Below are positions 1 through 64,000 of a stretch of DNA of 64,000 bases, piece after piece. The stretch is from IMG/VR virus record IMGVR_UViG_3300042691_010651. The stretch is one strand, 5' to 3'. The first letter of the stretch is position 1; each line of letters starts with the position of its first letter. The notes below the pieces were generated by a model. The model did no database searches, had not been told where the DNA came from, and saw only the letters and a list, made by a program, of their open reading frames with translations. This DNA comes from a virus (lineage: Duplodnaviria; Heunggongvirae; Uroviricota; Caudoviricetes). The position numbers were made by a program, and so were the translations under genes.

Positions 1-623
1 CCTTGATAATATTCATTCCAATATAACCACTCTGCCCTATTAAATCCAGCAGCATAAGCATTTAACATATCTTTTCTAGTAAAGCTATTTTTTACACTCT
101 TAATGTTGATAGTGTTGTCTTTTGGATTGATTTTAAGTTTAGGGTACAAATTTGCTTCTTGCGGAGTATACAGTTTATCAGAATCTATTTCTTCATACTC
201 AACCAATACTTCTTTAATCTGATTTCCTTTGTTGTATTCTTTTACATACAATTCAAGAAATGATTGAGATGGTTGAGGTAATGATAAATGTTGTGTCATT
301 AAAGGTAGTTTATGTTCTACTAGTAATGAACTATCTGTTGTAGCTATGATTTTCTTGAACCATGCTTTATTAATCAACAACTCCTTTCTCATTTGAAAAG
401 GTTGTTCGCCTACAACTGTTTTTTTATATAAACACCAATCAACTTCTTTTATTTCTTCATCTGAAAGAAAGTAGAGATGTTGAGGTACATGTTTAGTAGA
501 ACGAGCATTTAAAAACCCTTTTACTAAATTGTCAATTGCTGAATAAAAATATAAACTATCTCTAGTTTGTAAATCTTTTTCACCATTAGATGGTAGCATT
601 ACTACCTGTAGTTTCTTGTTCAT
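1..623 (-). CDS. hypothetical protein, partial (start ATG at about 621-623; C-terminus runs off the window start)
   Basis: Open minus-strand frame from the window edge to an ATG at 621-623 (MNKKLQVVMLPSNGEKDL...). No recognisable motif. Confidence 0.5.
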   Translation of the reverse strand, partial: MNKKLQVVMLPSNGEKDLQTRDSLYFYSAIDNLVKGFLNARSTKHVPQHLYFLSDEEIKEVDWCLYKKTVVGEQPFQMRKELLINKAWFKKIIATTDSSLLVEHKLPLMTQHLSLPQPSQSFLELYVKEYNKGNQIKEVLVEYEEIDSDKLYTPQEANLYPKLKINPKDNTINIKSVKNSFTRKDMLNAYAAGFNRAEWLYWNEYYQ

Positions 624-649
624 GTTGTTTTAATTTTAGTTTAAAATAA

Positions 650-835
650 GATTGGTAGTTACATAGTTTCAAGGCAGTCTACATATTTGATCAAGCATCA
701 AGGACACTCCTATATTTGTTAATCCCTACTACCAATCTATTTCTTTTCAGTCTTTACAGTTGGTAGCTGCATCGTTTCCAGATGCACCTAATGATAGCTA
801 CATTTAAAGCCATAAAATTGTTACTACCAACGTAA
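650..835. repeat. iteron-like array: four TTGGTAG sites in alternating orientation (653-659 fwd, 729-735 rev, 770-776 fwd, 824-830 rev)
   Basis: Read directly: gaTTGGTAGttac, ctaCTACCAAtc, agTTGGTAGctg, ttaCTACCAAcg, all inside the 555-bp ORF-free stretch 624-1177. Confidence 0.5.
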
Positions 836-1177
836 AAACCTTTTTCAAAATCAATACTTATAAGGAGCTTTCTGGCATTATCCTTAATTTAACCTCTCTC
901 ATTAATTATATTACTATAATCAGATTTTAATAAGTAATGAGCTTATTAACAGATGTGCATAAGTATTTTGCTGATTAAACAGCTGATTTTAATAGTTAAT
1001 AACTCTTCTGTCCAAATTTCTAGTTGAAATAGCAGTCAGGCTATTTTCCCAATATTTCTATTGTTCCTGCGTTATACTATCTCTACAACAAACATTAACT
1101 GCTAGAACAGACCATCTCATTATTGCTTTTTAAGAACAAGTCTTGATGTGTTTATCTTCAAGCAGAAGAGTTAAGTC

Positions 1178-1381
1178 TTATAGTTTCTCAATTAATTCAA
1201 GTAAACTATTTAGTTCTTTAAATAACTTACTATGATTTTCGTTAGTCATATAACTATTAACAGTATCTAAATCAACTTTAGCTGTATCTTGCATTAGCTG
1301 ATACATATATTCAGTTGATTTATCTTTGTGATCACATAATTGATGAATAGCTGCAAGTTTAAGTTTAGTTATGTATTGCAT
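1178..1381 (-). CDS. hypothetical small protein (67 aa)
   Basis: ATG-initiated ORF in a tightly packed minus-strand small-gene block. Confidence 0.4.
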   Translation of the reverse strand: MQYITKLKLAAIHQLCDHKDKSTEYMYQLMQDTAKVDLDTVNSYMTNENHSKLFKELNSLLELIEKL

Positions 1382-1390
1382 ATTTATATT

Positions 1391-1588
1391 TTAAATGTTA
1401 CTAAAATCTAATAATGCATCATAAGCTGGTTGAGTAAATAGATTAATAGTCTCATACTGTATTTCTGCAAATATAAATCTATACTCATGACACCACAATT
1501 TGAACTTATTGATATTACTATCTTTCCATTCAAGTAATTGATAATATTTAGCAGCATCAACTGTAATACCTGATTGTAATGTTTTCAT
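1391..1588 (-). CDS. hypothetical small protein (65 aa)
   Basis: ATG start. The stop and start overlap the neighbouring genes (ATGA-type coupling at 1585-1588). Confidence 0.4.
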   Translation of the reverse strand: MKTLQSGITVDAAKYYQLLEWKDSNINKFKLWCHEYRFIFAEIQYETINLFTQPAYDALLDFSNI

Positions 1589-1776
1589 ATTTGTGGTCTT
1601 TTACCATTTTCTGTTATTACAAAGAATGTTCCTTTAGGATAGTTTGGTAATGTCTCATACACTTTCTTTTTATGTCTAGCAATACGATATGGTAGATTGT
1701 AAGCTATTGTGCTTACAATTCTTTTACCATAACATTCATGTAGATCATGTTTAGATTGAGCTATTGGTGTTTTCAT
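1585..1776 (-). CDS. hypothetical small protein (63 aa)
   Basis: ATG start. Packed directly between neighbouring ORFs. Confidence 0.4.
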   Translation of the reverse strand: MKTPIAQSKHDLHECYGKRIVSTIAYNLPYRIARHKKKVYETLPNYPKGTFFVITENGKRPQI

Positions 1777-1778
1777 AT

Positions 1779-2210
1779 CTATATGTTTCTTAATGCTACT
1801 AATGTCATTATATTAGATTCAATAGATGGTTCTAATTTAAAGTCTTTCAATAAGACTAAGAACATATTAAACTTATGGTCGTCACTAAACTTATCTATGT
1901 ATTGTTTGAATAGTTTAGGATCAAACTCTTTGAATTGTTTTTGATTTGTTTTAAGCTCTAGAACAGCACCAGCTAAATGAGCTTGTTCTTCAAATATTTT
2001 TTCATGTGGAATCCATGAATGACCACAAGATATACATTTAATACAATTAATTAATATAGCTTGTCCTGATCTCGATAAAGTATTACCTCTATCTCCTTTT
2101 TTACCATTAGGAAAATCTATAAATTCTACTAATGTGTTTTGTAATGCTTTAGAAGGTTTTCCTAATCCATTACATTTTTTACAAATGTATGATGTTTCTT
2201 TTGTTTTCAT
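1779..2210 (-). CDS. zinc-ribbon protein (two CxxC pairs: CKKC...CIKCISCGH)
   Basis: 143-aa ORF with an ATG start. Cys spacing is typical of a Zn ribbon. Function unknown. Confidence 0.55.
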   Translation of the reverse strand: MKTKETSYICKKCNGLGKPSKALQNTLVEFIDFPNGKKGDRGNTLSRSGQAILINCIKCISCGHSWIPHEKIFEEQAHLAGAVLELKTNQKQFKEFDPKLFKQYIDKFSDDHKFNMFLVLLKDFKLEPSIESNIMTLVALRNI

Positions 2211-2534
2211 CTTGTTTGTTGTTTAGATTGTTGTGTTAATAAAATTAGGTAGATTCGATTGTCCTACAATGTTGGAATTAAACTAGCAATTAATAACACC
2301 AGAAGATTATTATTAATCTAGGTAGCCACTCTATCTTAATGCTACTAATCTAATTTTAATATTATAATATCTATTGCAGCTAATACTGATACATTATTAG
2401 TGTACGTATTAGACTGCAAAGATATTAAGTTTTTACTAATCTCGAAAGAATAGTTAATCAATTAAAGTTGCAATACCAGCAATTATTATTGCAGTATGAG
2501 CAACACCGTGGATGAATACTGTGATTTCCATAGT

Positions 2535-2660
2535 CTATAAGTGATTAATTTGCATGTAAAGACCTACTATGATGTAAGTTGCACCAAGAATAGCAATGAT
2601 TCCGACAATAATGTTGCCCACAATTTTGGCTGATTGTTCTTCGTTTGTTAGATTTTTCAT
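2535..2660 (-). CDS. possible 41-aa single-pass membrane peptide
   Basis: ATG ORF below the 60-aa cutoff (MKNLTNEEQSAKIVGNIIVGIIAILGATYIIVGLYMQINHL). Hydrophobic core of about 22 residues. It is the only ORF in the 900-bp stretch 2211-3112. Confidence 0.2.
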   Translation of the reverse strand: MKNLTNEEQSAKIVGNIIVGIIAILGATYIIVGLYMQINHL

Positions 2661-3057
2661 GTTAGTTTTTATGGTTAGTTTCTGTTAATTTATGAGAAAG
2701 ATTGCTAATATATAGATTGATAATATTAGGTTAGTGATAATTCGTGTAATATTGAGGGTTAAAGGAGAGTTATAACGAGTAGCAAAACATAAACATACTG
2801 TTAATCACATATTTTACGTGTTATTCTGTAAAATAGTATAAAATAAAAGGCAATCAAACTAGTCTTGCAAAACTAATTTGATATTTACATTCTTTTATTT
2901 TTTGTATTTTCTGTATAATATCTTAATGCGCAAGATATTATCAATAGCTACGGGGCATAGCATATTCCCAATCTCCTATCAGAGAGATTATTAGTTTTAA
3001 TATATAGCTGATACTATATTTTATTCTAATTGTTTTAATTCGTGTGTCAACGCGTAG

Positions 3058-3105
3058 CCAATAACAATAAAATAGAGAGTTATAACCATTATAGCTACAA
3101 CTCTC
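3058..3105 (-). terminator. putative intrinsic terminator downstream of the 3113..3415 gene
   Basis: Minus-strand RNA would form a GAGAGTT...AACTCTC 7-bp stem (3075-3081 with 3099-3105) followed by a U-rich tract. Confidence 0.35.
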
Positions 3106-3112
3106 ATATTTA

Positions 3113-3415
3113 TTAACCCAAAGTAAATGTTGGTGTTACTCCTTGTGACTTGAGATAGTCCAAGATAGCAAACTTGTTGATGCGACCACAACCAATGTAT
3201 TCAGTTGCATCAGCTTTACGCACACCAGTTGCTCCTGTTTTACTGTTAGTCCATGTAGAACCAGCTTTGTGTACATTAAATGATACAGTTTCTGCTGCAT
3301 CATTTAGTTGAGTCTTTGGAACCCAAATTTCTGCACCTGATGCAGTAGTAACTAATACTAGTTCTTTGCTGTCTTTAACGACATTTTTGCGAGATACGAT
3401 GTTTTCAGTAATCAT
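3113..3415 (-). CDS. hypothetical 100-aa protein with codon use shifted to higher GC (likely highly expressed early protein)
   Basis: ATG start. GC is clearly above the window average. Upstream leader at 3416-3540 is unusually G/C-rich for this genome. Confidence 0.6.
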   Translation of the reverse strand: MITENIVSRKNVVKDSKELVLVTTASGAEIWVPKTQLNDAAETVSFNVHKAGSTWTNSKTGATGVRKADATEYIGCGRINKFAILDYLKSQGVTPTFTLG

Positions 3416-3542
3416 AGTTATTGTTTTTTAAGGTTTTACGATTTATTTTACGAACGAAACTTGATGACGGGTAGTTCCATCCCAAAGTTTTGTAGGGGGC
3501 ATTGTGTGGGGGAGGTACTTCCATCTAAATATACAAACAAAA

Positions 3543-3625
3543 TAAAAAATTATATAAAAAATTTTTTTGATAGGTCTAACCCATATATACGAATCATTTT
3601 TAAAAAATTATAAAAAAATTTTTTT
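3543..3625. promoter_or_regulatory. twin A/T palindromic elements (AAAAAATTATATAAAAAATTTTTTT at about 3543-3567; AAAAAATTATAAAAAAATTTTTTTT at about 3601-3625) in the divergent strand-switch region
   Basis: Two near-identical elements of about 25 bp, each holding a self-complementary A6-7/T7-8 tract, about 58 bp apart. They lie between the minus gene 3113..3415 and the plus gene at 3655. Confidence 0.4.
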
Positions 3626-3654
3626 CCAAGATATATATGTCGTAAACTTACAAT

Positions 3655-3840
3655 ATGATATTTCACTGTAATACTTGTAATAAAAGAGATAAGGTAAAAT
3701 TTACCAATAAAGCTCTTACTATATATGTATCTTGTCAATGTGGTAATAGACAAGTATATTTATCTATAAAAGAGGAATTAAAACCTACACTTCAAAAATA
3801 TACGGTTTATTCTACTCATCAATTAGTTATAAATTTTTAA
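3655..3840 (+). CDS. small zinc-ribbon protein (CxxC ... CxC)
   Basis: 61-aa ATG ORF. First gene of the plus-strand block. Confidence 0.45.
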   Translation: MIFHCNTCNKRDKVKFTNKALTIYVSCQCGNRQVYLSIKEELKPTLQKYTVYSTHQLVINF

Positions 3841-3844
3841 CTCT

Positions 3845-4063
3845 ATGCAACATATATTTAAAGTTGAGCATAATTATGAACATGATATAAGTGACGAAGC
3901 TGGAACTGAATGTCAGTGTAATCCAATAGTTTATATTGATAAAGATAGTGGTGATATGTTTTGTATTCACAATAGTTCTAACTCAATAACAAGTAAAGAA
4001 GAATATTTAGGTTTGATAGAATTAGTGAATGAACAACAAGATGATAATCTTTTGGAATACTAG
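3845..4063 (+). CDS. hypothetical acidic small protein (72 aa)
   Basis: ATG start 4 nt after the previous stop. Confidence 0.45.
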   Translation: MQHIFKVEHNYEHDISDEAGTECQCNPIVYIDKDSGDMFCIHNSSNSITSKEEYLGLIELVNEQQDDNLLEY

Positions 4064-4074
4064 CGATCTTTTTA
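4058..4074 (+). repeat. copy 1 of exact 17-mer TACTAGCGATCTTTTTA (second copy at 47081-47097)
   Basis: Exact 17/17 match read directly. It overlaps the stop codon of 3845..4063 and opens a 220-bp intergenic region. Confidence 0.6.
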
Positions 4075-4143
4075 CTTTTTTACGATTTTTCTTGTTTTGT
4101 ATTTCCACCAGCGTTACATTTGCGAGGGATCGAGCAAATGGAA

Positions 4144-4169
4144 CATGTCCCAGCCGTCCGCAGGACATG
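4144..4169 (+). other. GC-rich hairpin (CATGTCC-12nt-GGACATG) inside a GC-rich intergenic island 4090-4200
   Basis: 7-bp perfect inverted repeat with no T-run after it. Local GC is far above the window average. Confidence 0.3.
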
Positions 4170-4286
4170 AACCTCCACACAGAGAAAAGAAAGTGGATAT
4201 AGGTAGTATATTGGAGAGGTGTGTCCAATTATGAACGAATCAACTAGTTAGTATATGTCTAAGTTACTATACCTTATCGAATAAGT

Positions 4287-5435
4287 ATGCCCAAGAGAAG
4301 AGATTGGAAAAGTATATTTGCAAATAATCCGTTAGATATTGAGAAAGATAAGAGTAAACAACATTGGTTTAGAAGATTAGCAATTCAAGAAAATACTACC
4401 TTTGAATTTGTAAAAAAGATTTATTATGATCATCATTATAAACATAAAGATATAAATGAACATTTAGCATTAGAAGAAGAAGCTAAAGAAGTAGGTATAC
4501 CTATTAAAGATGTTTCTCATTATTGGTACAAAGGAGAACACTTCTCTATATTTACTAAGAACAATCACAAAACTTATTTTACTGTAAGAGATGAAATAAT
4601 TGAGAGTATGAAAGCTCATGCTCCTAATTATACAAACATTAATTATAACTACTCAGTTCTTCAAGAAGCTCATTTACTTGTTATTGATCCAGCAGATATT
4701 CATATAGGTAAACTTTGTCAAGTGTTAGAAAGTGGAGAAGAATATAATGTAGAAATAGCTTTTAATAGAGTACTTGAAGGTTTAGAAGGTTTACTGTCTA
4801 AAGTATCACCATTTGCAATAGATGAAATACTTCTGTTAATTGGTAATGATATACTTCATGTTGATAATGCAAAGCGAACAACTACAAGTGGTACACCACA
4901 AGATACAGATGGTATGTGGTACTCAAACTTTATACGAGCGAAGCAGCTTTATATAAAGATAATAGATAGATTAATACCTTTAGCGAAGAAATTAAGTATC
5001 AAACACAACCCCTCAAACCATGACTTTACTCATGGTTTTTTTCTTGCCGATACAATCCAGAGTTGGTATTCTAAAGTAGATAGTATTGAATTTGAAGTTA
5101 GTATTGCACATAGAAAGTACTTAGCTTATGGTAAGAACTTAATAGGTAGTACACATGGAGATGGTGCTAAAACAGCAGAACTTCCTATTCTTATGGCTCA
5201 AGAAGCTAGTCAACATTGGCATTATTGTATTCATAGATATTTTTACGAACATCATATACATCATAAGAGATCAAAAGAATATGGTTCTGTAACTGTAGAA
5301 TCTGTAAGATCACCAAGTGGTACTGATGGATGGCATCATAGAAATGGTTATCAACATGCAGCGAAAGCAATAGAAGCTTTTTTACATCATAAAGAACATG
5401 GACAAATTGCTAGGTTTACTCACATCTTTTATTAA
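4287..5435 (+). CDS. His-rich protein, possible metal-dependent phosphoesterase (calcineurin/SbcD-like motifs D-x-H-x-G, GND..H, HHIHH)
   Basis: 382-aa ATG ORF. VIDPADIHIGK, LIGNDILHVD, GSTHGDG and EHHIHHKR read like degenerate metallophosphatase motifs. The assignment is tentative. Confidence 0.3.
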   Translation: MPKRRDWKSIFANNPLDIEKDKSKQHWFRRLAIQENTTFEFVKKIYYDHHYKHKDINEHLALEEEAKEVGIPIKDVSHYWYKGEHFSIFTKNNHKTYFTVRDEIIESMKAHAPNYTNINYNYSVLQEAHLLVIDPADIHIGKLCQVLESGEEYNVEIAFNRVLEGLEGLLSKVSPFAIDEILLLIGNDILHVDNAKRTTTSGTPQDTDGMWYSNFIRAKQLYIKIIDRLIPLAKKLSIKHNPSNHDFTHGFFLADTIQSWYSKVDSIEFEVSIAHRKYLAYGKNLIGSTHGDGAKTAELPILMAQEASQHWHYCIHRYFYEHHIHHKRSKEYGSVTVESVRSPSGTDGWHHRNGYQHAAKAIEAFLHHKEHGQIARFTHIFY

Positions 5436-5445
5436 TCTTTGCAAT

Positions 5446-5727
5446 ATGAAAAACTGGGATAAGATATTAAATTATTGTTATACAGAATTATATAAGAATA
5501 GCACACCAAAAGCTAATTTTAGTGAATTAGTTAAAAATGCTAAATTAAATAAATTTGGTCAAAAAGATATTCCATTTATGGACTATGAAATAGAGCAAGA
5601 CAAAATGAGTAAAATTATAGAACAAACAGTAAAGAAATTTAAACTTGAACCTTATTATGCTAAATCTCTTAGATTTAAAATATATTTAGGTTGCTCACCA
5701 AAAATTAAACTAAATGAAACAAAGTAA
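5446..5727 (+). CDS. hypothetical protein (93 aa from the internal ATG; the track ORF starts at 5398 and overlaps the upstream gene)
   Basis: In-frame ATG at 5446 avoids a 38-nt overlap with 4287..5435. Confidence 0.45.
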   Translation: MKNWDKILNYCYTELYKNSTPKANFSELVKNAKLNKFGQKDIPFMDYEIEQDKMSKIIEQTVKKFKLEPYYAKSLRFKIYLGCSPKIKLNETK

Positions 5728-5956
5728 AGTAGAAAGTCTTGTAGAAGCACTAGTTAATACATTTATTGGATTTATGATAACTATGATAGCACTTCCACTA
5801 GTAAATTATATATGTGGAATTAAAATGAATTTTATTCAAGCAAGTAGTTCAACAGTAATATTTACAATAATTAGTATACTAAGAGGATATATTATAAGAA
5901 GATTCTTTAATAACTTATATACTATTAAACATTGGATTATAAATAAAGTTGTATGA
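5714..5956 (+). CDS. small membrane protein (2 predicted TM helices)
   Basis: 80 aa. Hydrophobic stretches ALVNTFIGFMITMIALPLV and TVIFTIISILRGYII. Confidence 0.5.
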   Translation: MKQSKVESLVEALVNTFIGFMITMIALPLVNYICGIKMNFIQASSSTVIFTIISILRGYIIRRFFNNLYTIKHWIINKVV

Positions 5957-6123
5957 ATAAAGACTTAAAACAAATAAAAGAAGTAAAAGAAAAACTTGAA
6001 AGTCAGTTATATTTTATAATTGATCTAATATCTCATGTAGAACAATTAGAAGAGAAAATATTGAAGATAGAAAAAGCAGATAAATTAATTAAACAAGCTT
6101 TTGCTAAAAAAGATGCTAGATAA
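5953..6123 (+). CDS. possible 56-aa coiled-coil protein
   Basis: ATG ORF below the 60-aa cutoff, fitted exactly between its neighbours (MNKDLKQIKEVKEKLESQ...). Confidence 0.3.
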   Translation: MNKDLKQIKEVKEKLESQLYFIIDLISHVEQLEEKILKIEKADKLIKQAFAKKDAR

Positions 6124-6634
6124 ATTAGTTGAAACAATATTAAATTTTATACAACTATTTAAATTTTGGGATGTACTACAACCGTGGGAAGAAGGTATTA
6201 GAGTTAGATTGGGTAAATATCCTGAACCAGTAAAAGTATTAGAAGCTGGATTTCATTGGATTATTCCATTCACCATAGATGTAATACATACAGTATCTAT
6301 TGCAAGACAAGCAACTGAATTAGGATCACAAACTATTACTACTTTAGATGATAAGTGTATTGTTCTTGAAGCAGTACTTACTTATGAAATTGAAGATATA
6401 GAAAAAGCATTATTTAAAGTAGGTGATGAAATAAGTGCAGTTAAAGAAAGAATACAAAGTATAATTAGAAATGAAATTGTTAAGACTAACTTTAATGAAA
6501 TAAATAGTGAAGCACTTGAAGAAAGTATTAACGATAAAAGTAAAAAAGAAGGAAATAAGTGGGGCATTAAAGTAGTTAGTGTATCTATTAAATCTTTAGG
6601 TAAGATAACTAGTATTAGACTTATTAATCAATAA
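6113..6634 (+). CDS. SPFH/band-7 (stomatin/HflK-like) domain protein with N-terminal membrane anchor
   Basis: EEGIRVRLGKY..VLEAGFHWIIPFTIDVIHTVSIARQ...TLDDKCIVLEAVLTYEIEDIEKALFKV...IRNEI follows the SPFH consensus. The track start at 6101 is a TTG. ATG at 6113 chosen. Confidence 0.6.
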   Translation: MLDKLVETILNFIQLFKFWDVLQPWEEGIRVRLGKYPEPVKVLEAGFHWIIPFTIDVIHTVSIARQATELGSQTITTLDDKCIVLEAVLTYEIEDIEKALFKVGDEISAVKERIQSIIRNEIVKTNFNEINSEALEESINDKSKKEGNKWGIKVVSVSIKSLGKITSIRLINQ

Positions 6635-6666
6635 TCAGGATTTAAATATTCCTTCTCCAAAATAGA

Positions 6667-6700
6667 GTTATCAACAAATTGTGAATAAATTGTTGATAAC
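6667..6700. promoter_or_regulatory. operator-like inverted repeat GTTATCAACAA-N12-TTGTTGATAAC
   Basis: 11-bp perfect arms read directly, located in the 157-bp intergenic region upstream of the 6792 gene. Confidence 0.45.
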
Positions 6701-6753
6701 TTCCCTTGCATACTTTATCAAAAAGCAATAAAAATTCCAGTCTTTATTTGTCC

Positions 6754-6772
6754 ATAGACAAAATTTGTCTAT
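6754..6772. promoter_or_regulatory. perfect 19-bp palindrome ATAGACAAA-A-TTTGTCTAT about 20 bp upstream of the ATG at 6792
   Basis: 9-bp arms with a 1-nt centre, read directly. Confidence 0.45.
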
Positions 6773-6791
6773 CTTTCGTAAAATTTATTTT

Positions 6792-7187
6792 ATGGAAGAA
6801 AGTGTTGTTTATGAAGAAAAAGCTAGAAAGGAAGTTATACATGAAGGTAATCCTTTCTTAGTTGTTTCACCAAAAGATGTAGTACTTATTGGTGACTTAG
6901 AAAAAGTTAGTCAATTAAATGAAAGTGGTCTGATAGTATTGAAGTATGTTACTAAAAATCTTAATCAGCATACAGGTATTACTATATTATCTGTTAAAGA
7001 TATTTGTTTAAAAGAATTTAGACAGTATTTTATAGATACGCAAGTTAATAAGATGGATATTAAAGTAAAGAATACTTTAGAGACTAGAATAAGAAGAGGT
7101 ATCAGAAACTTATTATCATTAGAGATTATAGCAATAAGTAAAGGTAAGAATCAATATTGGGTTAACAAATCTGTTATATGGAGGTAG
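6792..7187 (+). CDS. hypothetical protein (131 aa from ATG; the track start at 6765 is a TTG inside the palindrome)
   Basis: ATG at 6792 (MEESVVYEEKARKEV...). Confidence 0.55.
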   Translation: MEESVVYEEKARKEVIHEGNPFLVVSPKDVVLIGDLEKVSQLNESGLIVLKYVTKNLNQHTGITILSVKDICLKEFRQYFIDTQVNKMDIKVKNTLETRIRRGIRNLLSLEIIAISKGKNQYWVNKSVIWR

Positions 7188-7480
7188 ATTATAGATTACC
7201 TTTAAAACTTAATACTTTGTATCTTGAAGATAGACCTTCTTCACAAGGAACTATTAGAAAAGTTATAAATGCAGTAGTATATATAGAGTGGGAAAGTATA
7301 GGAGGTATTGAAGAATTTGTAAAAACTGGCGTATTTCCAGAATCAGATAGTAGTTCTAGAGTTACTGTTTGTACTAAATTAGGTAACTATGTCTGTAAAG
7401 GAGATGTTGATGAATTTGGTAATGATTGGGCTAGATATAAGTTGTGGAAGGAAAACAGAAAAATATTTAATTTAAATTAA
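7178..7480 (+). CDS. hypothetical protein (100 aa)
   Basis: ATG start overlapping the previous stop by 10 nt. Confidence 0.5.
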   Translation: MEVDYRLPLKLNTLYLEDRPSSQGTIRKVINAVVYIEWESIGGIEEFVKTGVFPESDSSSRVTVCTKLGNYVCKGDVDEFGNDWARYKLWKENRKIFNLN

Positions 7481-7481
7481 T

Positions 7482-8024
7482 ATGAGCAGAAGATTAGATC
7501 AATATAGATTTTTTTTAGGTTGTGCAACTATAGATCATGTAAACAACAAGTATAGAGAATTAGTTAAATATCATCATCCTGATAAACCTACAGGATCACA
7601 TGAAAGTTTTGTAGCATTGAAAAATGAATATGATTTTATAACAGAAAGTTCTCTTATTAAATTTCCAATTAGTAATGTATTAAATACAACACAAGCACAA
7701 CAATTTGTTGCTCAATATCCTAAAACTCCACAAGAAGCATATAAAAAAGAAACAGTAACAAACTTATCACCAGATGAAATTGAACGTAAGAAAGCTATTA
7801 ATCACTTTAATAATCTTAGAGCTACTGATATTACTTTTAATTATATAGATGATATAATTAAAAAGTCTAAAGATAACAATCTTAGTAAGTTGTGGATATA
7901 TGGTGAAATACAAAAGAAGTGGGATTTAAATCTTGATCATTTCAAATATGTAACCTTCAAACTAGGAGATAAAGTTCATGTAGCTAAAGAGTTGTTTAGA
8001 AAGTATCAATTGATAAATGTATGA
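7482..8024 (+). CDS. J-domain (DnaJ-like co-chaperone) protein
   Basis: N-terminus QYRFFLGCATIDHVNNKYRELVKYHHPDKPTGSHESFVALKNEYDFI carries the HPD tripeptide and flanking J-domain helices. Confidence 0.7.
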   Translation: MSRRLDQYRFFLGCATIDHVNNKYRELVKYHHPDKPTGSHESFVALKNEYDFITESSLIKFPISNVLNTTQAQQFVAQYPKTPQEAYKKETVTNLSPDEIERKKAINHFNNLRATDITFNYIDDIIKKSKDNNLSKLWIYGEIQKKWDLNLDHFKYVTFKLGDKVHVAKELFRKYQLINV

Positions 8025-8203
8025 GTAAAATAACTTATAAAAGAGAATATTTAGATAAGTTATCATTACAAATGATAAAAGAAGCTAAAGATATAGACTT
8101 TGAATTTGGAGATAAAAAGTATATACTAGATATAAAAGAATATACAGAACATATGAAATTTACAAGACCTGATTTATTTGAATATGAAAAACAAGAAAGA
8201 TAA
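8021..8203 (+). CDS. hypothetical small protein (60 aa)
   Basis: ATG overlapping the previous stop (ATGA). Confidence 0.4.
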   Translation: MSKITYKREYLDKLSLQMIKEAKDIDFEFGDKKYILDIKEYTEHMKFTRPDLFEYEKQER

Positions 8204-8429
8204 TAGTTTTGAAGAAAGTAGAAGAGTGTGGAAAAGTAGTGGATTTATTAAATTTAAAAATAATTTACATTTAAATTACTTTAGAAGTTGGTATAAGTAT
8301 ATAGAAGAAACTTCTAGAAAAAATTTTAATTTTCAAGTTATTGAAGGTATTTTAGCTGGAAGTAGAAATTCAAAAGGTAGAGGTATATTAGATGGTTTAA
8401 AAAATGACACAACAAGAAAAACTAGATAA
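8184..8429 (+). CDS. hypothetical basic small protein (first ATG; the track start at 8178 is a TTG)
   Basis: MKNKKDNSFEESRRVWKSSG... Confidence 0.4.
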   Translation: MKNKKDNSFEESRRVWKSSGFIKFKNNLHLNYFRSWYKYIEETSRKNFNFQVIEGILAGSRNSKGRGILDGLKNDTTRKTR

Positions 8430-8649
8430 ATTTAAAACATTGTATAAACCTAAAGAAGGATATACTATGTTATTATCTTTATTTAGCAATGAACAAATAT
8501 TTAATTGTTGGATATTTAAGAAAGTAGAAATAGTAAATAAGAAAGGTATTAGAGATACAGCAGAAACTCACATTGATTCAATTAGAAACAAAGATATTCA
8601 AGAGTTTATTAAACAATTAGATAACTATATAGAAAAGAAAAGTATATGA
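8404..8649 (+). CDS. hypothetical small protein (81 aa)
   Basis: ATG start overlapping its neighbours. Confidence 0.45.
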   Translation: MTQQEKLDKFKTLYKPKEGYTMLLSLFSNEQIFNCWIFKKVEIVNKKGIRDTAETHIDSIRNKDIQEFIKQLDNYIEKKSI

Positions 8650-8867
8650 CAACAAAATATAAATTAATTAAGTTCTTTGGAGGAACTTATAAAGAAGGAG
8701 AAAATACATGGTGGTATGATGGTGAAATAAGAGGTTTTATAGCTACTATTAAATTTGAATGTTATAAAAAGATTATGCATTTATATTATAGTATATTATA
8801 TAGAATAGTTTTAACTGAAATATATATTAAAGATTTAATTAAAGGAATACAATATGACAAAAGATGA
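8646..8867 (+). CDS. hypothetical small protein (73 aa)
   Basis: ATG start with ATGA overlap. Confidence 0.4.
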   Translation: MTTKYKLIKFFGGTYKEGENTWWYDGEIRGFIATIKFECYKKIMHLYYSILYRIVLTEIYIKDLIKGIQYDKR

Positions 8868-9153
8868 ATTTTATGACTCCGTAGATTTTGGTACTACTCA
8901 ATATGAGACATTTGAGCAGTATATAATTAGAGTAGGTGAACATATTAAAGACTATAAGATACGATTTGGAATACCTTCTAGTGGATTACAAAAAGTTATT
9001 ATAGACATATTTAAAACTTCTTTATTAAATAAAGTAGAAGTTAAAACTGGACAAATTGATAGTAGAAAGTATGATTTAATTATCAATAAATTAAAAGAAG
9101 AATTAAATAAAGAATTAACTAAAGAATTATATGGCAAAGAAATCTCCAAGTAA
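8854..9153 (+). CDS. hypothetical protein (99 aa)
   Basis: ATG start. Confidence 0.5.
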   Translation: MTKDEFYDSVDFGTTQYETFEQYIIRVGEHIKDYKIRFGIPSSGLQKVIIDIFKTSLLNKVEVKTGQIDSRKYDLIINKLKEELNKELTKELYGKEISK

Positions 9154-9496
9154 ACTAGAAATACTTGAAACAGAAAAAGCTCTTACTGGTAAGCAAGATT
9201 GGGAAATTGATGCTGGTAAAATGACTGAAAAAGAAAAACGTAAATGGTATCAGAATCATGTAGAGACTACTCAAAAAGGTAATCCTAACATGAGAGGTAA
9301 GACAAAAAAAGTTTATAGATTTGCACCTCCTACTAAAGCTCAAGAAGAGATGATGAAATATCTTGATCATTATGGTAATCCACTTCCAGGATATAAGTGG
9401 GATGGAAACAAAATTACTATTGATGTAGATTATAGAGAAAAAGTTGATAACAACAGAGTATTTAGTTATGTTAAATCTGAAAATAGAGCGTTATGA
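9131..9496 (+). CDS. hypothetical basic protein (121 aa)
   Basis: ATG start. Confidence 0.5.
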   Translation: MAKKSPSKLEILETEKALTGKQDWEIDAGKMTEKEKRKWYQNHVETTQKGNPNMRGKTKKVYRFAPPTKAQEEMMKYLDHYGNPLPGYKWDGNKITIDVDYREKVDNNRVFSYVKSENRAL

Positions 9497-10083
9497 GTAA
9501 AAAGAAAAGAACAGAGATAGAAATTCTTGAAGATAGAAAAATTATCTTAGAAAAAATTCAAGTAGAAAAAGATACTACTAATTTTAATAAACAAATTGAA
9601 GAAGAGCAAAAATTAAAAGATAAGTTACCTATTGACAAATTAATTGATATAGCTACTAAACAAGGATTGTTAGAAGATTTAACTCCTGATCAAAAGTTTG
9701 CAAGATTTGTAAAAGGTATTAAACTACATGATATAGTTAAAGATTGTATGCAATCTTCATTAAATGAATATGCTAAACAATATAATAAAATTAATCCTAC
9801 AGACAATTTACAACTTAAATTGATATTAAGAAATAATAAGAATCCAAGAAAAGGTGAAAGCTTTGCAGCAGATTTATTGTTAGAAGTAAGAAGAGGTGAT
9901 ACTTACAAAATAATGATTAAGAAAAGTGTAGGTTTTACTCATATAAGAGATGTAAGAGATGAAGCTGCATGGAAGTATGCTCTATATGGAAATATGTATA
10001 ATGAACTAATTACTCTATCTTTAAACCATTTACTCCTTACCGATGATGTTAACTCAGGAAGAATTAAATCAACAATTTCCTAG
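9493..10083 (+). CDS. hypothetical protein (196 aa)
   Basis: ATG start with ATGA overlap. Confidence 0.55.
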   Translation: MSKKKRTEIEILEDRKIILEKIQVEKDTTNFNKQIEEEQKLKDKLPIDKLIDIATKQGLLEDLTPDQKFARFVKGIKLHDIVKDCMQSSLNEYAKQYNKINPTDNLQLKLILRNNKNPRKGESFAADLLLEVRRGDTYKIMIKKSVGFTHIRDVRDEAAWKYALYGNMYNELITLSLNHLLLTDDVNSGRIKSTIS

Positions 10084-10327
10084 TGATCCACTACCTGATA
10101 CTAGATATTCTGTAGCTTGGTATCATTTAGAACTTAGAGAATTTGTAATAGTGTATGATAAACTATCTAGAAAAATAGTTTATAAAAGTAACAGTTCTAT
10201 AATAATAGATGTAGATGGTAAAAGTTTAAGTAGGAAAAGACAGTATCATCACATTAAAAAATTCTATGGACAAAATAATTGTGACCCCCCAAAACAAGTA
10301 AATCCTTCTATTTTTGAAGGTTTTTGA
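10043..10327 (+). CDS. hypothetical protein (94 aa), last gene before a strong terminator
   Basis: ATG start (tandem ATG ATG). Confidence 0.5.
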   Translation: MMLTQEELNQQFPSDPLPDTRYSVAWYHLELREFVIVYDKLSRKIVYKSNSSIIIDVDGKSLSRKRQYHHIKKFYGQNNCDPPKQVNPSIFEGF

Positions 10328-10349
10328 AACGTAATTACTTAATAAACAA

Positions 10350-10376
10350 GGAGCTAGAGATAGCTCCTTTTTTTAT
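10350..10376 (+). terminator. rho-independent terminator closing the early-gene run
   Basis: GGAGCTA-GAGA-TAGCTCC 7-bp stem, followed by TTTTTTT, 23 nt after the stop at 10327. Confidence 0.8.
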
Positions 10377-10402
10377 TTATAAATAAGTTCTAAATTTGAA
10401 AG

Positions 10403-10582
10403 ATGCCTACAGTTTCACATTATGTTGAATACTATTATGAAGTTTTGTCTTTATTAGACTTAGCTAAAAAAGTATATACATATATTAAACTGGATTATAA
10501 AACTGATGTTTATATAGTTGAAATAGAAAGAGAATTATTTTATAAAGTCAATATTGAACTAATAAAGTATGCCAATAAGTAA
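10403..10582 (+). CDS. possible 59-aa ORF directly after a TAAATTTG -7-like box
   Basis: ATG ORF overlapping the next gene by 14 nt. It could instead be an untranslated leader. Confidence 0.2.
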   Translation: MPTVSHYVEYYYEVLSLLDLAKKVYTYIKLDYKTDVYIVEIERELFYKVNIELIKYANK

Positions 10583-10832
10583 TGTATTAGATTACAAGAA
10601 GAATAATGAACGAGATAAGAACTTCTGTAATGAACAGTTATATGAAGAAGTATCAGAAGAACTAAGATTAGATATTGAGTTAGTAAAAGAAGTAGTAGGT
10701 TCAAATAGTAAATTTGCAAAATCTGTAATTGAAGCAGGAGCACTTGAAAGTTTTATATTACCTTATTTAGGTAAATTAAAATCTAAACCAAGATCATTGC
10801 AAAAAGCTATGGGTAAAATAAAAAGAGGGTAA
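10569..10832 (+). CDS. hypothetical protein (87 aa)
   Basis: ATG start. Confidence 0.5.
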   Translation: MPISNVLDYKKNNERDKNFCNEQLYEEVSEELRLDIELVKEVVGSNSKFAKSVIEAGALESFILPYLGKLKSKPRSLQKAMGKIKRG

Positions 10833-11572
10833 TGGCAGCAAGTATAATAAGATTTTTTGAACTTAATAAATATAGAGTAGTTGATCTAGATAAAGAGTGG
10901 ATTAGTACTATAAAAGAATTTAAAAAGATACTAACTAGAGATAAAGGTTCTAAAGGAGATATAGATGGAAGAAAGAAACTACAGGCGACTCGTGAGTTTA
11001 CTTTTATTTATCATTATTGTGATTATGCTAGTAAGTTTAGCAACTATTCAGAGGATGATAAATTAAAAGCATGTCAACTCAATGCTGATCTACCAGATGA
11101 TTTTGACTATACTAAAGATGAAGATATAGTAGCTGCTGTTAAAAAGTATAGAGACTTACAAGAAACTCCAGCATTAAAAATGTTAGCAGAAGCTAGAGAA
11201 GGATTACATTCTGCTCATAAAGTTATTCGTAAGATTAGATACTATTTAGAAGAAGAATTAGCTAATTTAGATTTTAGTAATATAATTGAAGAAGATGAAG
11301 AAGAGGGTAAGAATAAAAAGAAGAAAGTTGATCCTGTAACTAAACTAACTGTTAGTTTACAAAATTTAATGAAGTTAACTAATGAAGTTGCTCCAGCATT
11401 AAAGACTATTAAAGAGTTAGAAGAAGAAGTTAAACTTGAACTTGGAGAGAAGAAAGGTTTGAGAGGAGATAGACAAAAAGGACACAGAGAAGAAGCTGTT
11501 GAAAGACCAACTAGAGAAGTAGAAGATACTAGTACTGGTACAGCAGGTATATTTGATGATATAATAGGTTAA
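10832..11572 (+). CDS. acidic coiled-coil protein; possible small terminase subunit, judged by position only
   Basis: 246 aa, located directly upstream of the TerL candidate. No diagnostic motif. Confidence 0.35.
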   Translation: MAASIIRFFELNKYRVVDLDKEWISTIKEFKKILTRDKGSKGDIDGRKKLQATREFTFIYHYCDYASKFSNYSEDDKLKACQLNADLPDDFDYTKDEDIVAAVKKYRDLQETPALKMLAEAREGLHSAHKVIRKIRYYLEEELANLDFSNIIEEDEEEGKNKKKKVDPVTKLTVSLQNLMKLTNEVAPALKTIKELEEEVKLELGEKKGLRGDRQKGHREEAVERPTREVEDTSTGTAGIFDDIIG

Positions 11573-11573
11573 A

Positions 11574-13748
11574 ATGACTAGTCAATTATCTCACCATTTT
11601 GTGAACACGCGTTACTTTCGTGAAGCAGCTATTGCTTATAAAAAGAATGGTGGTAGATATACTCTTGCACCTATTGAAAGTAAAGAATGGTATGAGTTTT
11701 GGGAAGAACAAGAAAGAAGATGTTTATATGGTTATAAAGTAGGTGGAGTTAAAGTAACTGGTAGACATTACTTCTATATGAATTTTACGCAGTTGCGTAA
11801 GATAGATGAAAAGAATAAAGGCAAAAAAGTATCATATAAAGATTGGGATTTTCCATCTTTCTTTGAAATAGATTATGACTGGTTCTGGTATAAAGAAATT
11901 GCATGGCATGGTTGTAATAAAGCAGTTTTAGATAAGTTAAAGTTATGGAGAAATCCTTCTCCAAATGTTGATCCTATTACAAAGAAAGTATTGGATGAAT
12001 ATGGAGGTGCAATGCATTTAGGTTGTTTAAAAACACGTAGAGCTGGATTTTCTTTTAAAGAAGGAGCTGATGGAGTGTATAACTATAACTTTATTCCAGG
12101 ATCAAAAAGTTACTACTTTGCAGCAATAGAACAATATCTTACTACTGACGGTATTCTTAATAAAGTAGAATATAATCTAGAGTTTCTTAATCAAAATACT
12201 GATGGTTGGTGGTTAAAAAATAGGATGCAGAAGTCTACACTTATGCATCAAAAAGCTTCTTTTATAGATGATGAAAAACAAGTAAAAGGTTTTTTATCTG
12301 AGATAATAGGAGTTATTATTAATGATCCTGATAAAGTTCGTGGTAAAGAAGGTATTAAGATAGTATATGAAGAAGCAGGAAGCTTTAAAGATTTAAAAAG
12401 AGCTCTTGCTATATCTGTTCCATCTGTATCAGAAGGTGCTACACTTACTGGACAAATTTCTGTATTTGGTACAGGTGGTGAAGAAAAAGGAGTTGATATA
12501 AATGGACTAGAAGAAATTTTTAATAATCCTAGAACGCATAGGATGCTTGCTTTTGAGAACGATTGGGAAGAAGGATATGAAGGAAGTGAATGTGGAGTAT
12601 TTATTCCATGTTATATGGCTAATGGTAGCTTTATGGACAATGATGGTAATGTAAATAAAGAGAAAGCTATTGCATTTGAAGATGAACAAAGAGAGTTAAA
12701 GAGACAATCAAAAGATCCTAGAGATTATGATCTTCGTATAGCAGAGAATCCTAAAGTTCCTAGTGAAGCACTTCTTAGAATTACAACTACTGATTTTCCA
12801 CAAGCTGAAATTCTACTACAGACCAATCGTGTCTTACGAAGCAAAGAGATACAGGGATTATTACTACATGGTGAAATCAAAAACAATCCAGGGAAAGGCT
12901 TAGAATTTTTTGTAAAAGAAAATGCTAAACCAGTTATTAATTATCCACATAAAGATAGTGATGATATAAGAGGATGTATTACTATGGTTGAAAGACCATT
13001 GACTGCAAAGATATATAAAAATAATAAAGTCATTACAGCTATACCTGATGATGTATATATTGTAGTAGTTGACCCTTATTATAAAGATGAACCTAAAGGA
13101 AAACAATCTACAATATCTTTAGGTGCTGTATATGTAGTTAAACAAACTAGTATATACTTCAATAATAAGACTGAACAAGATGTTGCTTGGTTTGTAGGTA
13201 GACCGGGAAGAACTAATGAGTTACATGAGATTATAATGAATCTTGCAGAGTTCTATAATGCAAAAATACAATGTGAAATAGCTGGAGGTGGACAAGGTTT
13301 AATTGATTATGCAAGAGAGCGTAAAAAGCAAGGAAGATTAATGTTTGAACCAATTTACATAAATGAAAAAGAAGTTGAAAAGATTTCTAAAAACAGAAGT
13401 TTCTTTCTTGACCTTGATACTGATAAGAAACGTGAAGGAATACAATATTTGTCAGATTACTTAAAAAAGGTAGTAGGTTTAGATGAAAATGGTCATGAAA
13501 TTTGGAATTTACACTATATTTACGACTTAGGTTATTTACAAGAATTAAAAAGCTTTAATGCAGATGGTAACTTTGATAGAATATCTGCTCAAATAGTTAA
13601 AATGTTTACATTGAAAGAACGTATTCAAGAGAAAGCAAAGAAGAAAGAAAAGAAGCCTAATACTGGAATATTTGGAAAACGACCATTATTTCAAGATAGC
13701 AATAAAAGTGGACAAGATAAGTTTTTAATGTTGAACGATTTAATGTAA
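11574..13748 (+). CDS. terL: terminase large subunit (candidate)
   Basis: 724 aa. The C-terminal region has RNase-H-like nuclease-domain motifs (VVVDPYYKDEPKGKQSTISLGAVYVV ... YNAKIQCEIAGGGQG). It sits immediately upstream of the portal-sized gene. Confidence 0.55.
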   Translation: MTSQLSHHFVNTRYFREAAIAYKKNGGRYTLAPIESKEWYEFWEEQERRCLYGYKVGGVKVTGRHYFYMNFTQLRKIDEKNKGKKVSYKDWDFPSFFEIDYDWFWYKEIAWHGCNKAVLDKLKLWRNPSPNVDPITKKVLDEYGGAMHLGCLKTRRAGFSFKEGADGVYNYNFIPGSKSYYFAAIEQYLTTDGILNKVEYNLEFLNQNTDGWWLKNRMQKSTLMHQKASFIDDEKQVKGFLSEIIGVIINDPDKVRGKEGIKIVYEEAGSFKDLKRALAISVPSVSEGATLTGQISVFGTGGEEKGVDINGLEEIFNNPRTHRMLAFENDWEEGYEGSECGVFIPCYMANGSFMDNDGNVNKEKAIAFEDEQRELKRQSKDPRDYDLRIAENPKVPSEALLRITTTDFPQAEILLQTNRVLRSKEIQGLLLHGEIKNNPGKGLEFFVKENAKPVINYPHKDSDDIRGCITMVERPLTAKIYKNNKVITAIPDDVYIVVVDPYYKDEPKGKQSTISLGAVYVVKQTSIYFNNKTEQDVAWFVGRPGRTNELHEIIMNLAEFYNAKIQCEIAGGGQGLIDYARERKKQGRLMFEPIYINEKEVEKISKNRSFFLDLDTDKKREGIQYLSDYLKKVVGLDENGHEIWNLHYIYDLGYLQELKSFNADGNFDRISAQIVKMFTLKERIQEKAKKKEKKPNTGIFGKRPLFQDSNKSGQDKFLMLNDLM

Positions 13749-13752
13749 AAAT

Positions 13753-16134
13753 ATGCAAGATAAATCAAGTAATACTAAACCTGATACTGGAGGTTTAAAA
13801 CCTTTACAATCTATTCCATATAGTGAAAAAACAGAAACTTGGAGAAAACAGAATATAGAATATTATATACAAAGTTCTATATATAAAGCAGTTCAAAGTA
13901 CATTACCTAGTGATAAGAAAACATCTGCAAATAATATGCAGTTGTGGTTTAACATCTACAACAACAAAATAAATGAGGAAGATTTTAATTATGTAACTAA
14001 TCCATTAAATACAAAGAATGAGTTATATAAAAACTTCCCTGCAAGAATAAGATCATATAATATTCTTAGACCTACAATTGATTTACTTATAGGAGAGTGG
14101 TCAAAACGTCCTTTTAAATTTGATGTACTTAATCTAGATGGAGATGGAGTAATTAATAGTTTCAATGATACTAAGTTTGAAACTTATAAGAAGAATGTAA
14201 CTCAAAGAGTTGTTAATACTATTAAACAAAGTCAAGGAGAACAAGTAGAAGAAATTCCTAATCCTAAGACTATTATAGAAGATATTAATAGTAACTATAA
14301 AGATATTAAAGCAGTTAAAGGATATAAAGCAGTAAAGAATTTAGAATTTGAACTTAAACTAAAAGAGAAGTTTAAAGATCAATTTAAAACTTGGTGTATA
14401 GCTGGAACTACATCATCTTTAAAGTATGTTAAAAGATCAGACATAGAATATGAAAAGTTATCACCTCTTTGGATAGATATAGATAAATCTCCACAAGTTA
14501 AAAACTTTGAAGATGGTAGTTATGCTACTGTTAAGTTTAGAGTTACTGTAGCAGATTTAGTTGATATGTTTTATGATAGTCTTAAAGATAAAGATTTAAA
14601 GAATTTAGAAAAGAATGAGAGCTTTCATAAAACAGCTATGTATGCTCATTATACTAACATAGCTAATAACAATGATACTAACGCAAATCGCTTCAACAAA
14701 GTAGATTTATATTATGTAACATGGAAAAGTAGAAAGAAAATAGGTTTCTTAAATTATATTGATCCCTTTACTGGAGAAGAACAACTTGAACAAGTAGATG
14801 AAAATTATCCTGTAGATAAAGATGCTGGTGAAACAGTAGATTGGGTTTGGGTAAATGAAGTTTGGGAAGGATGGAGAATCAATGATGATATATATCTTGA
14901 TATACAACCTGTAGCAGTACAACGTAATGAGATGAACAACTTCTCTAGTTGTAAATTACCTATAAATGGAAGAAACTTTTCTGATATGGAATCAGAAAAT
15001 GTATCTATTCTATCTTTAGGTATTCCTTATCAAATGATGTACATTATAATTAACTATAGAATAGAATTAACTATAGCTAAATCTAAAGGTAAGATTCTTA
15101 TCTACGATAAAAATACAATATCTGATGATGAAGAAGAACAAGATAATGTATTCTACTATGCAGAAACATTAGGTTATTTAGGTTTAGATAGGGCAGCAGA
15201 TGACGTAGATAGAACTTGGACAGGATATTCTGTACAAGACATGTCACTCTTTGAACATATAAATCAACTTATAGGTATTGCTCAATTCTATAAAGATAGT
15301 TGGGAAGAGTTAATGGGTATATCTCGTCAAAGAAAAGGAGATGTATCTGCATCTGATGGACTAGGAGCAAGTCAAGAAGCTATATTTAGAAGTTCTGTTA
15401 TATCAGATATTATATTCAGCACATTTGATGAGTGGGTTGAAAGTGAGTTACAAGGCTTACTTGATTTAAGTAAATTTGCTTGGATAGATGGTAAAAAAGG
15501 ATATTATAGAAATGATGATGGTAGAGCAGAGTTGTTTAACATTGATCCAGAAGATTACGCTAATAGTGAATATGGTGTATTTATGGATTTTACAGGTAGA
15601 ACAGCTAGTAAATTACAGTTGTTACAAAATCAAATAAATGCTGTAGCACAAAGAAAAGAAGTAAAGTTAAGTACTATAGCTGATATGATATATACAGATA
15701 GCTATGCAGAACTTAGAAACAAATTAAAAGAAGCAGAAGCTATTGAAGCAGAAATACAAAAGATTACTGCAAAGAATCAACAAGAAGCAGAGGCAGCAGC
15801 AGATGCTAGAAAGAAAGACTATATGATGTATGAGAACATGCTTCAAATAGAAAAGCAAGAAAGAGATTGGGATAGAAAAGATAATAACGAATATATCAAA
15901 GGTGAAATTGCTGGAAGAACAGCAGCTAATTCAGTTGATATAGATATGGGAGTAATTGAGGCTGAATCTAATAAGAGATTAGAGCGTCTTGAGAAAAGTA
16001 GCATCGAAAGAAGAAAGCTTCAACTCCAAGAAATGAAACTAAAACAAGATGATAAACATGCCAAAATGAAAGACGAAACTGAACAAAAGAAAATTGCAGC
16101 TTCCTTAAAGAACAAAGTATCAGGAGAAAAATAA
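13753..16134 (+). CDS. portal protein (candidate) with a C-terminal coiled-coil tail
   Basis: 793 aa in the order TerL-portal-scaffold-capsid. No motif-level confirmation is possible by eye. Confidence 0.5.
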   Translation: MQDKSSNTKPDTGGLKPLQSIPYSEKTETWRKQNIEYYIQSSIYKAVQSTLPSDKKTSANNMQLWFNIYNNKINEEDFNYVTNPLNTKNELYKNFPARIRSYNILRPTIDLLIGEWSKRPFKFDVLNLDGDGVINSFNDTKFETYKKNVTQRVVNTIKQSQGEQVEEIPNPKTIIEDINSNYKDIKAVKGYKAVKNLEFELKLKEKFKDQFKTWCIAGTTSSLKYVKRSDIEYEKLSPLWIDIDKSPQVKNFEDGSYATVKFRVTVADLVDMFYDSLKDKDLKNLEKNESFHKTAMYAHYTNIANNNDTNANRFNKVDLYYVTWKSRKKIGFLNYIDPFTGEEQLEQVDENYPVDKDAGETVDWVWVNEVWEGWRINDDIYLDIQPVAVQRNEMNNFSSCKLPINGRNFSDMESENVSILSLGIPYQMMYIIINYRIELTIAKSKGKILIYDKNTISDDEEEQDNVFYYAETLGYLGLDRAADDVDRTWTGYSVQDMSLFEHINQLIGIAQFYKDSWEELMGISRQRKGDVSASDGLGASQEAIFRSSVISDIIFSTFDEWVESELQGLLDLSKFAWIDGKKGYYRNDDGRAELFNIDPEDYANSEYGVFMDFTGRTASKLQLLQNQINAVAQRKEVKLSTIADMIYTDSYAELRNKLKEAEAIEAEIQKITAKNQQEAEAAADARKKDYMMYENMLQIEKQERDWDRKDNNEYIKGEIAGRTAANSVDIDMGVIEAESNKRLERLEKSSIERRKLQLQEMKLKQDDKHAKMKDETEQKKIAASLKNKVSGEK

Positions 16135-16211
16135 GAAAGATTGCTATAAATGAAATAATAATTAATCGGTAAATTTTAACATAAATCTAAATTAAACTAA
16201 ATTTGAACAGT

Positions 16212-17465
16212 ATGAAAATCACAAGAAATTTAAGTCCAGATGGAGGAACAGGAGGAACAGCTCCAACAGGGTTAGAGAACTCATTGTTTGACACATTTGC
16301 ATCTTTTAAAGCACCAGAACCAGATGCAGCTAAAGCAGACGCAGCAGAAGCAGCTAAAGGAGGAGCAGATTCAGTATTAGCAGCAGAACAAGCTAAATTA
16401 GAAACTCTTTTAGCTAAAGATGTTGCATCATTAACAGCAGAAGAAAAAACTTCTTTAGAAGCATTAAAGTTAAAGTTCAATGTAGAAGAACTAAATGAAG
16501 ATGGTACTCCAGTAACTAAAGAGCAGAAAGATGCTATAGTTGCTACACAAGCTAAGTTAGCTGCAATTTTAGCAAAGAAAGAAGAAGATAGAACTCAAGA
16601 AGAAATTGATTTTCTTAATGAGAATACAGAAGAAGAACTTAGTCTATATGATCAAGTAGATGAAATTATAGGAAAGAAAGTAGAAATTGATTATGGTACT
16701 ATTGATCCTAAAAGTGCGCAAGGAATAGCTAAAAGAGAAGAATATATTAGAGATCAAGCAGCAAGAGAATATGATGAGGAAATCAAACAAGAATTTCCTA
16801 TTGCATATAATTTGATGTTACATCTTAAAGCTGGAGGAGATGTAAGAAGTTTCCTTGATGAAGGTGGAGATGAAGATTATCAAGCAGTATCTATAACAAA
16901 AGGAGATGTAAAAGCACAAGAAGCATTTTACAGAAAAGCATTAAGATTAAAAGGAAATGATGCAGATGAAGTAGATGCTCTTGTAACTTATGCTAAAGAT
17001 AAAGGTAAGTTATTTGAACGAAGCACAGCAGAATTAGAAGCTTTACAAGCAAAACAAGATAAAGATAATGAGCAAAAACAATTAGCAATAAAACAAGCAG
17101 AACAAAGAGATGTAAAATTAAGTAGCGCATTTTGGTCTGCCGTTGACACTTCTTTGACAAGCGGTATAAAAGGAGTAAATATACCAAAGACAGATCATAA
17201 AGAATTTAGAGAGTTTATTAAGAATAGCATCTTTAATCAAAATGGTAAGTTAGTATTTTTAAGAGAAATAAATGGAAATAACTTACAAGATGAATTAGCT
17301 GCAAGTTACTTTAGATTTAAGAAAGGTGATTTAGCAACAATTGCACAACGTAAAGCTGCTACTTTAAAAGCACAAGAGATTAAGAACAAAGTATTTAAAT
17401 ATAAAATTACACCAAAAAATTCACCTGACGCACCAAAAGGATTTGTAGGAATGAGTCAAATATAA
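16212..17465 (+). CDS. scaffolding protein (candidate): Ala/Glu/Lys-rich helical protein
   Basis: Composition, plus position between the portal and capsid candidates. The track start at 16203 is a TTG. ATG at 16212 sits right after a TAAATTTG box. Confidence 0.45.
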   Translation: MKITRNLSPDGGTGGTAPTGLENSLFDTFASFKAPEPDAAKADAAEAAKGGADSVLAAEQAKLETLLAKDVASLTAEEKTSLEALKLKFNVEELNEDGTPVTKEQKDAIVATQAKLAAILAKKEEDRTQEEIDFLNENTEEELSLYDQVDEIIGKKVEIDYGTIDPKSAQGIAKREEYIRDQAAREYDEEIKQEFPIAYNLMLHLKAGGDVRSFLDEGGDEDYQAVSITKGDVKAQEAFYRKALRLKGNDADEVDALVTYAKDKGKLFERSTAELEALQAKQDKDNEQKQLAIKQAEQRDVKLSSAFWSAVDTSLTSGIKGVNIPKTDHKEFREFIKNSIFNQNGKLVFLREINGNNLQDELAASYFRFKKGDLATIAQRKAATLKAQEIKNKVFKYKITPKNSPDAPKGFVGMSQI

Positions 17466-17501
17466 ACTAATAACAAATAACCAATAAACAATTAATAAAA
17501 A

Positions 17502-18998
17502 ATGAGAAACTTTCAGTATCAAGTAAAAGAACAAGTATTTGATTCTAAAAGTATGTTGGATGAACTCAACTTTTACCACCAAAATCACGGTAAGGTATCG
17601 GAGTTGACTAATAAACTAACATATATTTTAGGAGACTATGCTAGTAAGTACCCTATCTCTATGATGACGATGGGAAACTTAGCTAGTAGCAATTCATCAA
17701 AGGAAATTGAAGATGTTCAATTTACCTACCCAGTAATGGGTCGTACAGATAAAGCTAGTGCAATTAGCTCTAATCTTTACAGCGCAAATGACCAACCTGG
17801 AATTGGTAACTCTTTATTCAAGTTACGTTTCAATGACAACTGGATTAAGCGTTATTACATTATCGAATCTGCTCGTGGTATACAAGCATATGTAACTGAT
17901 GATCCAATTCAGTTAGGTGATGAGTGGGAATATACAGTTCAGCTCGATCCAGCAGAAGCTACTGATTTCTGTCCTTTTTCTGAAACATCCGCAGGAACAT
18001 TGTGGGTAGAAGTTAACGTTCAAGTTGCAGAATCTGAATCTAGAGGAACTAGAAGTAAAATGGTAAGCTCTGGTTTGTACAAGAACCAAATGGGCTTTAT
18101 CAGATCATCTTTCGAGTGGGCAGGTAATGCTGTTAACAAGACAATGAATATTTCTGTAAAAAATCCACAAACAGGTAATGAATCTACTGCTTGGATGGAT
18201 TTTGCTATGTGGCAATTTGAAAACAGATACTTAGATGAGTGTGAACATGCTTACTGGTATTCTCGTTATAACAGATTAGCTTCTGGTGAAGTACCTCTTA
18301 AAGATTTAACTACTGGAAAAATTATTCCTCGTGGTTCTGGTTTGCTTGAGCAAATTCAAAATAAGTCTACTTTTGCATCACAATCTTACGTTTCTCTTCA
18401 AAATAAAATTGGAGATGCATTGTTTGGACAAAATGATACAGAAGGTATGAGTATTACACTTCAAGGTGGAACTGGAGCAAGACGCGATCTTGATCGTATG
18501 TTGAAAGCTCAAGGAGTAACTTTCTTGACTGATTTCACTGGAGTTGCTGATAAATTTGTATCAGGTTCTAATAGAGACTTGATGTTAGGTGGATTCTTTA
18601 CTGGTTTCTATCATATTGATGGATATACCATTAAGTTCAAGTACAATCCTATCTTTGATAAAGGTAAGATTGCATCTAAATCTCCTCTTCATCCTGAATC
18701 AGGTTTACCACTTGAGTCTCATAGAATGGTATTTATTGATGATAACGATTATGATGGTCAACCTAACATTACTCACGTTTCTCAAAAAGGACGTAGTTTC
18801 CGTCACGGAATTGTAGGTGGATTGTCAGAAGCTCCTAAGTCAATTCAGATCATGAATAATGGTGGTAGCATGGAAAGTCAAGTAGCTGTTATGGCTAATG
18901 AAGTAGATAAGAGTGCATATCACAGGTTTAAATCAGCAGGTATTCAAATGCTTCGTGCAAGCAAATGCTTTGACTTGCAATGTATTGCAGGTCTATAA
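17502..18998 (+). CDS. major capsid protein (candidate)
   Basis: 498 aa. GC-shifted, codon-optimised composition. Follows the scaffold-like gene. A strong terminator follows directly. Confidence 0.5.
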   Translation: MRNFQYQVKEQVFDSKSMLDELNFYHQNHGKVSELTNKLTYILGDYASKYPISMMTMGNLASSNSSKEIEDVQFTYPVMGRTDKASAISSNLYSANDQPGIGNSLFKLRFNDNWIKRYYIIESARGIQAYVTDDPIQLGDEWEYTVQLDPAEATDFCPFSETSAGTLWVEVNVQVAESESRGTRSKMVSSGLYKNQMGFIRSSFEWAGNAVNKTMNISVKNPQTGNESTAWMDFAMWQFENRYLDECEHAYWYSRYNRLASGEVPLKDLTTGKIIPRGSGLLEQIQNKSTFASQSYVSLQNKIGDALFGQNDTEGMSITLQGGTGARRDLDRMLKAQGVTFLTDFTGVADKFVSGSNRDLMLGGFFTGFYHIDGYTIKFKYNPIFDKGKIASKSPLHPESGLPLESHRMVFIDDNDYDGQPNITHVSQKGRSFRHGIVGGLSEAPKSIQIMNNGGSMESQVAVMANEVDKSAYHRFKSAGIQMLRASKCFDLQCIAGL

Positions 18999-19008
18999 TA
19001 AACTAACA

Positions 19009-19043
19009 AGTAGAGGAGGTAAAATCTCCTCTACTTATTTTTA
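19009..19043 (+). terminator. rho-independent terminator after the capsid candidate
   Basis: AGTAGAGGAG-GTAAAAT-CTCCTCTACT 10-bp stem followed by TATTTTT. Confidence 0.8.
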
Positions 19044-19072
19044 ATTAAAACTAAATCAAACTAAACTAAACA

Positions 19073-20050
19073 ATGGAAAAGATAGTATATTTAAAAAGAG
19101 CAACACCTTTTGTTCATGAAGCTATGAACTCAGAGGCTATGCAAGAGCAATTAGCTCTAAGTCAAAGAAGTATTGGTAGTTATCTTACTAGTAAGACAAA
19201 TAAAAGACCAGCAACAGGATTAACTCCAGCAGAAGAAAGTATATTACTTCCTATTTTATTAGAAGTAAGTGAAAGTAATGCAACAGAATACAATAAAGCA
19301 AAGTTTGATTACTTTAATGATATTGTAACTAAAATTCCTGGAGGTAAAGTAGGCTTACCTTTAAATATTGGTTTACGAGATAATACTAAACCAGTATGTT
19401 CAAAAATTAAAGTTAAACAAGTAACATCAGAAGGTATTGAAACTGAAATAGAGGTAATTAATTTACCTGATAATATAGAACAGTATGTAAGATATAGACA
19501 TGCTATTAACTTTCCAGATACTGCAAAATCAACAGAAGAAGCTATTGGAAATTCTTTAATTCAGTATTATATAGAAGATCCTGCTAGAGTTATTCAAAAT
19601 AACTTTAAGGAACTTGAAATTAAAGATAATGCTTGGACTGAATATGTTAAAGCTAAATCTGATCCTGATAGAGTAAATATGTTACTTACAGTATTAAAGA
19701 CATATATTAGGAAACAACCTGGAAAACCTCCACTTAATATCAATAATCTTGGAGTTGAAGAAAAGATTATTGCATTACGTGATCTTGCAACAAATAGACC
19801 AGAGAAATTCTATCAATTTGCTATAGATAAAGACTTAAAAAAGAGATATTTTATTGAAGAATGTTTAGCTGTAAATATATTAACTAGAATAGGCAATACG
19901 TTTGTAGACATTGAAGATAACAATTCAGCTTTAGGTGATACAATTAATGATGTAGTTATGAATCTATGGAATCCTAAAGAAACTTCTAGGTTAAATAGAT
20001 TGAAAGCTAAATATGACGAAAAGAAAGGTAAAAGTAAAGTTCTTGCATAA
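19073..20050 (+). CDS. hypothetical virion or morphogenesis protein (325 aa)
   Basis: ATG start preceded by an AAACTAAACTAAA leader. Confidence 0.55.
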   Translation: MEKIVYLKRATPFVHEAMNSEAMQEQLALSQRSIGSYLTSKTNKRPATGLTPAEESILLPILLEVSESNATEYNKAKFDYFNDIVTKIPGGKVGLPLNIGLRDNTKPVCSKIKVKQVTSEGIETEIEVINLPDNIEQYVRYRHAINFPDTAKSTEEAIGNSLIQYYIEDPARVIQNNFKELEIKDNAWTEYVKAKSDPDRVNMLLTVLKTYIRKQPGKPPLNINNLGVEEKIIALRDLATNRPEKFYQFAIDKDLKKRYFIEECLAVNILTRIGNTFVDIEDNNSALGDTINDVVMNLWNPKETSRLNRLKAKYDEKKGKSKVLA

Positions 20051-21096
20051 TGAATAAACTATCTGTATTAGAGAAACATATTTATGTAAAACAAGGACTT
20101 CAAAGGCAAGGAGCACAAAAGAAAGATAAACAATTGCCTCAAGCAATTGATATAGCTTTAAATAAAGCACAATCTAGAATTATCAAAGATAGATTGTTTC
20201 CTGATCCTGATGGAGTTCCTTTTAAGTTTCAGATAAATCAAAAACATGTTTCTGATATACAGAGTATTATAATATTTAATAAACAACTTACTGTTTTTAA
20301 AGATGGAAATAAATCATACGGTGTACTACCGTATGATTTTTCTTATCTTGTAAGTGATACATCTAATGTAATTGAAGATTGTAAAGATGAGTTTGCAGAT
20401 TCTAGTGAAAGTAAAACAGAAAGAATATTTATTGTACCTTTTGTTTCAACTAAAACACCTCCTGCTCCTTATTATACTAATATAAAAGTAAAAGTATTAG
20501 CAACAGAAAGAGTTCTAACTTTTACAGGTTATCAAACCAAAGAAGAAAATGTATCTATTATAAGTAACATTATTAATGAATATAGAATCTTAGGTGTTGA
20601 TGCTTATTGGGAAGAATATAAAGATGTTTACAAACCTAATTGTTTCTTAATTCCATCTCTAGATGTTAATAAAACAGTTAATCTAAATATAGATGATGTA
20701 GGTTATCAAACTATATTATATGAAGATAAAACTGTTAATACTTTTAAATCAGGATTAACAACTATTAATGAAGTATTAAATAGAGATGTAAAAGCTGATT
20801 TTCTATTATCAGCAAATCAATCTTTTTATAATAAAAGTATTCCTATTTCTCCACTCGCCAGCGTTCAAAATGACAGAATTTTAGTGTTAGGAACAGAAAG
20901 ATTCCTAGTTAATCAGATTGCCATAAATTACATTAGGACACCTAGAAAAATAAGTTTAGCTTTGAATCAAAGTTCGGAACTAAATGGATCGGTACATGAA
21001 GAAATATGTGATTTAGCAATACAGTTGTTAAAGAAGCAAATAGAAGATGAATCATATGTTAAAGAAGTACAAGATAATAAAGGAAGAATAGAATAA
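20050..21096 (+). CDS. hypothetical virion protein (348 aa)
   Basis: ATG overlapping the previous stop. Confidence 0.55.
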   Translation: MNKLSVLEKHIYVKQGLQRQGAQKKDKQLPQAIDIALNKAQSRIIKDRLFPDPDGVPFKFQINQKHVSDIQSIIIFNKQLTVFKDGNKSYGVLPYDFSYLVSDTSNVIEDCKDEFADSSESKTERIFIVPFVSTKTPPAPYYTNIKVKVLATERVLTFTGYQTKEENVSIISNIINEYRILGVDAYWEEYKDVYKPNCFLIPSLDVNKTVNLNIDDVGYQTILYEDKTVNTFKSGLTTINEVLNRDVKADFLLSANQSFYNKSIPISPLASVQNDRILVLGTERFLVNQIAINYIRTPRKISLALNQSSELNGSVHEEICDLAIQLLKKQIEDESYVKEVQDNKGRIE

Positions 21097-21128
21097 AAAT
21101 ATTGTAAACATTAAAAACTTAAAATAAT

Positions 21129-22364
21129 ATGCCAGTAAAAAAATTTACACGATACACAAAAGGTCGAAATCAACAAGTTTTCGTACCTAGAGCTGTAGCT
21201 ATTTCAGATGATGCAACACTTGCATTATTTATAGCTAACTCTCTAGTAGGAGAAATTGGAGTTTATGATGGTAATAATGCACGACATATAGATGCAATTA
21301 CTGCTAACGAGCAATTTTTTATTGTACAAAAAAGATCAGATGGTAGTATTCGTAAAACTACTCCTGAACTTTGGTCTACTGTATCAGTAAGACGTAAGTC
21401 TTATGTAGCACCTATTAAAGCTGTAGGATCAATTGGATGGTCTGGAACAGTTGGTAACTTAAACGTTGCAACACCAGCAGCAGGACAAATTTATGAAATT
21501 GCTATCATTGAAACTACAGAAGGTAATCAACCTTTCCCTACTTGGAATTTTGAATATAGACTTGTAACTGGAGATACTCAAGTTACTGCTATTTCTCAAT
21601 TAGCAAAGCAAGTAAATGATTTAACTTCTGTTCAATATAGAAATAATAAACCACTTGTTACTGCTAAAGTTAAAGTAAACGGTACTTATGCTGCTATGAC
21701 TTTAACTGGAACTAGTCCTACTCTTACAGCAACTAGAGGATCAAATATACTTACTTTAGGTGGTGGTAGTCCTGTATCAAGTGCAATAGTTGGAGATTTA
21801 ATGTCTATTGATGCAGCAGCAGCACCTACAAACTTAGTTGGTGATGTTTATGTTGTAACAGCAGTATCAGCAGGTGTTTCAATAACTTTAGATAGACCTT
21901 ATCAAGGAGCAACTCAAACATTTACACAAGCAGAAGCTCAAGGTACTCGTATTAACAGAATTACCGCAGTTGTAACAGGAGGTCTTGAATTTACTGCAAT
22001 CAATAATGATGAACATTTCAGAATTATTGATCGTCAAGGTCTTGCTAATGCAACTCAACAAAACATGACTGCTTATACAAAAGGTAATGGAGTTGGACAA
22101 AGCATTGCTGAACTTGAAAAAGAAGGTAATACTTATACTGGTTTAACTGCTGGTAATACTCAATTTGGTAACTCTGCTTTTGGTGTAGAAGATTTGTTTG
22201 CAGTAGAAACTGATACTTATGATACTTTCAATATCGAAGTAAATCAGTTTGTTAATCAAACTGGTGATTCTACTTCTGATAGAGCTAAAGAATTTATTAC
22301 TATTGCAGCACCTAGATCAGCAGGTGGTTTAACTGCTTCACTAAACACATTGTTTGGAACATAG
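21129..22364 (+). CDS. abundant beta-rich virion protein (candidate capsid-associated, decoration or tail component)
   Basis: 411 aa, rich in Thr/Gly/Ala/Val. GC-shifted codon use like the capsid gene. Bounded by a strong terminator. Confidence 0.55.
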   Translation: MPVKKFTRYTKGRNQQVFVPRAVAISDDATLALFIANSLVGEIGVYDGNNARHIDAITANEQFFIVQKRSDGSIRKTTPELWSTVSVRRKSYVAPIKAVGSIGWSGTVGNLNVATPAAGQIYEIAIIETTEGNQPFPTWNFEYRLVTGDTQVTAISQLAKQVNDLTSVQYRNNKPLVTAKVKVNGTYAAMTLTGTSPTLTATRGSNILTLGGGSPVSSAIVGDLMSIDAAAAPTNLVGDVYVVTAVSAGVSITLDRPYQGATQTFTQAEAQGTRINRITAVVTGGLEFTAINNDEHFRIIDRQGLANATQQNMTAYTKGNGVGQSIAELEKEGNTYTGLTAGNTQFGNSAFGVEDLFAVETDTYDTFNIEVNQFVNQTGDSTSDRAKEFITIAAPRSAGGLTASLNTLFGT

Positions 22365-22390
22365 TAGTTAGTTTAAATATACAGGTCAGA

Positions 22391-22421
22391 AAAGGAGGAG
22401 AGGAAATTCTCCTCCTTTTTA
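22391..22421 (+). terminator. rho-independent terminator
   Basis: AGGAGGAG-AGGAAATT-CTCCTCCT stem followed by TTTTAC. Confidence 0.8.
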
Positions 22422-22437
22422 CTTTAAAACTACTTAT

Positions 22438-23094
22438 ATGTTACTATCTCAAATAGCTGAAATTCTAGCTGAACGTTCTGGTAAACAATTCACAATTCCT
22501 TTTAGGATTATGTGTGAAGATTTAATTGTTATACATAGAGCAAGAATGTTAAGTAATACTTTATCTAAAAATCCTGCACAAAAGAAATATTATTCTCAAT
22601 CAATAATTATTGATTTAGAAGAAGTTAGTAAAGAAGAATGTGAAGAACTAGCAGAATGTAATTGTGAAAATGTTCTAAGAACAGTAAAGGAAATACCTCA
22701 AGTCTTAAAAATAGGAGTTAATCCTTTTGATTATTTTGGTTCTGTAGGAGGTAGTCAAGCATATGGATGGACTACATTTGCAGCAGAACAATATATGCAG
22801 ACAAGTAAAGTTGTTGGTAAAAGAACAAGATATACAATGCTTAATAATAGAGGGTATATCTTTGGAGAAAAAAATATAGAAAAAATAAGAATTGAAGATG
22901 TTTGGTCTGATCCAAGAAAATTAGCTACTTTTACTTGTTCAGCAACTGATAATGTACCTTGTTATACTGCAACGTCTGATTTTATTCAAGATGAAGCTCT
23001 TACTCAATTAGTAATAGAAAGTATAATGACTAAAGAATTTAGGATGCAGACAGAGAAAGAAAAGATAGAAATAAAAGAAGATAAGAATGTTTAA
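22438..23094 (+). CDS. hypothetical virion protein (218 aa)
   Basis: ATG start. Confidence 0.55.
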   Translation: MLLSQIAEILAERSGKQFTIPFRIMCEDLIVIHRARMLSNTLSKNPAQKKYYSQSIIIDLEEVSKEECEELAECNCENVLRTVKEIPQVLKIGVNPFDYFGSVGGSQAYGWTTFAAEQYMQTSKVVGKRTRYTMLNNRGYIFGEKNIEKIRIEDVWSDPRKLATFTCSATDNVPCYTATSDFIQDEALTQLVIESIMTKEFRMQTEKEKIEIKEDKNV

Positions 23095-23665
23095 AGTATC
23101 TACTACTCCAAAAACATTATCAGTAAGACATTCATATATTGAATATGCTAAAAATTTACTTGAAGAAAATACTTCATTAACTGGTAAAAGGGCATATACT
23201 TTAAAATTTGGACAGATATGTAATGAAGATGGTAGTATATACATAGACTATAAATTATATAAAAAAATACTATCTTTATATTTTATAAAAGCAGGAGTTA
23301 AATTAATAAATGGACATAACTTTAATCTTGGAAGTGGATTAGGTTATTTATTTATAATGAGACAAGGTAGAAATCCTGCAAATAAACCTAGATTAAACAA
23401 AGGTGAAAGTTTTAAATATAAGAAAGATTTAGAAGCTGCTGGAAAAGAAGTTACTAAAGATAATTGGAAAATATATTATACAGATGAAGAATTTGTAAGA
23501 ACTAATTGGTCTAAAGTAACATATACAAGTAACATATTATTTTATAAATTTTCTCCTGCTAATGGACAACCCGGAAAAGGTTTTAAACAATTAATGTCAA
23601 AGACAATAGCTGGTAATCCTAGTCTATTAGCTTTATATCCTTATATACCTTATAAAGAAAAGTAA
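23087..23665 (+). CDS. hypothetical virion protein (192 aa)
   Basis: ATG start overlapping the previous gene by 8 nt. Confidence 0.55.
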   Translation: MFKVSTTPKTLSVRHSYIEYAKNLLEENTSLTGKRAYTLKFGQICNEDGSIYIDYKLYKKILSLYFIKAGVKLINGHNFNLGSGLGYLFIMRQGRNPANKPRLNKGESFKYKKDLEAAGKEVTKDNWKIYYTDEEFVRTNWSKVTYTSNILFYKFSPANGQPGKGFKQLMSKTIAGNPSLLALYPYIPYKEK

Positions 23666-23666
23666 C

Positions 23667-24458
23667 ATGGCAGTATATAAAACAACATCTATAAAACCAT
23701 TAATAGCAAGAGTTATTCGTAATACTCGTATTATTGATATGACTTATGCTGATGATATAATGGAATGGATAGGTGAAGCTTTAGATAGATGCATGATTAG
23801 ATCAAGACTTGAAAAGACATATAAAGTACTTACTATATCAAATCATTCTGCAAAACTTCCATGTGGATTAGTTAGTTTATCTGGAGTAATATATAACGGA
23901 AGAAGATTGAGAAAAGGAACATCAAGTATAGATGTTAGAATACAAAAAGTTCCAATATCTGAACTAAAAAGTTATTTTGTAACTGATACTGAAATACAAG
24001 CAGAAGATATTAATTCTCAAAATATAAATCTATTAAGAGGAGGAAATATAGTAAAAGTAGATAGTACTGAATTACAAGATAACTTTTATGATTTAAGTTA
24101 TAACTATATTAAAACTTCATTTAAAGAAGGACAAATAATTGTTTGTTATAAAGTAGCACCTATTGATAGTGAAGGTTATCCTATAGCTCCTGATCTTGAA
24201 GAATTAAGAGAAGGAGTATTTTGGTATGTATGTAGTAAATTAGTATTTACTGGATATAAACTTCCTAATAGTGATATGACATATGCATATTGTGATGCTC
24301 AAGCAACTAAATTCTTTAGAAAAGCAAAGAATATAATTAAAGCAGAATCAACTGATGAAAAAGAAAATCAAGTACAATTAAGAAATAATTTAATACCTCC
24401 TGATAACTATTACGAATCATTTTTTACTGGTGGAGAACAACGTAAATTTGTAAGATAA
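23667..24458 (+). CDS. hypothetical virion protein (263 aa)
   Basis: ATG start. Confidence 0.55.
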   Translation: MAVYKTTSIKPLIARVIRNTRIIDMTYADDIMEWIGEALDRCMIRSRLEKTYKVLTISNHSAKLPCGLVSLSGVIYNGRRLRKGTSSIDVRIQKVPISELKSYFVTDTEIQAEDINSQNINLLRGGNIVKVDSTELQDNFYDLSYNYIKTSFKEGQIIVCYKVAPIDSEGYPIAPDLEELREGVFWYVCSKLVFTGYKLPNSDMTYAYCDAQATKFFRKAKNIIKAESTDEKENQVQLRNNLIPPDNYYESFFTGGEQRKFVR

Positions 24459-27400
24459 TGAATTTAAAAGGAATAAATCAAAACGTTAATCCAGAAAGTA
24501 TTCCTGATGGTTTTATCTATTGGGCAAAAAATGGTGTTAATGGTAGAAAGTATGATACGGCTTTAAATGAAAAAGGTAATGCAATAGAAATTGCACTAAC
24601 TTCTTTAAATATTCAATTTAAAAATGGAGTATGTGTATTAGGTAATAAGATTATTCTATTTTATAAATCAAATACAAATAAAGATTGTATAGCTGTAATT
24701 GATGAAATTACAAAAACATTTTCTTTAAAGTTAGAAAGAACTGATTTTAATTTTAATATAAATAAACCTATAACAGCAGAAGCTAAATTAAATTCTAAAA
24801 ATGAATTAATTGTTACTTTTGTAGATGGTCTTAATACTGATAAATATGTAAATTTAGATACAGTTAATATTAGTGATCCTTTAAATTTTTATAATTTATT
24901 TCCTACTATAAATAATACAACTGATATTCAATTAGAAACTTTAGAATCTGGTTCTGTAACAACAGGTGCATATTTTGTAACATTTCAATATATATCAAAA
25001 GATCAAAGTAGAACAAGTTTTACTACTATAAGTAATCCTATTTATATAACTAATTTTGATATTACTCAACATCCTTTTACTAGTAAAGGTGTAAATTCTA
25101 ATCAAAGTTCTAATAAATCAATAAAAATTACTTTAGTTAATTTAGATACTTCTTATAGTAAAATTGCAATCGCTGTTATATCAAAAATAAATGGTATTAT
25201 ATCTTCTAGAATAATAAAAGAAGTAGATATAACAAGTTCAACTCTTTTTACAGTTTATAATGGTACAGAATCTTTAAATACTGTTACTATAGGTGAATTA
25301 GTTACAAAAAATATAATATATAAATCTTCTAAACATATAAAATCATTAAATAATCAATTGTTCCTTGCAGAACTAAAATCTCCAATAATTGAAAATTTCC
25401 AATCAATAGCAAATCAAACAATTATAAAATGGAGAAGTAAATTAGCTTTTAATAATGATTTAGAAACAGGCTTATTATCAAATTCAAAATATAAAACTGG
25501 AAACAAAAAAACTTTTGTTCATGATGAAGTTGTAGCTTTTTATATACAATTTGAATTATTAGATAATGGATCATTTACTGAATGGTATCATATTCCCGGA
25601 AGGCAATCATTAACAGGTGAAACTAATTTTTCTACTTTACCAACAGGAGGATTATTAATATCAGCAAGAACTCCTAAAAAATTTGAAATAGAAGATACTT
25701 GTATATTTGATGGAGATACTAGTATTCCTTTTGAAAGAAAAGGTACTATGGGATATTGGGAAAATGAAAATGAAACATACCCTGCAAGTTTTCCTGATTT
25801 TCCTAATCAAAAAGTAAGGCATCATAAATTTCCTAGCATAAGATATATGTATGAAAATGTCTGGGGAACACAAACAACTTTTGGAACTAAAAATTATGGA
25901 ATAGATCAGTTAGATAATTTAGATATTATAGTTAAAAATGATGCTTATGATGAAACTAAAATAAAAGGATATAGAATAGGTTATGCAAAAAAGAATCTCT
26001 CTGATATAATAGTTTTAGGTACAGGATTAACTAAATTTTCAGCAAATGGAAATAATGGTTCAGGTACAGATTTACCACTTATAAATGCTGGAGGAAATGT
26101 ATTTAATGATTGTATTGATGAAGGAGGAGGAGGTGGTGATAATATTGTAACTAATAAAAATTATTTAAGATTTAATAGTTTTGATATATGGCAAGATAGA
26201 CCTAATATTCAATCTTGCTATTTAAAAAATCATATTAAATATAGATTAAATAAATTAGTTCCTGATGATAAAAATACAATTGCTGGTGGTAGTTATGGAT
26301 TAATTGCAGAAGGAAATAATGATTTAAATTTAGTTGCTTATTCATTTAATTATACTTCAATAGGATTAACTACAGGAACTCCCCCTATAAGAGGAACAAC
26401 TTCTTCTAATGTAGGTTCCTCAGATATAATAAGAAGATTATCAGATCAAACATATGTACCTAATAATATTAGAGCGCAAGTAGGAAGTAATATAGTTGAT
26501 AATAGAGGATCAGAAGAAACAATACATGCAAAAATAGAAGGAAGTAATTTAAATGTTGATGTAAGTGGTAGATTAGTTACAAAAACAAATGCAAGATTTG
26601 CTGATGCTTCAATGTATGAAGAAAGTTATTTATCTTCTTTAGTATTACCAAAAAGTGATTTTTATATAAGTTATAATAATCAAGAAATAGTATCTAATCC
26701 TATAATAATTAGAAACAAATCATTTAATATTATAAATAATATAGGAGATGGTTTTATAGGAGTAAGTTCTTATGTTTCATTAGCTGGATATGGTTCTGTT
26801 AATTATTTAGATTATAATAAATCTGTAGTAGTATTTAATATTCATTTAACTGTTGGTAGACATAATGTTAATCAAAGATATATAACATTGGGTGATCCAA
26901 GCACATATTTTTTTAGTGATGCTGGATTATTTGGAAAAATTGGATCAGGTAATATATCTAATTACTGGTTTAGTCCTACAATTAGAAAGAGATCAGAAAT
27001 TTTTAATAATTTTCAATATTCTAAGGATTTTAGTTCTGTAACAGATTTAGAAGTATATGGAATATTTAATCCTAATAATATAAATCAAAATGATTATAAA
27101 TTTAGAATAATTAGATCAACACAAGGAAATAAAGAAAATAGTATAGATGATGGATGGAGAACATTTAAACCGTTAGATTATTTTGATACAGTTAGAGATA
27201 AAGGAGATATAATAAATCTTGAAGCTTGGGGAACAGATGCATTATTAATACATCATAAGAGAGCATTATATAAAACAAGAGATAAAGCAGTATTACAAGC
27301 TAATATTATAAATATATCTTTAGGTTCAGAAGATATATTTGAAATAGAACCAAAAGAAGAATCTCCTACAAAGACTGGCACAGGAGGTACTCAACATAAA

Positions 27401-28252
27401 TATAGTTGTTTATTAACTGATTTTGGATATTTATCTGTAGATGAAGAAACTAAAATAGTCTACTTATATGATGGAAAAAATCTTAAAGATTTTGGTGGAG
27501 GTTTAAAAAACTTTTTTAGTGATTATCTTAATTGCAAGAAAGATAATCCTTACAATGATCATGGAATTGTTTTTGCATATCAAAATGAAGAAAGTCGTGT
27601 AATACTTTCTCAAAAAGCTGATATAAATTTTACAGTTTCTTATGATTTAATTAAACAACAATGGGTATATGCACATGATTTTGTACCTGATTTTATGTTT
27701 AATACAAGATCAAATCTTTTTTCTTTTAAAAATAATGATTTATATACTCATGGAGTAGGTGATAGAGGTAGATATTATGGAGTATTGTATCCTTTTTATA
27801 TTGATTTTGTAATTAATAATGATCCTGACTCACAAAAAATTTTAGAAGTAGTAAGTTGGATTACTAAATATAAAAATACTACTACTTCAATTGATCAAAG
27901 AAAAACTATTACTTCTATTACTATTTGGAATGATCAAGGTTGTACTGGAAAAATACCAATTATTACAAATGAAACAGAATCTTTATTTATAGATGTTAAT
28001 GCTAAAGTCGTAGATGAAGTTTGGTCTTTTAATGATATTAATGATAATGTTATTGATCCTTCATTACCAATTGTAGATTCTTTACTTCTAGATAGTCAAG
28101 TTATAGTTTCTAATATTACTACTCCTGTTTGGTATGATTCACAACCATTAAGAGGTAAGTATTTTATTGTGAGGTTAGAATTTGATAATATTGCAAATAA
28201 AGAGTTATATTTACAGAGTTTCAATGCTTCAACCAGAAAATCTAATAGTTAA
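24458..28252 (+). CDS. large Asn/Ser/Thr-rich virion protein (1264 aa): candidate tail, muzzle or adhesin-like structural protein
   Basis: Size and composition. ATGA coupling on both sides. Confidence 0.6.
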   Translation: MNLKGINQNVNPESIPDGFIYWAKNGVNGRKYDTALNEKGNAIEIALTSLNIQFKNGVCVLGNKIILFYKSNTNKDCIAVIDEITKTFSLKLERTDFNFNINKPITAEAKLNSKNELIVTFVDGLNTDKYVNLDTVNISDPLNFYNLFPTINNTTDIQLETLESGSVTTGAYFVTFQYISKDQSRTSFTTISNPIYITNFDITQHPFTSKGVNSNQSSNKSIKITLVNLDTSYSKIAIAVISKINGIISSRIIKEVDITSSTLFTVYNGTESLNTVTIGELVTKNIIYKSSKHIKSLNNQLFLAELKSPIIENFQSIANQTIIKWRSKLAFNNDLETGLLSNSKYKTGNKKTFVHDEVVAFYIQFELLDNGSFTEWYHIPGRQSLTGETNFSTLPTGGLLISARTPKKFEIEDTCIFDGDTSIPFERKGTMGYWENENETYPASFPDFPNQKVRHHKFPSIRYMYENVWGTQTTFGTKNYGIDQLDNLDIIVKNDAYDETKIKGYRIGYAKKNLSDIIVLGTGLTKFSANGNNGSGTDLPLINAGGNVFNDCIDEGGGGGDNIVTNKNYLRFNSFDIWQDRPNIQSCYLKNHIKYRLNKLVPDDKNTIAGGSYGLIAEGNNDLNLVAYSFNYTSIGLTTGTPPIRGTTSSNVGSSDIIRRLSDQTYVPNNIRAQVGSNIVDNRGSEETIHAKIEGSNLNVDVSGRLVTKTNARFADASMYEESYLSSLVLPKSDFYISYNNQEIVSNPIIIRNKSFNIINNIGDGFIGVSSYVSLAGYGSVNYLDYNKSVVVFNIHLTVGRHNVNQRYITLGDPSTYFFSDAGLFGKIGSGNISNYWFSPTIRKRSEIFNNFQYSKDFSSVTDLEVYGIFNPNNINQNDYKFRIIRSTQGNKENSIDDGWRTFKPLDYFDTVRDKGDIINLEAWGTDALLIHHKRALYKTRDKAVLQANIINISLGSEDIFEIEPKEESPTKTGTGGTQHKYSCLLTDFGYLSVDEETKIVYLYDGKNLKDFGGGLKNFFSDYLNCKKDNPYNDHGIVFAYQNEESRVILSQKADINFTVSYDLIKQQWVYAHDFVPDFMFNTRSNLFSFKNNDLYTHGVGDRGRYYGVLYPFYIDFVINNDPDSQKILEVVSWITKYKNTTTSIDQRKTITSITIWNDQGCTGKIPIITNETESLFIDVNAKVVDEVWSFNDINDNVIDPSLPIVDSLLLDSQVIVSNITTPVWYDSQPLRGKYFIVRLEFDNIANKELYLQSFNASTRKSNS

Positions 28253-29094
28253 TGAAAAGAACACTAAAAAAATTTAAAGGTGGAGGTGCAGTTCCTTATG
28301 CTCAACTAGGACAAATTGGATCAGATTTAGTTAATAATATTTCTCCTCAAGATGAATTTGGTGTTCAAGATGATTTTGCTGCTGGAGCTTCTGGGGCTTT
28401 AAGTGGAGCTGGAACTGGAGCTGCAATAGGTTCAGTAATTCCTGGAATTGGTACAGCAGTTGGTGCAGCAGCAGGAGGAATTATAGGAGGAATAAGTGGA
28501 GTATTATCAAATAATAAAGCTAAAGAAGCTAAACAAAAAGAATTAAATAGAAGAAATTATATACAAACTCAAGAAGATAATGCTAAATTATCTATATATG
28601 ATACTACTGGATCTAATAATAATCAAATATATGCTAAATATGGAGGTAATATAACTAAATATTTTGATGGAGGTAATCTTAAACAATTATCTGATGGATC
28701 AGCAGAAGTAGAAGGTGCTTCACATGAAGAAGGAGGAGTAATGTTATCACCAGAAGTTGAAGTTGAAGGAGGAGAAACTTTACAAGGATTAGATCAAAAT
28801 GAACCATTTGTATTTTCAGAAGAATTAGGATTTGCACAACTTCATAAGCCTATTGCTAAAGCAATTGGTAAGATGGAAAAGAAAGTACCTAATACAATTA
28901 CAAATAATAGTATTAGACTTCTTAAACAAAAAGAAGAAGCATTAAAGATGCAACAAGAAGAATTTAAAGAACAGTTTGGTTTAAAAGAATTAGGTGAATA
29001 TGCATATGGAGGTAGGATTCCACAAAATTCTAAAACTAAAGATTCTTCTAAATTTATTGTAGTAGATAATAGACTAATTAGAATAAAGAAATAA
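28252..29094 (+). CDS. glycine-zipper protein (280 aa) with hydrophobic GxxxG segment AIGSVIPGIGTAVGAAAGGIIGGISGVL
   Basis: Read directly. It could be a membrane-inserting tail or ejection component. Confidence 0.55.
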   Translation: MKRTLKKFKGGGAVPYAQLGQIGSDLVNNISPQDEFGVQDDFAAGASGALSGAGTGAAIGSVIPGIGTAVGAAAGGIIGGISGVLSNNKAKEAKQKELNRRNYIQTQEDNAKLSIYDTTGSNNNQIYAKYGGNITKYFDGGNLKQLSDGSAEVEGASHEEGGVMLSPEVEVEGGETLQGLDQNEPFVFSEELGFAQLHKPIAKAIGKMEKKVPNTITNNSIRLLKQKEEALKMQQEEFKEQFGLKELGEYAYGGRIPQNSKTKDSSKFIVVDNRLIRIKK

Positions 29095-29095
29095 T

Positions 29096-30535
29096 ATGAA
29101 CCAAAAAATTAGAAAATATAATAATCCAACTTTTACTGGTGTAAAGTCTAGTGATATAGTATATGCTGAAGGAGGAAATGTAGGTAAATCATTAAGAGAT
29201 ATTAATTTTACTTCTAGAGCAAATAAATTAAATTTTAAAACTGGTAATATTCAAGCAGGAAAATCTTTATCTGATTTAAATTTAACTAAATCTGTATCTG
29301 GAAAACCATATACTAAGGTAGGTAAATGGCAACCTACTCAAAAAGAAAAAGATTTTCTTGCAAGTAAAGAAGGTAATAATTCATTTACTGATGTTGCTGA
29401 TTCATTAATTCCTTATGCTAGTAATATATCTAATGCTCTTAGGAAGTTACCTAAACCTATTGCATCAAGAGCTGAGTCTACAATATCTCCTAATTTAGTA
29501 AATTTAGATGCAGCACGTACTAATATAGATAATTCTCAAAGAAATTTAGATAGAGAAACTGATTATAGAGTATCAAATCCAGCAGTAGCTCAAGCAATTA
29601 AAGCTGCTACTTTTGAAAAAACTGTAAATGCTAAAAATCAATTAGCTCAAGAAGAAACTAATCAAAATGCTCAAATTAAAAATCAAACTAGTCAATTTAA
29701 TCAAGGTGTTATAGCTAGAAATATTCAAAGAGAGAATGAGTTTAACACTAATTTAGTTGGTAGAAATATTCAACAACAAAATTTATTATCTGATAATTTA
29801 GCTGATGTTGGAACAAAATTTCAACAACAAAAAGCTGATAACGCTGCAATAGAATTAGAAAGAGAAAAAAATTCTTATCTTCCTGATTTCTATGAAAAAA
29901 ATACTTCTGGAACTTCTGTATATGATAGACTTAAAGCAAAAAGAAGTAAAAGAGGATATGCTTTAGGAGGAGAAGTTGATCCTGATCCTAAGAAAATACC
30001 ATGGAAAAAATCTAACGAAGTTCTTTTTCCTACTACATTTAAAGAAAACAATATATTAGACTCTGCTAAATACGATGGAGCTAAATTGTACAAAGCTCAA
30101 AAAGCTAAATTAAATAACTATCAAGGAATAAATGGTAAACCGTTATTTACTGGTGTTGCTCCAAATAGAGAAACTCCTATAAAAGAGTCACTAACTCAAG
30201 AAGAAATAGATTTAGTTTTAAATAAACCTTTTAATAGAGGAGCTACAGTAAATAAGAACTTTGCTGGAGATAATGGTTATTTAGGTGTAAAATTACGTGA
30301 ATACGATACAGAGAGAGGTACTGAATATGGTGCTGATGAATTTGTATTACGCAGAGATCCAGTTAAATCTGTAGCTAAACCAGTTCCTGTAAAGGTACTT
30401 AAACCTCATGATATAATGGGAAAAGAAACTAATGATCAAGGTCAATTTGCAACTCAAAGACCTATATCAGTTAGAAATAGTTCTACTCCTAAAATGAAAA
30501 TTAAAAGACTTGGTGGAAAATTAAAGAGATGTTAA
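29096..30535 (+). CDS. Asn/Gln-rich virion protein (479 aa)
   Basis: ATG start in the structural operon. Confidence 0.55.
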   Translation: MNQKIRKYNNPTFTGVKSSDIVYAEGGNVGKSLRDINFTSRANKLNFKTGNIQAGKSLSDLNLTKSVSGKPYTKVGKWQPTQKEKDFLASKEGNNSFTDVADSLIPYASNISNALRKLPKPIASRAESTISPNLVNLDAARTNIDNSQRNLDRETDYRVSNPAVAQAIKAATFEKTVNAKNQLAQEETNQNAQIKNQTSQFNQGVIARNIQRENEFNTNLVGRNIQQQNLLSDNLADVGTKFQQQKADNAAIELEREKNSYLPDFYEKNTSGTSVYDRLKAKRSKRGYALGGEVDPDPKKIPWKKSNEVLFPTTFKENNILDSAKYDGAKLYKAQKAKLNNYQGINGKPLFTGVAPNRETPIKESLTQEEIDLVLNKPFNRGATVNKNFAGDNGYLGVKLREYDTERGTEYGADEFVLRRDPVKSVAKPVPVKVLKPHDIMGKETNDQGQFATQRPISVRNSSTPKMKIKRLGGKLKRC

Positions 30536-30565
30536 TAAATATAATAAACTTAAATAAACTAAATT

Positions 30566-30862
30566 ATGCTTACACAAGAAATGTTACCAGAAAAAACTTT
30601 TACTTATAATAAGGAAAAGTACACAGTTATTCAAGGTTTCTTAGGAATAGGAGACATGAGTGATGAATTAAATCCTATTTTTAATAGTAATGGTATTTAT
30701 AGGTCATTTGTAATAAACAATGAAAAAAGAGGAGAAACTCCCTTAAAAGATTTATTTAATAATGTTAATATAGAACAAGATACTGTATTAGCTGAATTCA
30801 AATCTACTAATGTTCAAGAAATTTCTAATTGGATAGATTTTGTTAATAAAACTTACAATTAA
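30566..30862 (+). CDS. hypothetical protein (98 aa)
   Basis: ATG start preceded by an AAATAAACTAAAT leader. Confidence 0.5.
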   Translation: MLTQEMLPEKTFTYNKEKYTVIQGFLGIGDMSDELNPIFNSNGIYRSFVINNEKRGETPLKDLFNNVNIEQDTVLAEFKSTNVQEISNWIDFVNKTYN

Positions 30863-30872
30863 AATTTATAAT

Positions 30873-31103
30873 ATGTTAAAATTAAAAGAAAAAATTTTTA
30901 ATCATAGTTTCTTTTGGTCATACCAAGTTAAGTATATAGAAAATCAAATTCAAATTGTTTGGTCTAATAAATTTCTAAATGAAATATCAACATTTAATTA
31001 TAAAGGTTTGACTAAAGAAAAATCTTTTATGGAGTTACAAGAACGTAGATTTCACAATGGTTTACCAATGGAAAGTTTTAGAATGGTAATTATAAATGAA
31101 TAA
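30873..31103 (+). CDS. hypothetical protein (76 aa from the first ATG; the track start at 30840 is a TTG)
   Basis: MLKLKEKIFNHSFFWSYQ... Confidence 0.4.
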   Translation: MLKLKEKIFNHSFFWSYQVKYIENQIQIVWSNKFLNEISTFNYKGLTKEKSFMELQERRFHNGLPMESFRMVIINE

Positions 31104-31105
31104 TT

Positions 31106-32884
31106 ATGGCAGAATTATATGATCAAGTAAGACAAAGTAATTCAAAATATGTACCTCAATTTGTGGGTAGTAATTTTGATACTTTAAAAAGTCTAGGTGA
31201 TACTTTACAAGATCGCTATAATAAGAATTTAGATATATCTAATGCATTAGCTATTCAAATGGCTAATGATCAATATTTAGAACAAGATCAAGCTATTGGA
31301 GAAAAGCATTATAATCAATTTTCAAAAGCTATTGACGAAATAGCTGGTTCAGATGATAGTTTTGAAAACTCATCTAACATAGTATCTCAATTAGTAAAGA
31401 ACTACGGATCAGATAGAGATAGAATTGCTGCATTAGATAATAAAAAAATATACGAACAATATATTTCAGAGAAACAAAGGCTTGGAGAAAAAGCATTAGA
31501 TTTTACAAGACCAGAAAACTTTAAAGGTACAGTAAATGAAGATGGTACTTATAATCGTTTTAGTTATGATGTACAAGAAAGATTAGATTATGATAAACCT
31601 AAAGAAGCATTATTTAATCAAATAGAAGCTAGTTATAATGAAGGTGAATTATCTCAAGATAAAAATAATCCTGAGTTCTTACAAAGTATAACTAGAGGAG
31701 GTATATCTTCACAAGATATTAAAAACAAATATTTAAATCCTGCAATTCAGAGATATAGAGGAACTAATGAGTATAGACAAGAAAAAAGAAAGTTACAAGA
31801 ACTTGATGGTCTTACATCAGAACAAGCAGATAAAGAAATTGAAAAATCTATACTTGCTACTGGATTAGAAAAAGTATATGGCTTCTCAAAAAGAGATAGC
31901 CAGAGACATAGTGAGTTTTATTTATCTAATCAAGGAAAAGTATTAACTGATAATGATGGAAGTAAATATGAATTATCACAAAGTGTAGAAACAAAAATTC
32001 CTATTATTAGTAAAACAAAACTAGGTTCTGATCCTGTACAAACACAAGCAAATAATAATATTATAGGAGGACTTGCACCTATAAATAGTAGAAGTGCTCA
32101 AACATCTGGTAAAGCATTTAATGCAGAAAAAGCATATACTAATTTAGATGCTAATGAGAAAACTAAGTTTGATAGAATATTAAAAACATTTAGTCCAGAA
32201 ACTAAACCTAATTCTAAGGAAGCATTTAAGATAGTAAATGATTATATTAAGCAAGTAGAAACAAAAGAAGCAGATGAAAATACACCTATTATAAAAGCTG
32301 CTCCTGATACATATAAACCTGGATTTGATTATACAGCAGTTGGAGCATCAGGTAAAAGTTTAGGACAGAAAGCTACAGATGATTTAAAAATATCATTTAA
32401 TAATAGAGTATTTTATAACCCAACTACAGGAGAAAAAATATCTGGTTCTGATCCTAAGTTCCTAAAAAAGATAAACGAGCAATTTGATACTGATTTTGAT
32501 ACAGTAAAAGATTTTCAAAATGCAATAGATATTAAAGGTGAGTATTCTCCTAAGAATAGATTTACTGTAATAGCTGGAAATGAAGCTTTTGCAAATCCTT
32601 ATGCTGCTGTTTTAAATGGTAAAGATTTAGCAGTAACAAGAGAAGCTAGTTACTACAATAGTTCTGATGCTCAAAAATCAGCATTAGTAAATAAAGCTTA
32701 CAATGCTATGAAAGAACTTCCTGGAATTGTAAACAATGTAGATATTGCAGGTATTAACTTTGAGATACAAGAAACTCCAGAAGGTAGAGTTATTTTAAGG
32801 ACAGACAATCCTGATTTTGTAAAAGAACATGGAAAAGAAGTATCTCTAGATGATGTTACTCAGATAGCTTTATTTTTTAAATAA
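31106..32884 (+). CDS. virion internal or ejection protein candidate (592 aa), first of three consecutive very large genes
   Basis: ATG start. Translationally coupled (ATGA) to the 1304-aa gene. Confidence 0.6.
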   Translation: MAELYDQVRQSNSKYVPQFVGSNFDTLKSLGDTLQDRYNKNLDISNALAIQMANDQYLEQDQAIGEKHYNQFSKAIDEIAGSDDSFENSSNIVSQLVKNYGSDRDRIAALDNKKIYEQYISEKQRLGEKALDFTRPENFKGTVNEDGTYNRFSYDVQERLDYDKPKEALFNQIEASYNEGELSQDKNNPEFLQSITRGGISSQDIKNKYLNPAIQRYRGTNEYRQEKRKLQELDGLTSEQADKEIEKSILATGLEKVYGFSKRDSQRHSEFYLSNQGKVLTDNDGSKYELSQSVETKIPIISKTKLGSDPVQTQANNNIIGGLAPINSRSAQTSGKAFNAEKAYTNLDANEKTKFDRILKTFSPETKPNSKEAFKIVNDYIKQVETKEADENTPIIKAAPDTYKPGFDYTAVGASGKSLGQKATDDLKISFNNRVFYNPTTGEKISGSDPKFLKKINEQFDTDFDTVKDFQNAIDIKGEYSPKNRFTVIAGNEAFANPYAAVLNGKDLAVTREASYYNSSDAQKSALVNKAYNAMKELPGIVNNVDIAGINFEIQETPEGRVILRTDNPDFVKEHGKEVSLDDVTQIALFFK

Positions 32885-35800
32885 TGGGAAAAAAGTTAAG
32901 TTTAAAAAGTAAGGCAGAACTACAATCAACATTTAATCAAGATGTTGATCCACTATTAGCTACTTCTGAAAAAGTAGGTAATACTCAATCTATATATGAA
33001 AAAACTCAATATGATAAAGGTTATTTACCTGCATATGGAGATTTAGATGGATATAAAGCTAGACAACAACCTGCTATAGATCAAGTAGGTAATACTTTAC
33101 TTAGAATAGTTCCTGCTATTGGATTAGATATATTAGAAACTACAGGAGATATAGTAGAATTATTTGATAGAGATGACACTAAAGAATATACTAATGCTAT
33201 TACAGAATTAGCAAAAGAAGGTAAAAAGAAATTAGATAAAGATTTTCTTGGAGGACTAAAAAATTATCAAGAAACTCCATCAAATGAATTTGCACCTTTA
33301 TCTGATTCTGGATGGTGGGTTAATCATGCAGAAGGATTAATAACATCTATTGCTTCTTTTGGTTTAACTGGAGCAGGTATAGGAGGTGCTTTAGGTAAAG
33401 GAGCAAAATTATTAAATGGAACTATTCAAAATATTATAAAAACAACTAAAGGAGCAGAAGCTATTGCAAAAACTACACAAGGTTTAGCTCAATTAGGTAC
33501 AGCAGCAGGTTTGACTCATGCAGAAGCAGTTAGATCAGGAGCAGATGTGTATAGTAAATTAAAAGATGATATTATAAATAATGGATATGATTATGGTGAT
33601 GGAATTAAAGTTCCTGTACCAGAACAAGAAGCTATAAGACTTGCATCAGAAGGTGCTGCAAATACTTATAATTTTAGTTTTAATACTAATTTACTTCTTA
33701 ATATTACATCTTTAAATCCTGTTTTTAAATCATATAGTAATTTAAGTCAATCTGCAAAATCTCAATTAATAAGAGGTAATAAAGAAAATCTTAGTGATTA
33801 TGTTAAAAGATTAACTTTGTTAGAAAAAGAATTACCTAAACAAGCAAGTACATTAGGTAAATTAGCTAGAGAATCTGGGCAAGAATATCTAGAAGAAACT
33901 AATACTTTAGTTGGTGAAAAAATAGGTTTAGAACAAACTAAAGGAGCTAAAAGAAAAAGTAATAGTGATATATATTTAAATACATTAGCATCAGAAGAAG
34001 GAGCTATAACAGGTATATTAGGAGCTATAGGAGGTATAGGACAAACTGCTGGATTAGAGTTTGTTCCATATAAAACTTATGAAGATGAAAATGGTAAAAC
34101 TCAAAGAGTATCTGCTTATCAATTAGAGGGAATAGAAAAACAGAAATATCATAAAGAAACTATATCTACTTTAAAAACAGATATAGAATATCTTAGAAAG
34201 AATCAAGAAGATTTAAATACAGCAATTAAAAATGATGATAGAGTAGGTGCAGAAGTAGCTAGAAATAATCTATTTAATATTGCAGCACTTAAATCTATAA
34301 GAACTGAAACATCAGAAGAACTAAGTAAAGAAATTGCAAGTATTGCATCTGTAGATAATACTATAATTAGAGAGAATGGAAAAACAGATGCTCAAAATCA
34401 AGGTCTTGCAGATAATGTAGATGATAATCAATATAAAGAAACAGCAGCTAAAAAAGCAATTGATCTTAGACAATTAAATAAAGAGTTTAGAGATTTAAAT
34501 GCTATTATACAAGACCCTCATGTAGCATCAGAAGCATTTAGAAGAAGATTAGATGTATATTCACTAGAATCAACATTAACAGATTTAACAAAAGCTTCTC
34601 AAAATAAGGAGCTAAATCTTAATGTTAATTTTCCAATTAATCAAATAGATGCTGCAAAATACAAAGCAGAAACCTTAGCATATCAAAGTGCAGTACTTTA
34701 TCAAGAAGCAAAAGGTGATAAAAAATCTGCTGATCTTCTTAGATCGGAAAGTCAAATAGTAACATCTCTTTATAGTGATTTAGTAAAAGAGAATCCTAAT
34801 TTAGATAAAGAACTAGAATCTAAGATTGGTGTACTTGCTCCATTAGCAAAAGATTATGCAAATCAACTTGTTGCTAAACAAGAAATTAATAAAGCAAAAG
34901 ATAATTATTCTAAGATATTAAACGATCCAAAGAAGTTTAAAAAAGAAGTAATTGATCCTGCTATCAAAGAGTTAACAAAAGAGAAAGAAAGAAAAGAGAA
35001 AGAGCAAAAAGAAGCAGAAGTCAAAGCTAAGAAAAAAGCAGATTATGAAGAAGCTAAATTAAAAGCAGATCAAGAGAAAAGAACTAAATTAAGTGAACAA
35101 ATAAATAATGTTCAAACTGAAAAAGATTTAGATGCTTTTTTAGAAGAATCAGATAAAAATAATTTAACTACTCCAGAAATTATTGATCAAATTTCTAAAA
35201 AAAGAGAAGAACTTAATAAACAAAACAATGAAGAAAATACTCAGAAAGTTGACAATGTTATTGAAGAAGTTCAAAAAGATGCAGAAGTACAAGATAAAAC
35301 GTTAGCAGTAGATCAGCTTTCTAATCTTACTCCTATATCTGAAATCTATGTACCTCCTACTGAAAAAGAAAAACAAGAACAAGAAAATATTATAAACGAA
35401 CAATTAAATAAACAAGAAACTCTAACTACAGAAATTTATGGTAACCACAACAAACTTGCTTACGAAGCTCAAGAACAAGATCAAGAAGGAAACACTATTG
35501 ATAGTACCATTATTAATGATAATTACAAAATATTACATGATAATACCATCTCCGTTGGTACAGAGTTAACTCTTAAAATTGATACAGATTCTCCTTTCTA
35601 TGAAGCAAATAAAGATGATATAAACACAGTACCAATAGGAGTTTATTATAAAGAAAAACTTATAGGTTATTTACCAACTTATAGAGGACAAAATAAACAA
35701 CTAGTATTTGCAAGAAATTTTATCTTTAAAAATAAAGAAGTTAAAGATACAGTTGGTAGAAAAACAGCAGGAGTTTTAAATATAGGAGAAAAAGCTTTAG

Positions 35801-36798
35801 TTGCAGATAACTTTTCTTTTACTCCTGATTTTCTAATAGGAAGAAATGAACAGTTTGAAGATAGTTTAAATAGTATTTATGACAAAGAAGAATTATTAAA
35901 TAAACAAGGTTCAAGATCAGGTTATCTATATACAATGACTCCAACTCCTGATGGTAAGCAAATAGCTTTACCTGTTGATATTGATAGAGTTGATTCTGAG
36001 ATAGTAGATTCATTGATGAAAGCTTTTAATTTATTCTTTAAAAAAGGAAAGAAAGGACAAGAATCTAAATTGACAGAAGAAGAACAACAACTAGTTGTTA
36101 AAATTCAAAATGAATACGATCAAGATATAACTACTCCACAAGGATTATCTTGGTATTTTAATCAATGGTTTACAGCAACAGACTTATCAAGTACTGATAA
36201 AGGAGAAGCTAATGTTGAAAGAATTAACCAAGATTTAAGAAGTAATAACAACTATCTTGAATTAGTATCTGGAGGACTAAAAATATTATCTAATCCATCT
36301 GTACAGAATGGACAAAGTGGTAAACCTTTATTTTATGGAGCTAATGATATTACTAATGAAGGTAAAAGAAATAGAGTTATTGCTTTATTAAATAATACTT
36401 TCTATAGAGCAGATTTAACTAAGATAAATAGTAAAAGAGAATTTAAAGTTCCTATATTAAATACAAAAGATAATAATGTAATTGAATATAAAAAGAAAAG
36501 TTATAATGAGCACTTATCTTCTATATCAAGAACTAATGTAATAGCTGTTAACATAGGTAATAATAAACAAACAGTATTTGTACAACCTACAATTAACTTA
36601 AACTTTGATTTCTTGAAAGAGTCACAGTCAAAAGAAAATTTGGATTTTACAACTGAAAATGGACAAAAATTTGTATCTTTAACCACAAATAAAAAAAGTG
36701 GTCTTAATACTTTAGATGAATTTGAAGCTGATGAATTTCAATCTGAAAATCCTACAGAAGAAGAATCTAAAGAATATAAAGATAGATGTAAACCTTAA
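32884..36798 (+). CDS. large virion ejection or tape-measure-like protein (1304 aa) with Gly-rich hydrophobic segments and a long charged coiled coil
   Basis: GWWVNHAEGLITSIASFGLTGAGIGGALGKG and TGILGAIGGIGQTAGL segments. KE-rich helix around residues 690-760. Confidence 0.65.
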   Translation: MGKKLSLKSKAELQSTFNQDVDPLLATSEKVGNTQSIYEKTQYDKGYLPAYGDLDGYKARQQPAIDQVGNTLLRIVPAIGLDILETTGDIVELFDRDDTKEYTNAITELAKEGKKKLDKDFLGGLKNYQETPSNEFAPLSDSGWWVNHAEGLITSIASFGLTGAGIGGALGKGAKLLNGTIQNIIKTTKGAEAIAKTTQGLAQLGTAAGLTHAEAVRSGADVYSKLKDDIINNGYDYGDGIKVPVPEQEAIRLASEGAANTYNFSFNTNLLLNITSLNPVFKSYSNLSQSAKSQLIRGNKENLSDYVKRLTLLEKELPKQASTLGKLARESGQEYLEETNTLVGEKIGLEQTKGAKRKSNSDIYLNTLASEEGAITGILGAIGGIGQTAGLEFVPYKTYEDENGKTQRVSAYQLEGIEKQKYHKETISTLKTDIEYLRKNQEDLNTAIKNDDRVGAEVARNNLFNIAALKSIRTETSEELSKEIASIASVDNTIIRENGKTDAQNQGLADNVDDNQYKETAAKKAIDLRQLNKEFRDLNAIIQDPHVASEAFRRRLDVYSLESTLTDLTKASQNKELNLNVNFPINQIDAAKYKAETLAYQSAVLYQEAKGDKKSADLLRSESQIVTSLYSDLVKENPNLDKELESKIGVLAPLAKDYANQLVAKQEINKAKDNYSKILNDPKKFKKEVIDPAIKELTKEKERKEKEQKEAEVKAKKKADYEEAKLKADQEKRTKLSEQINNVQTEKDLDAFLEESDKNNLTTPEIIDQISKKREELNKQNNEENTQKVDNVIEEVQKDAEVQDKTLAVDQLSNLTPISEIYVPPTEKEKQEQENIINEQLNKQETLTTEIYGNHNKLAYEAQEQDQEGNTIDSTIINDNYKILHDNTISVGTELTLKIDTDSPFYEANKDDINTVPIGVYYKEKLIGYLPTYRGQNKQLVFARNFIFKNKEVKDTVGRKTAGVLNIGEKALVADNFSFTPDFLIGRNEQFEDSLNSIYDKEELLNKQGSRSGYLYTMTPTPDGKQIALPVDIDRVDSEIVDSLMKAFNLFFKKGKKGQESKLTEEEQQLVVKIQNEYDQDITTPQGLSWYFNQWFTATDLSSTDKGEANVERINQDLRSNNNYLELVSGGLKILSNPSVQNGQSGKPLFYGANDITNEGKRNRVIALLNNTFYRADLTKINSKREFKVPILNTKDNNVIEYKKKSYNEHLSSISRTNVIAVNIGNNKQTVFVQPTINLNFDFLKESQSKENLDFTTENGQKFVSLTTNKKSGLNTLDEFEADEFQSENPTEEESKEYKDRCKP

Positions 36799-36807
36799 TC
36801 TACATTA

Positions 36808-39800
36808 ATGAAAGCTTGTCCTAATACTAATTCTCTAGAATGGAAGTTATTAGAAAAGAAAGCAGGATTGTATGATGCTGCTTTTGATCTTTTTATACAA
36901 AATGGAGAAGAAACTCCTTCTATTGAACAAATAGAAGAATATTTTAAAGGTAAGGAACTTATACCTACTGATAAAGAAGGTTTAATTACTTATCTTAAAT
37001 CTAAGAAAGCTCCTAATGGAGCTAATCTTTTTAGAGAAGAAGAAGGACAACTAAAAATTGTAAATAAGAAAGGATCAGACTATAATCTATCTAATGCTTA
37101 CAAAGTACTAGGTAGTATCAATTCTCAATTTCCTGGAAAAGTAAAATTATCTAAAGATAGATTTGGTAAAATAGTTGTATCTGTTATAGAAGGTCAATTA
37201 CCTTTATTTGATCTACCATCTACTAACACTACAAACAATCTATTACTTCCAGGATTTAAATCTTTCTATCAACAAAAAGAAGTAGTAGATGTTTTATCTA
37301 GTAGTGTTTTAGCTTACTATAGAGATAACAAACAAGAGAAATTATTGTATAGTAAAGCTATTGAATCAATTAAACAGAATATAACAGATATAAACAAATC
37401 TGATCCTAGAGAAGTTTATCAATTAATACTTAATAATTTAGATGCTTTATCTTTAGAAGTTAGAGATAAGCTACAAGCATTAAGATTAATAGCAAAACCT
37501 AAATTAGAAGGAACATCTTTAGATAAATCTACGGAAGTTACAGAAGATGAAGAAGGAGTTGAAGGAGCAGAAGTAGTAGGTTCACAAGGTCAAGATGAAT
37601 GGGTATTTCAATATGACTCAAAAGATAATGCATTAGAAGCTATTAAAAAGTTTTTAGCATTTATTCCTAAAACAGTTTATAACAAATCAGATGATAGTTT
37701 TAAACTTGTTGAAAGTATAATTCCTAAGCAACCAGTCTTTTTATCATACGATGAAGTATATGAACAATTAAAATCTGTACTTGCTGGAGTAGATAATACT
37801 TGGGAAGCTATGGAAGAAGAATTAAGGTTAAATGCAAAAGGTAAACCTTTTATTAACACCTTATTGAAAAAGATAAACAATTATAAAGAAGATAAAGAAC
37901 AACTAAAACGTCAATTTGTATCTACCATGAGTTCTTCTTATGGTAACTTTAAAACTATAATTGTAAAAGATAGAACAGATAGAGAAGGAAATATACTTGG
38001 TCAATATTTTAATGTAATAGATACTGATAGAACTTCTATTGAAAAAACTATTATATCTAAATGGCAAGGAGATTTCAAAAGATCAAATCTATTTGATGAA
38101 GTAGATGGAGATTTGATTTTATCAAAAGAGAAGGTAGAAGAATATCGTAAGAGATTAAAAGAAATTAAAGAAGAACCTACATTAGAAAATGTAAAAGAAG
38201 TATTAGAAAAGATAGGTATTACTATTTCAGATAATACTTTAGATAGATTAGTAAATGGAGTTGTAAATAGATTATCAATTAATCAACAATTTACTTCTGA
38301 TTCAGGTTTATTTAAATTAATTGATCTTAGATTAGGAGCTAAAGAAGTAAAAGAAGGAGAAGATGAATTTAACGAATTAGATGAAGAAACAATTGTTAAT
38401 GATCCTACTGTAAACAATTCAGCAATAAGAGCATTAGCAAAATTAGATTCTTATAATAACGAAAGCTATTACTCTAATACATTTAAAGATGGAGAAGGTA
38501 ATACAGTTTATTCCTATACATTTAATAAATTCTTAACTAAAGAATTTAACAAGATACTTAATGATGATAATCATGTAAAATCATTATTAGATATTACTTT
38601 TAACAAACCGATATTTAACGGAGAAACTCCTATATATGATACTTGGTTATATTTAAGAGATACTAAACCAGAATTATTTAAAGAGATATTTACTATTTCA
38701 CCTTTAGATACTTTAAAAGTAGGTAAAGATGGAACTAAGTTAAGTTCTATGTCAGACTTAGACTTAGAAATAACTCAACTTGCTTTAATGCAAAATTCTG
38801 GAAGTAGAAAGAAAGGTCTTGGAGGAGAAGATACAAAAGGAACTAGAATCATAAAATATCTTATAACTGTTCCTGATAAAACTACATCTTATGTAGTACA
38901 AGGAACTGGAATAGATGTTAAATTATTTTTTGATAAAGAAGGATATAGAATAGGAAAGAGAACAATAGATGCGTTATATTCTGTAGTAGCATCTGAGCAC
39001 AATCGAATACTTTCTCAACAAGCAAGAAAAAGTGAAAACAAAGCATACAATAAAGGTTCTAATTTTTTCTTTTTCTTTCCTACATTAAATGATCTAATAT
39101 TTAATAAAGATGAAAATGGTAAAAAAACTACAGTTAAATTACCTACTGATAAAATAGGAGATAAGACAGTAGAACAAATCATAAAAGAAGAATTAAATCG
39201 CATCATAAAAAATGATGTATCTAACAAATTACAACAATGGAAAGAATTAGGTATTAGTTCTCAAACATTAAAGTTAGTAGATTATAATTACTTACAAAAG
39301 ATACTTGCTTCTCAAACAGATGATCAAAATAATCAATTAACATTAGCTGCTGCTGATTATATTGTTAATAGTATATTAGCTAAATTTAATTCTCATCAAA
39401 CTTTTATTGATGATCCTGCTGTTTATTTCAAAACTGATGTAGCTACAACTTGGGATAACGTTGGTAAAAGATTAACTAATCTTATCGCACCTTTTAAAGA
39501 AGGTATGATAGATTCAACTAATAAATATTTTTTATCTGTAAAATTAGCTGATATAGAATCATCTGCATTAAACAATGCACAACTAGCTGCAAGATTGTCA
39601 AAATATTATGAAGATAATAATATTGGACTTCCTTACGATGCTATTAAAGGAACAGATGCTCAAGAATATATTACTTTAACTGAAAAATTAAAAGTAATGT
39701 ATATGTATGGAGAAATCTCTACTAAATTATATAATGATCTATTAGAGAAAATCAAAACTCAAGGAAATAATTTAGTACTTACAAAAGATGAATTAGAAAA

Positions 39801-42800
39801 AATATTATTTAGTTCTGATAAACCTGTATATTCTTCAAGAATAGTCTCTAAAGAAGATGATACAATATATAGAGAATATATTAAATCTTCATCATTACCA
39901 TTAATTCCTCAATTTACTCAAGGTTTAGAAATAGATAAACTTAGAGTAGCTATGGAGAAATTACAAAATTCTTCTAGTAAATCTGTACGTGCTGCATTTA
40001 ATACTGCTACTAAATTAGGAGGTAAGCAAAGTATTAATATCTGGAATACAGATGGAACTATAAAAGATGATTTAGATTTAACATCTTATGCAGTAGAACT
40101 TGATAGAAGTAACTTTGGTATTCAACAAGAAATACCTTATGATGAAACTAAAGATGAAACTGTAAGATCAACTCAAGTACTTAAATTATTATTTGATAGT
40201 ATTGAAGAAGTATCTGGTTTTAGATATGATAATAAAGTATATAGTGGACAAGAATTAAAGAAAATATATGATGATTTACAAAATCAAATATATGAAGATG
40301 GTTTGAAATCTATTGAAAAAAGAATAGTAAAGAATGGACAACTTAATAAACCAGAACTAATAAAGCTATTAAAAGGAGAAGGTATTAAAAGAAATTATTC
40401 TCCTGCTCAAATAAGTTTCTTAATAAGTAACTTAGAAAATACAGATTTTGAAATACCTTTTTGGGCACACACAAATAATGATAAAGAGCAATCAATGCTT
40501 ACTTCTATCTGGACTAACAAAGTCTTGAAGCAAAAGATGCCTGGAGGTTCTTATGTACTTGTATCAGAAGAAGGTATGCAAGGAAAATCAGTAGGCGCTT
40601 TATATTCTCAATCTTATGATCCTGCTACTGGTTTAAAACCTATGAGGATTGTTTATAAAAAAGATACTGAACAATTAGAAGAAGAAGAATATAAAAAATT
40701 ATCTAAAGCTGATAGAGAAGGATATAGAGAAATTGTAAAACCTGCTCAAGTTATAATGTCTTGGAACTTGAGAGATCAGAATGGAAAGTTATTAAATCAA
40801 AATGATTATATCACAACAGATGAACAAGGTAATAAATTCCTAGATACTAAAAAAATACCTAAAGAATTATTAAATCAATTTGGATTTAGAATACCAAATC
40901 AAGGACATAATTCTATGTCATTGATAGAAATAGTTGGATTCTTACCAGATATATATCAAGGTGTAGTAATTGCAAGTAGAAATTTTGTAACTCAAATGGG
41001 TTCAGATTTCGATGTTGACAAGCTATATGTATATAACTATTATTTAAATGCAGATAAAGAAGGTAATCTTTCTAAACAAGATGATGCAAAAAATAAATTA
41101 GTTGATATACATAAATCAGTATTATATAACAAATCAGTATTTGAATCAGTAGTTAAACCTCTTGATTTAGGAAAAATTAGTTATGAAACTGCTGATGGCA
41201 AGAAAGGTGGTATAGCTGAAAAGATAAAAAAACAAGAGAATACTAATAAAGAAAATTATCTTAATCCTGATTATTCTAAAAACAAATATTTACAATCAGT
41301 AGATGGTAAAGCTATGGTTGGTATTACTTCTGTAAGTAATACATTTAGTACGCTATTACAAGGAAAAGAAATATCCTTACAAAAAGTAGTAGTTATAAAT
41401 GATGAAAAACAATATGTACCAAATTATATAATTTTTGAGGTAGACGGTAAAATAAAAGAATTTTCAGATTTAAGTTCTGCATTTACATATTCTGGAAGAA
41501 AGAAAAATGAACTTCATCAATCAATTCAATCTGCATCTGTAGATAATGGTAACAATCCTATATTATCTTATATTAACGTAAATCCTGCAACATCATCTGC
41601 ATTAACATTAATGCTTGATTTAGGATTAGAAGAAGATGAGATATATGGATTACTTGCTCAACCAATACTTAAAGAATATACAAAAAGAGTAAAATTAAGT
41701 AAAAGTAAGTTACAAGATGAAGTAAAAAAAGAAGAAGATATATTACTTGATCTTATAAAAGAAAATAGTGTACTATACAACGAATTAAGTACTAAACTTA
41801 AAATGGATGATCTAGAAAATTATCCATTATCTAAAAATCATTTTAATCAAGTTTTATTTAATGAAGGTAAAACTGACTTAACTAATGAAGAAATTCAAGT
41901 ACTAGTTTTACAAAAGTTTGCACAACTTAAAGAAATAGGAGATAAGTTATCAAGATTTCAGAATCTATTAAATATAGAATCTAAAGGAGTCGGTAAAAGT
42001 TTATTAGATTTATCTGATAGAAGAACTTCTATTGATAAATTATTTAACTCAATTCAGTTTAAAAATATAAACAAATTAGTTGGTGAATTTGATGAAGGAG
42101 AATTGACTCCTAATACTATTACTGGTTATGCACTTACAAATTCAATATTTGCTGCTGATGATGTAATTAAGAACTCTAACTTAATGCCTTACTCAACAGA
42201 GGAATTTAAAAAGTTACTAAAACAATACGAGAGTATTACAAACAAAGAACCTAATACTGATCAAAAATATGAAGTATGGAAAGCTATAAAAGCTTTTATA
42301 TTCTCTAACTACTTTGATCCTACTGAAAGAACTAGAATATTCTTTGATGGTAAAGATAACAAATCATTAAATACAAGAATAAATGCTTTAAGAAAAACTA
42401 AACTTAAAAATAATCAATTTATTTTAAGATTAGATTTATCTAAAGTAGATTTAAGTGGAAAAAATCCTTCTTATGTATTTTATAATTCTTCAAAAGAAGC
42501 TGATATAGAAGAATTAAATACTTACAAGAGTTTCTATGAATTAGTATATAATGAAGATCCAGAGATAGTATCAATAGGACAAGATTTAATTAGATATTTT
42601 TATCTTAATGGAGGTATAACTAACTCGAAAGATTGGGGTAGATTTATAGATGCTTCTATGCTTACCAACATAGGATTATCAGAATTTGCAAAAACAGTAA
42701 ACTTTTCTATACCAGAAACTTATGGTTATAAACCAGAAATTTCTGATGTACTATTACAATTATTTCAACACAAACCTTATTTAACAGTTAGATTAAATAA

Positions 42801-45800
42801 TACTGCTGATGTTAAAATAAAAGACGGAGTAATAACTATTAATAAAGAAAAAATACCTAGAGAATTAATATCTGCTAGTTCTACAAAACCTGTAGTTGTA
42901 TTTAATTTAAATAAGAAATTATATAAACTAGATAATAGAGATGAAGATGGTAATTATATCTATCGTTCTATTCCAACTTTAGGTAAGAAATTCTTTAATG
43001 AATATCAACAAGACAAAGTAGATAATCCTGTAGATTTTCAAATAAGAGAAACTGTTAATAATCCACAGACTTATCCTAATCCTTTTGTAGAAGATGAGTT
43101 TGATGGTATATTAGATGTTACTGTATCAGAAGCATTATCTAATATAAACAATAATAAATATCATAAAGAACTAGTTAATCTATTTAAGAAATTAGAAGGT
43201 ATTATAGGAAATATTAAAATAGAATCTACAGAAGAAGTAGGTTACTTTGGTAGATGGGATCAAAAGACTATCGGAGTAAGTTTAAAAGAATTAGAAGATA
43301 AAGGAAGATTAAATAGAGAAACTGTAGAATCTACAATATTAAAAGAGATTGTACATGTTCTTAATACAAAACTATTTAGATCAGAATTTACTCCTACACC
43401 AGAGCAAATACAAGCTAGAGCAGCTATAAATACTTTATACAATTCTATAAGAGAAAGAGTATTATCTGGAGAACTTACTCAATGGAATAGTGCTGATTTT
43501 ATTAAATACGAAAGTATATTAGCAAAACTTAGAAGTAAAAAAGGAGTAACAGATCAAGAGAATGAATTTTTACTTACTAATAAAGCAAAGTTTTATGGCT
43601 TAACTAATGTAGAAGATTTCTTACATGATGCTTTATTACAAGAAGAATTTAGAGATTTATTAAATTCTATACCTTATGATGCTGATAAATCTTTACTTGA
43701 TAGATTTATAGATTTAATATCTGAGATACTTAATAAGTTTGGTAAATTAGTTAATATTAATAAAGGATCAGCTCTTGAAGAAGCATTTGTTCAGTTAATT
43801 AAGTTAACAAATGAAACAAATCAACAGTCAGATAATACAACTCAAGATGAACAAATTTTCTATGATTTAGCAGAAAAGAAAATCAAGAAAGAAGAACAAA
43901 AGAATTATGAAAAAGTAATTAAAGATTTTGAAGTAAGAGAAAAAAGAATTAGTGAAGATATAACTAAAGCAAATGCAAACAAAGATAAAGTTTTAGCTAC
44001 TACACTTACTAATAGATTAAAAGAAATAAGATTAGAAAAAGAAGAACTAATTGCAGATAACACTTTAGAAACTTTAATTAAGTTTGCTAATAATGATTTT
44101 AAATATATAGAATCTATTTTAGCAAAACCAGAGTTAAATGAAAGTGAATTAGAAAGAAGTTCTTTATACTTAGGTACTTGGTCTAATATAGATAACATAG
44201 ATATTTATAAAATTTTATCTAGTTATGATGTTAGAACTGAATCACCTAAAGCAATTATATTTAAAGAAATAGCTGAAAAAGCTAAAAGATTAAATACAAG
44301 AATTGAAGAAGCAAAAATAGAAGTAGAAATACAATTAGTGCAAGATTTATTAAAAAGAAATGTATCAAGAGATCAATTAACTGTACATTCTGATGTAGGA
44401 TATACTCAATCAAAAACTAGAGATATATCTACATCTAATAATGTAATTCTTGATGTAGTAGATCAATTAATTCGTACTGCTGATTTTGCAACAACTACAG
44501 AATTAAATAAACTAATTAAACGAGTAGAAGATTTAACTGAAAAATTATCTAAATTAAACATTACTTCAAGAGAGGATTTTGCTAGAGTATTTGGTCAAGT
44601 AGATGAAGATGGACAACTAACAGGTTCAGTAGTAAGTGCTTTATCTTATGAATATTTTAGAGTTAGAGATTTACTATTAGAGAACATAAAAGATGCACCT
44701 AATCCTGGAGCTAAGAAAAAAGCATCAGAAAAGTATTATAATTGGATAAAAGAAAATCATATTATAGTTGATCCAAACAAATTGTATCAAGAAGATAATG
44801 ATGGTATATTTATCTATAAACCAGATGCAAAATATCTACAAGCATTAGAAAAAGAATTAGGTGAAGATTATCAAAAAGTAATTAAAGAAGCAAAAGAAAA
44901 GACAGAAGAATATAATGATTTGTTAAGATTGCAAATAGAAGCTACTAAAGATAATCCTGATGCAGCTAGAATATTAGAAACATGGAAACTAGAAAATAGT
45001 CCATTAATCTACATTGATAACTTAGTAAATGGATTAACTATTAGAAAGAGTGAAGGAAAAATTATATATAATCATGGATGGCAATTTATATCTAAAAGAG
45101 CTAAATCTCAATGGGAAGATTCTAAATATAATGAACTTCAAAAAAATGATGATTTAAAAGAATATTACGATTGGTATGTATCTACAATGAAAGAGTTGAA
45201 TGAATACTTACCGTATAATGTTAGAAAGAATCTTAAATCAACTGATATTCCTTCAATAAGCAAGAAGTTACTTGAGGAGTTACATGATACTGGTATAAAC
45301 AAATATGCAAATAGAACTTGGAGTGCTTTATTAGAAGAACTTAGTGTTAAGAAAAATGAAGTACAAAAACTTGTAAATCCAGAGACAGGTAAAGAAGAAA
45401 AACAATTTAGTTTTCAATACTTAGAAGAATTAGATCCAAAAGATAAATCTTATAATCTTACTCAAGTAATTAAATTATTTGCAGCACAAGCAATTGGATA
45501 TAAACATAAATCTCAAATTGAAGATAAGATAAGACTTTCTCAATCTATATTAGATAATGCTTTAGAAACTGATAAAGTTGGTAAAACTACAACTACAAAA
45601 GGATTAGCTAATTTAAGAAGTCAACTTAATTATGCAATAGATGCAGGTTTATATGGAATAAAGAAAGATAATAAAGAAGGTAGATCAAATATTCAATTTA
45701 TAACATCAGCAGATAAAGAAAAATTAGCAAGAGAAATACAAAAAATTGAAGCATCTGATATGACAGATGTAAAGAAAGCAAATGCTATAAGTAAAGCTAC

Positions 45801-47079
45801 AGAAAAATATACTAGAGTTTTAACTTGGTCAAAAGTAGGTGATACTTTATTACAATATACTCAACTTAAAGGTATGGGTTGGAATATATTTGGTGGAGTA
45901 AACAATGCTTTATTTGGTCAATTAGCTAATGCTAACTGGGCAGCAACTGGAGTTGATTATTCAGATGATGATTTACAAAAAGCAATTGGTACAATGCTAA
46001 TTGCTCAATCTCCAAATGATTCTTCTACAAGAAAAAAGGTTGAATCTTTAATGATTAAATTTAATACAGTAAAACAACTTAGAGATAAAATATATAGTGC
46101 TACAACTAACTATAACAAAGCTAGAAAAGGACTTCAAAAATTATCTCCATATGAGTTATATGCACAAGGTGAATATTTTGTACAAGGTCAAGTTATGGTG
46201 GCATTACTTAATGCTACTAAAGTAAAAGTAACAGAAGATGGAGTAGAAAAAGAAATAAGCTTATTTGAAGCATTTGATGAAAATGGTAATTGGAATACTG
46301 AAAAATTTGGAGAAAATTCAGAGTATTCAGAGTTAGGAGCTAACACTTTAAAATTCAAGTTCAAGTTAGATAGCTTATTGAAAAAGATACATGGTAACTA
46401 CGATCCTAATGCTAATATAGCTATTAATGAGAAGTTTGTAGGTCGTGCTTTAATTCAATTTAGAAGATGGATTCCAGAAGGTGTTGCTCAAAGATTTGAT
46501 GGAGAAAAGTATGATAACTATCTAGAAAGAACAACTAAAGGTAGATACTTAACATATTACGATTTAGGTTGGAAAAATTCACTAAAAACTTTATTGAAAT
46601 TAGCTATTACTAGAGGTAAAGATTCTTCTTTTAAAGATTTAAATCTAGAAGAAGATAATCTAAATATAGTAAAAGAAAACATGAAGAAGAATCTTAGAGA
46701 GATTTATTTCAAACTTTCTATGATGGGTATGTTCATGTTATTATCTGGACTAGACGATGATGATGAATGGACTAGAAGAGCTAAAAACTATAGTCTTAAC
46801 ACAATACTTAGATTACAAGATGATATTGAGTTTTATTATAGTCCTATGGCTTTTGATAATATAACTAGATCAGCACTTCCTGTATCAAGTATAATTGTAG
46901 ATTTTGCTAAATTTAGTGACAGTTTTGTAGATACATTAGAAGGTAATGGAGAATATAAATCTGGTAAACATTCTGGTGATAGTAAGTTGTTATGGAAAGG
47001 AGCTAAGTTGTTACCTCTTACAACAGCAGTTACTAACTTAATTAATAAAGGAGAAGCTCAAGAAAGTTTTAGAAAATAA
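36808..47079 (+). CDS. giant (3423 aa) virion-associated RNA polymerase-like protein with a multisubunit-RNAP β′ double-psi-beta-barrel catalytic motif
   Basis: Residues about 1361-1404: FRIPNQGH ... (33 aa) ... MGSDFDVDKLYVY. This matches the β′ NRAPTLH ... NADFDGDQMAVH module, with a DxDxD metal triad at 41005-41019. Gene size and position after the structural genes are typical of crAss-like ejected RNAPs. Confidence 0.6.
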   Translation: MKACPNTNSLEWKLLEKKAGLYDAAFDLFIQNGEETPSIEQIEEYFKGKELIPTDKEGLITYLKSKKAPNGANLFREEEGQLKIVNKKGSDYNLSNAYKVLGSINSQFPGKVKLSKDRFGKIVVSVIEGQLPLFDLPSTNTTNNLLLPGFKSFYQQKEVVDVLSSSVLAYYRDNKQEKLLYSKAIESIKQNITDINKSDPREVYQLILNNLDALSLEVRDKLQALRLIAKPKLEGTSLDKSTEVTEDEEGVEGAEVVGSQGQDEWVFQYDSKDNALEAIKKFLAFIPKTVYNKSDDSFKLVESIIPKQPVFLSYDEVYEQLKSVLAGVDNTWEAMEEELRLNAKGKPFINTLLKKINNYKEDKEQLKRQFVSTMSSSYGNFKTIIVKDRTDREGNILGQYFNVIDTDRTSIEKTIISKWQGDFKRSNLFDEVDGDLILSKEKVEEYRKRLKEIKEEPTLENVKEVLEKIGITISDNTLDRLVNGVVNRLSINQQFTSDSGLFKLIDLRLGAKEVKEGEDEFNELDEETIVNDPTVNNSAIRALAKLDSYNNESYYSNTFKDGEGNTVYSYTFNKFLTKEFNKILNDDNHVKSLLDITFNKPIFNGETPIYDTWLYLRDTKPELFKEIFTISPLDTLKVGKDGTKLSSMSDLDLEITQLALMQNSGSRKKGLGGEDTKGTRIIKYLITVPDKTTSYVVQGTGIDVKLFFDKEGYRIGKRTIDALYSVVASEHNRILSQQARKSENKAYNKGSNFFFFFPTLNDLIFNKDENGKKTTVKLPTDKIGDKTVEQIIKEELNRIIKNDVSNKLQQWKELGISSQTLKLVDYNYLQKILASQTDDQNNQLTLAAADYIVNSILAKFNSHQTFIDDPAVYFKTDVATTWDNVGKRLTNLIAPFKEGMIDSTNKYFLSVKLADIESSALNNAQLAARLSKYYEDNNIGLPYDAIKGTDAQEYITLTEKLKVMYMYGEISTKLYNDLLEKIKTQGNNLVLTKDELEKILFSSDKPVYSSRIVSKEDDTIYREYIKSSSLPLIPQFTQGLEIDKLRVAMEKLQNSSSKSVRAAFNTATKLGGKQSINIWNTDGTIKDDLDLTSYAVELDRSNFGIQQEIPYDETKDETVRSTQVLKLLFDSIEEVSGFRYDNKVYSGQELKKIYDDLQNQIYEDGLKSIEKRIVKNGQLNKPELIKLLKGEGIKRNYSPAQISFLISNLENTDFEIPFWAHTNNDKEQSMLTSIWTNKVLKQKMPGGSYVLVSEEGMQGKSVGALYSQSYDPATGLKPMRIVYKKDTEQLEEEEYKKLSKADREGYREIVKPAQVIMSWNLRDQNGKLLNQNDYITTDEQGNKFLDTKKIPKELLNQFGFRIPNQGHNSMSLIEIVGFLPDIYQGVVIASRNFVTQMGSDFDVDKLYVYNYYLNADKEGNLSKQDDAKNKLVDIHKSVLYNKSVFESVVKPLDLGKISYETADGKKGGIAEKIKKQENTNKENYLNPDYSKNKYLQSVDGKAMVGITSVSNTFSTLLQGKEISLQKVVVINDEKQYVPNYIIFEVDGKIKEFSDLSSAFTYSGRKKNELHQSIQSASVDNGNNPILSYINVNPATSSALTLMLDLGLEEDEIYGLLAQPILKEYTKRVKLSKSKLQDEVKKEEDILLDLIKENSVLYNELSTKLKMDDLENYPLSKNHFNQVLFNEGKTDLTNEEIQVLVLQKFAQLKEIGDKLSRFQNLLNIESKGVGKSLLDLSDRRTSIDKLFNSIQFKNINKLVGEFDEGELTPNTITGYALTNSIFAADDVIKNSNLMPYSTEEFKKLLKQYESITNKEPNTDQKYEVWKAIKAFIFSNYFDPTERTRIFFDGKDNKSLNTRINALRKTKLKNNQFILRLDLSKVDLSGKNPSYVFYNSSKEADIEELNTYKSFYELVYNEDPEIVSIGQDLIRYFYLNGGITNSKDWGRFIDASMLTNIGLSEFAKTVNFSIPETYGYKPEISDVLLQLFQHKPYLTVRLNNTADVKIKDGVITINKEKIPRELISASSTKPVVVFNLNKKLYKLDNRDEDGNYIYRSIPTLGKKFFNEYQQDKVDNPVDFQIRETVNNPQTYPNPFVEDEFDGILDVTVSEALSNINNNKYHKELVNLFKKLEGIIGNIKIESTEEVGYFGRWDQKTIGVSLKELEDKGRLNRETVESTILKEIVHVLNTKLFRSEFTPTPEQIQARAAINTLYNSIRERVLSGELTQWNSADFIKYESILAKLRSKKGVTDQENEFLLTNKAKFYGLTNVEDFLHDALLQEEFRDLLNSIPYDADKSLLDRFIDLISEILNKFGKLVNINKGSALEEAFVQLIKLTNETNQQSDNTTQDEQIFYDLAEKKIKKEEQKNYEKVIKDFEVREKRISEDITKANANKDKVLATTLTNRLKEIRLEKEELIADNTLETLIKFANNDFKYIESILAKPELNESELERSSLYLGTWSNIDNIDIYKILSSYDVRTESPKAIIFKEIAEKAKRLNTRIEEAKIEVEIQLVQDLLKRNVSRDQLTVHSDVGYTQSKTRDISTSNNVILDVVDQLIRTADFATTTELNKLIKRVEDLTEKLSKLNITSREDFARVFGQVDEDGQLTGSVVSALSYEYFRVRDLLLENIKDAPNPGAKKKASEKYYNWIKENHIIVDPNKLYQEDNDGIFIYKPDAKYLQALEKELGEDYQKVIKEAKEKTEEYNDLLRLQIEATKDNPDAARILETWKLENSPLIYIDNLVNGLTIRKSEGKIIYNHGWQFISKRAKSQWEDSKYNELQKNDDLKEYYDWYVSTMKELNEYLPYNVRKNLKSTDIPSISKKLLEELHDTGINKYANRTWSALLEELSVKKNEVQKLVNPETGKEEKQFSFQYLEELDPKDKSYNLTQVIKLFAAQAIGYKHKSQIEDKIRLSQSILDNALETDKVGKTTTTKGLANLRSQLNYAIDAGLYGIKKDNKEGRSNIQFITSADKEKLAREIQKIEASDMTDVKKANAISKATEKYTRVLTWSKVGDTLLQYTQLKGMGWNIFGGVNNALFGQLANANWAATGVDYSDDDLQKAIGTMLIAQSPNDSSTRKKVESLMIKFNTVKQLRDKIYSATTNYNKARKGLQKLSPYELYAQGEYFVQGQVMVALLNATKVKVTEDGVEKEISLFEAFDENGNWNTEKFGENSEYSELGANTLKFKFKLDSLLKKIHGNYDPNANIAINEKFVGRALIQFRRWIPEGVAQRFDGEKYDNYLERTTKGRYLTYYDLGWKNSLKTLLKLAITRGKDSSFKDLNLEEDNLNIVKENMKKNLREIYFKLSMMGMFMLLSGLDDDDEWTRRAKNYSLNTILRLQDDIEFYYSPMAFDNITRSALPVSSIIVDFAKFSDSFVDTLEGNGEYKSGKHSGDSKLLWKGAKLLPLTTAVTNLINKGEAQESFRK

Positions 47080-47080
47080 T

Positions 47081-47097
47081 TACTAGCGATCTTTTTA
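47081..47097 (+). repeat. copy 2 of exact 17-mer TACTAGCGATCTTTTTA
   Basis: Begins 2 nt after the stop of the giant gene and opens a 70-bp intergenic region before the fibre-module genes. Confidence 0.6.
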
Positions 47098-47150
47098 ACG
47101 CCTATTGCCCAAACAACGCTTTTTAACTATATTTTCAGAAAATATGAAAT

Positions 47151-47858
47151 ATGGCATTGACAAGAATTTGGGGAATAACAAAAACAACAGTAGATATTTC
47201 TCAAGCTGTTTTTGTTGATAGTACTGTATATGGTACACCAGAGTTAAATAGAAATCAAGAAGCTCATTATGTACTAATAGCTAAAATGGATGAAAATCAA
47301 GTATTATCATTCATTTCTGGAATTGACAATTCTGCACCTTTAACAGCAACTAATTATAGTTTTGCAAATTCTGTAGATGGAGCATATCGTATGTTTCAAT
47401 TTAATCCTCCTTTTTATTCTGGTACAGGAACATATACTAAAGAAGTATCTTCTGGAGGTGTAGTATCTGTATATGCTGATATTGTTTGGCATCCTGGAAC
47501 TGCAAAATTCTATAAAGCAATAGCTACTAGTTTTACAGCAATAGAACCTGGAGTTACTGTTGGATGGGCAACATCTTGGCAAGCTGATCCTGACTTTACA
47601 TTAGAAGTATCTAATACTAAGACTAATACTTTTATTAAAGATGATATTATAACATTTAGATATGAAGATTGTCTTGTAGAATATATTGATGAAACTACTG
47701 ATGATATATTATGTGGATTATGTACAAGTTGGGATAAACTATTTCCAACATTATCTGCACAATTATTATTAGATGGAGCTAATTCTAATAATTGGCAAAA
47801 CAAACAAACTAGATCAGAAATTATAATTAAAGCTGCAACTAAACAATTCTGCTGCTAA
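47151..47858 (+). CDS. hypothetical tail-associated protein (235 aa)
   Basis: ATG start. First gene of the fibre module. Confidence 0.55.
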   Translation: MALTRIWGITKTTVDISQAVFVDSTVYGTPELNRNQEAHYVLIAKMDENQVLSFISGIDNSAPLTATNYSFANSVDGAYRMFQFNPPFYSGTGTYTKEVSSGGVVSVYADIVWHPGTAKFYKAIATSFTAIEPGVTVGWATSWQADPDFTLEVSNTKTNTFIKDDIITFRYEDCLVEYIDETTDDILCGLCTSWDKLFPTLSAQLLLDGANSNNWQNKQTRSEIIIKAATKQFCC

Positions 47859-49558
47859 TGCTTGATCCTAACTTACAAAGTATTATATCAAAAGCTTATG
47901 CAAAAATAGGAGATATTTCCTATGCAATAGCTTTAAAGATGAAAATAGGTAAAAATACATTACCTGCTCAAAGAGCTTTGTTTGAACAAGGAATAAAAAT
48001 GTCTATAATATTAAAGATATTAACTAGACAGATTAAATTTGATCCTGTCACTAATATACCTACATTATATAGACTTACAGAGTTACAAGTAAATAGATTA
48101 GTAAGATGTTTAGTTCAATTAGGAGAATTAAATAAATATCCTGTTGTTCCTTCTTTATTACCTAACGTAACTCCTGTAATACTAAATCAAGGACTACAAG
48201 GAAATCCTGGATCATCAATTACTGGACCAAAAGGTGATCCTGGAGTTGCTACTGATTTTTCTGTAATAAATGCAAATACAACTGTAATAGTTGATTCTTT
48301 TTTACTCACAGATGCAAAAGCTGCTAAATGGGAATACTTTATATTAAGTAATACAGGAAAACAAAGAGCTAGTACAGTAATAGGACATTGGAAAGCTGAT
48401 GGAAGTTTAGCAACATCATCTGATTTTGGAGCAGAAGATTTAACTGGAGATACAACAGGTTTAGTAGAATTTGATATAAATATAAGTGGATCAAATGTTC
48501 AATTAGTAGCAACTATAAGTAGTGAAACATGGGCAATAACTGGTTCAAGAGAATTTATTCCTAGAAATGGTAATGGTACAGGAGTAGTAAACAATGTATT
48601 ACCTTTAGGTCAATTTTATATAGGTAATGTATCTAATCAAGCTCAAGCATTTGCTATAACAGGAGATGTAACATTTAGTCCTACAGGAGTTGCTTCAATT
48701 ACAGCAAATTCTATTATAGATGCAGATATTAATGCAACAGCTAATATAGCATTAACTAAATTAGCTTCTTTAAATAACAATATAGTTCCAATAACAAATG
48801 GGTCTGGTAAACTAATATCATCAACTCTTAATCCTACAACATTAGGATATGTAGATATTGATTCTTCTTTAACTGGATTATTAGCAAGTAAGTTAACAAG
48901 TCCTCTTACAACATTAGGAGATTTACTTGTTCATAATGGTACAATTCCAATTAGATTAGGTATAGGTACAAACAATCAAGTATTAACAGTAGTTGGAGGA
49001 AGTGCTACTTGGCAAAATGTTCCTGCTGGAATAAGTGGTTTATCAACAAATTATTTACCAAAAGCAAGTTCTTCTACAACACTAACTAATAGTATTATTT
49101 CAGAATTTACTCCTGGAGAAATTCTAGTATCAGGAAATTTAAGTGCAGTTGCTGCAATTAAAACTAATACTACAGGAGAATTTCCATTAGGATTTAGAAC
49201 AGAATCTTCTGGAAGCTACATAAGATATAAAATAGTTGACTTTGGTGTTAACTTAGATATGCAAGAAAATGTTGCTATTAATCATGGACTTAACTACCAA
49301 AAAATTTTAAGTTATGATGGATTTGTCTATGATAATACTAGAACACTAAAAAATAAAATAGGAGGTAGAAAAAACTTTTATAGTACAACTTCTACGGACT
49401 CTACAGATATAGCGTTTTTAGATTACAATGGCGGTATACAAGGGTTAGATTCTTCATATATAATTGTCTGTAGGAGACCAGCATCTATTGGTGGTAGTTA
49501 TGATGATCCCGGTTACAGTAATGCGTTAATTAGATTAATTATTTGGTATGAAGCTTAA
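47858..49558 (+). CDS. tail fibre protein (566 aa), paralogous at its N-terminal module to the next gene
   Basis: Collagen-like GLQGNPGSSITGPKGDPG. Shared module GQFYIGNVSNQAQAFAITGDVTF..GVA... and an LTVVGGSATWQ repeat motif. Confidence 0.6.
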   Translation: MLDPNLQSIISKAYAKIGDISYAIALKMKIGKNTLPAQRALFEQGIKMSIILKILTRQIKFDPVTNIPTLYRLTELQVNRLVRCLVQLGELNKYPVVPSLLPNVTPVILNQGLQGNPGSSITGPKGDPGVATDFSVINANTTVIVDSFLLTDAKAAKWEYFILSNTGKQRASTVIGHWKADGSLATSSDFGAEDLTGDTTGLVEFDINISGSNVQLVATISSETWAITGSREFIPRNGNGTGVVNNVLPLGQFYIGNVSNQAQAFAITGDVTFSPTGVASITANSIIDADINATANIALTKLASLNNNIVPITNGSGKLISSTLNPTTLGYVDIDSSLTGLLASKLTSPLTTLGDLLVHNGTIPIRLGIGTNNQVLTVVGGSATWQNVPAGISGLSTNYLPKASSSTTLTNSIISEFTPGEILVSGNLSAVAAIKTNTTGEFPLGFRTESSGSYIRYKIVDFGVNLDMQENVAINHGLNYQKILSYDGFVYDNTRTLKNKIGGRKNFYSTTSTDSTDIAFLDYNGGIQGLDSSYIIVCRRPASIGGSYDDPGYSNALIRLIIWYEA

Positions 49559-49575
49559 TAGCTTAAATAATAAAA

Positions 49576-52500
49576 ATGGCAAATAGATTAGTAATACGAG
49601 GTGGTCAAAAGTTACTTGGAACAGTTGGTTCTGGTACTGGCGATCCTATATTAACAAGAGATGCTACAACCAAAGAAGTTGGTGAAATTCCAGCTATTGA
49701 TCCTTCTGTATATTTAAGTACAGGACTTAATTCTGGACAATTATTTGTAGGTAATGCTTCTAACTTAGCTCAAGCTAGAACAATTACAGGAGCAATATCT
49801 TTTAATAATACAGGAGTAGCTTTGTTAGGTTTAGATATAATTACTGACGCTAATATCTTTAGCGGAGCAGGTATATCTTACAGTAAATTAAATTTGGCAA
49901 ATCAAATAGTTAATAATGATATTTCATTATTTGCTAGTATTACTAGAACTAAATTAGCTTCTGGTAACATTAACAGGATACTTATTAATAACGGTGCTGG
50001 AGTATTTTCAGAACAAGCTGCAATTACAGGAAATAGATTACTCATATCAGATGCTAATGGATTACCAATAGCTTCTAGTATTACAGATACAACAGCAGCT
50101 TTTCTTGATCCAACTTCTTCTGTTCAAACACAATTAAATAATAGACTTTTATTTAGTTCAACAATAACTCCTGTTGAAGGAGATTTAGTATATTATAACG
50201 GCTCAACTTGGAATAGATTACCAAGAGGTACAAGTGGACAGTATTTAGCTGCTACTGCAAGTACTATAAACTGGGTAACTGTTCCTAATGGTATGCCTGT
50301 TGGAGGTACTACTAATCAATATTTAAAGAAAAATTCTGGAACAGATTTTGACACTTCATGGGATACTTTATCAATAAGCGATATAACCGACATAACAGCT
50401 AGTGCTGCTCAAATTAACGTATTAGCAAGTGGATTTTATGATGCTACATCTTCTGTTCAAACTCAAATTAATTTAAAACAAAATGCTTCATTATCATTAG
50501 GCTCTATTTGGGTTGGTAATTCATTAGGATTAGCTGATCAATTAACACCTGCTACAAATGGACAAGTACTTACTTTAGTAGGTGGTGTTCCTGTTTGGCA
50601 AACTATATCTGGTACAGGTACAGTAACAGCTATTAGTGGTAGTGGAGGAACTACAGGATTAACATTAACTCCTGGAGTTGGTACACCTATTACATCTTCT
50701 GGGACACTCAGTTTAGGAGGTACATTGATAGCAGCTAATGGAGGTACTGGATTTGCTTCTTACGGAGTAGGTGATATACTATATGCTAATACAACAACTA
50801 CTTTAGCTAAACTAGCTGCTGGAACTAATACCCATATATTAACACTAGCTGGTGGTGTGCCAACATGGTCTGCTCCTATCACTCAAATCTCTGGACTCAC
50901 CTCTGGTAGAGTAACGTTTGCAACGTCTGCAACTACGATAGGAGATGACGCTAACCTTGTTTGGGATGGGGCTAACAAACGACTTGATCTGCGGACAGCT
51001 TCCAGAATAAGGTTTCAACGAAATGACAATTTGTTGAATTTTGAAATGGGGGTGATCGACCCAATAGCTACAAATGATTTCATTATCAACGCAGTTACTT
51101 CTCCAACTGGTTTTCAATTTCAACAAGCAGGCACTACAACCTTTGGAATCACCAACCTTCAAAGATTTAACTTTAACAATAAAGTATTTTTCAACACCTT
51201 CACCGGATCGGCTCTTGCTGATTTTCAAAGCACCAATCAGGGTCTAGTATTGCCGAGGGCTTTAAGATCGGCAATTACAACGCCCGAAAATGGTATGTTG
51301 ACGGTAGATACCAACGTGCCTTATTTCCATAACGGTACAAGTTGGATTAATTTATTAGGTGGTGGTGGAGGTATAACTAATACAGCAGCTACCAATGAAA
51401 TACCAAAAAGTAATGGCACTAATATAGTTCCAAGTGGAATATTTACAACTACATCAGGAATCATTACTACCGGAATTTGGAATGGAACCGCTATTAATCC
51501 TAATTATGGTGGAACAGGTCTTACTGGATTAGGATTACCTCTACAACAAATTAGAGTAAATGGAGCAGGTACAGCATTTGAATACTTTAGTCCGCCAGCA
51601 GGGACGAGTTTATCTGCTCTTACAGGAGGAGTTTCAAATAACTCTCTTGATAATGGTGGAACACACACTTGGTCATGGAACTCATTGACCAACACAAAAG
51701 GATTCCTAATAAGCTCTAACTCTCCAAACGCATCAGTAAATGCACAAAGATTATTCAATGTTGAATTAAGTGGAGCAAACTTTAATAGTTCAGAGATAAC
51801 CTATGCAGCAAGTGTATCTAATACACACACTGGTACTTCCTCAACAAACGTAGCCCTTAATTTATTAGCAAGTGGAGGAACTGTAAATAGAGCTTTGAAT
51901 ATTGCTGCTGGTGAGATTGCTCTTAATGAATCAGCAGGAACTAGCGGTCAGGTTTTAACAAGTCAGGGAGCTAACGCTACTCCTATATGGGCTACACCTT
52001 CTGGTGGAGTATCTGGACTAACTTCTGGTAGAGTAACCTTTGCAACTTCTGGGACAACGATAGGTGATGACGCAGCATTTACTGTTGATGCCACAATAGG
52101 GAGGTTAAATGTAATAAAATCCCAAAGCTCGGGAACTAACATAGTATTAGCAAACACCTCAACAGCTAGTTCCTCTAGTGCAACATTTGTTGCGGCAAAC
52201 GATGCTGGTCTCCTAAACGTTCTTCAATTTGGTGTTTTAGGGATAAACTCTCCAACATCAGGTATATTTGCGCCAGATATATCGTTAGTTCGATCTACTG
52301 TATTAGGCGGTCTAAACATAGGCTCTACAAATAGCGCTCAAGTATCTTTTTACACAAATAATGTAAGACGCGGTGGTTTTTTAGCAGGTGGAAATTTTGA
52401 CTTTGTAAACTCCGTTTCTGTTAATGGGAGTACAGCCATAGGCGCAAGCACTGCTTTAGATATACAAGGCACAACAAAAGCTTTAAAAATTGGATCAGCT

Positions 52501-53403
52501 ACTATAGCGTCAATTGTTACGCCTCTTTCTGGTCACATTACAAACGACACCAACGTTCCATACTTTCATAACGGTACAAGTTGGAATGCAATAGTCACCC
52601 TTAACACGAATGGTGATTTAAGTTTAAACGGAAACATAACAGCAACAGGAACAATTAATTCTTTTGGAAGTTCAGTTAATAATCAAAGTTATTTAAATAT
52701 TATTAATCCAAATAGCGGATCAAGTGCAGCTAATGGATTGCTTATAGGGAATGACATATCTAACAATAGTGGGGGTCTTGTTTTTACATCTTCTACTAAT
52801 AACACTCTTTTAGGAACCCCCGGCGCAAATTCATTAACATTATATACACTTTCTGCTGGTCAAAAACTAGCCTTTGCTACTGTTACTAATGTAAGACAAA
52901 TAATAGAAGCTAATGGTAACATTAGTCTATTCAGACCTTATTCACCAGAATCTTATGGAGGCGGTGTAAAAACATTGTACTTTGATCATGCAACAACTAA
53001 TCCATCAACATCTGTAACAGGTGGTGGAGTAATGTTTGTAAAATCAAGTGATAGTAAACCGTACTGGTGGACAGGAACTACCGAGTATGCAATGACTGGT
53101 GGTGGTGGTGCATCTAACTCATCTGTATCAACAGTAAGTACAAGTACTGCATTAACAATAACAGGTATTGACCAAATAGTAAGAGGAAATTTATCTGCGA
53201 ATATAACCACAACTTTGCCTACAGCAGTTGGAAATAGTGGCTATAAAATATGGTTTAAGCGAGTAGATGCAACAGCATTTACTTGGACAATAGACGCGGA
53301 AGGTTCAGAAACAATAGATGGATTTTTAAATTTTATAATATCTGGACAATGGACAATGTTTGGAATATATAGTAATGGAACAAATTGGGAAGTATTAAAT
53401 TAA
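49576..53403 (+). CDS. long tail fibre protein (1275 aa) with internal repeated domains and a GC-shifted C-terminal two-thirds
   Basis: GQLFVGNASNLAQARTITGAISF module. LTLVGGVPVWQ and LTLAGGVPTWS motifs. Duplicated SGLTSGRVTFATS.TTIGDDA ... NVPYFHNGTSW units. Confidence 0.7.
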   Translation: MANRLVIRGGQKLLGTVGSGTGDPILTRDATTKEVGEIPAIDPSVYLSTGLNSGQLFVGNASNLAQARTITGAISFNNTGVALLGLDIITDANIFSGAGISYSKLNLANQIVNNDISLFASITRTKLASGNINRILINNGAGVFSEQAAITGNRLLISDANGLPIASSITDTTAAFLDPTSSVQTQLNNRLLFSSTITPVEGDLVYYNGSTWNRLPRGTSGQYLAATASTINWVTVPNGMPVGGTTNQYLKKNSGTDFDTSWDTLSISDITDITASAAQINVLASGFYDATSSVQTQINLKQNASLSLGSIWVGNSLGLADQLTPATNGQVLTLVGGVPVWQTISGTGTVTAISGSGGTTGLTLTPGVGTPITSSGTLSLGGTLIAANGGTGFASYGVGDILYANTTTTLAKLAAGTNTHILTLAGGVPTWSAPITQISGLTSGRVTFATSATTIGDDANLVWDGANKRLDLRTASRIRFQRNDNLLNFEMGVIDPIATNDFIINAVTSPTGFQFQQAGTTTFGITNLQRFNFNNKVFFNTFTGSALADFQSTNQGLVLPRALRSAITTPENGMLTVDTNVPYFHNGTSWINLLGGGGGITNTAATNEIPKSNGTNIVPSGIFTTTSGIITTGIWNGTAINPNYGGTGLTGLGLPLQQIRVNGAGTAFEYFSPPAGTSLSALTGGVSNNSLDNGGTHTWSWNSLTNTKGFLISSNSPNASVNAQRLFNVELSGANFNSSEITYAASVSNTHTGTSSTNVALNLLASGGTVNRALNIAAGEIALNESAGTSGQVLTSQGANATPIWATPSGGVSGLTSGRVTFATSGTTIGDDAAFTVDATIGRLNVIKSQSSGTNIVLANTSTASSSSATFVAANDAGLLNVLQFGVLGINSPTSGIFAPDISLVRSTVLGGLNIGSTNSAQVSFYTNNVRRGGFLAGGNFDFVNSVSVNGSTAIGASTALDIQGTTKALKIGSATIASIVTPLSGHITNDTNVPYFHNGTSWNAIVTLNTNGDLSLNGNITATGTINSFGSSVNNQSYLNIINPNSGSSAANGLLIGNDISNNSGGLVFTSSTNNTLLGTPGANSLTLYTLSAGQKLAFATVTNVRQIIEANGNISLFRPYSPESYGGGVKTLYFDHATTNPSTSVTGGGVMFVKSSDSKPYWWTGTTEYAMTGGGGASNSSVSTVSTSTALTITGIDQIVRGNLSANITTTLPTAVGNSGYKIWFKRVDATAFTWTIDAEGSETIDGFLNFIISGQWTMFGIYSNGTNWEVLN

Positions 53404-53415
53404 AAAATTGAAATT

Positions 53416-55563
53416 ATGAATGGATATGTGCCAAATGCAATACAAACAATACAGAGTGATTTTGCCCCACAAATAGCACCGAGTGGTAATATTACACCTG
53501 TACCATTAAGGCAAGACCCTGATGGTAACTTACTAGTAAGAAGTACATCTTTAACTGATGAAGGTTCAATTAGAGCTAATTTTGCTAACACTTCTATAGC
53601 AGTTAGTGTAGGAACTATTACACTAACAAATAATTCTAATGTACTAACAGGTACAAACTTTGCGCAATATGATCTCCATGTAGGAGATCATGTAAAGTTA
53701 GATGCTGACTCAGAAAGTGCTTGGGCTCAAATTGATTATTTTGAAACTGCTAGTAGAGCAATACTTGTAAGTAATTATACAGGAACAGGTGGAACATCAG
53801 CAGGATCAAGAGCTTATTTCAGACCCACTACTGGTTCAGGTGGCAGTATATCAGTAGCCTCTGGTCAATTAACAATAGCTAGTGGTGGAACATCAGCAGC
53901 TATTACAGGTGTTGAAAGAGTAATAGATTATTCTCCTCTAATATTTAGAAGTCGTGTTTCTATCTCACAAAGAGTAGCAAATCAGCAGATACGAATGGGA
54001 TTAAAAGACCCTTCTGCCACAGTAAAATATTTTTCTAGGTTTGTTGCAAGCGGTACAACGAACACGGTAATAGATTGTGTTACTGCCAGAAATCCAACTA
54101 CCACACCTTCAGGATCTGAAACACAAACAACTACTGTAACCTTGCCAAGAGGCGTGACTACAGCAGTATTGAATGATTATAGAATTGAACAGCTTGTAGA
54201 AGTCTGTAGATTCTTTATAAATGGTGTATTGGTTGCATCTCATTTTAATGTATTACCACAACAATATGATGAACTAGAAGCTCATATTGAGGTAGAAAAT
54301 ACTGGTGCGGCAAGTAATACAAACATTGTAGTAGATTACATTGTGGTTAAAAACCATAATAAACAAGAAGTAGCAATTTTAAGTGAGGCTGATTCTATTG
54401 TTGCTAACCAACCAACTCTTGAAATAGCTAACTTTACACAAACGGGAGTAATTGCTATTAATACAGATATTCAAATAATTGATTGTAGGCAATTACGATC
54501 AGTAAATGTTCAAATAACTTCTATTGGTACTACTGGTAGAATAGATTTCTTTTTAACAAATGATTTATCCGTTGTAGGAACAGCTATACTAGCTTATCCT
54601 ATTGGTGGAGCAGCCGCAGTTATAACTACTTTAGCAGCAGGTATGTGGAATATTTCTACTAACGGAGGAGGATATTTACGTGTAAGAATGGGTGTTGCTA
54701 CCACAGCAGGTACTACTACTGTATTTATCACAGGTTCTCAAATGCCCGTACCAATATCAGCACCAACTACTCAATCAGTATCAGGTACAGTTGCAGTAAC
54801 AAGCACTACTTTATCAGGTGGTCAAACTGCTCATAGTACTGCTGCTACTGGTAATCCATTAAGAACTGGTGGTAAAGTACAACCAACTACAATAGCAGCA
54901 CAAGATACAACTTTAGTTACAAATGATACGTCAGATACTTTTGTTTCATCATCAGGACAAGCAATAATAAAACCTTTTGGTACTTCTGAATTAGATTATT
55001 ATCATGCTGTATTACCCGTAGTAACAACAACTACTCCACAAAGTATTGTAGCAGCAGCAGGAACGGCTTTAATTAGAAATTACATCACACAATTAACAGT
55101 TCAAACAGATACTTTAGGAGTAGCAGGTAATATGTTTATCTTAGATAATCAAGGTGCAATAGGTACTTCTGTAACAATAGCTACTCCGGGTGTATTTACA
55201 AGTACAGCACATGATTTAAGAATTGGTGATTGTATAATTTTTACAGCTATTGGCACTATTACTGGTATTTCAATTAATACAATGTATTTTGTAACAGCAG
55301 CAAACTTAGCAACTACAACATTTTCGATAGCATTAACTCCAGGGGGTACAGCAATACAGATAACAGGTGCTACTTCAGCATTTACATTCTACAGAGTTTT
55401 TTATATGTTTAGATTAAATACAGCAGCTTTAGCAACTCCTGTTACAATTATGCCAGTTAACCCGTATAAAGGAATTGCAAACTCTAATCTAAACGTTTAT
55501 TTCCCCGCTTCTTTACTTACTGGAGTAGTATATCTGAACATAAATGGTTATAGAGGATTTTAA
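53416..55563 (+). CDS. tail fibre or tail spike protein (715 aa), Thr/Gly/Ala-rich
   Basis: Composition and context. Third large fibre-like gene. Confidence 0.55.
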   Translation: MNGYVPNAIQTIQSDFAPQIAPSGNITPVPLRQDPDGNLLVRSTSLTDEGSIRANFANTSIAVSVGTITLTNNSNVLTGTNFAQYDLHVGDHVKLDADSESAWAQIDYFETASRAILVSNYTGTGGTSAGSRAYFRPTTGSGGSISVASGQLTIASGGTSAAITGVERVIDYSPLIFRSRVSISQRVANQQIRMGLKDPSATVKYFSRFVASGTTNTVIDCVTARNPTTTPSGSETQTTTVTLPRGVTTAVLNDYRIEQLVEVCRFFINGVLVASHFNVLPQQYDELEAHIEVENTGAASNTNIVVDYIVVKNHNKQEVAILSEADSIVANQPTLEIANFTQTGVIAINTDIQIIDCRQLRSVNVQITSIGTTGRIDFFLTNDLSVVGTAILAYPIGGAAAVITTLAAGMWNISTNGGGYLRVRMGVATTAGTTTVFITGSQMPVPISAPTTQSVSGTVAVTSTTLSGGQTAHSTAATGNPLRTGGKVQPTTIAAQDTTLVTNDTSDTFVSSSGQAIIKPFGTSELDYYHAVLPVVTTTTPQSIVAAAGTALIRNYITQLTVQTDTLGVAGNMFILDNQGAIGTSVTIATPGVFTSTAHDLRIGDCIIFTAIGTITGISINTMYFVTAANLATTTFSIALTPGGTAIQITGATSAFTFYRVFYMFRLNTAALATPVTIMPVNPYKGIANSNLNVYFPASLLTGVVYLNINGYRGF

Positions 55564-55577
55564 ACAATTAATACAAT

Positions 55578-55859
55578 ATGGCACAATTAAGAATTAACAT
55601 TAAGAACAATGTTTTGGATGAAACATTAGATTATCTAATTTATCATTTTACTAACGGAGGTAGTTATAAAGCTACTATACCTGATGTAAATAGTAGTATT
55701 GAAAATCCTTTACCTGATGTAGCTAATCCTGTTAGTAAACAAGATACTGCTGAACAACATCTTTCAGATTTTATACGTGCTATTTATAACACACAAGATA
55801 AACGCGTAAAAGTTAAAAATTTTGAACAAAATGTTGTTAACACTAATCCTATAGGTTAA
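55578..55859 (+). CDS. hypothetical protein (93 aa), possible fibre assembly or chaperone protein by position
   Basis: ATG start immediately after the fibre genes. Confidence 0.45.
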   Translation: MAQLRINIKNNVLDETLDYLIYHFTNGGSYKATIPDVNSSIENPLPDVANPVSKQDTAEQHLSDFIRAIYNTQDKRVKVKNFEQNVVNTNPIG

Positions 55860-55864
55860 ATAAT

Positions 55865-56419
55865 ATGAAAAATTATACAATACAAGAAATAAAAAGTAGA
55901 TTTAATACATTCGGATTTAAATGGTTTCCATTTCATATTGTAGGTATTAGATCAACAGCAGATAAACCTAATGAATTTGATGATAAGATTTATCTTGTTA
56001 TAGGAGATATTCTATTTGAATATCCTGCTACAACAAATCCTGGAACATTTTATCTAATGGTAAAGAATTGGTTAAATCCTAAAGGAGCTTTTATACTAAA
56101 ATCTAATGAACAATATGTAGATTGTTGGACTTTTGGAAAACATAGAGGTAAATATGATGCTTTAGTTCAATGTAAAGATTTAAAAGGCTACAGAGATAAT
56201 GATAATGATAATAAATCAGAAGAACTAGGACAATTACTTATAGCTCCTCCAAGTACAGGAATTAATATTCATAGAGCCGCAGAAAGTGTTAGAACTTGGT
56301 GGATAAATAATTATAGTGCAGGTTGTCAAGTAATAGCTGACAAGTGGATAGATTTTATTACAAGATGCCAAAATTCTAGACGTAATTTCTTTACATACAC
56401 TTTATTAAATGAATTTTAA
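55865..56419 (+). CDS. candidate peptidoglycan hydrolase or endolysin (His/Cys-containing, weak amidase-like resemblance)
   Basis: 184 aa with FHIVGIRSTADKP ... INIHRAAE ... SAGCQV. Located directly upstream of four small membrane proteins. The assignment rests mainly on context. Confidence 0.25.
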   Translation: MKNYTIQEIKSRFNTFGFKWFPFHIVGIRSTADKPNEFDDKIYLVIGDILFEYPATTNPGTFYLMVKNWLNPKGAFILKSNEQYVDCWTFGKHRGKYDALVQCKDLKGYRDNDNDNKSEELGQLLIAPPSTGINIHRAAESVRTWWINNYSAGCQVIADKWIDFITRCQNSRRNFFTYTLLNEF

Positions 56420-56795
56420 TATGGATAAAGTTTTAAAACTAGAGCAAGAAATGGAAAAACTAAATGATTCTTTAGTTAGTATTGAAGATATTCTTGCTAA
56501 ACTTAATGAAAATATTAAAAAACTTAATATAGGTATATATGGTGATAAAGAAAATGACCATATAGGAGTTATAGAAAGACAAAGACAATTGGAAGATAGA
56601 ATATTTCAATTAGAAAAAAAGTTACAAAATCAAGAAGATAATAATAGAAAAGAACAAGCAATAAGTATTGCAAAAAAAGATTTAAAAGTTAATTGGTGGA
56701 ATATTATTAAATGGATAGCTGGATTTATAAGTCAAGGAGCTATATGGTATTTAATTTTTAAAGGAATTTTACAACCTAGTGATCGTTTGAAGTAA
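56409..56795 (+). CDS. coiled-coil protein with C-terminal TM helix (holin, antiholin or spanin-like candidate)
   Basis: C-terminal WWNIIKWIAGFISQGAIWYLIF hydrophobic helix. Confidence 0.4.
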   Translation: MNFNMDKVLKLEQEMEKLNDSLVSIEDILAKLNENIKKLNIGIYGDKENDHIGVIERQRQLEDRIFQLEKKLQNQEDNNRKEQAISIAKKDLKVNWWNIIKWIAGFISQGAIWYLIFKGILQPSDRLK

Positions 56796-56835
56796 ATTTT
56801 TCTTATATTTGATTAAATTTAAACTAAACTAAAAT

Positions 56836-57321
56836 ATGGAAACTAAAAAATTGCAAATTAGTAAAATTCAAAAAGTTAATGCAGCTATTAATCTAATAAA
56901 AGATAATACTGATTTAGATTCAAAAATCTCATATAGATTAGGAAGAATGGGAGATTCTGCTGAAAATGTTTTGAATAGATTACAAAAAGCTCAAACAAAA
57001 TTAATTAATGAGTATAATAAACAAAGATTAGCTTTAATAGGAAAAACTAAACAAGAAGATTTAGAACAAGAAGTTATTGATAAGATTACTGAATTAAGCA
57101 ACAAATTAAATGAAGATGTAGCTAATCTTAAAGATGAAGAAGATGAAATTAATGTAGTTGAACTTAAATTATCAGATTTTGTTGCTAAAGAAGATATTAA
57201 AAAGTTTGTAGAAGTAACTGATGGAGATAAAACTAAAACTGAGACAAAAATTATTAAAAAAGATTCTAACTTAGTTTCTATTGAATTTTTTAAACTGATG
57301 GGAGATTTAATTACTGAATAA
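56836..57321 (+). CDS. hypothetical coiled-coil protein (161 aa)
   Basis: ATG start preceded by an AAACTAAACTAAAAT leader. Confidence 0.5.
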   Translation: METKKLQISKIQKVNAAINLIKDNTDLDSKISYRLGRMGDSAENVLNRLQKAQTKLINEYNKQRLALIGKTKQEDLEQEVIDKITELSNKLNEDVANLKDEEDEINVVELKLSDFVAKEDIKKFVEVTDGDKTKTETKIIKKDSNLVSIEFFKLMGDLITE

Positions 57322-57731
57322 TGAAAGAATCTATAATTAAATTTTTTACTAGCTTATTTGTTAATTATCCAGAAGGTATGTTTTTATATACTGGAGGAAT
57401 AATTACAATAACTGTAATCAATTTAGTTTATAGAAAAGAATGGGATAGAGGAGCTAAAGGTAAAAACTTATTATGGGATATGCCAGAACAAATGTTTGTC
57501 ATATATGTAAGATGGGTATTACCTAATATGTTTGTAGCTTCCTATTCTCTTCCTCAAGTTGTAACAGTAACAGATTCACTTCTAGTCTTTGGATCAGGAT
57601 TTGCATTATATGCTCTTACTGGAAGATGGGGATTAGAATGGCTAGAAAGACTTAGAACAGGTAAAAATGAAACTATTAAGTCAAGTGAAACAGTAACAAT
57701 AGAAAAGAAAGATGAAACAGTTTCTAACTGA
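57321..57731 (+). CDS. three-TM membrane protein (holin candidate)
   Basis: Hydrophobic segments FLYTGGIITITVINLVY, MFVIYVRWVLPNMFVASY and LLVFGSGFALYAL. Confidence 0.45.
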   Translation: MKESIIKFFTSLFVNYPEGMFLYTGGIITITVINLVYRKEWDRGAKGKNLLWDMPEQMFVIYVRWVLPNMFVASYSLPQVVTVTDSLLVFGSGFALYALTGRWGLEWLERLRTGKNETIKSSETVTIEKKDETVSN

Positions 57732-58080
57732 AAATTTTAAATGGATACTACTAGTAGTTACTCTATTAGTAGTATCTAATTTATTAACTGGTATAAGAGT
57801 TGATGGCTTATCAAAGAAAGATGATAGGATAATTAGAAACAAACTAGATAGTTTAAACTCAAGATATAAAGAGCTTGAGTTTTTACATTTAGTAGAAGTA
57901 GAGAAAAGACGGAAAATTTTTTTGGAAGATAGTCTACTAAAAGTAGAATATACTAAAAAATCTCAACAAGATAATATTCTAATAAAAAAGCAGCAATCTG
58001 CTATCAACAAATATAAGAATCTCACATCTAAAGTAGGTTTAGCAAAATTAGATTCAGCATACAATGCAGAAAATCATTAA
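57712..58080 (+). CDS. N-terminally anchored coiled-coil protein (i-spanin-like candidate)
   Basis: WILLVVTLLVVSNLLTG TM helix followed by a helical region. Confidence 0.4.
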   Translation: MKQFLTENFKWILLVVTLLVVSNLLTGIRVDGLSKKDDRIIRNKLDSLNSRYKELEFLHLVEVEKRRKIFLEDSLLKVEYTKKSQQDNILIKKQQSAINKYKNLTSKVGLAKLDSAYNAENH

Positions 58081-58471
58081 AGTCACCCTATTACTCATAC
58101 TTTTTCAACAAGCTGTCTGTTACGCACAAACAGATTCACTTGTATTAGTTAGACTATCTAGAGTAAATTATTGTAATGGAAAGATTTATGAGGTAAAAAT
58201 ACTCAATAATAGAGTTCTTGTAAAAGATGAATTAATAATCAATCTTAATCAACAAATCTCAAAGAAACAAGAAGAAATAGATTCATATCTTGTAGATATT
58301 GATGTTTTTAAGAAACAACTTCTAAATAGAAATTCTGGACTAGAAATATATAAGCAACAAGACCTACACCAAAAAACCGAAATCAAACAACTTCGGAAAA
58401 AAAATGTGGTGCTAAAAATAGGTCTTGTTGTTATATCTGGAATTACTGTTTGGTCGCTTTCAAAACAGTAA
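58064..58471 (+). CDS. secreted or membrane protein with N-terminal signal and C-terminal TM (spanin-like candidate)
   Basis: MQKIIKVTLLLILFQQAVCYAQ signal-like N-terminus. C-terminal IGLVVISGITVWSL. Confidence 0.4.
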   Translation: MQKIIKVTLLLILFQQAVCYAQTDSLVLVRLSRVNYCNGKIYEVKILNNRVLVKDELIINLNQQISKKQEEIDSYLVDIDVFKKQLLNRNSGLEIYKQQDLHQKTEIKQLRKKNVVLKIGLVVISGITVWSLSKQ

Positions 58472-58733
58472 AATAGTGATCTGTTGGAAAATTTACAAAT
58501 TGTTGAAGATAATATAATAAAGTAACATCTATTATTAAATTACCAGTTTGATCAAACCAAGTATAATAAGTATAATACTTTCCTCCTTCTTTTTTAATAG
58601 GACGACTATATATTATAACATCAATAGTACCTATATATCTTTTTTCTATTTTAATTAATCCAAAAAGATAAGTTTCTTGTACTAAAAGAGAAATTCTACC
58701 TCCTTCTAAATCATCAATTTTTAGCAGTTTCAT
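58443..58733 (-). CDS. hypothetical protein (96 aa)
   Basis: ATG start. Its 3' end overlaps the convergent plus gene by 29 nt. Confidence 0.45.
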   Translation of the reverse strand: MKLLKIDDLEGGRISLLVQETYLFGLIKIEKRYIGTIDVIIYSRPIKKEGGKYYTYYTWFDQTGNLIIDVTLLYYLQQFVNFPTDHYFTVLKATKQ

Positions 58734-59409
58734 CTTCCAATATTTTTCTTTCAGCTTCTACATCTCTATTAATAGCTGCTTCTGATGTAAACTTTTCTGG
58801 ATAACGATTTCTAAGTTTAATTATTACCTTATCCATATACTCATTTAAATCTACTTTAGTACTTACAGCTATATTATTAATAGCTCCTATAAGATATTCA
58901 ACTCTTTTTAGATACACATCTTTATTCATAGGTTTGTTATATGCATATAATTTCTTAACTTGATCTAAAAGTTTAGATTCATTATATATCATAGCATTAA
59001 ACCAATAATTTAAAGTACTTCCTTGAAGTGGAGAATCAGTTGCTTTAAGAGTTCCATCAAATTTAGTAGATATAAGAGTGTCAAAATCTACATGATCTAT
59101 ATAACCAGCTTTTAACATAGTATTTAAATCATTACATAGATACCAAAGTTTATCTGTTAATTCTTCTCCTACTCCTACAGAATCTTTTTTAGCAATAGCA
59201 TCCATCAACTCATCTGTCTCTGAAAGTATTCCAATTCTAGCATGTACTAAATCTAAAATACCATAACTTGGTTGAGTAGTTTCAATATTATTACCATAAT
59301 ATAATCTACCTAAAGTCAGTAGATTATTATTATGATCTAGATTGTGATATATACTATTTAATGAAGGAAAAGTTCTTTCTGCTTGTTTTTGAAATTCTTT
59401 TAGTGTCAT
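58714..59409 (-). CDS. MazG-like nucleoside triphosphate pyrophosphohydrolase
   Basis: ETDELMDAIAKKDSVGVGEELTDKLWYLCN aligns with the MazG core ETYEVLDAIAREDFDDLRGELGDLLFQVVF. Confidence 0.65.
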   Translation of the reverse strand: MTLKEFQKQAERTFPSLNSIYHNLDHNNNLLTLGRLYYGNNIETTQPSYGILDLVHARIGILSETDELMDAIAKKDSVGVGEELTDKLWYLCNDLNTMLKAGYIDHVDFDTLISTKFDGTLKATDSPLQGSTLNYWFNAMIYNESKLLDQVKKLYAYNKPMNKDVYLKRVEYLIGAINNIAVSTKVDLNEYMDKVIIKLRNRYPEKFTSEAAINRDVEAERKILEDETAKN

Positions 59410-59412
59410 ATT

Positions 59413-59622
59413 TTATTTAAAATTTTCAAATCCTTTACTAGATACTTGAGTTATTAGAGTATCAAGTTGATCTTTTAGTTCTTTAGTCTTTTGTAGATAT
59501 AAACTTAAATTATCAACTCCAACTGCTTCAACTTGATCTTTATCTATTACAAATCTATCGTATCTATCTGTATTGATATATACAATTGTGTCACTTTCTT
59601 TTAATACAGCTTTTATAAACAT
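59413..59622 (-). CDS. hypothetical small protein (69 aa)
   Basis: ATG start. Confidence 0.4.
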   Translation of the reverse strand: MFIKAVLKESDTIVYINTDRYDRFVIDKDQVEAVGVDNLSLYLQKTKELKDQLDTLITQVSSKGFENFK

Positions 59623-59624
59623 AA

Positions 59625-59858
59625 TTATAATTTATCAATTAATTGATTTATATATACCTTAAAAAAAGATTTATTTGCAAAAACTTCACTAACAAGTCTT
59701 CTCGTACCTTGATATTCTGGAAAATTATTATCAGATAACATATAATATTCTACAGTATTATCTTTTAATATTCTTCTATCTTTAACTTTTCCTTTAGTTG
59801 GTACATTATCAAAATAATATAATATATCTCCTATTTCATGAACTTCTATAACTTGCAT
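59625..59858 (-). CDS. hypothetical small protein (77 aa)
   Basis: ATG start. Confidence 0.4.
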   Translation of the reverse strand: MQVIEVHEIGDILYYFDNVPTKGKVKDRRILKDNTVEYYMLSDNNFPEYQGTRRLVSEVFANKSFFKVYINQLIDKL

Positions 59859-59861
59859 AAC

Positions 59862-60116
59862 TTAAACTTTTGTTAAATATCTTAAAGGAACTTCTCTAAA
59901 ATCTATACCTTCTTTACCTTGAAATATAGCCTTTGTTTCTACAAGTGCTCTTGGTTCTCCATAAGGTTCACCATGATAATCTTCAAAAATAGGATAATAA
60001 GCTATTTTCCAATGTTTACCTCTTTCTCCTTCCATTCTATATAAATCACCAATTTGATGATTTACCCATAATGGATTAGATAAAGCTTCATTTAGTATTT
60101 CTCTAGTTACTACCAT
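59862..60116 (-). CDS. hypothetical protein (84 aa)
   Basis: ATG start. Confidence 0.45.
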   Translation of the reverse strand: MVVTREILNEALSNPLWVNHQIGDLYRMEGERGKHWKIAYYPIFEDYHGEPYGEPRALVETKAIFQGKEGIDFREVPLRYLTKV

Positions 60117-61357
60117 ATTATAGGTTTACGTTTATTCTTTACTAAGAAACTATTAGCTTGAGAAAAATGAGCATTTCCTCCAAATGTATTAGGAAAATTA
60201 GGTTCAGTAGTACCAAATTGATTTGCACTATAAAGATCAGATGCAGGATGTTTTGCTTTTAATACAAGATGAATAAATGAAAACTTACTAAAATCAAATC
60301 CATCAACTTTAGATATTTTATCAAATACCTCTTGAAATAAAGCTTGAGCATCATTACCCCAAAGCATAAATACTTTAGGATTCTCATCTTTGATTAACTC
60401 ATATAGAATTATCTTTACAAATCTTTGCCAACCTAATCCTTCATGAGATTTAGTTTTATATCTTTCTACAGTAAGAATTGTATTAAGAAGTAAAACACCT
60501 TGCTCTGCCCAATCATCTAAACTTTCATCAAAATCTAAATGAAATCCTTTATACATGTCTCTTTCAACTTCTTTAAGAATTACATCTAGAGATTTAGGAG
60601 TTTTCTTTACTGTTACTCCATTTTTTGTTTCAGTTCTAACTTTAAATCCAAAAGCTAACCCATTAGCTGATCCATCGACATATGGATCTTGTCCTAGAAC
60701 TACAACCTTTACTTGCTTAAAATGAGTAAGTTTTAAAGCTCTAAATACATTAGCTTCATCAGGATATACAATAGTTTCTGTTCTTCTATGTCTAATCCAG
60801 TTTCCTATTTTAGACATATATTCAGAGTTAATAGTATCTTTTAGTAATTCATACCAAGTATCTCCAAATAAATTCCTTCTTCTTTGTTCTGTTGGATCAA
60901 TTAATATTCTTCTTTTATCCCAATAGATAATTGGTACATATATCTTCTTTTCTGTTCCAGAAAATTTAAATACTTGACCAAATTCTTCTGCTCTTACTTT
61001 AGGAATAACATAAGAATATTTTAGACTTTCATATATAATTAAATCAACTTGTTCAAATATTGTATAATTAATTGACCAAGCTTGAGTTTTTTGAAAGATA
61101 TTTGCTTCATCTTCGTATTTTTTATAGTAGAGGAGATTTCTCTCCCCTACTAATATAAATCCTAAACAAATATCTTGTCTGGAATCTTTTTTTCTAAAGT
61201 ATATTCTATCTTCTTCTCCTATAGAAAAAACACTTCCATCTTCATCAACAGCACTTTTAAGCTTCTTCAGCCTCTCCTTGTGGCTCTGCTTTAACTTTTT
61301 TAGGTTTGAAGGCTGTTTTGATAAGTCGTACTCCTGAAAGTTTTTTGTCATCTCCAT
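60110..61357 (-). CDS. ung: uracil-DNA glycosylase (family 1) with an N-terminal extension of about 165 aa
   Basis: KVVVLGQDPY, GLAFGF, GVLLLNTILTV, MLWGNDAQ and HPASDLY match the UNG motifs GQDPY, GLAFS, LLLNTVLTV, LWG and HPSP. The UDG domain starts near residue 168 (TWYELLKD). Confidence 0.85.
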   Translation of the reverse strand: MEMTKNFQEYDLSKQPSNLKKLKQSHKERLKKLKSAVDEDGSVFSIGEEDRIYFRKKDSRQDICLGFILVGERNLLYYKKYEDEANIFQKTQAWSINYTIFEQVDLIIYESLKYSYVIPKVRAEEFGQVFKFSGTEKKIYVPIIYWDKRRILIDPTEQRRRNLFGDTWYELLKDTINSEYMSKIGNWIRHRRTETIVYPDEANVFRALKLTHFKQVKVVVLGQDPYVDGSANGLAFGFKVRTETKNGVTVKKTPKSLDVILKEVERDMYKGFHLDFDESLDDWAEQGVLLLNTILTVERYKTKSHEGLGWQRFVKIILYELIKDENPKVFMLWGNDAQALFQEVFDKISKVDGFDFSKFSFIHLVLKAKHPASDLYSANQFGTTEPNFPNTFGGNAHFSQANSFLVKNKRKPIIW

Positions 61358-61571
61358 AAGTTCTTGAAATTCTAATATCTTCTCCTTCTTTTAAGTTAAT
61401 CAATGACCTAATTTTTGCAATTAGACCTAATGATGGAACTTCTGAGTTTAATACTGGAATTGATTTACCTATAGCAATTGTATCAAACAATTGAGCTACT
61501 TCTTTGTAAACTTCTTCATTCTTTCCAACTTTTGCTGGAGCATCTTCTACTACTAAATTTAATTTTCCCAT
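61257..61571 (-). CDS. hypothetical 104-aa protein with GC-shifted codon use and a charged C-terminal tail
   Basis: ATG start. Its last 100 nt overlap the annotated 5' end of ung in another frame. Confidence 0.5.
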   Translation of the reverse strand: MGKLNLVVEDAPAKVGKNEEVYKEVAQLFDTIAIGKSIPVLNSEVPSLGLIAKIRSLINLKEGEDIRISRTYGDDKKLSGVRLIKTAFKPKKVKAEPQGEAEEA

Positions 61572-61581
61572 ATTATTTATT

Positions 61582-61923
61582 TTAATTGTTTACTTGATCC
61601 TTTTTTATTTTAAGAGTAGCTTTTTTATAAAGATTAGAAGTTTTAGTTGAAACTTTATTTACTTCTAAAACATTATAATTAGTTACATTATTTACTTTTG
61701 TAATATCTACTTGAGTAGAAGATAAATCATTAATATTAGTAACTCTATAACTTTGTTGAAACTTATTATCTACTACTTTATCAACAATATAAGTTTTTAG
61801 TAACTCAACTCCTTTAGTAGATGTAACTTGTTGTGCATATCCACTTAGAGATATAAACAACAATAAGTATAGTAACATAAACAACAATATGTATAGTAAC
61901 TTTATGTATAGTAACTTTTTCAT
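61582..61923 (-). CDS. secreted or lipoprotein-like protein with a Leu/Tyr-rich repetitive signal peptide
   Basis: N-terminus MKKLLYIKLLYILLFMLLYLLLFISLSGYAQQ. Confidence 0.5.
   Translation of the reverse strand: MKKLLYIKLLYILLFMLLYLLLFISLSGYAQQVTSTKGVELLKTYIVDKVVDNKFQQSYRVTNINDLSSTQVDITKVNNVTNYNVLEVNKVSTKTSNLYKKATLKIKKDQVNN
61889..61918. repeat. perfect 15-bp tandem duplication (ATGTATAGTAACTTT x2), plus a diverged third copy at 61866-61888
   Basis: Read directly. In-frame inside the signal-peptide codons of 61582..61923 (gives KLLYI-KLLYI). Confidence 0.7.
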
Positions 61924-62204
61924 TTTATTAATTTAAAACGTTTAACTATTTCTCCTTGATTGTTTTTAACTTCATCTTGCCATCTTGTTTCATGTGTTGC
62001 AAAAGGTTGTTGTACTTTAACTTCTCCTTTTTCATCTCTAATAGATTGATATACTCCATTTATATCTACTTGTTGATATATTATGAGATATATATTTTGA
62101 CTATCATGTAGAAATGCAATATTTAATATTTGGTAGTAATTACCTTTGTAATGCTTGTAAATTCCACCTATTTTATATTCTCCAAATGAAGTTTTTCTAA
62201 TCAT
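61920..62204 (-). CDS. hypothetical protein (94 aa)
   Basis: ATG start with ATGA overlap. Confidence 0.45.
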   Translation of the reverse strand: MIRKTSFGEYKIGGIYKHYKGNYYQILNIAFLHDSQNIYLIIYQQVDINGVYQSIRDEKGEVKVQQPFATHETRWQDEVKNNQGEIVKRFKLIK

Positions 62205-62205
62205 A

Positions 62206-62739
62206 TTAATACCAGTAAATACTTAATAATACAGTTGCTAAAATAAATAAAGCTAGTTTCCAAGTTATATACCAAGTTGGAAATAAGTCCATCATAGTCA
62301 TTGAATTTCTATTTATCCATCTTACAATTTTGTCATGAATAGCTTTTTCTCCTATATAAAATGGATAATCATCTCTATAATGATTGTATAATAACTCAAA
62401 GAATACATAAAATACTGTATATGCATAAAAAGCTAGAAGTAAATTATAATAATTACCACTTTGAATTGCTAGTATAGCAGGAAAAAAAGTTAATAATACA
62501 CCTCTAAATGCTAGTCTAGAAAGATGTTTTGTAAATATCTTACTTGAATCATAATATGCTAAATCCATAGCATAGAAAAATGAACTAACTAATATTACTC
62601 CATTTATAACTATATCTCCTAACATTCCATGTATAATACCATAATCTTCATTAGCTCTAGTAGTTAGAGATATACAGGTAGCAGATAAAAAGAAAGTTAT
62701 AAATATTTTAAATTCTGTTGATTTTAAAAATTGTTTCAT
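62206..62739 (-). CDS. polytopic membrane protein (177 aa, at least 4 TM helices)
   Basis: Several 20-residue hydrophobic stretches. Confidence 0.55.
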   Translation of the reverse strand: MKQFLKSTEFKIFITFFLSATCISLTTRANEDYGIIHGMLGDIVINGVILVSSFFYAMDLAYYDSSKIFTKHLSRLAFRGVLLTFFPAILAIQSGNYYNLLLAFYAYTVFYVFFELLYNHYRDDYPFYIGEKAIHDKIVRWINRNSMTMMDLFPTWYITWKLALFILATVLLSIYWY

Positions 62740-62742
62740 AAC

Positions 62743-63123
62743 TTAAAAGTTTGTATCTTTTACTTCTATTACATCTCCTGATGGAGGAAGATCAACACTT
62801 TCTTTTATTTTCATTGTCTCTTTTTCAACTACAATAGCTTGCATAAGAACTAAATAATTAATTAAATCTTTAATTCTTTCAGATATAGGTTCACTTTCTG
62901 ATTGACCATTAGTTTTTACATAATTAGTAATAGCTTGATAATGCTTATTCATAAAAATCCAACAAACTTTAATTGGATCAATATCTATATCTTTACCTCC
63001 TTCTTTAAAATTAGCTAATGCATCATTTGATCCTTTAGTATAATCATTTCCTTTAACTTTTGCAATATTTCTAGCATCGTTAAACATTCGATCCATCAAT
63101 GTATAAAATTCTGAATTTGTCAT
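62743..63123 (-). CDS. all-alpha protein with KGNDY..G motif; possibly a MazG/DUF1599-type nucleotide-associated domain
   Basis: NIAKVKGNDYTKGSNDALANF ... ISERIKDLINYLVLMQAIV. The resemblance is recalled from memory and is tentative. Confidence 0.25.
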   Translation of the reverse strand: MTNSEFYTLMDRMFNDARNIAKVKGNDYTKGSNDALANFKEGGKDIDIDPIKVCWIFMNKHYQAITNYVKTNGQSESEPISERIKDLINYLVLMQAIVVEKETMKIKESVDLPPSGDVIEVKDTNF

Positions 63124-63308
63124 TTCTTTTCGTTTTTAATTTCTTGTAAAATTACTTCTTTATTCTCTATACAGTAATCCATAACATTACCTCTTGATCC
63201 ATTTTCCAGATACCATAATAAGTAACTAGCTGGAACATCTATCATCTTAACTCCTTTGTATTTACCAAATGGCATAAGATCAATATCTTCTAATTTCTTT
63301 TGTGACAT
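63120..63308 (-). CDS. hypothetical small protein (62 aa)
   Basis: ATG start with ATGA overlap. Confidence 0.4.
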   Translation of the reverse strand: MSQKKLEDIDLMPFGKYKGVKMIDVPASYLLWYLENGSRGNVMDYCIENKEVILQEIKNEKK

Positions 63309-63310
63309 AT

Positions 63311-63508
63311 CTATACTTTATAAAGTTTTTCAATACAATAAATACCTTTAGGTAGCTTAATTAATTCTTTTTCAGCTTCTTCAAGGTTTTTTAACTTCTT
63401 GGCATGTTTAATAAAGCAAGTAAATGTAAGAGTTGGATCGCGTTTAACATCTAAATCCATCCAATACAACTCTTTCTCTACATCTCTGATAACAAATCTA
63501 CTTATCAT
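63311..63508 (-). CDS. hypothetical small protein (65 aa)
   Basis: ATG start. Confidence 0.4.
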   Translation of the reverse strand: MISRFVIRDVEKELYWMDLDVKRDPTLTFTCFIKHAKKLKNLEEAEKELIKLPKGIYCIEKLYKV

Positions 63509-64000
63509 CTGGTATAAGATTTATAATACCTTTACCTAAGAAATTTTCCATACTTTGATTCCAAACATTAAAATCAATATGATATTTTAATCTATTAAGT
63601 AAAGAAACTACTTCTTCTCTACCTTTATCTAAATATTGATCAACATTAAATATCTGACATTCAAAGTTTTCAGTAGTTTCTACAGCTATAATTTGACATT
63701 TAACTTCAAAATCTTTTAATTGAATATTTTCAAGTACTGTACCTTCACCTAAAAGATTTAAGTTTAATAAATGATACAATGCTCTTTTATAAAAAGCTAT
63801 TTGTCTGTAATATCTATAATATTCAAAGCTTTCTTTAAATAAAGATAAAGGTTTTGAAGTAGTTTTCAAATCATTTAAGTAAATAATTTTGTTTTCTAAA
63901 TCAACATAAATATTATCTAACTTAGCTTTACATTTAATACCTAAAACTTCAAAATATACATCTAACTCTTTGTATATTAAATTAGATTCAAATAAACCAC
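63498..64000 (-). CDS. hypothetical protein, partial (frame stays open to the window end; the true start is beyond 64000; the track start at 63869 is a TTG)
   Basis: No in-frame stop on the minus strand between 63870 and 64000. Confidence 0.45.
   Translation of the reverse strand, partial: GLFESNLIYKELDVYFEVLGIKCKAKLDNIYVDLENKIIYLNDLKTTSKPLSLFKESFEYYRYYRQIAFYKRALYHLLNLNLLGEGTVLENIQLKDFEVKCQIIAVETTENFECQIFNVDQYLDKGREEVVSLLNRLKYHIDFNVWNQSMENFLGKGIINLIPDDK

Follow-up and report, generated by a model that had tools for sequence, protein, structure and literature searches.

A 17-nucleotide word repeated ahead of two predicted promoters of a crAss-like phage is a candidate upstream promoter element

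The window (the whole stretch of viral DNA analysed, 64,000 nt) is assigned to an uncultured crAss-like phage: its terminase, portal and capsid proteins match crAss-type families, and the capsid protein is ~29% identical to those of crAss-like phages. One gene encodes a 3423-aa protein with a DFDVD motif at residue 1400 and a match to 6VR4, the structure of the phi14:2 virion RNA polymerase gp66 (E = 1.8e-25); the protein is ~1200 residues longer than gp66. The GC content of 28% and the similarity of an exonuclease of the window to those of Flavobacterium phages point to a host in Bacteroidota. No close annotated phage was found, and there were no relatives among GTDB genome contigs. The same phage recurs in several metagenomes at 99.98-100% identity, contigs so nearly identical that they are uninformative on constraint.

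Two loci of the window are considered here (Table 1). At the first, a 72-aa gene, whose C-terminus is shorter than and unlike those of its homologues in L138 and L140, is followed by a predicted promoter (P1), a GC-rich island and a DNA repair exonuclease gene. The exonuclease gene is absent at the matching place in relatives, and hundreds of unrelated phages carry genes ~60-66% identical to it. No homologues were found between 100% and 66% identity, and the gene reads as horizontally acquired cargo. The 63% match lies in an unrelated phage without the upstream gap. What fills the slot after P1 and the island differs by relative: L140 has a VanY peptidase gene there, and L138 has others. L138 also has a GIY-YIG nuclease gene (3176-3814) where the rightward array starts, a place taken by small genes in the window. 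Further into the window, the 130-nt gap ahead of the gene at 6765 contains an inverted repeat, AGTTATCAACAAATT / AAATTGTTGATAACT, at 6666-6701; its arms are kept in L140 (2574-2627), there with a T-run after them, and it may serve as operator or terminator. At the second locus the virion RNA polymerase gene is followed by a second predicted promoter (P2) and the tail-fibre module. The 1275-aa fibre gene contains direct repeats (50860-50951 / 51982-52073 and 51307-51346 / 52546-52585) of 76-88% identity at ~1.1-1.2 kb spacing, in the most GC-rich part of the window (37-38%), which suggests a duplicated domain.

Table 1. Features of the two loci in window coordinates; promoter boxes and start sites are predictions.
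Feature	Position	Strand	Remarks
72-aa gene	3845..4063	+	homologues L138 4005-4238, L140 1444-1800; stop codon inside copy 1
17-mer copy 1	4058..4074	+	~-69 to -53 from predicted P1 start; its TAG is the stop of the 72-aa gene
P1 -33 element CTTGTT (TTG 4092-4094)	4091..4096	+	20 nt past copy 1 TCTTT
P1 -7 box TACATTTG	4115..4122	+	exact TAnnTTTG match; 20 nt past TTG
GC-rich island	4123..4235	+	predicted P1 5' leader or non-coding transcript
Invariant 15-mer GCCGTCCGCAGGACA, mini-hairpin GTCC-GCA-GGAC	4153..4167	+	identical in window, L140, L138, L187
DNA repair exonuclease gene	4287..5435	+	downstream of P1 and island; putative lineage-specific cargo
3423-aa virion RNA polymerase gene	36808..47079	+	DFDVD; 6VR4 match; PHROG virion structural protein
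17-mer copy 2	47081..47097	+	~-59 to -43 from predicted P2 start; core CTAG-NN-ATCTTT kept in relatives
P2 -33 TTG	47105..47107	+	exactly 10 nt past copy 2 TCTTT; same column in 8/9 sequences
P2 -7 box TATATTTT	47128..47135	+	TAnnTTT invariant; 20 nt past TTG
235-aa gene	47151..47858	+	conserved; first of tail-fibre module; served by predicted P2

The gene ends at both loci carry the same 17-mer, TACTAGCGATCTTTTTA. An earlier note on this DNA had reported two exact copies at gene ends, and both were re-found on the + strand: the TAG within copy 1 (4061-4063) ends the 72-aa gene, copy 2 begins 2 nt past the TAA (47077-47079) of the polymerase gene, and the intergenic gaps that they open extend 223 nt to the gene at 4287 and 71 nt to the gene at 47151. 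No further copy occurs in the window on either strand with up to three mismatches allowed. The figure of 3e-5 that had been given for a chance second occurrence is a per-word expectation and proved too optimistic. The window contains 18 repeated 17-mers in ~14 exact-repeat clusters of at least 17 nt, mostly AT-rich and coding, and Markov simulations of 64 kb yield 3.6-5.5 clusters of this kind per window. Among the simulations, 41-74% contain a repeat of at least 17 nt that has five or more G/C, and ~3% contain one that has a CpG as well. Because of these cluster counts and simulations the repeat by itself is only mildly unlikely and constitutes weak evidence; that it is more than chance follows from the location of both copies in intergenic DNA, which makes up ~2-5% of the window, and from the conservation of copy 2 in relatives.

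Beyond the window, the core of the word, [C/T]TAG-NN-[A/G]TCTTT, is kept in related phages at the P2 gap, and exact matches to the 17-mer in IMG/VR were at chance level and uninformative (29 matches, all inside genes of ~7 unrelated contig lineages). On the + strand of the window the exact core is found only at the sites of copies 1 and 2; a third exact match is antisense and inside coding sequence. Degenerate copies with at most one mismatch are not enriched, with 24 found versus 40.6 expected from shuffles. Apparently conserved minus-strand matches at 20897 and 13379 were rejected as antisense coding sequence. A site at 56776 (CTAGTGATCGTT) ahead of a TATATTTG box was rejected because its spacing to a -33 is wrong. 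A relaxed match, TATATATTAGCAATCTTTC, lies on the minus strand at 2690-2708, inside a block (2683-2862) conserved with L138 (2448-2615); this block belongs to a 900-nt region without a convincing gene, between leftward genes (2211-3112), and phi14:2 has a long, highly transcribed non-coding region at a comparable place.

The P2 gap was aligned with those of eight relatives (L123, L124, L126, L127, L128, L129, L131 and L132), which were reached through homologues of the 235-aa protein at 50-62% identity to the window's protein. The nine sequences align without gaps from the motif through the -7 box and share the architecture [C/T]TAG-NN-[A/G]TCTTT, 10 nt, TTG, 20 nt, TAnnTTT, 13-16 nt (~14), ATG. 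TAG, TCTTT, one T of the -33 and the TA..TTT of the -7 are invariant in all nine, as are the distances from motif to -33 (10 nt) and from -33 to -7 (20 nt), whereas the distance from stop codon to motif (3-9 nt) and from -7 to ATG (13-16 nt) varies. Because the promoter spacings are fixed and the stop-codon spacing is not, the motif goes with the promoter rather than with the 3' end of the gene before it. P2 conforms to the Bacteroidota sigma-A type, with TA..TTT in 9/9 sequences and TTG 20 nt upstream of the -7 box, and the predicted start (~47140) lies 11 nt upstream of the ATG. Promoters of this type have TTTG/TTG at -33, ~19-21 nt ahead of the -7 box TAnnTTTG, and initiate ~5-7 nt past that box. 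Promoters read by sigma-A in Flavobacterium psychrophilum have a -33/-7 consensus with the -7 box at -12 to -5, and the boxes of P1 and P2 have the same geometry (PMC9723704). When the whole P2 region is used as a profile, each genome yields one significant site, and copy 1 is matched over the 17-mer alone (E = 1.8); what is common to the two loci is therefore the upstream word and not the promoter.

The position of the word immediately after genes could also suggest a signal for the 3' end of the transcript, for termination or RNA processing, that acts on RNA or on the elongating polymerase; the earlier note had listed such a role. Both copies begin at most 5 nt from a stop codon and the word ends in a T-run, as would be seen at an intrinsic terminator. 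The most distant relative, L110 (41% identity), keeps CTAGTATTCTTT with its TAG as the stop codon and has a canonical terminator in place of the -33/-7 pair in the same gap, an arrangement that counts against reading the word as an upstream promoter element. A terminator role is nevertheless not supported. Neither copy forms a hairpin (minimum free energy 0 to -2.5 kcal/mol, both strands), the T-run is not preceded by one on either strand, no terminator-like sites were found at the copies, and RNAalifold predicts no pairs in the P2 gaps. It is the distance to the stop codon that varies, while that to the promoter boxes is fixed. The terminators of this phage also look different: canonical hairpins with T-runs occupy three other gaps (~10349-10375, 19010-19042 and 22392-22425). 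We consider a 3'-end signal improbable. The three terminators sit inside the long rightward array, one of them just past the capsid gene, and the downstream genes of the array may need read-through or antitermination.

The P1 regions of relatives were obtained through terminase homologues. Some terminase homologues in the clade (proteins P0104, P0114 and P0154) have a length of ~1070 aa and contain intein/LAGLIDADG domains (PF14528, PF14890). The full consensus has only eight matches in 128 kb; the TTG-N20-TACATTTG of P1 is among them, and no other match lies between genes with a + strand gene after it. Transcription is predicted to start at ~4127. The form CTTG(AC)-N18-20-TnnnTTTG is conserved in L138, L139, L140 and L187. 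L187, whose terminase is 62% identical, carries TTAGCACTCTTT 21 nt ahead of the matching TTG, within ~75 nt that are plainly orthologous to the P1 of the window, and the P1 site is thus older than this phage. L140 has a partial motif, ATCTTTT, 30 nt upstream, and in L138 and L139 the motif is absent upstream of P1. This absence, together with a frequency in relatives of one site per 37-43 kb sampled, indicates that the motif is not a general promoter-class signal.

The uneven conservation at P1 raises the possibility that only copy 2 is functional, as part of a conserved promoter after the polymerase gene, and that copy 1 is a neutral by-product of copying or recombination, or a coincidence. 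L138 and L139 retain the P1 promoter without the motif, the P2 profile extends to copy 1 over nothing but the 17-mer, and the 72-aa gene seems to have had its end remodelled. The copies agree at 17/17 positions, including some that vary among relatives, as expected of a recent copy; this identity points to either copying between the sites or joint constraint, and in so far as it reflects copying rather than selection it counts against a shared upstream element. Set against this are the diverged TTAGCACTCTTT of L187 at the same place (21 versus 20 nt from the P1 -33), the ~0.08 exact core matches per strand expected from base composition, the ~5e-5 chance of a match within 40 nt of a given promoter, and an offset from the P2 geometry of 10 bp, one helical turn. 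We therefore regard a function confined to copy 2 as unlikely.

The earlier note had proposed a phage-specific promoter among the roles of the word. The copies do mark the predicted starts of transcription units; a stand-alone promoter read by the virion RNA polymerase is not supported, because each copy lies at a fixed distance upstream of a -33/-7 promoter of sigma-A type. A related reading makes the motif itself a core promoter element, either the -33-like box of an overlapping promoter (TCTTT-N20-TAnnTTTT) or a site for the virion polymerase or a phage-modified host polymerase. Five relatives have TACCTTTT 20 nt past TCTTT (TCTTT-N20-TACCTTTT), and copy 1 has at the same N20 distance TTGTTTTG, which resembles phi14:2 -7 boxes such as TAGTTTTGTA, so that the N20 geometry recurs at both copies. 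The crAss-like virion polymerase, moreover, has no known promoter motif (preprint 10.1101/2020.03.07.982082). However, the CTTG at 4091-4094 is the ortholog of the relatives' CTTGAC -33 boxes and not a -7 box, TCTTT differs from the TTTG of Bacteroidota -33 boxes, and there is no TA box at that place in the window's copy 2 or in L123, L127 and L131. A tail-fibre module is also not an expected early target of a virion polymerase. A core-element role appears quite unlikely on this evidence.

Finally, the location of both copies at the borders of gene modules might suggest that a DNA enzyme acts at the word, for example a site-specific nuclease, a packaging enzyme or one that recombines module borders. 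The cargo after P1 varies (exonuclease here, VanY peptidase in L140, other genes in L138), as do the fibre genes downstream of P2 among relatives. But the word has neither dyad symmetry nor flanking repeats, the window has no adjacent nuclease gene, a strict register with promoter boxes would not be needed, and two direct copies 43 kb apart would favour a lethal deletion. We consider this explanation highly improbable.

The reading that we prefer, with a probability that we put at a little over one half (about 0.55), is that the 17-mer is an upstream element, UP-like or an activator site, common to two host-type promoters. It would act as double-stranded DNA upstream of the -33 box at both promoters, each of the Bacteroidota sigma-A type TTG-N20-TAnnTTTG. 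P2 would start the tail-fibre module right after the virion RNA polymerase gene, and P1 the long rightward gene array, with the GC-rich leader transcribed first. The core would span ~-57 to -46 at P2; at P1 it would be displaced upstream by one helical turn, to ~-67 to -56. Both placements fall in a region where the alpha subunits of RNA polymerase (at UP elements) or class I activators contact DNA; at 10 and 20 nt from the -33 it would face the same side of the helix at both promoters. The word may raise or time transcription alike at the two promoters, directly or through the binding of one candidate protein, an activator or a repressor. That the boxes are active promoters with these start sites, and that a protein binds the word, we infer from the sequence. 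Our confidence is moderate because no binding protein was found, the motif is rare and the overlapping-promoter reading fits five relatives. A Pfam search found no DNA-binding domain in the small neighbouring genes, nor in the gene that occupies the place of the IHF-like gene of phi14:2.

The closest parallel comes from the same phage group. The middle and late promoters of phi14:2 are extended and tripartite and are read by the host RNA polymerase (Drobysheva et al., preprint 10.1101/2020.03.07.982082). In promoter sequences taken from the phi14:2 genome record, an A-tract abuts CTTGAC and is followed by an extended -7 box, TAnnTTTGTA. Like these, the promoters described here combine a host-type -33/-35-like box, a -7 box and a third upstream block, are placed ahead of structural and middle genes, and hold their three conserved blocks (motif, TTG, TAnnTTT) in fixed register; the P1 of L138 (aaaaaaCTTGAC...TTTTTGTA) looks alike. 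The difference lies in the upstream block, which in phi14:2 is an A-tract directly at the -33 box and here is a specific word, CTAG-NN-ATCTTT. The invariant positions of this word include G and C, a distance of 10 or 20 nt separates it from the -33, and it was found at only one or two promoters per genome (two in the 64 kb of the window). Neither the motif CTAG..ATCTTT nor the 15-mer of the island is present in the phi14:2 promoters and its non-coding left region.

More distant comparisons place the word among known kinds of signal. UP elements of bacterial promoters, such as that of E. coli rrnB P1, are A/T-tracts between -40 and -60 that bind the C-terminal domain of the alpha subunit and increase the strength of the promoter; to our knowledge they have not been defined in Bacteroidota. 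Copy 2 resembles them in its position (-59 to -43), its T-rich distal half and its fixed register with the core promoter, and the word is 71% A/T; unlike A/T-tracts, however, the word has an invariant CTAG and C, with both G and C among its invariant positions, and copy 1 (-69 to -53) lies outside the usual range. Class I activator sites, as for CAP at -61.5, and phage activator boxes, as the T4 MotA box and the Mu C sites, are the other model: a short, specific, helix-phased word upstream of a few promoters of one phage, here in two placements 10 bp apart. The word differs from these in lacking dyad symmetry, and the MotA box replaces the -35, whereas the -33 is retained here. The virion RNA polymerase of phage N4 uses hairpin promoters with a 5-7 bp stem and a 3-nt loop in single-stranded DNA. 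This phage likewise carries a giant virion RNA polymerase, but the crAss-type enzyme is unrelated to that of N4, and the 17-mer cannot form a hairpin: with its flanks it is unstructured as single-stranded DNA on both strands. The word, read as a promoter-associated cis element, is a regulatory signal of a familiar kind rather than a new mechanism.

Between copy 1 and the exonuclease gene lies the GC-rich island, which the earlier note had described correctly: GC content reaches 49% in 4100-4199 over a background of ~28%, and the hairpin CATGTCC-N12-GGACATG is present at 4145-4170 (-7.9 kcal/mol as DNA, z = -3.0). As the predicted start is near 4127, the island would form a leader of ~160 nt ahead of the exonuclease ATG. 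Blocks of it are conserved in L140, L138 and L187, and partly in L139. The long CATGTCC hairpin is specific to this phage, and only its inner part, GTCC-GCA-GGAC, is conserved, within a 15-mer that recurs in L140 (1913-1927), L138 (4546-4560) and L187 (1081-1095) between differing flanks. This invariant 4-bp mini-hairpin is the sole pairing that RNAalifold finds in the island, without covariation, and single-sequence RNA folds were no better than shuffles. There was no Rfam match for the window or the island at the gathering score, with chance-level matches only at E up to 10, no tRNA in the window or the island, and no similarity to the loci of exonuclease relatives.

The 15-mer may extend well beyond this group of phages. 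In a scan of IMG/VR, exact matches to a 16-mer numbered 22, compared with 19 for a reversed-sequence control; the real matches include AT-rich contigs and places without a long ORF, whereas those of the control are all in GC-rich coding DNA. Two unrelated contigs from the scan have features of their own: L149 carries a Pistol ribozyme and a DUF805b RNA (at 3487-3546 and 6264-6298), and in L163 (2091-2115) TTAGGG telomere-like repeats begin immediately after the 16-mer. The word GCG[AT]1-2AGCG occurs within 150 nt on the same strand at 10/72 15-mer loci and at 0/19 control loci, and the 15-mer is found in non-coding DNA of unrelated phages of 2 kb to 167 kb, with such GCGWAGCG mini-hairpins on its own strand. 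In L228, a Microviridae genome, the 15-mer is preceded by a hairpin similar to the one at the G4 complementary-strand origin. The 15-mer and the GCGWAGCG words are both GNA-triloop mini-hairpins, a very stable class of DNA hairpin noted in the origin regions of phiX174 and G4. No occurrence of the 15-mer string was found in the literature, and BLAST of a word of this length in annotated phages is below detection. The 15-mer could be a signal of wide distribution in single-stranded DNA, for priming or as an origin. Alternatively, the crAss-type virion polymerase, an enzyme that needs a denatured template in vitro, could use it as a single-strand promoter. The 15-mer is an unproven lead to a single-stranded-DNA signal, outside the main verdict on the 17-mer.

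A combined explanation, in which a dedicated regulator has its operator in the 17-mer and the 15-mer of the island is a single-stranded-DNA signal, is unlikely as a whole. The regulator, encoded by the phage or the host, could couple the promoter of the rightward array to that of the tail-fibre module, and co-evolution with it would keep the variable positions of the word identical within a genome. Returning to the 17-mer, the finding is in all likelihood real and functional. The advance is modest, since it refines a type of signal already known, and the more interesting lead may perhaps be the conserved 15-mer mini-hairpin of the island next to copy 1. For crAss-like phages, promoter architecture had been described in one cultured phage only; in this case sequence comparison by itself defines a compound promoter that includes a specific upstream word and is conserved in a freshwater/environmental clade. 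This word aids the annotation of transcription units in uncultured Crassvirales, and its 12-nt core offers a handle for finding the factor that times tail-fibre expression.

Follow-up and report, generated by a model that had tools for sequence, protein, structure and literature searches.

Positions 31106-47079 of the window, which is the whole 64,000-nt stretch of viral DNA analysed here, very probably (we put the probability at about 0.9) hold the transcription and cargo block of a very divergent crAss-like phage, in which an RNA polymerase of the phi14:2 gp66 type is fused to its downstream neighbour and accompanied by a conserved 1304-aa partner. An earlier note on this DNA had placed three large open reading frames here, and their coordinates and lengths were borne out:

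31106-32884, plus strand: 592-aa gene, ATG start, first gene of the block
32884-36798, plus strand: 1304-aa gene, ATG start, orthologue of phi14:2 GenBank gp078
36808-47079, plus strand: 3423-aa gene, ATG start, for a predicted two-barrel, single-chain RNA polymerase followed by a zincin-like domain and a C-terminal module

The stop codon of the 592-aa gene and the start codon of the 1304-aa gene share one base (TAATG), and a gap of 9 nt separates the 1304-aa gene from the 3423-aa gene. The region has a G+C content of 27% (A 0.43, T 0.31), at which stop codons should occur roughly once in 10 codons; each of the other five frames across this stretch contains 154-561 of them. At this composition, 3423 stop-free codons would arise by chance with a probability of about 1e-151, so the frame cannot be a chance one.

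The polymerase core of the 3423-aa protein

The earlier note had read an active-site module of the beta-prime double-psi beta-barrel (DPBB) type in the 3423-aa product. FRIPNQGH occupies residues 1360-1367 (R1361, P1363, H1367), and MGSDFDVDKLYVY occupies residues 1397-1409 (D1400, D1402, D1404), with the three aspartates forming the sole D-x-D-x-D of the protein. A phmmer search against the PDB sequences returned a single match, 6VR4_A (E 3.3e-23), which is the virion RNA polymerase gp66 of Cellulophaga phage phi14:2 (GenBank locus Phi14:2_gp077), the one enzyme of the crAss-like virion type to have been characterised. In the phmmer alignment, GFRIPNQGH...GSDFDVDKLYV was paired with GYRIPNQGQ...GSDFDIDKMYV of 6VR4_A. 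Residues 900-1660 were brought into a 21-sequence alignment together with 20 homologous segments of metagenomic relatives (29-57% identical), and the resulting profile again matched 6VR4_A only in the PDB (E 1.3e-76). An AlphaFold2 (AF2) model of residues 900-1660, made from the same alignment, had a pLDDT of 85.5 and a pTM of 0.85. The Foldseek comparison proposed in the earlier note, run with this model against the PDB, placed 6vr4_A at the top (E 3e-33, TM 0.73), followed at lower ranks by Pol II Rpb1 (E 5e-4), Pol I A190 and QDE-1 (probability 1.0). Such a ranking, obtained with a predicted model, is what a two-barrel polymerase should give. The DPBB claim was therefore upheld: RIPNQG and DFDxDK align residue for residue with phi14:2 gp66, their spacing is as the note had given it, and the fold agrees.

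To the polymerase part we transferred the published landmark boundaries of gp66 (bioRxiv 10.1101/2020.03.07.982082) by profile alignment, in which the landmarks were collinear on the 3423-aa protein. The resulting map, with all features on the plus strand, is as follows:

Residues ~1000-1100, nt 39805-40107, plus strand: predicted beta-like double-psi beta-barrel, directly before the connector in the gp66 alignment; boundaries approximate
Residues 1101-1249, nt 40108-40554, plus strand: connector between the barrels, from gp66 1095-1238 in the profile alignment
Residues ~1250-1415, nt 40555-41052, plus strand: predicted beta-prime-like double-psi beta-barrel, from the gp66-aligned motifs and invariant residues
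Residues 1361-1367, nt 40888-40908, plus strand: RIPNQGH, aligned with RIPNQGQ of gp66
Residues 1400-1404, nt 41005-41019, plus strand: catalytic, Mg-binding DFDVD, aligned with DFDID at gp66 1361-1365
Residues 1486-1517, nt 41263-41358, plus strand: bridge helix, with gp66 1529-1559 mapping to 1486-1516
Residues 1565-1603, nt 41500-41616, plus strand: trigger-loop region, from gp66 1598-1636, with invariant D1579 and N1590

The second, beta-like barrel, which the note had failed to locate by eye, could thus be placed at about residues 1000-1100 from the alignment with homologues and gp66 together with the AF2 model, which has strands at 1004-1107. The model also contains a single 31-residue helix at 1487-1517, in agreement with the mapped bridge helix.

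From cellular polymerases, conserved lysines would be expected as the signature of the beta-type barrel. Across the 21 sequences, the invariant residues of the beta-like barrel were K1005, P1006, Y1024, K1026 and K1069, and those of the beta-prime-like barrel were R1361, I1362, P1363, M1397, D1400, D1402, D1404 and K1405. D1433, D1579 and N1590 were invariant as well. This compact list covers both barrels and could guide mutagenesis.

We then considered to which class of polymerase the protein belongs. No Pfam RNA polymerase family matched the 3423-aa protein, and its PHROGs match was 'virion structural protein' and nothing else. The absence of a Pfam RNA polymerase match is usual for crAss-type virion polymerases. 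Compared with a beta-prime subunit, the protein has SDFDVD in place of NADFDGD, it gave no match to Pfam RNA_pol_Rpb1, and its fold match to Rpb1 was a distant one. As judged by the predicted structure, the protein is two-barrel-polymerase-like and is not a beta-prime subunit. An N4-type polymerase, which has a T7-like single-subunit fold, was rejected because the core is two-barrel and neither N4 nor T7 polymerase was found among the sequence or fold matches. YonO was likewise absent from the PDB-sequence, isolated-phage and Foldseek matches obtained with the 3423-aa protein. The features of the gp66 type were all found: homology over the core, DFDxD in the beta-prime-like barrel and, in the predicted structure, two barrels, connector, bridge helix and trigger loop in one chain. 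The genomic setting is also that of a virion polymerase, with a crAss-like genome and adjoining large virion-protein genes (gp078 and gp076 orthologues). These results indicated that the 3423-aa protein is a crAss-like virion RNA polymerase of the phi14:2 gp66 type.

Phi14:2 gp66 shares with it the single chain, the two barrels, the connector, DFDxD, the bridge helix and the trigger loop, as well as the flanking genes and the place after the tail genes. The two differ in length (2180 aa in phi14:2, 3423 aa here) and in the catalytic motif (DFDID in gp66, DFDVD here), and they are only about 24% identical; crAss-type virion polymerases thereby gain a deeply divergent member, distant from the solved enzyme. 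QDE-1 of Neurospora and the cellular multisubunit RNA polymerases have the two-barrel catalytic core in common with the 3423-aa protein by fold, but without detectable sequence similarity; unlike the multisubunit enzymes, the protein is a single chain, and the fourth residue of its catalytic motif is V, not G.

The zincin-like domain and the fused C-terminal region

The earlier note had described the protein as about 1200 aa longer than the characterised enzymes, and this is correct for the 2180-aa phi14:2 polymerase. It had also held that the C-terminal third contains no recognisable motif and may carry a new fused function. This part of the note did not stand. Residues ~2150-3423, joined to the polymerase by an in-frame fusion, are the orthologue of a virion protein whose gene directly follows the polymerase gene in other members of the crAss-like group (phi14:2 gp076, FpV4 gp33, cr55_1 gp071), and the region includes a degenerate zincin motif beginning at residue 2179. 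The extra ~1200 residues are thus explained by fusion of the downstream gene, whose phi14:2 counterpart gp076 encodes 1421 aa. The features of this region are:

Residues ~2150-2350, nt 43255-43857, plus strand: zincin-like (SprT-like) domain, by homology to the HExxH region of relatives; boundaries approximate
Residues 2179-2183, nt 43342-43356, plus strand: degenerate zincin motif KEIVH, by alignment to HExxH
Residues 3000-3423, nt 45805-47076, plus strand: conserved, predicted alpha-helical C-terminal module, with the motif HGNYDP

A BLASTP search with residues 2150-2420 matched FpV4 gp32 and over 50 relatives, in each case in the region that holds HExxH. An exact search for HExxH found none in the 3423-aa protein, and KEIVH was found by alignment only. 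The first position of the motif is H in 29, E in 11, T in one and K in two of the 43 aligned relatives; the two closest relatives compared have KETIH and KETVH. In relatives, HExxH lies about 780-900 residues past DFDxD. When the zincin regions of six relatives were scanned as fragments, SprT-like PF10263 was a weak top match in five, and a whole-protein scan of P0154, a seventh relative, gave a score above the cut-off (31.4 bits). PF10263 is absent from the 3423-aa protein. A zincin-like protease domain has been described in the gp065-type neighbour of the polymerase (bioRxiv 10.1101/2020.03.07.982082). Elsewhere, the motif is HEVIH at residue 4065 of FpV4 gp32, at the end of the polymerase gene, and HEIMH at residue 245 of phi14:2 gp076, at the start of the downstream gene, compared with KEIVH here. 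In FpV4 the zincin-like domain thus precedes the gene break, and in phi14:2 it follows it.

The domain here is a homologue but, judging from the KEIVH sequence, probably not an active zincin. Self-cleavage by it is doubtful, because the motif is degenerate and its first histidine is absent. Proteolytic separation of the fused parts is itself something we infer; if the zincin normally separates them, the KEIVH version may not do so. One consequence could be that the polymerase stays permanently joined to an ejection-type C-terminal module in an uncut chain. This would follow if cleavage of these polyproteins is normally the work of the zincin, since its first metal ligand is lost (KExxH) both here and in the two closest relatives compared, and a tethered polymerase and ejection protein would have a logic like that of the tape-measure-fused polymerase of Thermus phage P23-45. 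We consider this outcome unlikely. What is mildly unusual in this protein is limited to the variant KExxH and the exact point of fusion.

For the region past the zincin-like domain, residues 3010-3406 matched the C-terminus of phi14:2 GenBank gp076 (residues 975-1402, E 1.5e-10), and residues 2474-3413 matched cr55_1 gp071 (E 9e-27), which comes after the DFDVD-bearing gp070; FpV4 gp33 matched the C-terminal part weakly. An AF2 model of residues 3000-3423 was all-helical (pLDDT 71). It matched the predicted structures of crAss-like proteins, among them the 1421-aa phi14:2 structural protein S0A048 (TM 0.76, E 8e-11) and a 'putative RNA-polymerase subunit' of cr111_1.

Word-indexed searches with sub-regions returned only one and four proteins because K/E/N-rich words swamp the index, and an exhaustive HMMER search was needed. 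With residues 2301-3423, this search found 1652 representative proteins, 520 of them with an E of 1e-30 or better. Among the best 150 matches, 64 were longer than 3000 aa, and 62 of these 64 carried DFDxD upstream of the module, which makes the fusion a common one in relatives; the remainder of the best 150 were mostly stand-alone proteins of 1100-1500 aa. The module is also present in a cyanophage, there without a polymerase motif.

A new function for residues ~2300-3423, such as capping, membrane penetration or tail attachment, added to the polymerase, would be in keeping with the lack of any Pfam or PDB sequence match for the C-terminal part and with the conserved hydrophobic helix followed by DDDDE (~3303-3320) in the module. 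We regard it as very improbable given how widely that part is shared, how regularly it is fused in the large relatives, and its identity with the C-terminal part of the protein adjoining the polymerase in phi14:2, FpV4 and cr55_1. None of the three proteins of the block contained a transmembrane-grade segment in a hydropathy scan, which speaks against membrane penetration, and for the same reason no membrane helix is claimed in the module. The module is a reasonable structural target, since it is widespread (1652 representative proteins) and has no solved structure or known function.

Comparison with other blocks and possible fate of the products

The block of phi14:2 consists of proteins of 593, 1797, 2180 (the polymerase) and 1421 aa, compared with 592, 1304 and 3423 aa here; mass spectrometry detected all four phi14:2 proteins in virions. 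The best match to the 3423-aa protein among isolated phages was gp32 of the Flavobacterium psychrophilum phage FpV4 (4287 aa, 'virion structural protein'), which is 24-25% identical over residues 279-2335. Like the 3423-aa protein, FpV4 gp32 is a fused protein with a zincin-like domain after the polymerase. It joins the upstream 1304-like protein, the polymerase and the zincin-like domain and leaves the C-terminal module as a separate gp33, whereas in the phage studied here the break comes before the polymerase and all parts after the polymerase are fused. Giant polyproteins are also known from uncultured crAss-like phages (the 'transcription gene block' of Yutin et al. 2018, 2021; cr55_1 gp070/gp071; crAss001 gp47/gp49/gp50), which have several very large genes, one of them with DxDxD. 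In these blocks, the gene boundaries differ between phages and the products occur in virions. [quoted passage not shown] The polymerase and two adjacent gene products have been found in virions, and all three are fused in some phages (bioRxiv 10.1101/2020.03.07.982082). The fusion is thus already noted in the literature, and our finding is real but ordinary. It adds a direct mapping of how gene boundaries of the block shift between phages, with the zincin-like domain and the C-terminal module on either side of the break; the current understanding of crAss-like phages is unchanged by these results.

By analogy with phi14:2 and crAss001, the proteins of the block would be packed in the virion as capsid cargo. 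They would then be ejected through the tail into a Bacteroidota host, partly unfolded and ahead of or together with the DNA, after which the polymerase may regain its fold and carry out early transcription without the host enzyme. For packaging, ejection and activity, we infer this by extrapolation from relatives that are about 24% identical. Phi14:2 gp66 is packaged in the virion and transcribes early genes, and it was crystallised in a self-inhibited state (bioRxiv 10.1101/2020.03.07.982082).

That self-inhibited state, together with the degenerate zincin-like domain, which indicates that parts of the block can decay, would be compatible with a 3423-aa protein that has lost RNA synthesis and survives as a polymerase-derived structural or ejection protein. 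Yet every residue that is invariant in the 21 diverse homologues has been kept, among them the aspartate triad, R1361, P1363, K1405 and the beta-like-barrel lysines, and both the bridge helix and the trigger loop are present, as judged by the AF2 model and the profile mapping. We therefore give the loss of activity little credence.

That an error of assembly or sequencing fused two genes through a lost stop or a frameshift is scarcely credible: the two parts are indeed encoded by separate genes in phi14:2 and cr55_1, but the same fused frame was found in independent assemblies, namely in P0003 (3427 aa), in P0005-P0011 (six of the seven being 3340-4790 aa) and in a 62.6%-identical relative of 3617 aa on NCBI contig L007 (92.7 kb), whose layout is also the same (611, 1274 and 3617 aa), and the split point varies, with the zincin-like domain on the polymerase side in FpV4 and on the downstream side in phi14:2. 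Because the position of the split differs between these two phages, the boundary shifts are a real feature of the family.

Phage context and upstream genes

The region 5' of the block is filled with crAss-like structural genes:

11574-13748: terminase large subunit, PHROG family match
13753-16134: portal, PHROG family match
17502-18998: Crassvirus major capsid protein, PF23898, above the Pfam cut-off
22438-23094: tail ring protein 2, Pfam family, above the cut-off
23667-24458: tail ring protein 1, Pfam family, above the cut-off
24458-28252: Crassvirus muzzle protein, Pfam family, above the cut-off

All four Pfam families (Crassvirus capsid, ring 1, ring 2 and muzzle) scored over their cut-offs. 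The terminase is at best about 30% identical to those of sequenced phages, and its top matches were gut crAss-like genomes and the Flavobacterium psychrophilum FpV4 group. These results indicated that the window is the structural half, or arm, of a very divergent crAss-like phage, far from the gut Crassvirales.

The earlier note had assigned both genes upstream of the polymerase to a set of cargo or ejection proteins. Pfam gave nothing for the 592-, 1304- or 3423-aa proteins, and PDB sequence searches with the 592-aa and 1304-aa proteins gave nothing meaningful. Neither of these two proteins found a match in phage genomes by tblastn, and a profile was needed to link the 1304-aa protein to other phages. 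Along its full length, the 1304-aa protein aligned with the N-terminal part of giant polyproteins such as P0008 (4790 aa; 30% identity over 1259 aa, E 2e-135), and it matched 38 giant relatives. Its family profile matched residues 602-1605 of FpV4 gp32 (E 2e-24), and hhalign aligned the family with residues 47-217 of phi14:2 gp078 at a probability of 98% (E 3e-13). The matches to P0008, FpV4 gp32 and gp078 identify the 1304-aa protein as the conserved upstream partner of the polymerase. In many relatives, the 1304-like protein, the polymerase and the downstream protein form one polyprotein. For the 1304-aa protein, then, the cargo assignment stood, as a homologue of gp078, which occurs in virions by mass spectrometry, and of polyprotein N-termini.

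For the 592-aa protein, the assignment is weak. The protein had no Pfam, PHROG, PDB or phage-database match, and it is a candidate small cargo protein without a recognisable domain. It resembles phi14:2 gp079, a 593-aa protein that mass spectrometry detected in virions, in size and position, but the sequence similarity between them was not significant (E 0.37); an equivalence to gp079 or to crAss001 cargo protein 2 is weakly suggested by position and size. Its 15 homologues are stand-alone proteins of 592-676 aa, one of them identical. A homologue lies directly before a 1304-like gene in two related ~93-kb contigs, and the identical protein occurs on contigs of two JGI metagenome samples and of one ENA metagenome assembly.

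The C-terminal module outside polymerase fusions

The C-terminal module, that is, the conserved alpha-helical residues 3000-3423 of the 3423-aa virion RNA polymerase homologue, was also present in a cyanophage, Leptolyngbya phage Lbo-JY46 (PP438436.1), within a 2748-aa protein encoded at 2092-10338 (E = 3e-21). This protein contained two HExxH (zincin) motifs but lacked the catalytic polymerase motif DFDxD. Thus, the module also occurs outside Bacteroidota phages and in an ORF that has no recognisable polymerase motif. The gene of the 2748-aa protein closed a rightward block of Lbo-JY46, ahead of a strand switch.

Some stand-alone carriers of the module had a PD-(D/E)XK nuclease-like N-terminus. 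The metagenomic protein P0001 (1403 aa) matched Pfam PDDEXK_1 at 20.4 bits, slightly below the cut-off, and two BFVD entries found as fold matches of the module (A0A7M1RRN3 and A0A8S5TT56) were labelled exonuclease or PD-(D/E)XK. Weaker fold matches were to 'large polyvalent protein' domains from other tailed phages.

The polymerase part of the protein and its relative

[quoted passage not shown] The adjoining residues 249-328 aligned with gp66 residues 214-282. The stretch may play a self-inhibiting role like that of the gp66 domain.

The polymerase gene was interrupted in a related 94-kb contig (Logan SRR31730589, 15907-21887). There, a 1397-aa ORF corresponded to residues 135-1266 of the 3423-aa protein with 53% identity and stopped short of the catalytic barrel; two further ORFs, one of 165 aa and one of at least 424 aa, lay downstream. 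An inserted mobile element or an intron could account for the break, or the gene could truly be split. The upstream protein of this contig (1339 aa) had a Pfam GGACT match.

Genes flanking the polymerase block

Directly downstream of the muzzle gene lay:

28252-29094, + strand: gene of a 280-aa protein, the first past the muzzle gene
29096-30535, + strand: 479-aa ORF without a family, next after the 280-aa gene

The 280-aa protein carried a glycine-zipper segment at about residues 45-90, which resembled pieces of tape-measure and tail-lysin families, as judged by family matches. By position, the two products could be the counterpart of cargo protein 1 of the crAss-like phage crAss001, a protein supposed to insert into the membrane.

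Downstream, base composition and then coding strand changed:

49576-55563, + strand: 1275-aa ORF and 715-aa ORF, within a stretch of raised G+C (0.33-0.38, versus about 0.27 elsewhere)
58714-59409, - strand: MazG-like pyrophosphatase (family match)
60110-61357, - strand: match to a PHROG of unknown function

PHROG and Pfam searches with the 1275-aa and 715-aa ORFs gave no matches; these ORFs may encode tail fibres or be recent acquisitions. At about 58400-64000, coding switched to the minus strand and the GC skew changed sign. This layout agreed with that of the Flavobacterium psychrophilum phage FpV4, in which MazG likewise lies downstream of the polymerase block. A scan of the whole window (1-64000) with ARAGORN gave no tRNA genes, whereas some gut crAss-like genomes have them near replication genes.

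Follow-up and report, generated by a model that had tools for sequence, protein, structure and literature searches.

The putative long tail-fibre gene of this phage is a mosaic, in which a front end specific to the phage's own lineage is followed by at least five cassettes shared with fibre genes of unrelated phages and prophages. We give a probability of roughly 0.85 to the reading that it was built by several independent recombination events with unrelated phages, whose hosts are very probably the same Bacteroidota. The window, that is, the whole 64,000-nt stretch of DNA analysed here, belongs to a crAss-like phage: Crass_capsid (PF23898, E=7.3e-54) is matched on 17502..18998 and crAss_MUZ (PF25731, E=6.3e-22, and PF25729, E=5.2e-7) on 24458..28252, so that the major capsid and muzzle proteins expected of Crassvirales lie in one structural block. 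Its capsid protein is only ~30% identical to those of crAss-like phages in GenBank, and the phage is an uncultured, deep-branching member. The characterised member of the crAss-like group is short-tailed. The 1275-aa open reading frame described in the initial annotation is present, and the genes on either side of it (47858..49558 and 53416..55563) are in synteny with their counterparts in two crAss-like relatives, L007 and L011, the former of which encodes Crass_capsid. The gene probably encodes a tail fibre, judging from its site in the structural block, from the place of the partner genes among tail genes and from BFVD fold matches named tail fibre; Pfam and PHROGs gave no match, and no sequence similarity was found to GenBank phages. 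A Peptidase_S74 C-terminus (PF13884) was considered and rejected, as Pfam gave no such match on the fibre and PF13884 occurs only on the distant relatives P0005 and P0156. A precomputed "weak" match to PF26696 (PTL_trimer) exists on P0001, P0122 and others; a local Pfam hmmscan was empty to E 10, and no mention of the accession was found in the literature. The gene and its parts are as follows.

49576..53403, plus strand: putative long tail-fibre gene, mosaic, 1275 aa, an open reading frame inside the plus-strand structural block
49576..50877, plus strand: module A (aa 1-434), putative lineage-specific N-terminal anchor and shaft, GC3 0.092
50878..50886, plus strand: A|B recombination junction, codons I-T-Q; the A-type part ends ...GGVPTWSAP and B-type DNA begins at 50886
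50887..51345, plus strand: module B, or unit 1 (aa 438-590), GC3 0.37
51361..52008, plus strand: module C (aa 596-811), GC3 0.17
52009..52593, plus strand: module B', or unit 2 (aa 812-1006), GC3 0.24
52625..53102, plus strand: module D (aa 1017-1176), GC3 0.164, a cassette exchanged very recently
53104..53400, plus strand: module E, the C-terminal tip, a putative small beta-sandwich domain; P0289 is 80% identical in amino acids over the last 81 residues

Approximately 110 of 120 database matches are confined to module A. The nearest relatives align with aa 1-433/434 only (P0002, 73% aa identity over residues 1-434; P0003, 70% over residues 1-433), and the DNA identity of this part (74.8% with L011, 74% with L007) ends at 50878. 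A switch had been proposed at about 50870, and the loss of A-type homology after aa 433/434, at nt 50878, falls within ~10 nt of it. Because the nearest relatives stop there and the adjoining genes are syntenic, the N-terminal part follows the phage lineage; aa 1-434 would be the lineage's own part, serving virion docking and forming the proximal shaft. In PhicrAss001 (Bayfield et al. 2023, PMC10172136), the trimeric fibre gp22 has its N-terminal residues 1-26 seated in the tail hub, and the distal fibres are flexible. Such an arrangement is compatible with an anchor at the N-terminus and distal parts that can be exchanged. Crass-like capsid and muzzle proteins are recognisable in our phage as in that one, whereas no sequence similarity to a GenBank phage was found for the fibre of our phage.

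Beyond the junction, the DNA is 87-98.3% identical to loci L001-6, L008-10 and L017-19, with sharp breakpoints and with an anomaly at synonymous sites (the A|B junction at 50878-50886 and the GC3 change-point given below). For module B, blastn gives 93.2% identity with L019, 91.5% with L009, 91.1% with L001-3, 91.2% with L004-6 and 87.4% with L008; the copies differ from each other to about the same degree (88-93% identity), and therefore no particular donor of B can be named. Module C (window 51362-52022) is 88.9% identical in DNA to L001-3 (85% aa with P0124), and segments resembling C are also found in fibres whose N-terminus is A-type, such as P0033 (67%). Module B' (window 52003-52592) is 87.1% identical to L010 (P0125, 86% aa), and the L002-type and L010-type homologies overlap over 52003-52022. 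Module D is 98.3% identical to positions 10708-11185 of L017/L018, inside P0288 (8 mismatches in 478 nt), and at its edges, 52625 and 53102, identity drops to chance within a few nucleotides, the right edge being a TGGGG linker. The domain of module E has 4551 matches in a representative library and is common in fibre-like proteins, frequently in tandem. The horizontal origin suggested for the C-terminal region in the initial annotation is thus strongly supported by DNA matches in phages that share no other gene, and the best matches of the distal segment come from lineages other than those of the N-terminal part. However, it is not the single transferred region that was envisaged, since there are at least five blocks with different partners and identities (91-93%, 89%, 87%, 98.3% and, for the tip, 80% aa).

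The partner loci are of several kinds. L002 is a 39-kb phage contig with an HK97-type capsid, a tape measure and an amidase; L004/L005 is an apparent prophage on contigs of 381 kb and 390 kb, with bacterial genes adjoining on at least the 381-kb one; and L018 is a provirus of 68 kb by the IMG/VR call. In these loci the fibre gene comes after those for the tape measure and the distal tail, and lysis genes are found a few genes further on. A tblastn search with 23 other ORFs of the structural block (17502-58471) found no other gene in common with these loci, and blastn of the whole window found nothing besides the fibre cassettes. The best named matches of a gene flanking L004/L005 are from Cyclobacteriaceae (84%), and on the evidence of this one gene the host is very probably a Bacteroidota shared with the partners.

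A metagenomic assembly chimera, joined at conserved motifs, is extremely improbable. Co-occurring phages have motifs in common and these could in principle mislead an assembler, but they span just 40-62 nt and their identity from gene to gene is 81-88%. In addition, an independently assembled ENA contig (L016) is 100% identical over 8424 nt and spans all junctions, an identical 1275-aa protein is encoded on an 88-kb contig, and a 99.7% variant with the same architecture (P0165; three substitutions and one extra residue) is found on a 68-kb JGI contig. Partial copies occur in further assemblies.

Base composition agrees with a break in the gene. In 300-nt windows GC is 0.29-0.35 until ~50500 and 0.38-0.43 over 50500-52600, which confirms that the composition switches, and the three strings quoted in the initial annotation as examples of the switch were located at 50989, 51241 and 52817. 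GC2 climbs from ~50476, so amino-acid composition explains part of the shift; synonymous sites shift too, with GC3 going from 0.092 (aa 1-434) to 0.221 in the rest, and the change in GC3 is placed by maximum likelihood at codon 427 (nt 50857), with a likelihood ratio equalled in 0 of 300 permutations. The switched composition was said to extend to the end of the gene, but it is not uniform over this stretch, with GC3 values of 0.37 in B, 0.17 in C, 0.24 in B', 0.16 in D and 0.14 in E. Spurious minus-strand ORFs, said to appear only in this segment, are enriched about four-fold (this 5% of the plus-strand block contains 5 of its 25 ORFs of 60 aa or longer) but are not exclusive to it. The following is one of them.

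50845..51228, minus strand: spurious antisense ORF of 127 aa, its frame broken by stops in three of five orthologous B copies

Could the GC rise reflect codon selection acting locally, or a fibre sequence rich in Gly, Ala, Thr and Ser, with no transfer at all? GC2 is high (0.5-0.67) and starts to climb at 50476, ahead of the junction, GC2 alone brings the next gene downstream, 53416..55563, to a GC of 0.40, and the GC3 of the capsid gene is also raised, to 0.25-0.30. Yet GC3 itself, at 0.09 ahead of the junction, leaps there to 0.37, exactly where the homology of the closest relatives is lost, and the 87-98% nucleotide matches in otherwise unrelated phages contradict this explanation, which we regard as having almost no chance of being right.

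Modules B and B' have two short motifs in common, each present twice in the gene.

50890..50952, plus strand: junction motif 1, copy 1 (SGLTSGRVTFATSATTIGDDA)
52012..52074, plus strand: junction motif 1, copy 2 (SGLTSGRVTFATSGTTIGDDA)
51310..51345, plus strand: junction motif 2, copy 1 (TNVPYFHNGTSW)
52549..52584, plus strand: junction motif 2, copy 2 (TNVPYFHNGTSW)

In the initial annotation, the two units were near-duplicates at the DNA level, resulting from one recent acquisition of a receptor-binding region that has since duplicated within the gene. The motifs do give some substance to this: the 62-mers at 50890-50951 and 52012-52073 agree at 54 of 62 positions (87%), the second pair (51307-51346 and 52546-52585) is 88% identical, TNVPYFHNGTSW follows each unit start as described, and blastp shows the two units to be homologous domains (E=2e-21). 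Given the same amino acids and the codon usage of the gene, identical codons in motif 1 also exceed expectation, though only modestly (15 vs 9.4, P=0.012), which is not the case in motif 2 (8 vs 6.8, P=0.33). The whole units, however, have no such identity. They align with each other in DNA at the two motifs only, outside of which they show 35% aa identity with 25% gaps, and the distance from motif 1 to motif 2 is 153 aa in unit 1 vs 191 aa in unit 2. A recent tandem duplication is contradicted by the fact that each unit is closer to outside genes than to the other unit: unit 1 is 91-93% identical in DNA to L002, L004, L009 and L019, whereas the match of unit 2 is L010, at 87%. Furthermore, single-unit proteins carry the same motifs, which are therefore features of the family, and the blocks range from 87% to 98.3% identity with different partners. 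Acquisition followed by duplication is thus highly unlikely; B and B' would rather be old paralogues of one domain family, brought in on different cassettes. The mismatches in the 62-nt pair, a check proposed in the initial annotation, are C/A, C/T, G/C, G/T, C/G, A/G, T/A and A/T. A diversity-generating retroelement was rejected, as mismatches confined to A are absent from this 62-nt pair (2 of 8 involve A in either copy).

The position of the motifs bears on how the mosaic arose. In alignments with partner fibre proteins, motif 1 lies at the boundary of the N-terminal adaptor and the distal part, and among the 167 proteins compared the motifs are present in 44 (~38 of them outside the phage's own protein cluster), usually at that same boundary. 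Block edges coincide with motifs or linkers. From nt 50878 the gene is a string of cassettes in the order B, C, B', D and tip E, with GG-[IV]SGLTSGRVTFATS-TTIGDD, TNVPYFHNGTSW and Gly-rich linkers (TGGGG) as joints. Such family-wide motifs would supply the short DNA homology where crossovers occur as well as structurally neutral joints, and neutral joints would make the distal, presumably host-recognising part swappable while virion attachment is undisturbed. That crossovers take place at the motifs is suggested by the position of the breakpoints. One short stretch of motif 1 may have had a separate history.

50895..50917, plus strand: 23-nt patch in motif 1, like unit 2 and unlike the B orthologues

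Here unit 1 differs from all four of the B orthologues at 8 sites, 7 of which match unit 2 (clustering P=9e-8); TCTGGTAGAGTAAC is common to the two units only, and L010 carries TCTGGACGTTTAAC. This suggests local gene conversion between the units, which would later have made the first ~25 nt of B and B' alike. The patch could also come from an unsampled "VTF"-type B donor, or from parallel changes toward the AT-rich Arg codon AGA.

With regard to direction, the GC3 of each cassette is nearly the same here and in its partner (B, 0.37 here and 0.36-0.39 in every carrier; C, 0.17 and 0.22; B', 0.235 and 0.24; D, 0.164 and 0.157), and the baselines of the genomes are far apart (0.09 here, 0.33-0.41 in L002, 0.45-0.63 in L004 and 0.40-0.45 in L018). 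Since cassette GC3 is constant across carriers whose genomes range from 0.09 to ~0.5, a shared cassette pool and two-way transfer are indicated. A one-way flow, in which all distal cassettes were imported from higher-GC temperate phages, is in keeping with the GC of the partners found (all 0.40-0.47 vs 0.28 here) and with the GC3 of B (0.37 vs a genome baseline of 0.09). However, module D of L018 has a GC3 of 0.157 amid a gene that is otherwise at 0.318 and neighbours at 0.40-0.45, and being an AT-rich outlier in its partner it does not bear out a transfer simply into this phage, as first proposed. Likewise, C in L002 is at 0.217 vs 0.32-0.41 around it, other fibres with an A-type N-terminus hold C-like segments, and the fibre gene has a GC3 below that of its neighbours in every partner. 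We consider a one-way flow unlikely. From composition, the probable source of module D is an AT-rich lineage like that of this phage, module B looks like an import into the AT-rich phage, and module C was possibly exported to higher-GC partners, so that exchange probably ran both ways. Any of the cassettes may have come from a third, unsampled source.

Searches of Pfam, PHROGs and PDB sequences were empty for modules B, C, B' and D, which have an AF2 pLDDT of 37-46 (45.6 for the whole model). By their position and by analogy, the distal cassettes may be receptor-binding. Module E is the sole stretch of the model with a pLDDT of 60-80, and over this stretch Foldseek matches it to 9f4b, 7rej and 5iv5 (rmsd 2.1-2.7 Å, 91-96 columns, E 3e-4 to 3e-3). 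The last ~90 residues as modelled appear similar to the XD domains of T4 gp10 and CBA120 TSP4 (superposing at rmsd 2.1-2.7 Å, E 3e-4 to 5e-3), with a sequence identity of 9-20%. Those of T4 and CBA120 serve for docking and lie at the N-terminus or internally; ours forms the tip at the C-terminus.

Tail-fibre mosaicism is textbook knowledge. Mosaic fibre genes have reportedly been swapped between unrelated phages in P2 (H), Mu (S), P1 (S) and lambda (Stf), where, as here, the N-terminal part is conserved within a lineage, C-terminal segments are highly identical across phages that otherwise have nothing in common, and, by analogy, a host-range determinant would be made of exchanged pieces. Our case differs in its sequence families, which have no match in Pfam, PHROGs or GenBank phages, in its carriers (a crAss-like phage and tape-measure-bearing phages and prophages of environmental Bacteroidota), and in having five cassettes with separate partners in one gene. 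In T-even phages, adhesin segments of gp37/gp38 are said to be swapped by recombination between conserved motifs. Similar to our gene, short conserved motifs flank the variable segments, coincide with exchange points and are repeated inside one gene. The motifs themselves are unrelated, being His boxes and glycine-rich motifs there and SGLTSGRVTFATS, NVPYFHNGTSW and Gly linkers here; in addition, exchange stays within T-even phages but crosses phage families in our case, and we identified neither an adhesin nor a chaperone encoded as a separate gene.

Overall, the gene is a clear, if ordinary, example of module swapping in tail fibres, with nothing new about the phenomenon itself. It documents that an uncultured, deep-branching crAss-like phage has cassettes in common, at the DNA level, with unrelated phages and prophages, and the Cyclobacteriaceae-like genes beside one partner provide a concrete host hypothesis for a lineage without a cultured relative. 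The constant GC3 of the cassettes speaks against a simple donor-to-recipient story. A more speculative idea, to which we give about one chance in four, is that GG-ISGLTSGRVTFATS-TTIGDD, TNVPYFHNGTSW and TGGGG are cross-family "plug-and-play" cassette junctions in phages of environmental Cytophagales-like Bacteroidota. If it were true, crAss-like phages, presumably virulent, would trade cassettes both ways with temperate phages that bear tape measures, one trade being very recent (98.3% over 478 nt), and two complete distal bodies (B-C and B'-D-E) could be stacked in one fibre, possibly with dual specificity. The precisely mapped junction motifs are also natural splice points for fibre engineering in the family.

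The fibre gene (49576..53403, + strand, 1275 aa) is a real, well-resolved mosaic gene for a putative tail fibre, and the + strand block in which it lies, from ~4.3 to 58.5 kb, is the structural module of a crAss-like phage. The Pfam family Crass_capsid is matched by ORF 17502..18998 (E=7e-54) and the crassvirus muzzle protein by ORF 24458..28252 (E=6e-22). Since the capsid protein is only ~30% identical to that of any GenBank crAss-like phage, the phage belongs to a deep-branching, uncultured lineage. Its genome is AT-rich (GC ~0.28, with GC at third codon positions, GC3, of 0.04-0.17 in structural genes). The fibre gene is flanked by a 566-aa gene before it and a 715-aa gene after it, both syntenic in two crAss-like relatives (L007 and L011). 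Pfam and PHROGs searches of the fibre and its neighbours gave no match except an endolysin-like one on 55865..56419, and an Rfam scan of 47000-57000 gave none.

Several other features of the surrounding block were observed. The upstream 566-aa gene (47858-49558) carries repeats like those of the fibre's N-terminal part, as do the fibre genes of L007 and L011. In the downstream 715-aa gene (53416-55563, + strand), similarity to the following gene of L011 (43%) is confined to the last 244 residues, and the raised GC (up to 0.40) stems from second codon positions (GC2) and not from GC3; this gene, too, may be mosaic and fibre-like. A single ORF of 3423 aa (36808-47079, + strand) immediately precedes the fibre genes; giant genes of crAss-like phages usually encode ejected cargo or virion RNA polymerase proteins. 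The capsid gene (17502-18998, + strand) has a GC3 of 0.25-0.305, far over the genome's ~0.09, which could reflect expression-linked codon bias or another foreign segment. At ~58500, gene orientation changes from + to - and GC skew flips sign, where the structural and lysis block ends.

When the whole fibre protein was searched against 5.8 billion proteins, ~110 of the 120 matches listed covered aa 1-~434 alone, here called module A. The closest among the matches listed, P0002 (73%) and P0003 (70%, from a contig with a Crass_capsid gene), align to residues 434 and 433, respectively, and the DNA alignment with L011 (74.8%) ends at nt 50878, just past ...GGVPTWSAP. To resolve the downstream blocks, aa 435-1275 were searched separately, aa 1004-1275 were used in a full HMMER scan and the contigs encoding the matches were retrieved; the best partner differs for each block.

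Modules of the fibre gene downstream of module A (all + strand), with their closest partners and GC3; L numbers are DNA loci on other contigs, P numbers database proteins.
50886-51346, module B (unit 1): 93.2% nt to L019, 91.5% to L009, 91% to L001-3 and L004-6, 87% to L008; GC3 0.37 here, 0.36-0.39 in five other carriers
51362-52022, module C: 88.9% nt to L001-3; GC3 0.17 here, 0.22 in partner
52003-52592, module B' (unit 2): 87.1% nt to L010; GC3 0.235 here, 0.24 in partner
52625-53102, module D: 98.3% nt to L017/L018 (8 mismatches in 478); GC3 0.164 here, 0.157 in partner
within 53104-53400, module E (C-terminal tip, last 81 aa): 80% aa to the C-terminus of P0289

At the edges of D, identity falls to chance level within a few bases, and the edges of B, C and B' fall on two conserved motifs. 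These cassette-wise DNA matches to otherwise unrelated loci support the horizontal exchange proposed in the initial annotation. An assembly chimera was rejected on the strength of identical independent assemblies: L016, from a separate ENA assembly, is 100% identical across 8424 nt with all junctions included. Contigs of 88 kb and 68 kb also carry the fibre protein, either as the identical 1275-aa sequence or as a 99.7% variant that is longer by one residue. The C-terminal part of the L011 fibre, the closest relative of module A, is unrelated, and in the L011 gene (1054-4953) GC3 also jumps just past the same junction, from 0.06-0.14 to 0.24-0.37, so replacement of the distal part is recurrent in this lineage. 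Module A was also seen to hold a repeat of its own (DPTSSVQTQLN at 50101-50139 and DATSSVQTQIN at 50434-50472, 79% nt).

The partner loci are of several kinds. L001-3 represent a ~39-kb phage contig with a ClpP-type protease, an HK97-type capsid, a tape-measure protein and an amidase; L004-6 are an apparent prophage found on contigs of 381 and 390 kb, adjoining ordinary bacterial genes on at least the 381-kb one, and the best named relatives of one flanking protein are Cyclobacteriaceae MAGs (84%). L017/L018 lie on a 186-kb contig of the same JGI series, in a region recorded in IMG/VR as a 68-kb provirus. No other gene or DNA common to the window and the L001-3, L004-6 and L017/L018 loci was found, so exchange is limited to the fibre cassettes and crosses phage families. 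Past locus position 12807, L004 and L005 carry different genes after the same prophage-like block (with an 820-aa fibre gene), as might be seen if the insertion contexts differ or the prophage end is variable. The fibres P0122, P0123, P0044 and P0288, from L002, L004 and L018, have signal-peptide-like N-termini (MKKLLFLLFLPLSLFAQ, MKRFLILLFLVPFALSGQ, MDRNRILFSLLFIAPILCLGQ); such an N-terminus is unusual in a virion fibre. The gene, module A and modules B-E found no counterpart among 50,697 GenBank phages by either blastn or tblastn. A genome-contig scan with B and C found nothing and one with P0044 distant matches only; a metagenome scan with D returned only the already-known contig, and viral-contig scans with C and B' short, weak matches only. 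A literature search for PF26696 found no paper.

Composition follows the same boundaries. The rise in GC first noticed from about 50870 is real (0.29-0.35 before ~50500, 0.38-0.43 across 50500-52600), and is partly a matter of amino-acid composition, as GC2 goes up from ~50476. Third positions also shift, with a GC3 of 0.092 in aa 1-434 against 0.221 in the rest; the best two-segment change-point falls at codon 427 (nt 50857), with a likelihood ratio reached in 0 of 300 permutations. Across 221 sliding 600-nt codon windows over all + strand genes, the GC3 of 50776-51375 (0.305) is equalled only by the capsid gene. The initial annotation had the shifted composition run to the gene end, but it is not uniform that far: successive blocks have GC3 values of 0.37, 0.17, 0.24, 0.16 and 0.14. 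Antisense ORFs, said there to appear only in this segment, are enriched in it, with 5 of the block's 25 falling in 5% of its length, and are not unique to it; the one at 50845..51228 was considered as a gene and rejected as spurious, being interrupted in three of five orthologous copies and showing no conservation.

Each block keeps the same GC3 in both of its carriers despite very different surrounding genomes, whose baselines are 0.09 here, 0.33-0.41 in L002, 0.45-0.63 in L004 and 0.40-0.45 in L018. Within the window phage, B is a high-GC3 outlier; in the partners, GC3 is anomalously low in D and, less markedly, in C, and the whole fibre gene lies below its neighbours in every partner. On composition, B would have been imported into the crAss-like lineage, and D, perhaps also C, may have been exported from an AT-rich lineage resembling it, as would be expected of a shared cassette pool with flow both ways. 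Because the B copies are about equidistant from each other (88-93%), they point to no particular donor. Cassettes may instead have come from an unsampled third source. Cross-family exchange involving a crAss-like phage probably took place in both directions.

The initial annotation had read the two B-type units as one acquisition that was later duplicated. The strings and both repeat pairs it quoted are present where it had placed them, with the 62-mers identical at 54 of 62 positions; as proteins, the units are 35% identical with 25% gaps, which is not a near-duplicate, and B and B' each have separate closer partners, so a single acquisition followed by duplication is not supported. What the units have in common is motif 1 (SGLTSGRVTFATS-TTIGDDA) and motif 2 (TNVPYFHNGTSW), found in 44 of the 167 proteins collected to that stage, ~38 of them outside the phage's own protein cluster. 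In most cases motif 1 lies just past a GGGG linker, at the end of the N-terminal adaptor of partner fibres, and DNA conservation of the motifs between genes is 80-88%; two copies of both occur in this phage's protein alone. Given the identical residues and the gene's codon usage, the motif-2 copies share 8 identical codons where 6.8 are expected (P=0.33), and the motif-1 copies 15 where 9.4 are expected (P=0.012), a modest excess that is due to a 23-nt patch at 50895-50917. In this patch, unit 1 is unlike all four B orthologues at eight sites and equals unit 2 at seven of the eight, including a GGT AGA that is absent even from L010, the orthologue of unit 2; the pattern points to a short conversion tract within the gene or to a crossover in the motif. 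B and B' are thus old paralogues joined via separate cassettes, probably with local homogenisation later. A template/variable pair of a diversity-generating retroelement was ruled out by the mismatch pattern.

Partner proteins have simpler layouts: adaptor-B-C-stop (P0122), adaptor-B-C-tip (P0121, P0123), adaptor-B'-other-tip (P0125) and adaptor-B''-D-like-tip (P0129, P0130). The window gene, A-[B-C]-[B'-D-E], can be read as a crAss-type front end followed by two successive distal bodies. C ends (...GQVLTSQGANATPIWATPSGG-VSGLTSGR) much as A does (...THILTLAGGVPTWSAPITQ-ISGLTSGR), so the same sequence context leads into both B-type units. P0122 ends (L002:11560-11644) in ...PIWSTVSGGGGGLTYAQTKAIAMKIR*, with its stop within an apparent remnant of the GG-SGLT junction motif, which would fit the loss of another B-type module at this site.

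Neither a family nor a solved structure was matched by B, C, B' or D: Pfam on 12 B-module sequences returned noise only, and sequence searches of the PDB found no match to the C-terminal 841 aa or to a B-module profile. AF2 models of aa 435-815 (pLDDT 36.8) and aa 809-1275 (pLDDT 45.6) were unusable, the latter apart from its last ~85 residues, and with such low confidence no fold can be assigned to these four modules. The last ~85 residues are modelled with moderate confidence as a small beta-sandwich, which superposes on the XD domains of T4 gp10 and CBA120 TSP4; this tip domain is very common in fibre-like proteins, often in tandem. The trimeric fibre gp22 of PhicrAss001 is docked in the tail hub by its N-terminus, and the distal fibres are flexible (PMC10172136). 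By analogy, we infer that module A would serve for virion attachment and as shaft, and the distal cassettes for host recognition.

Mosaic exchange of tail fibres is a classical phenomenon. What is worth keeping here is the cross-family exchange with a crAss-like phage and the mapped junction motifs; in addition, the 98.3% cassette D ties this phage to the host of a predicted provirus, and cassette B links it with an apparent prophage that lies beside Cyclobacteriaceae-like genes.
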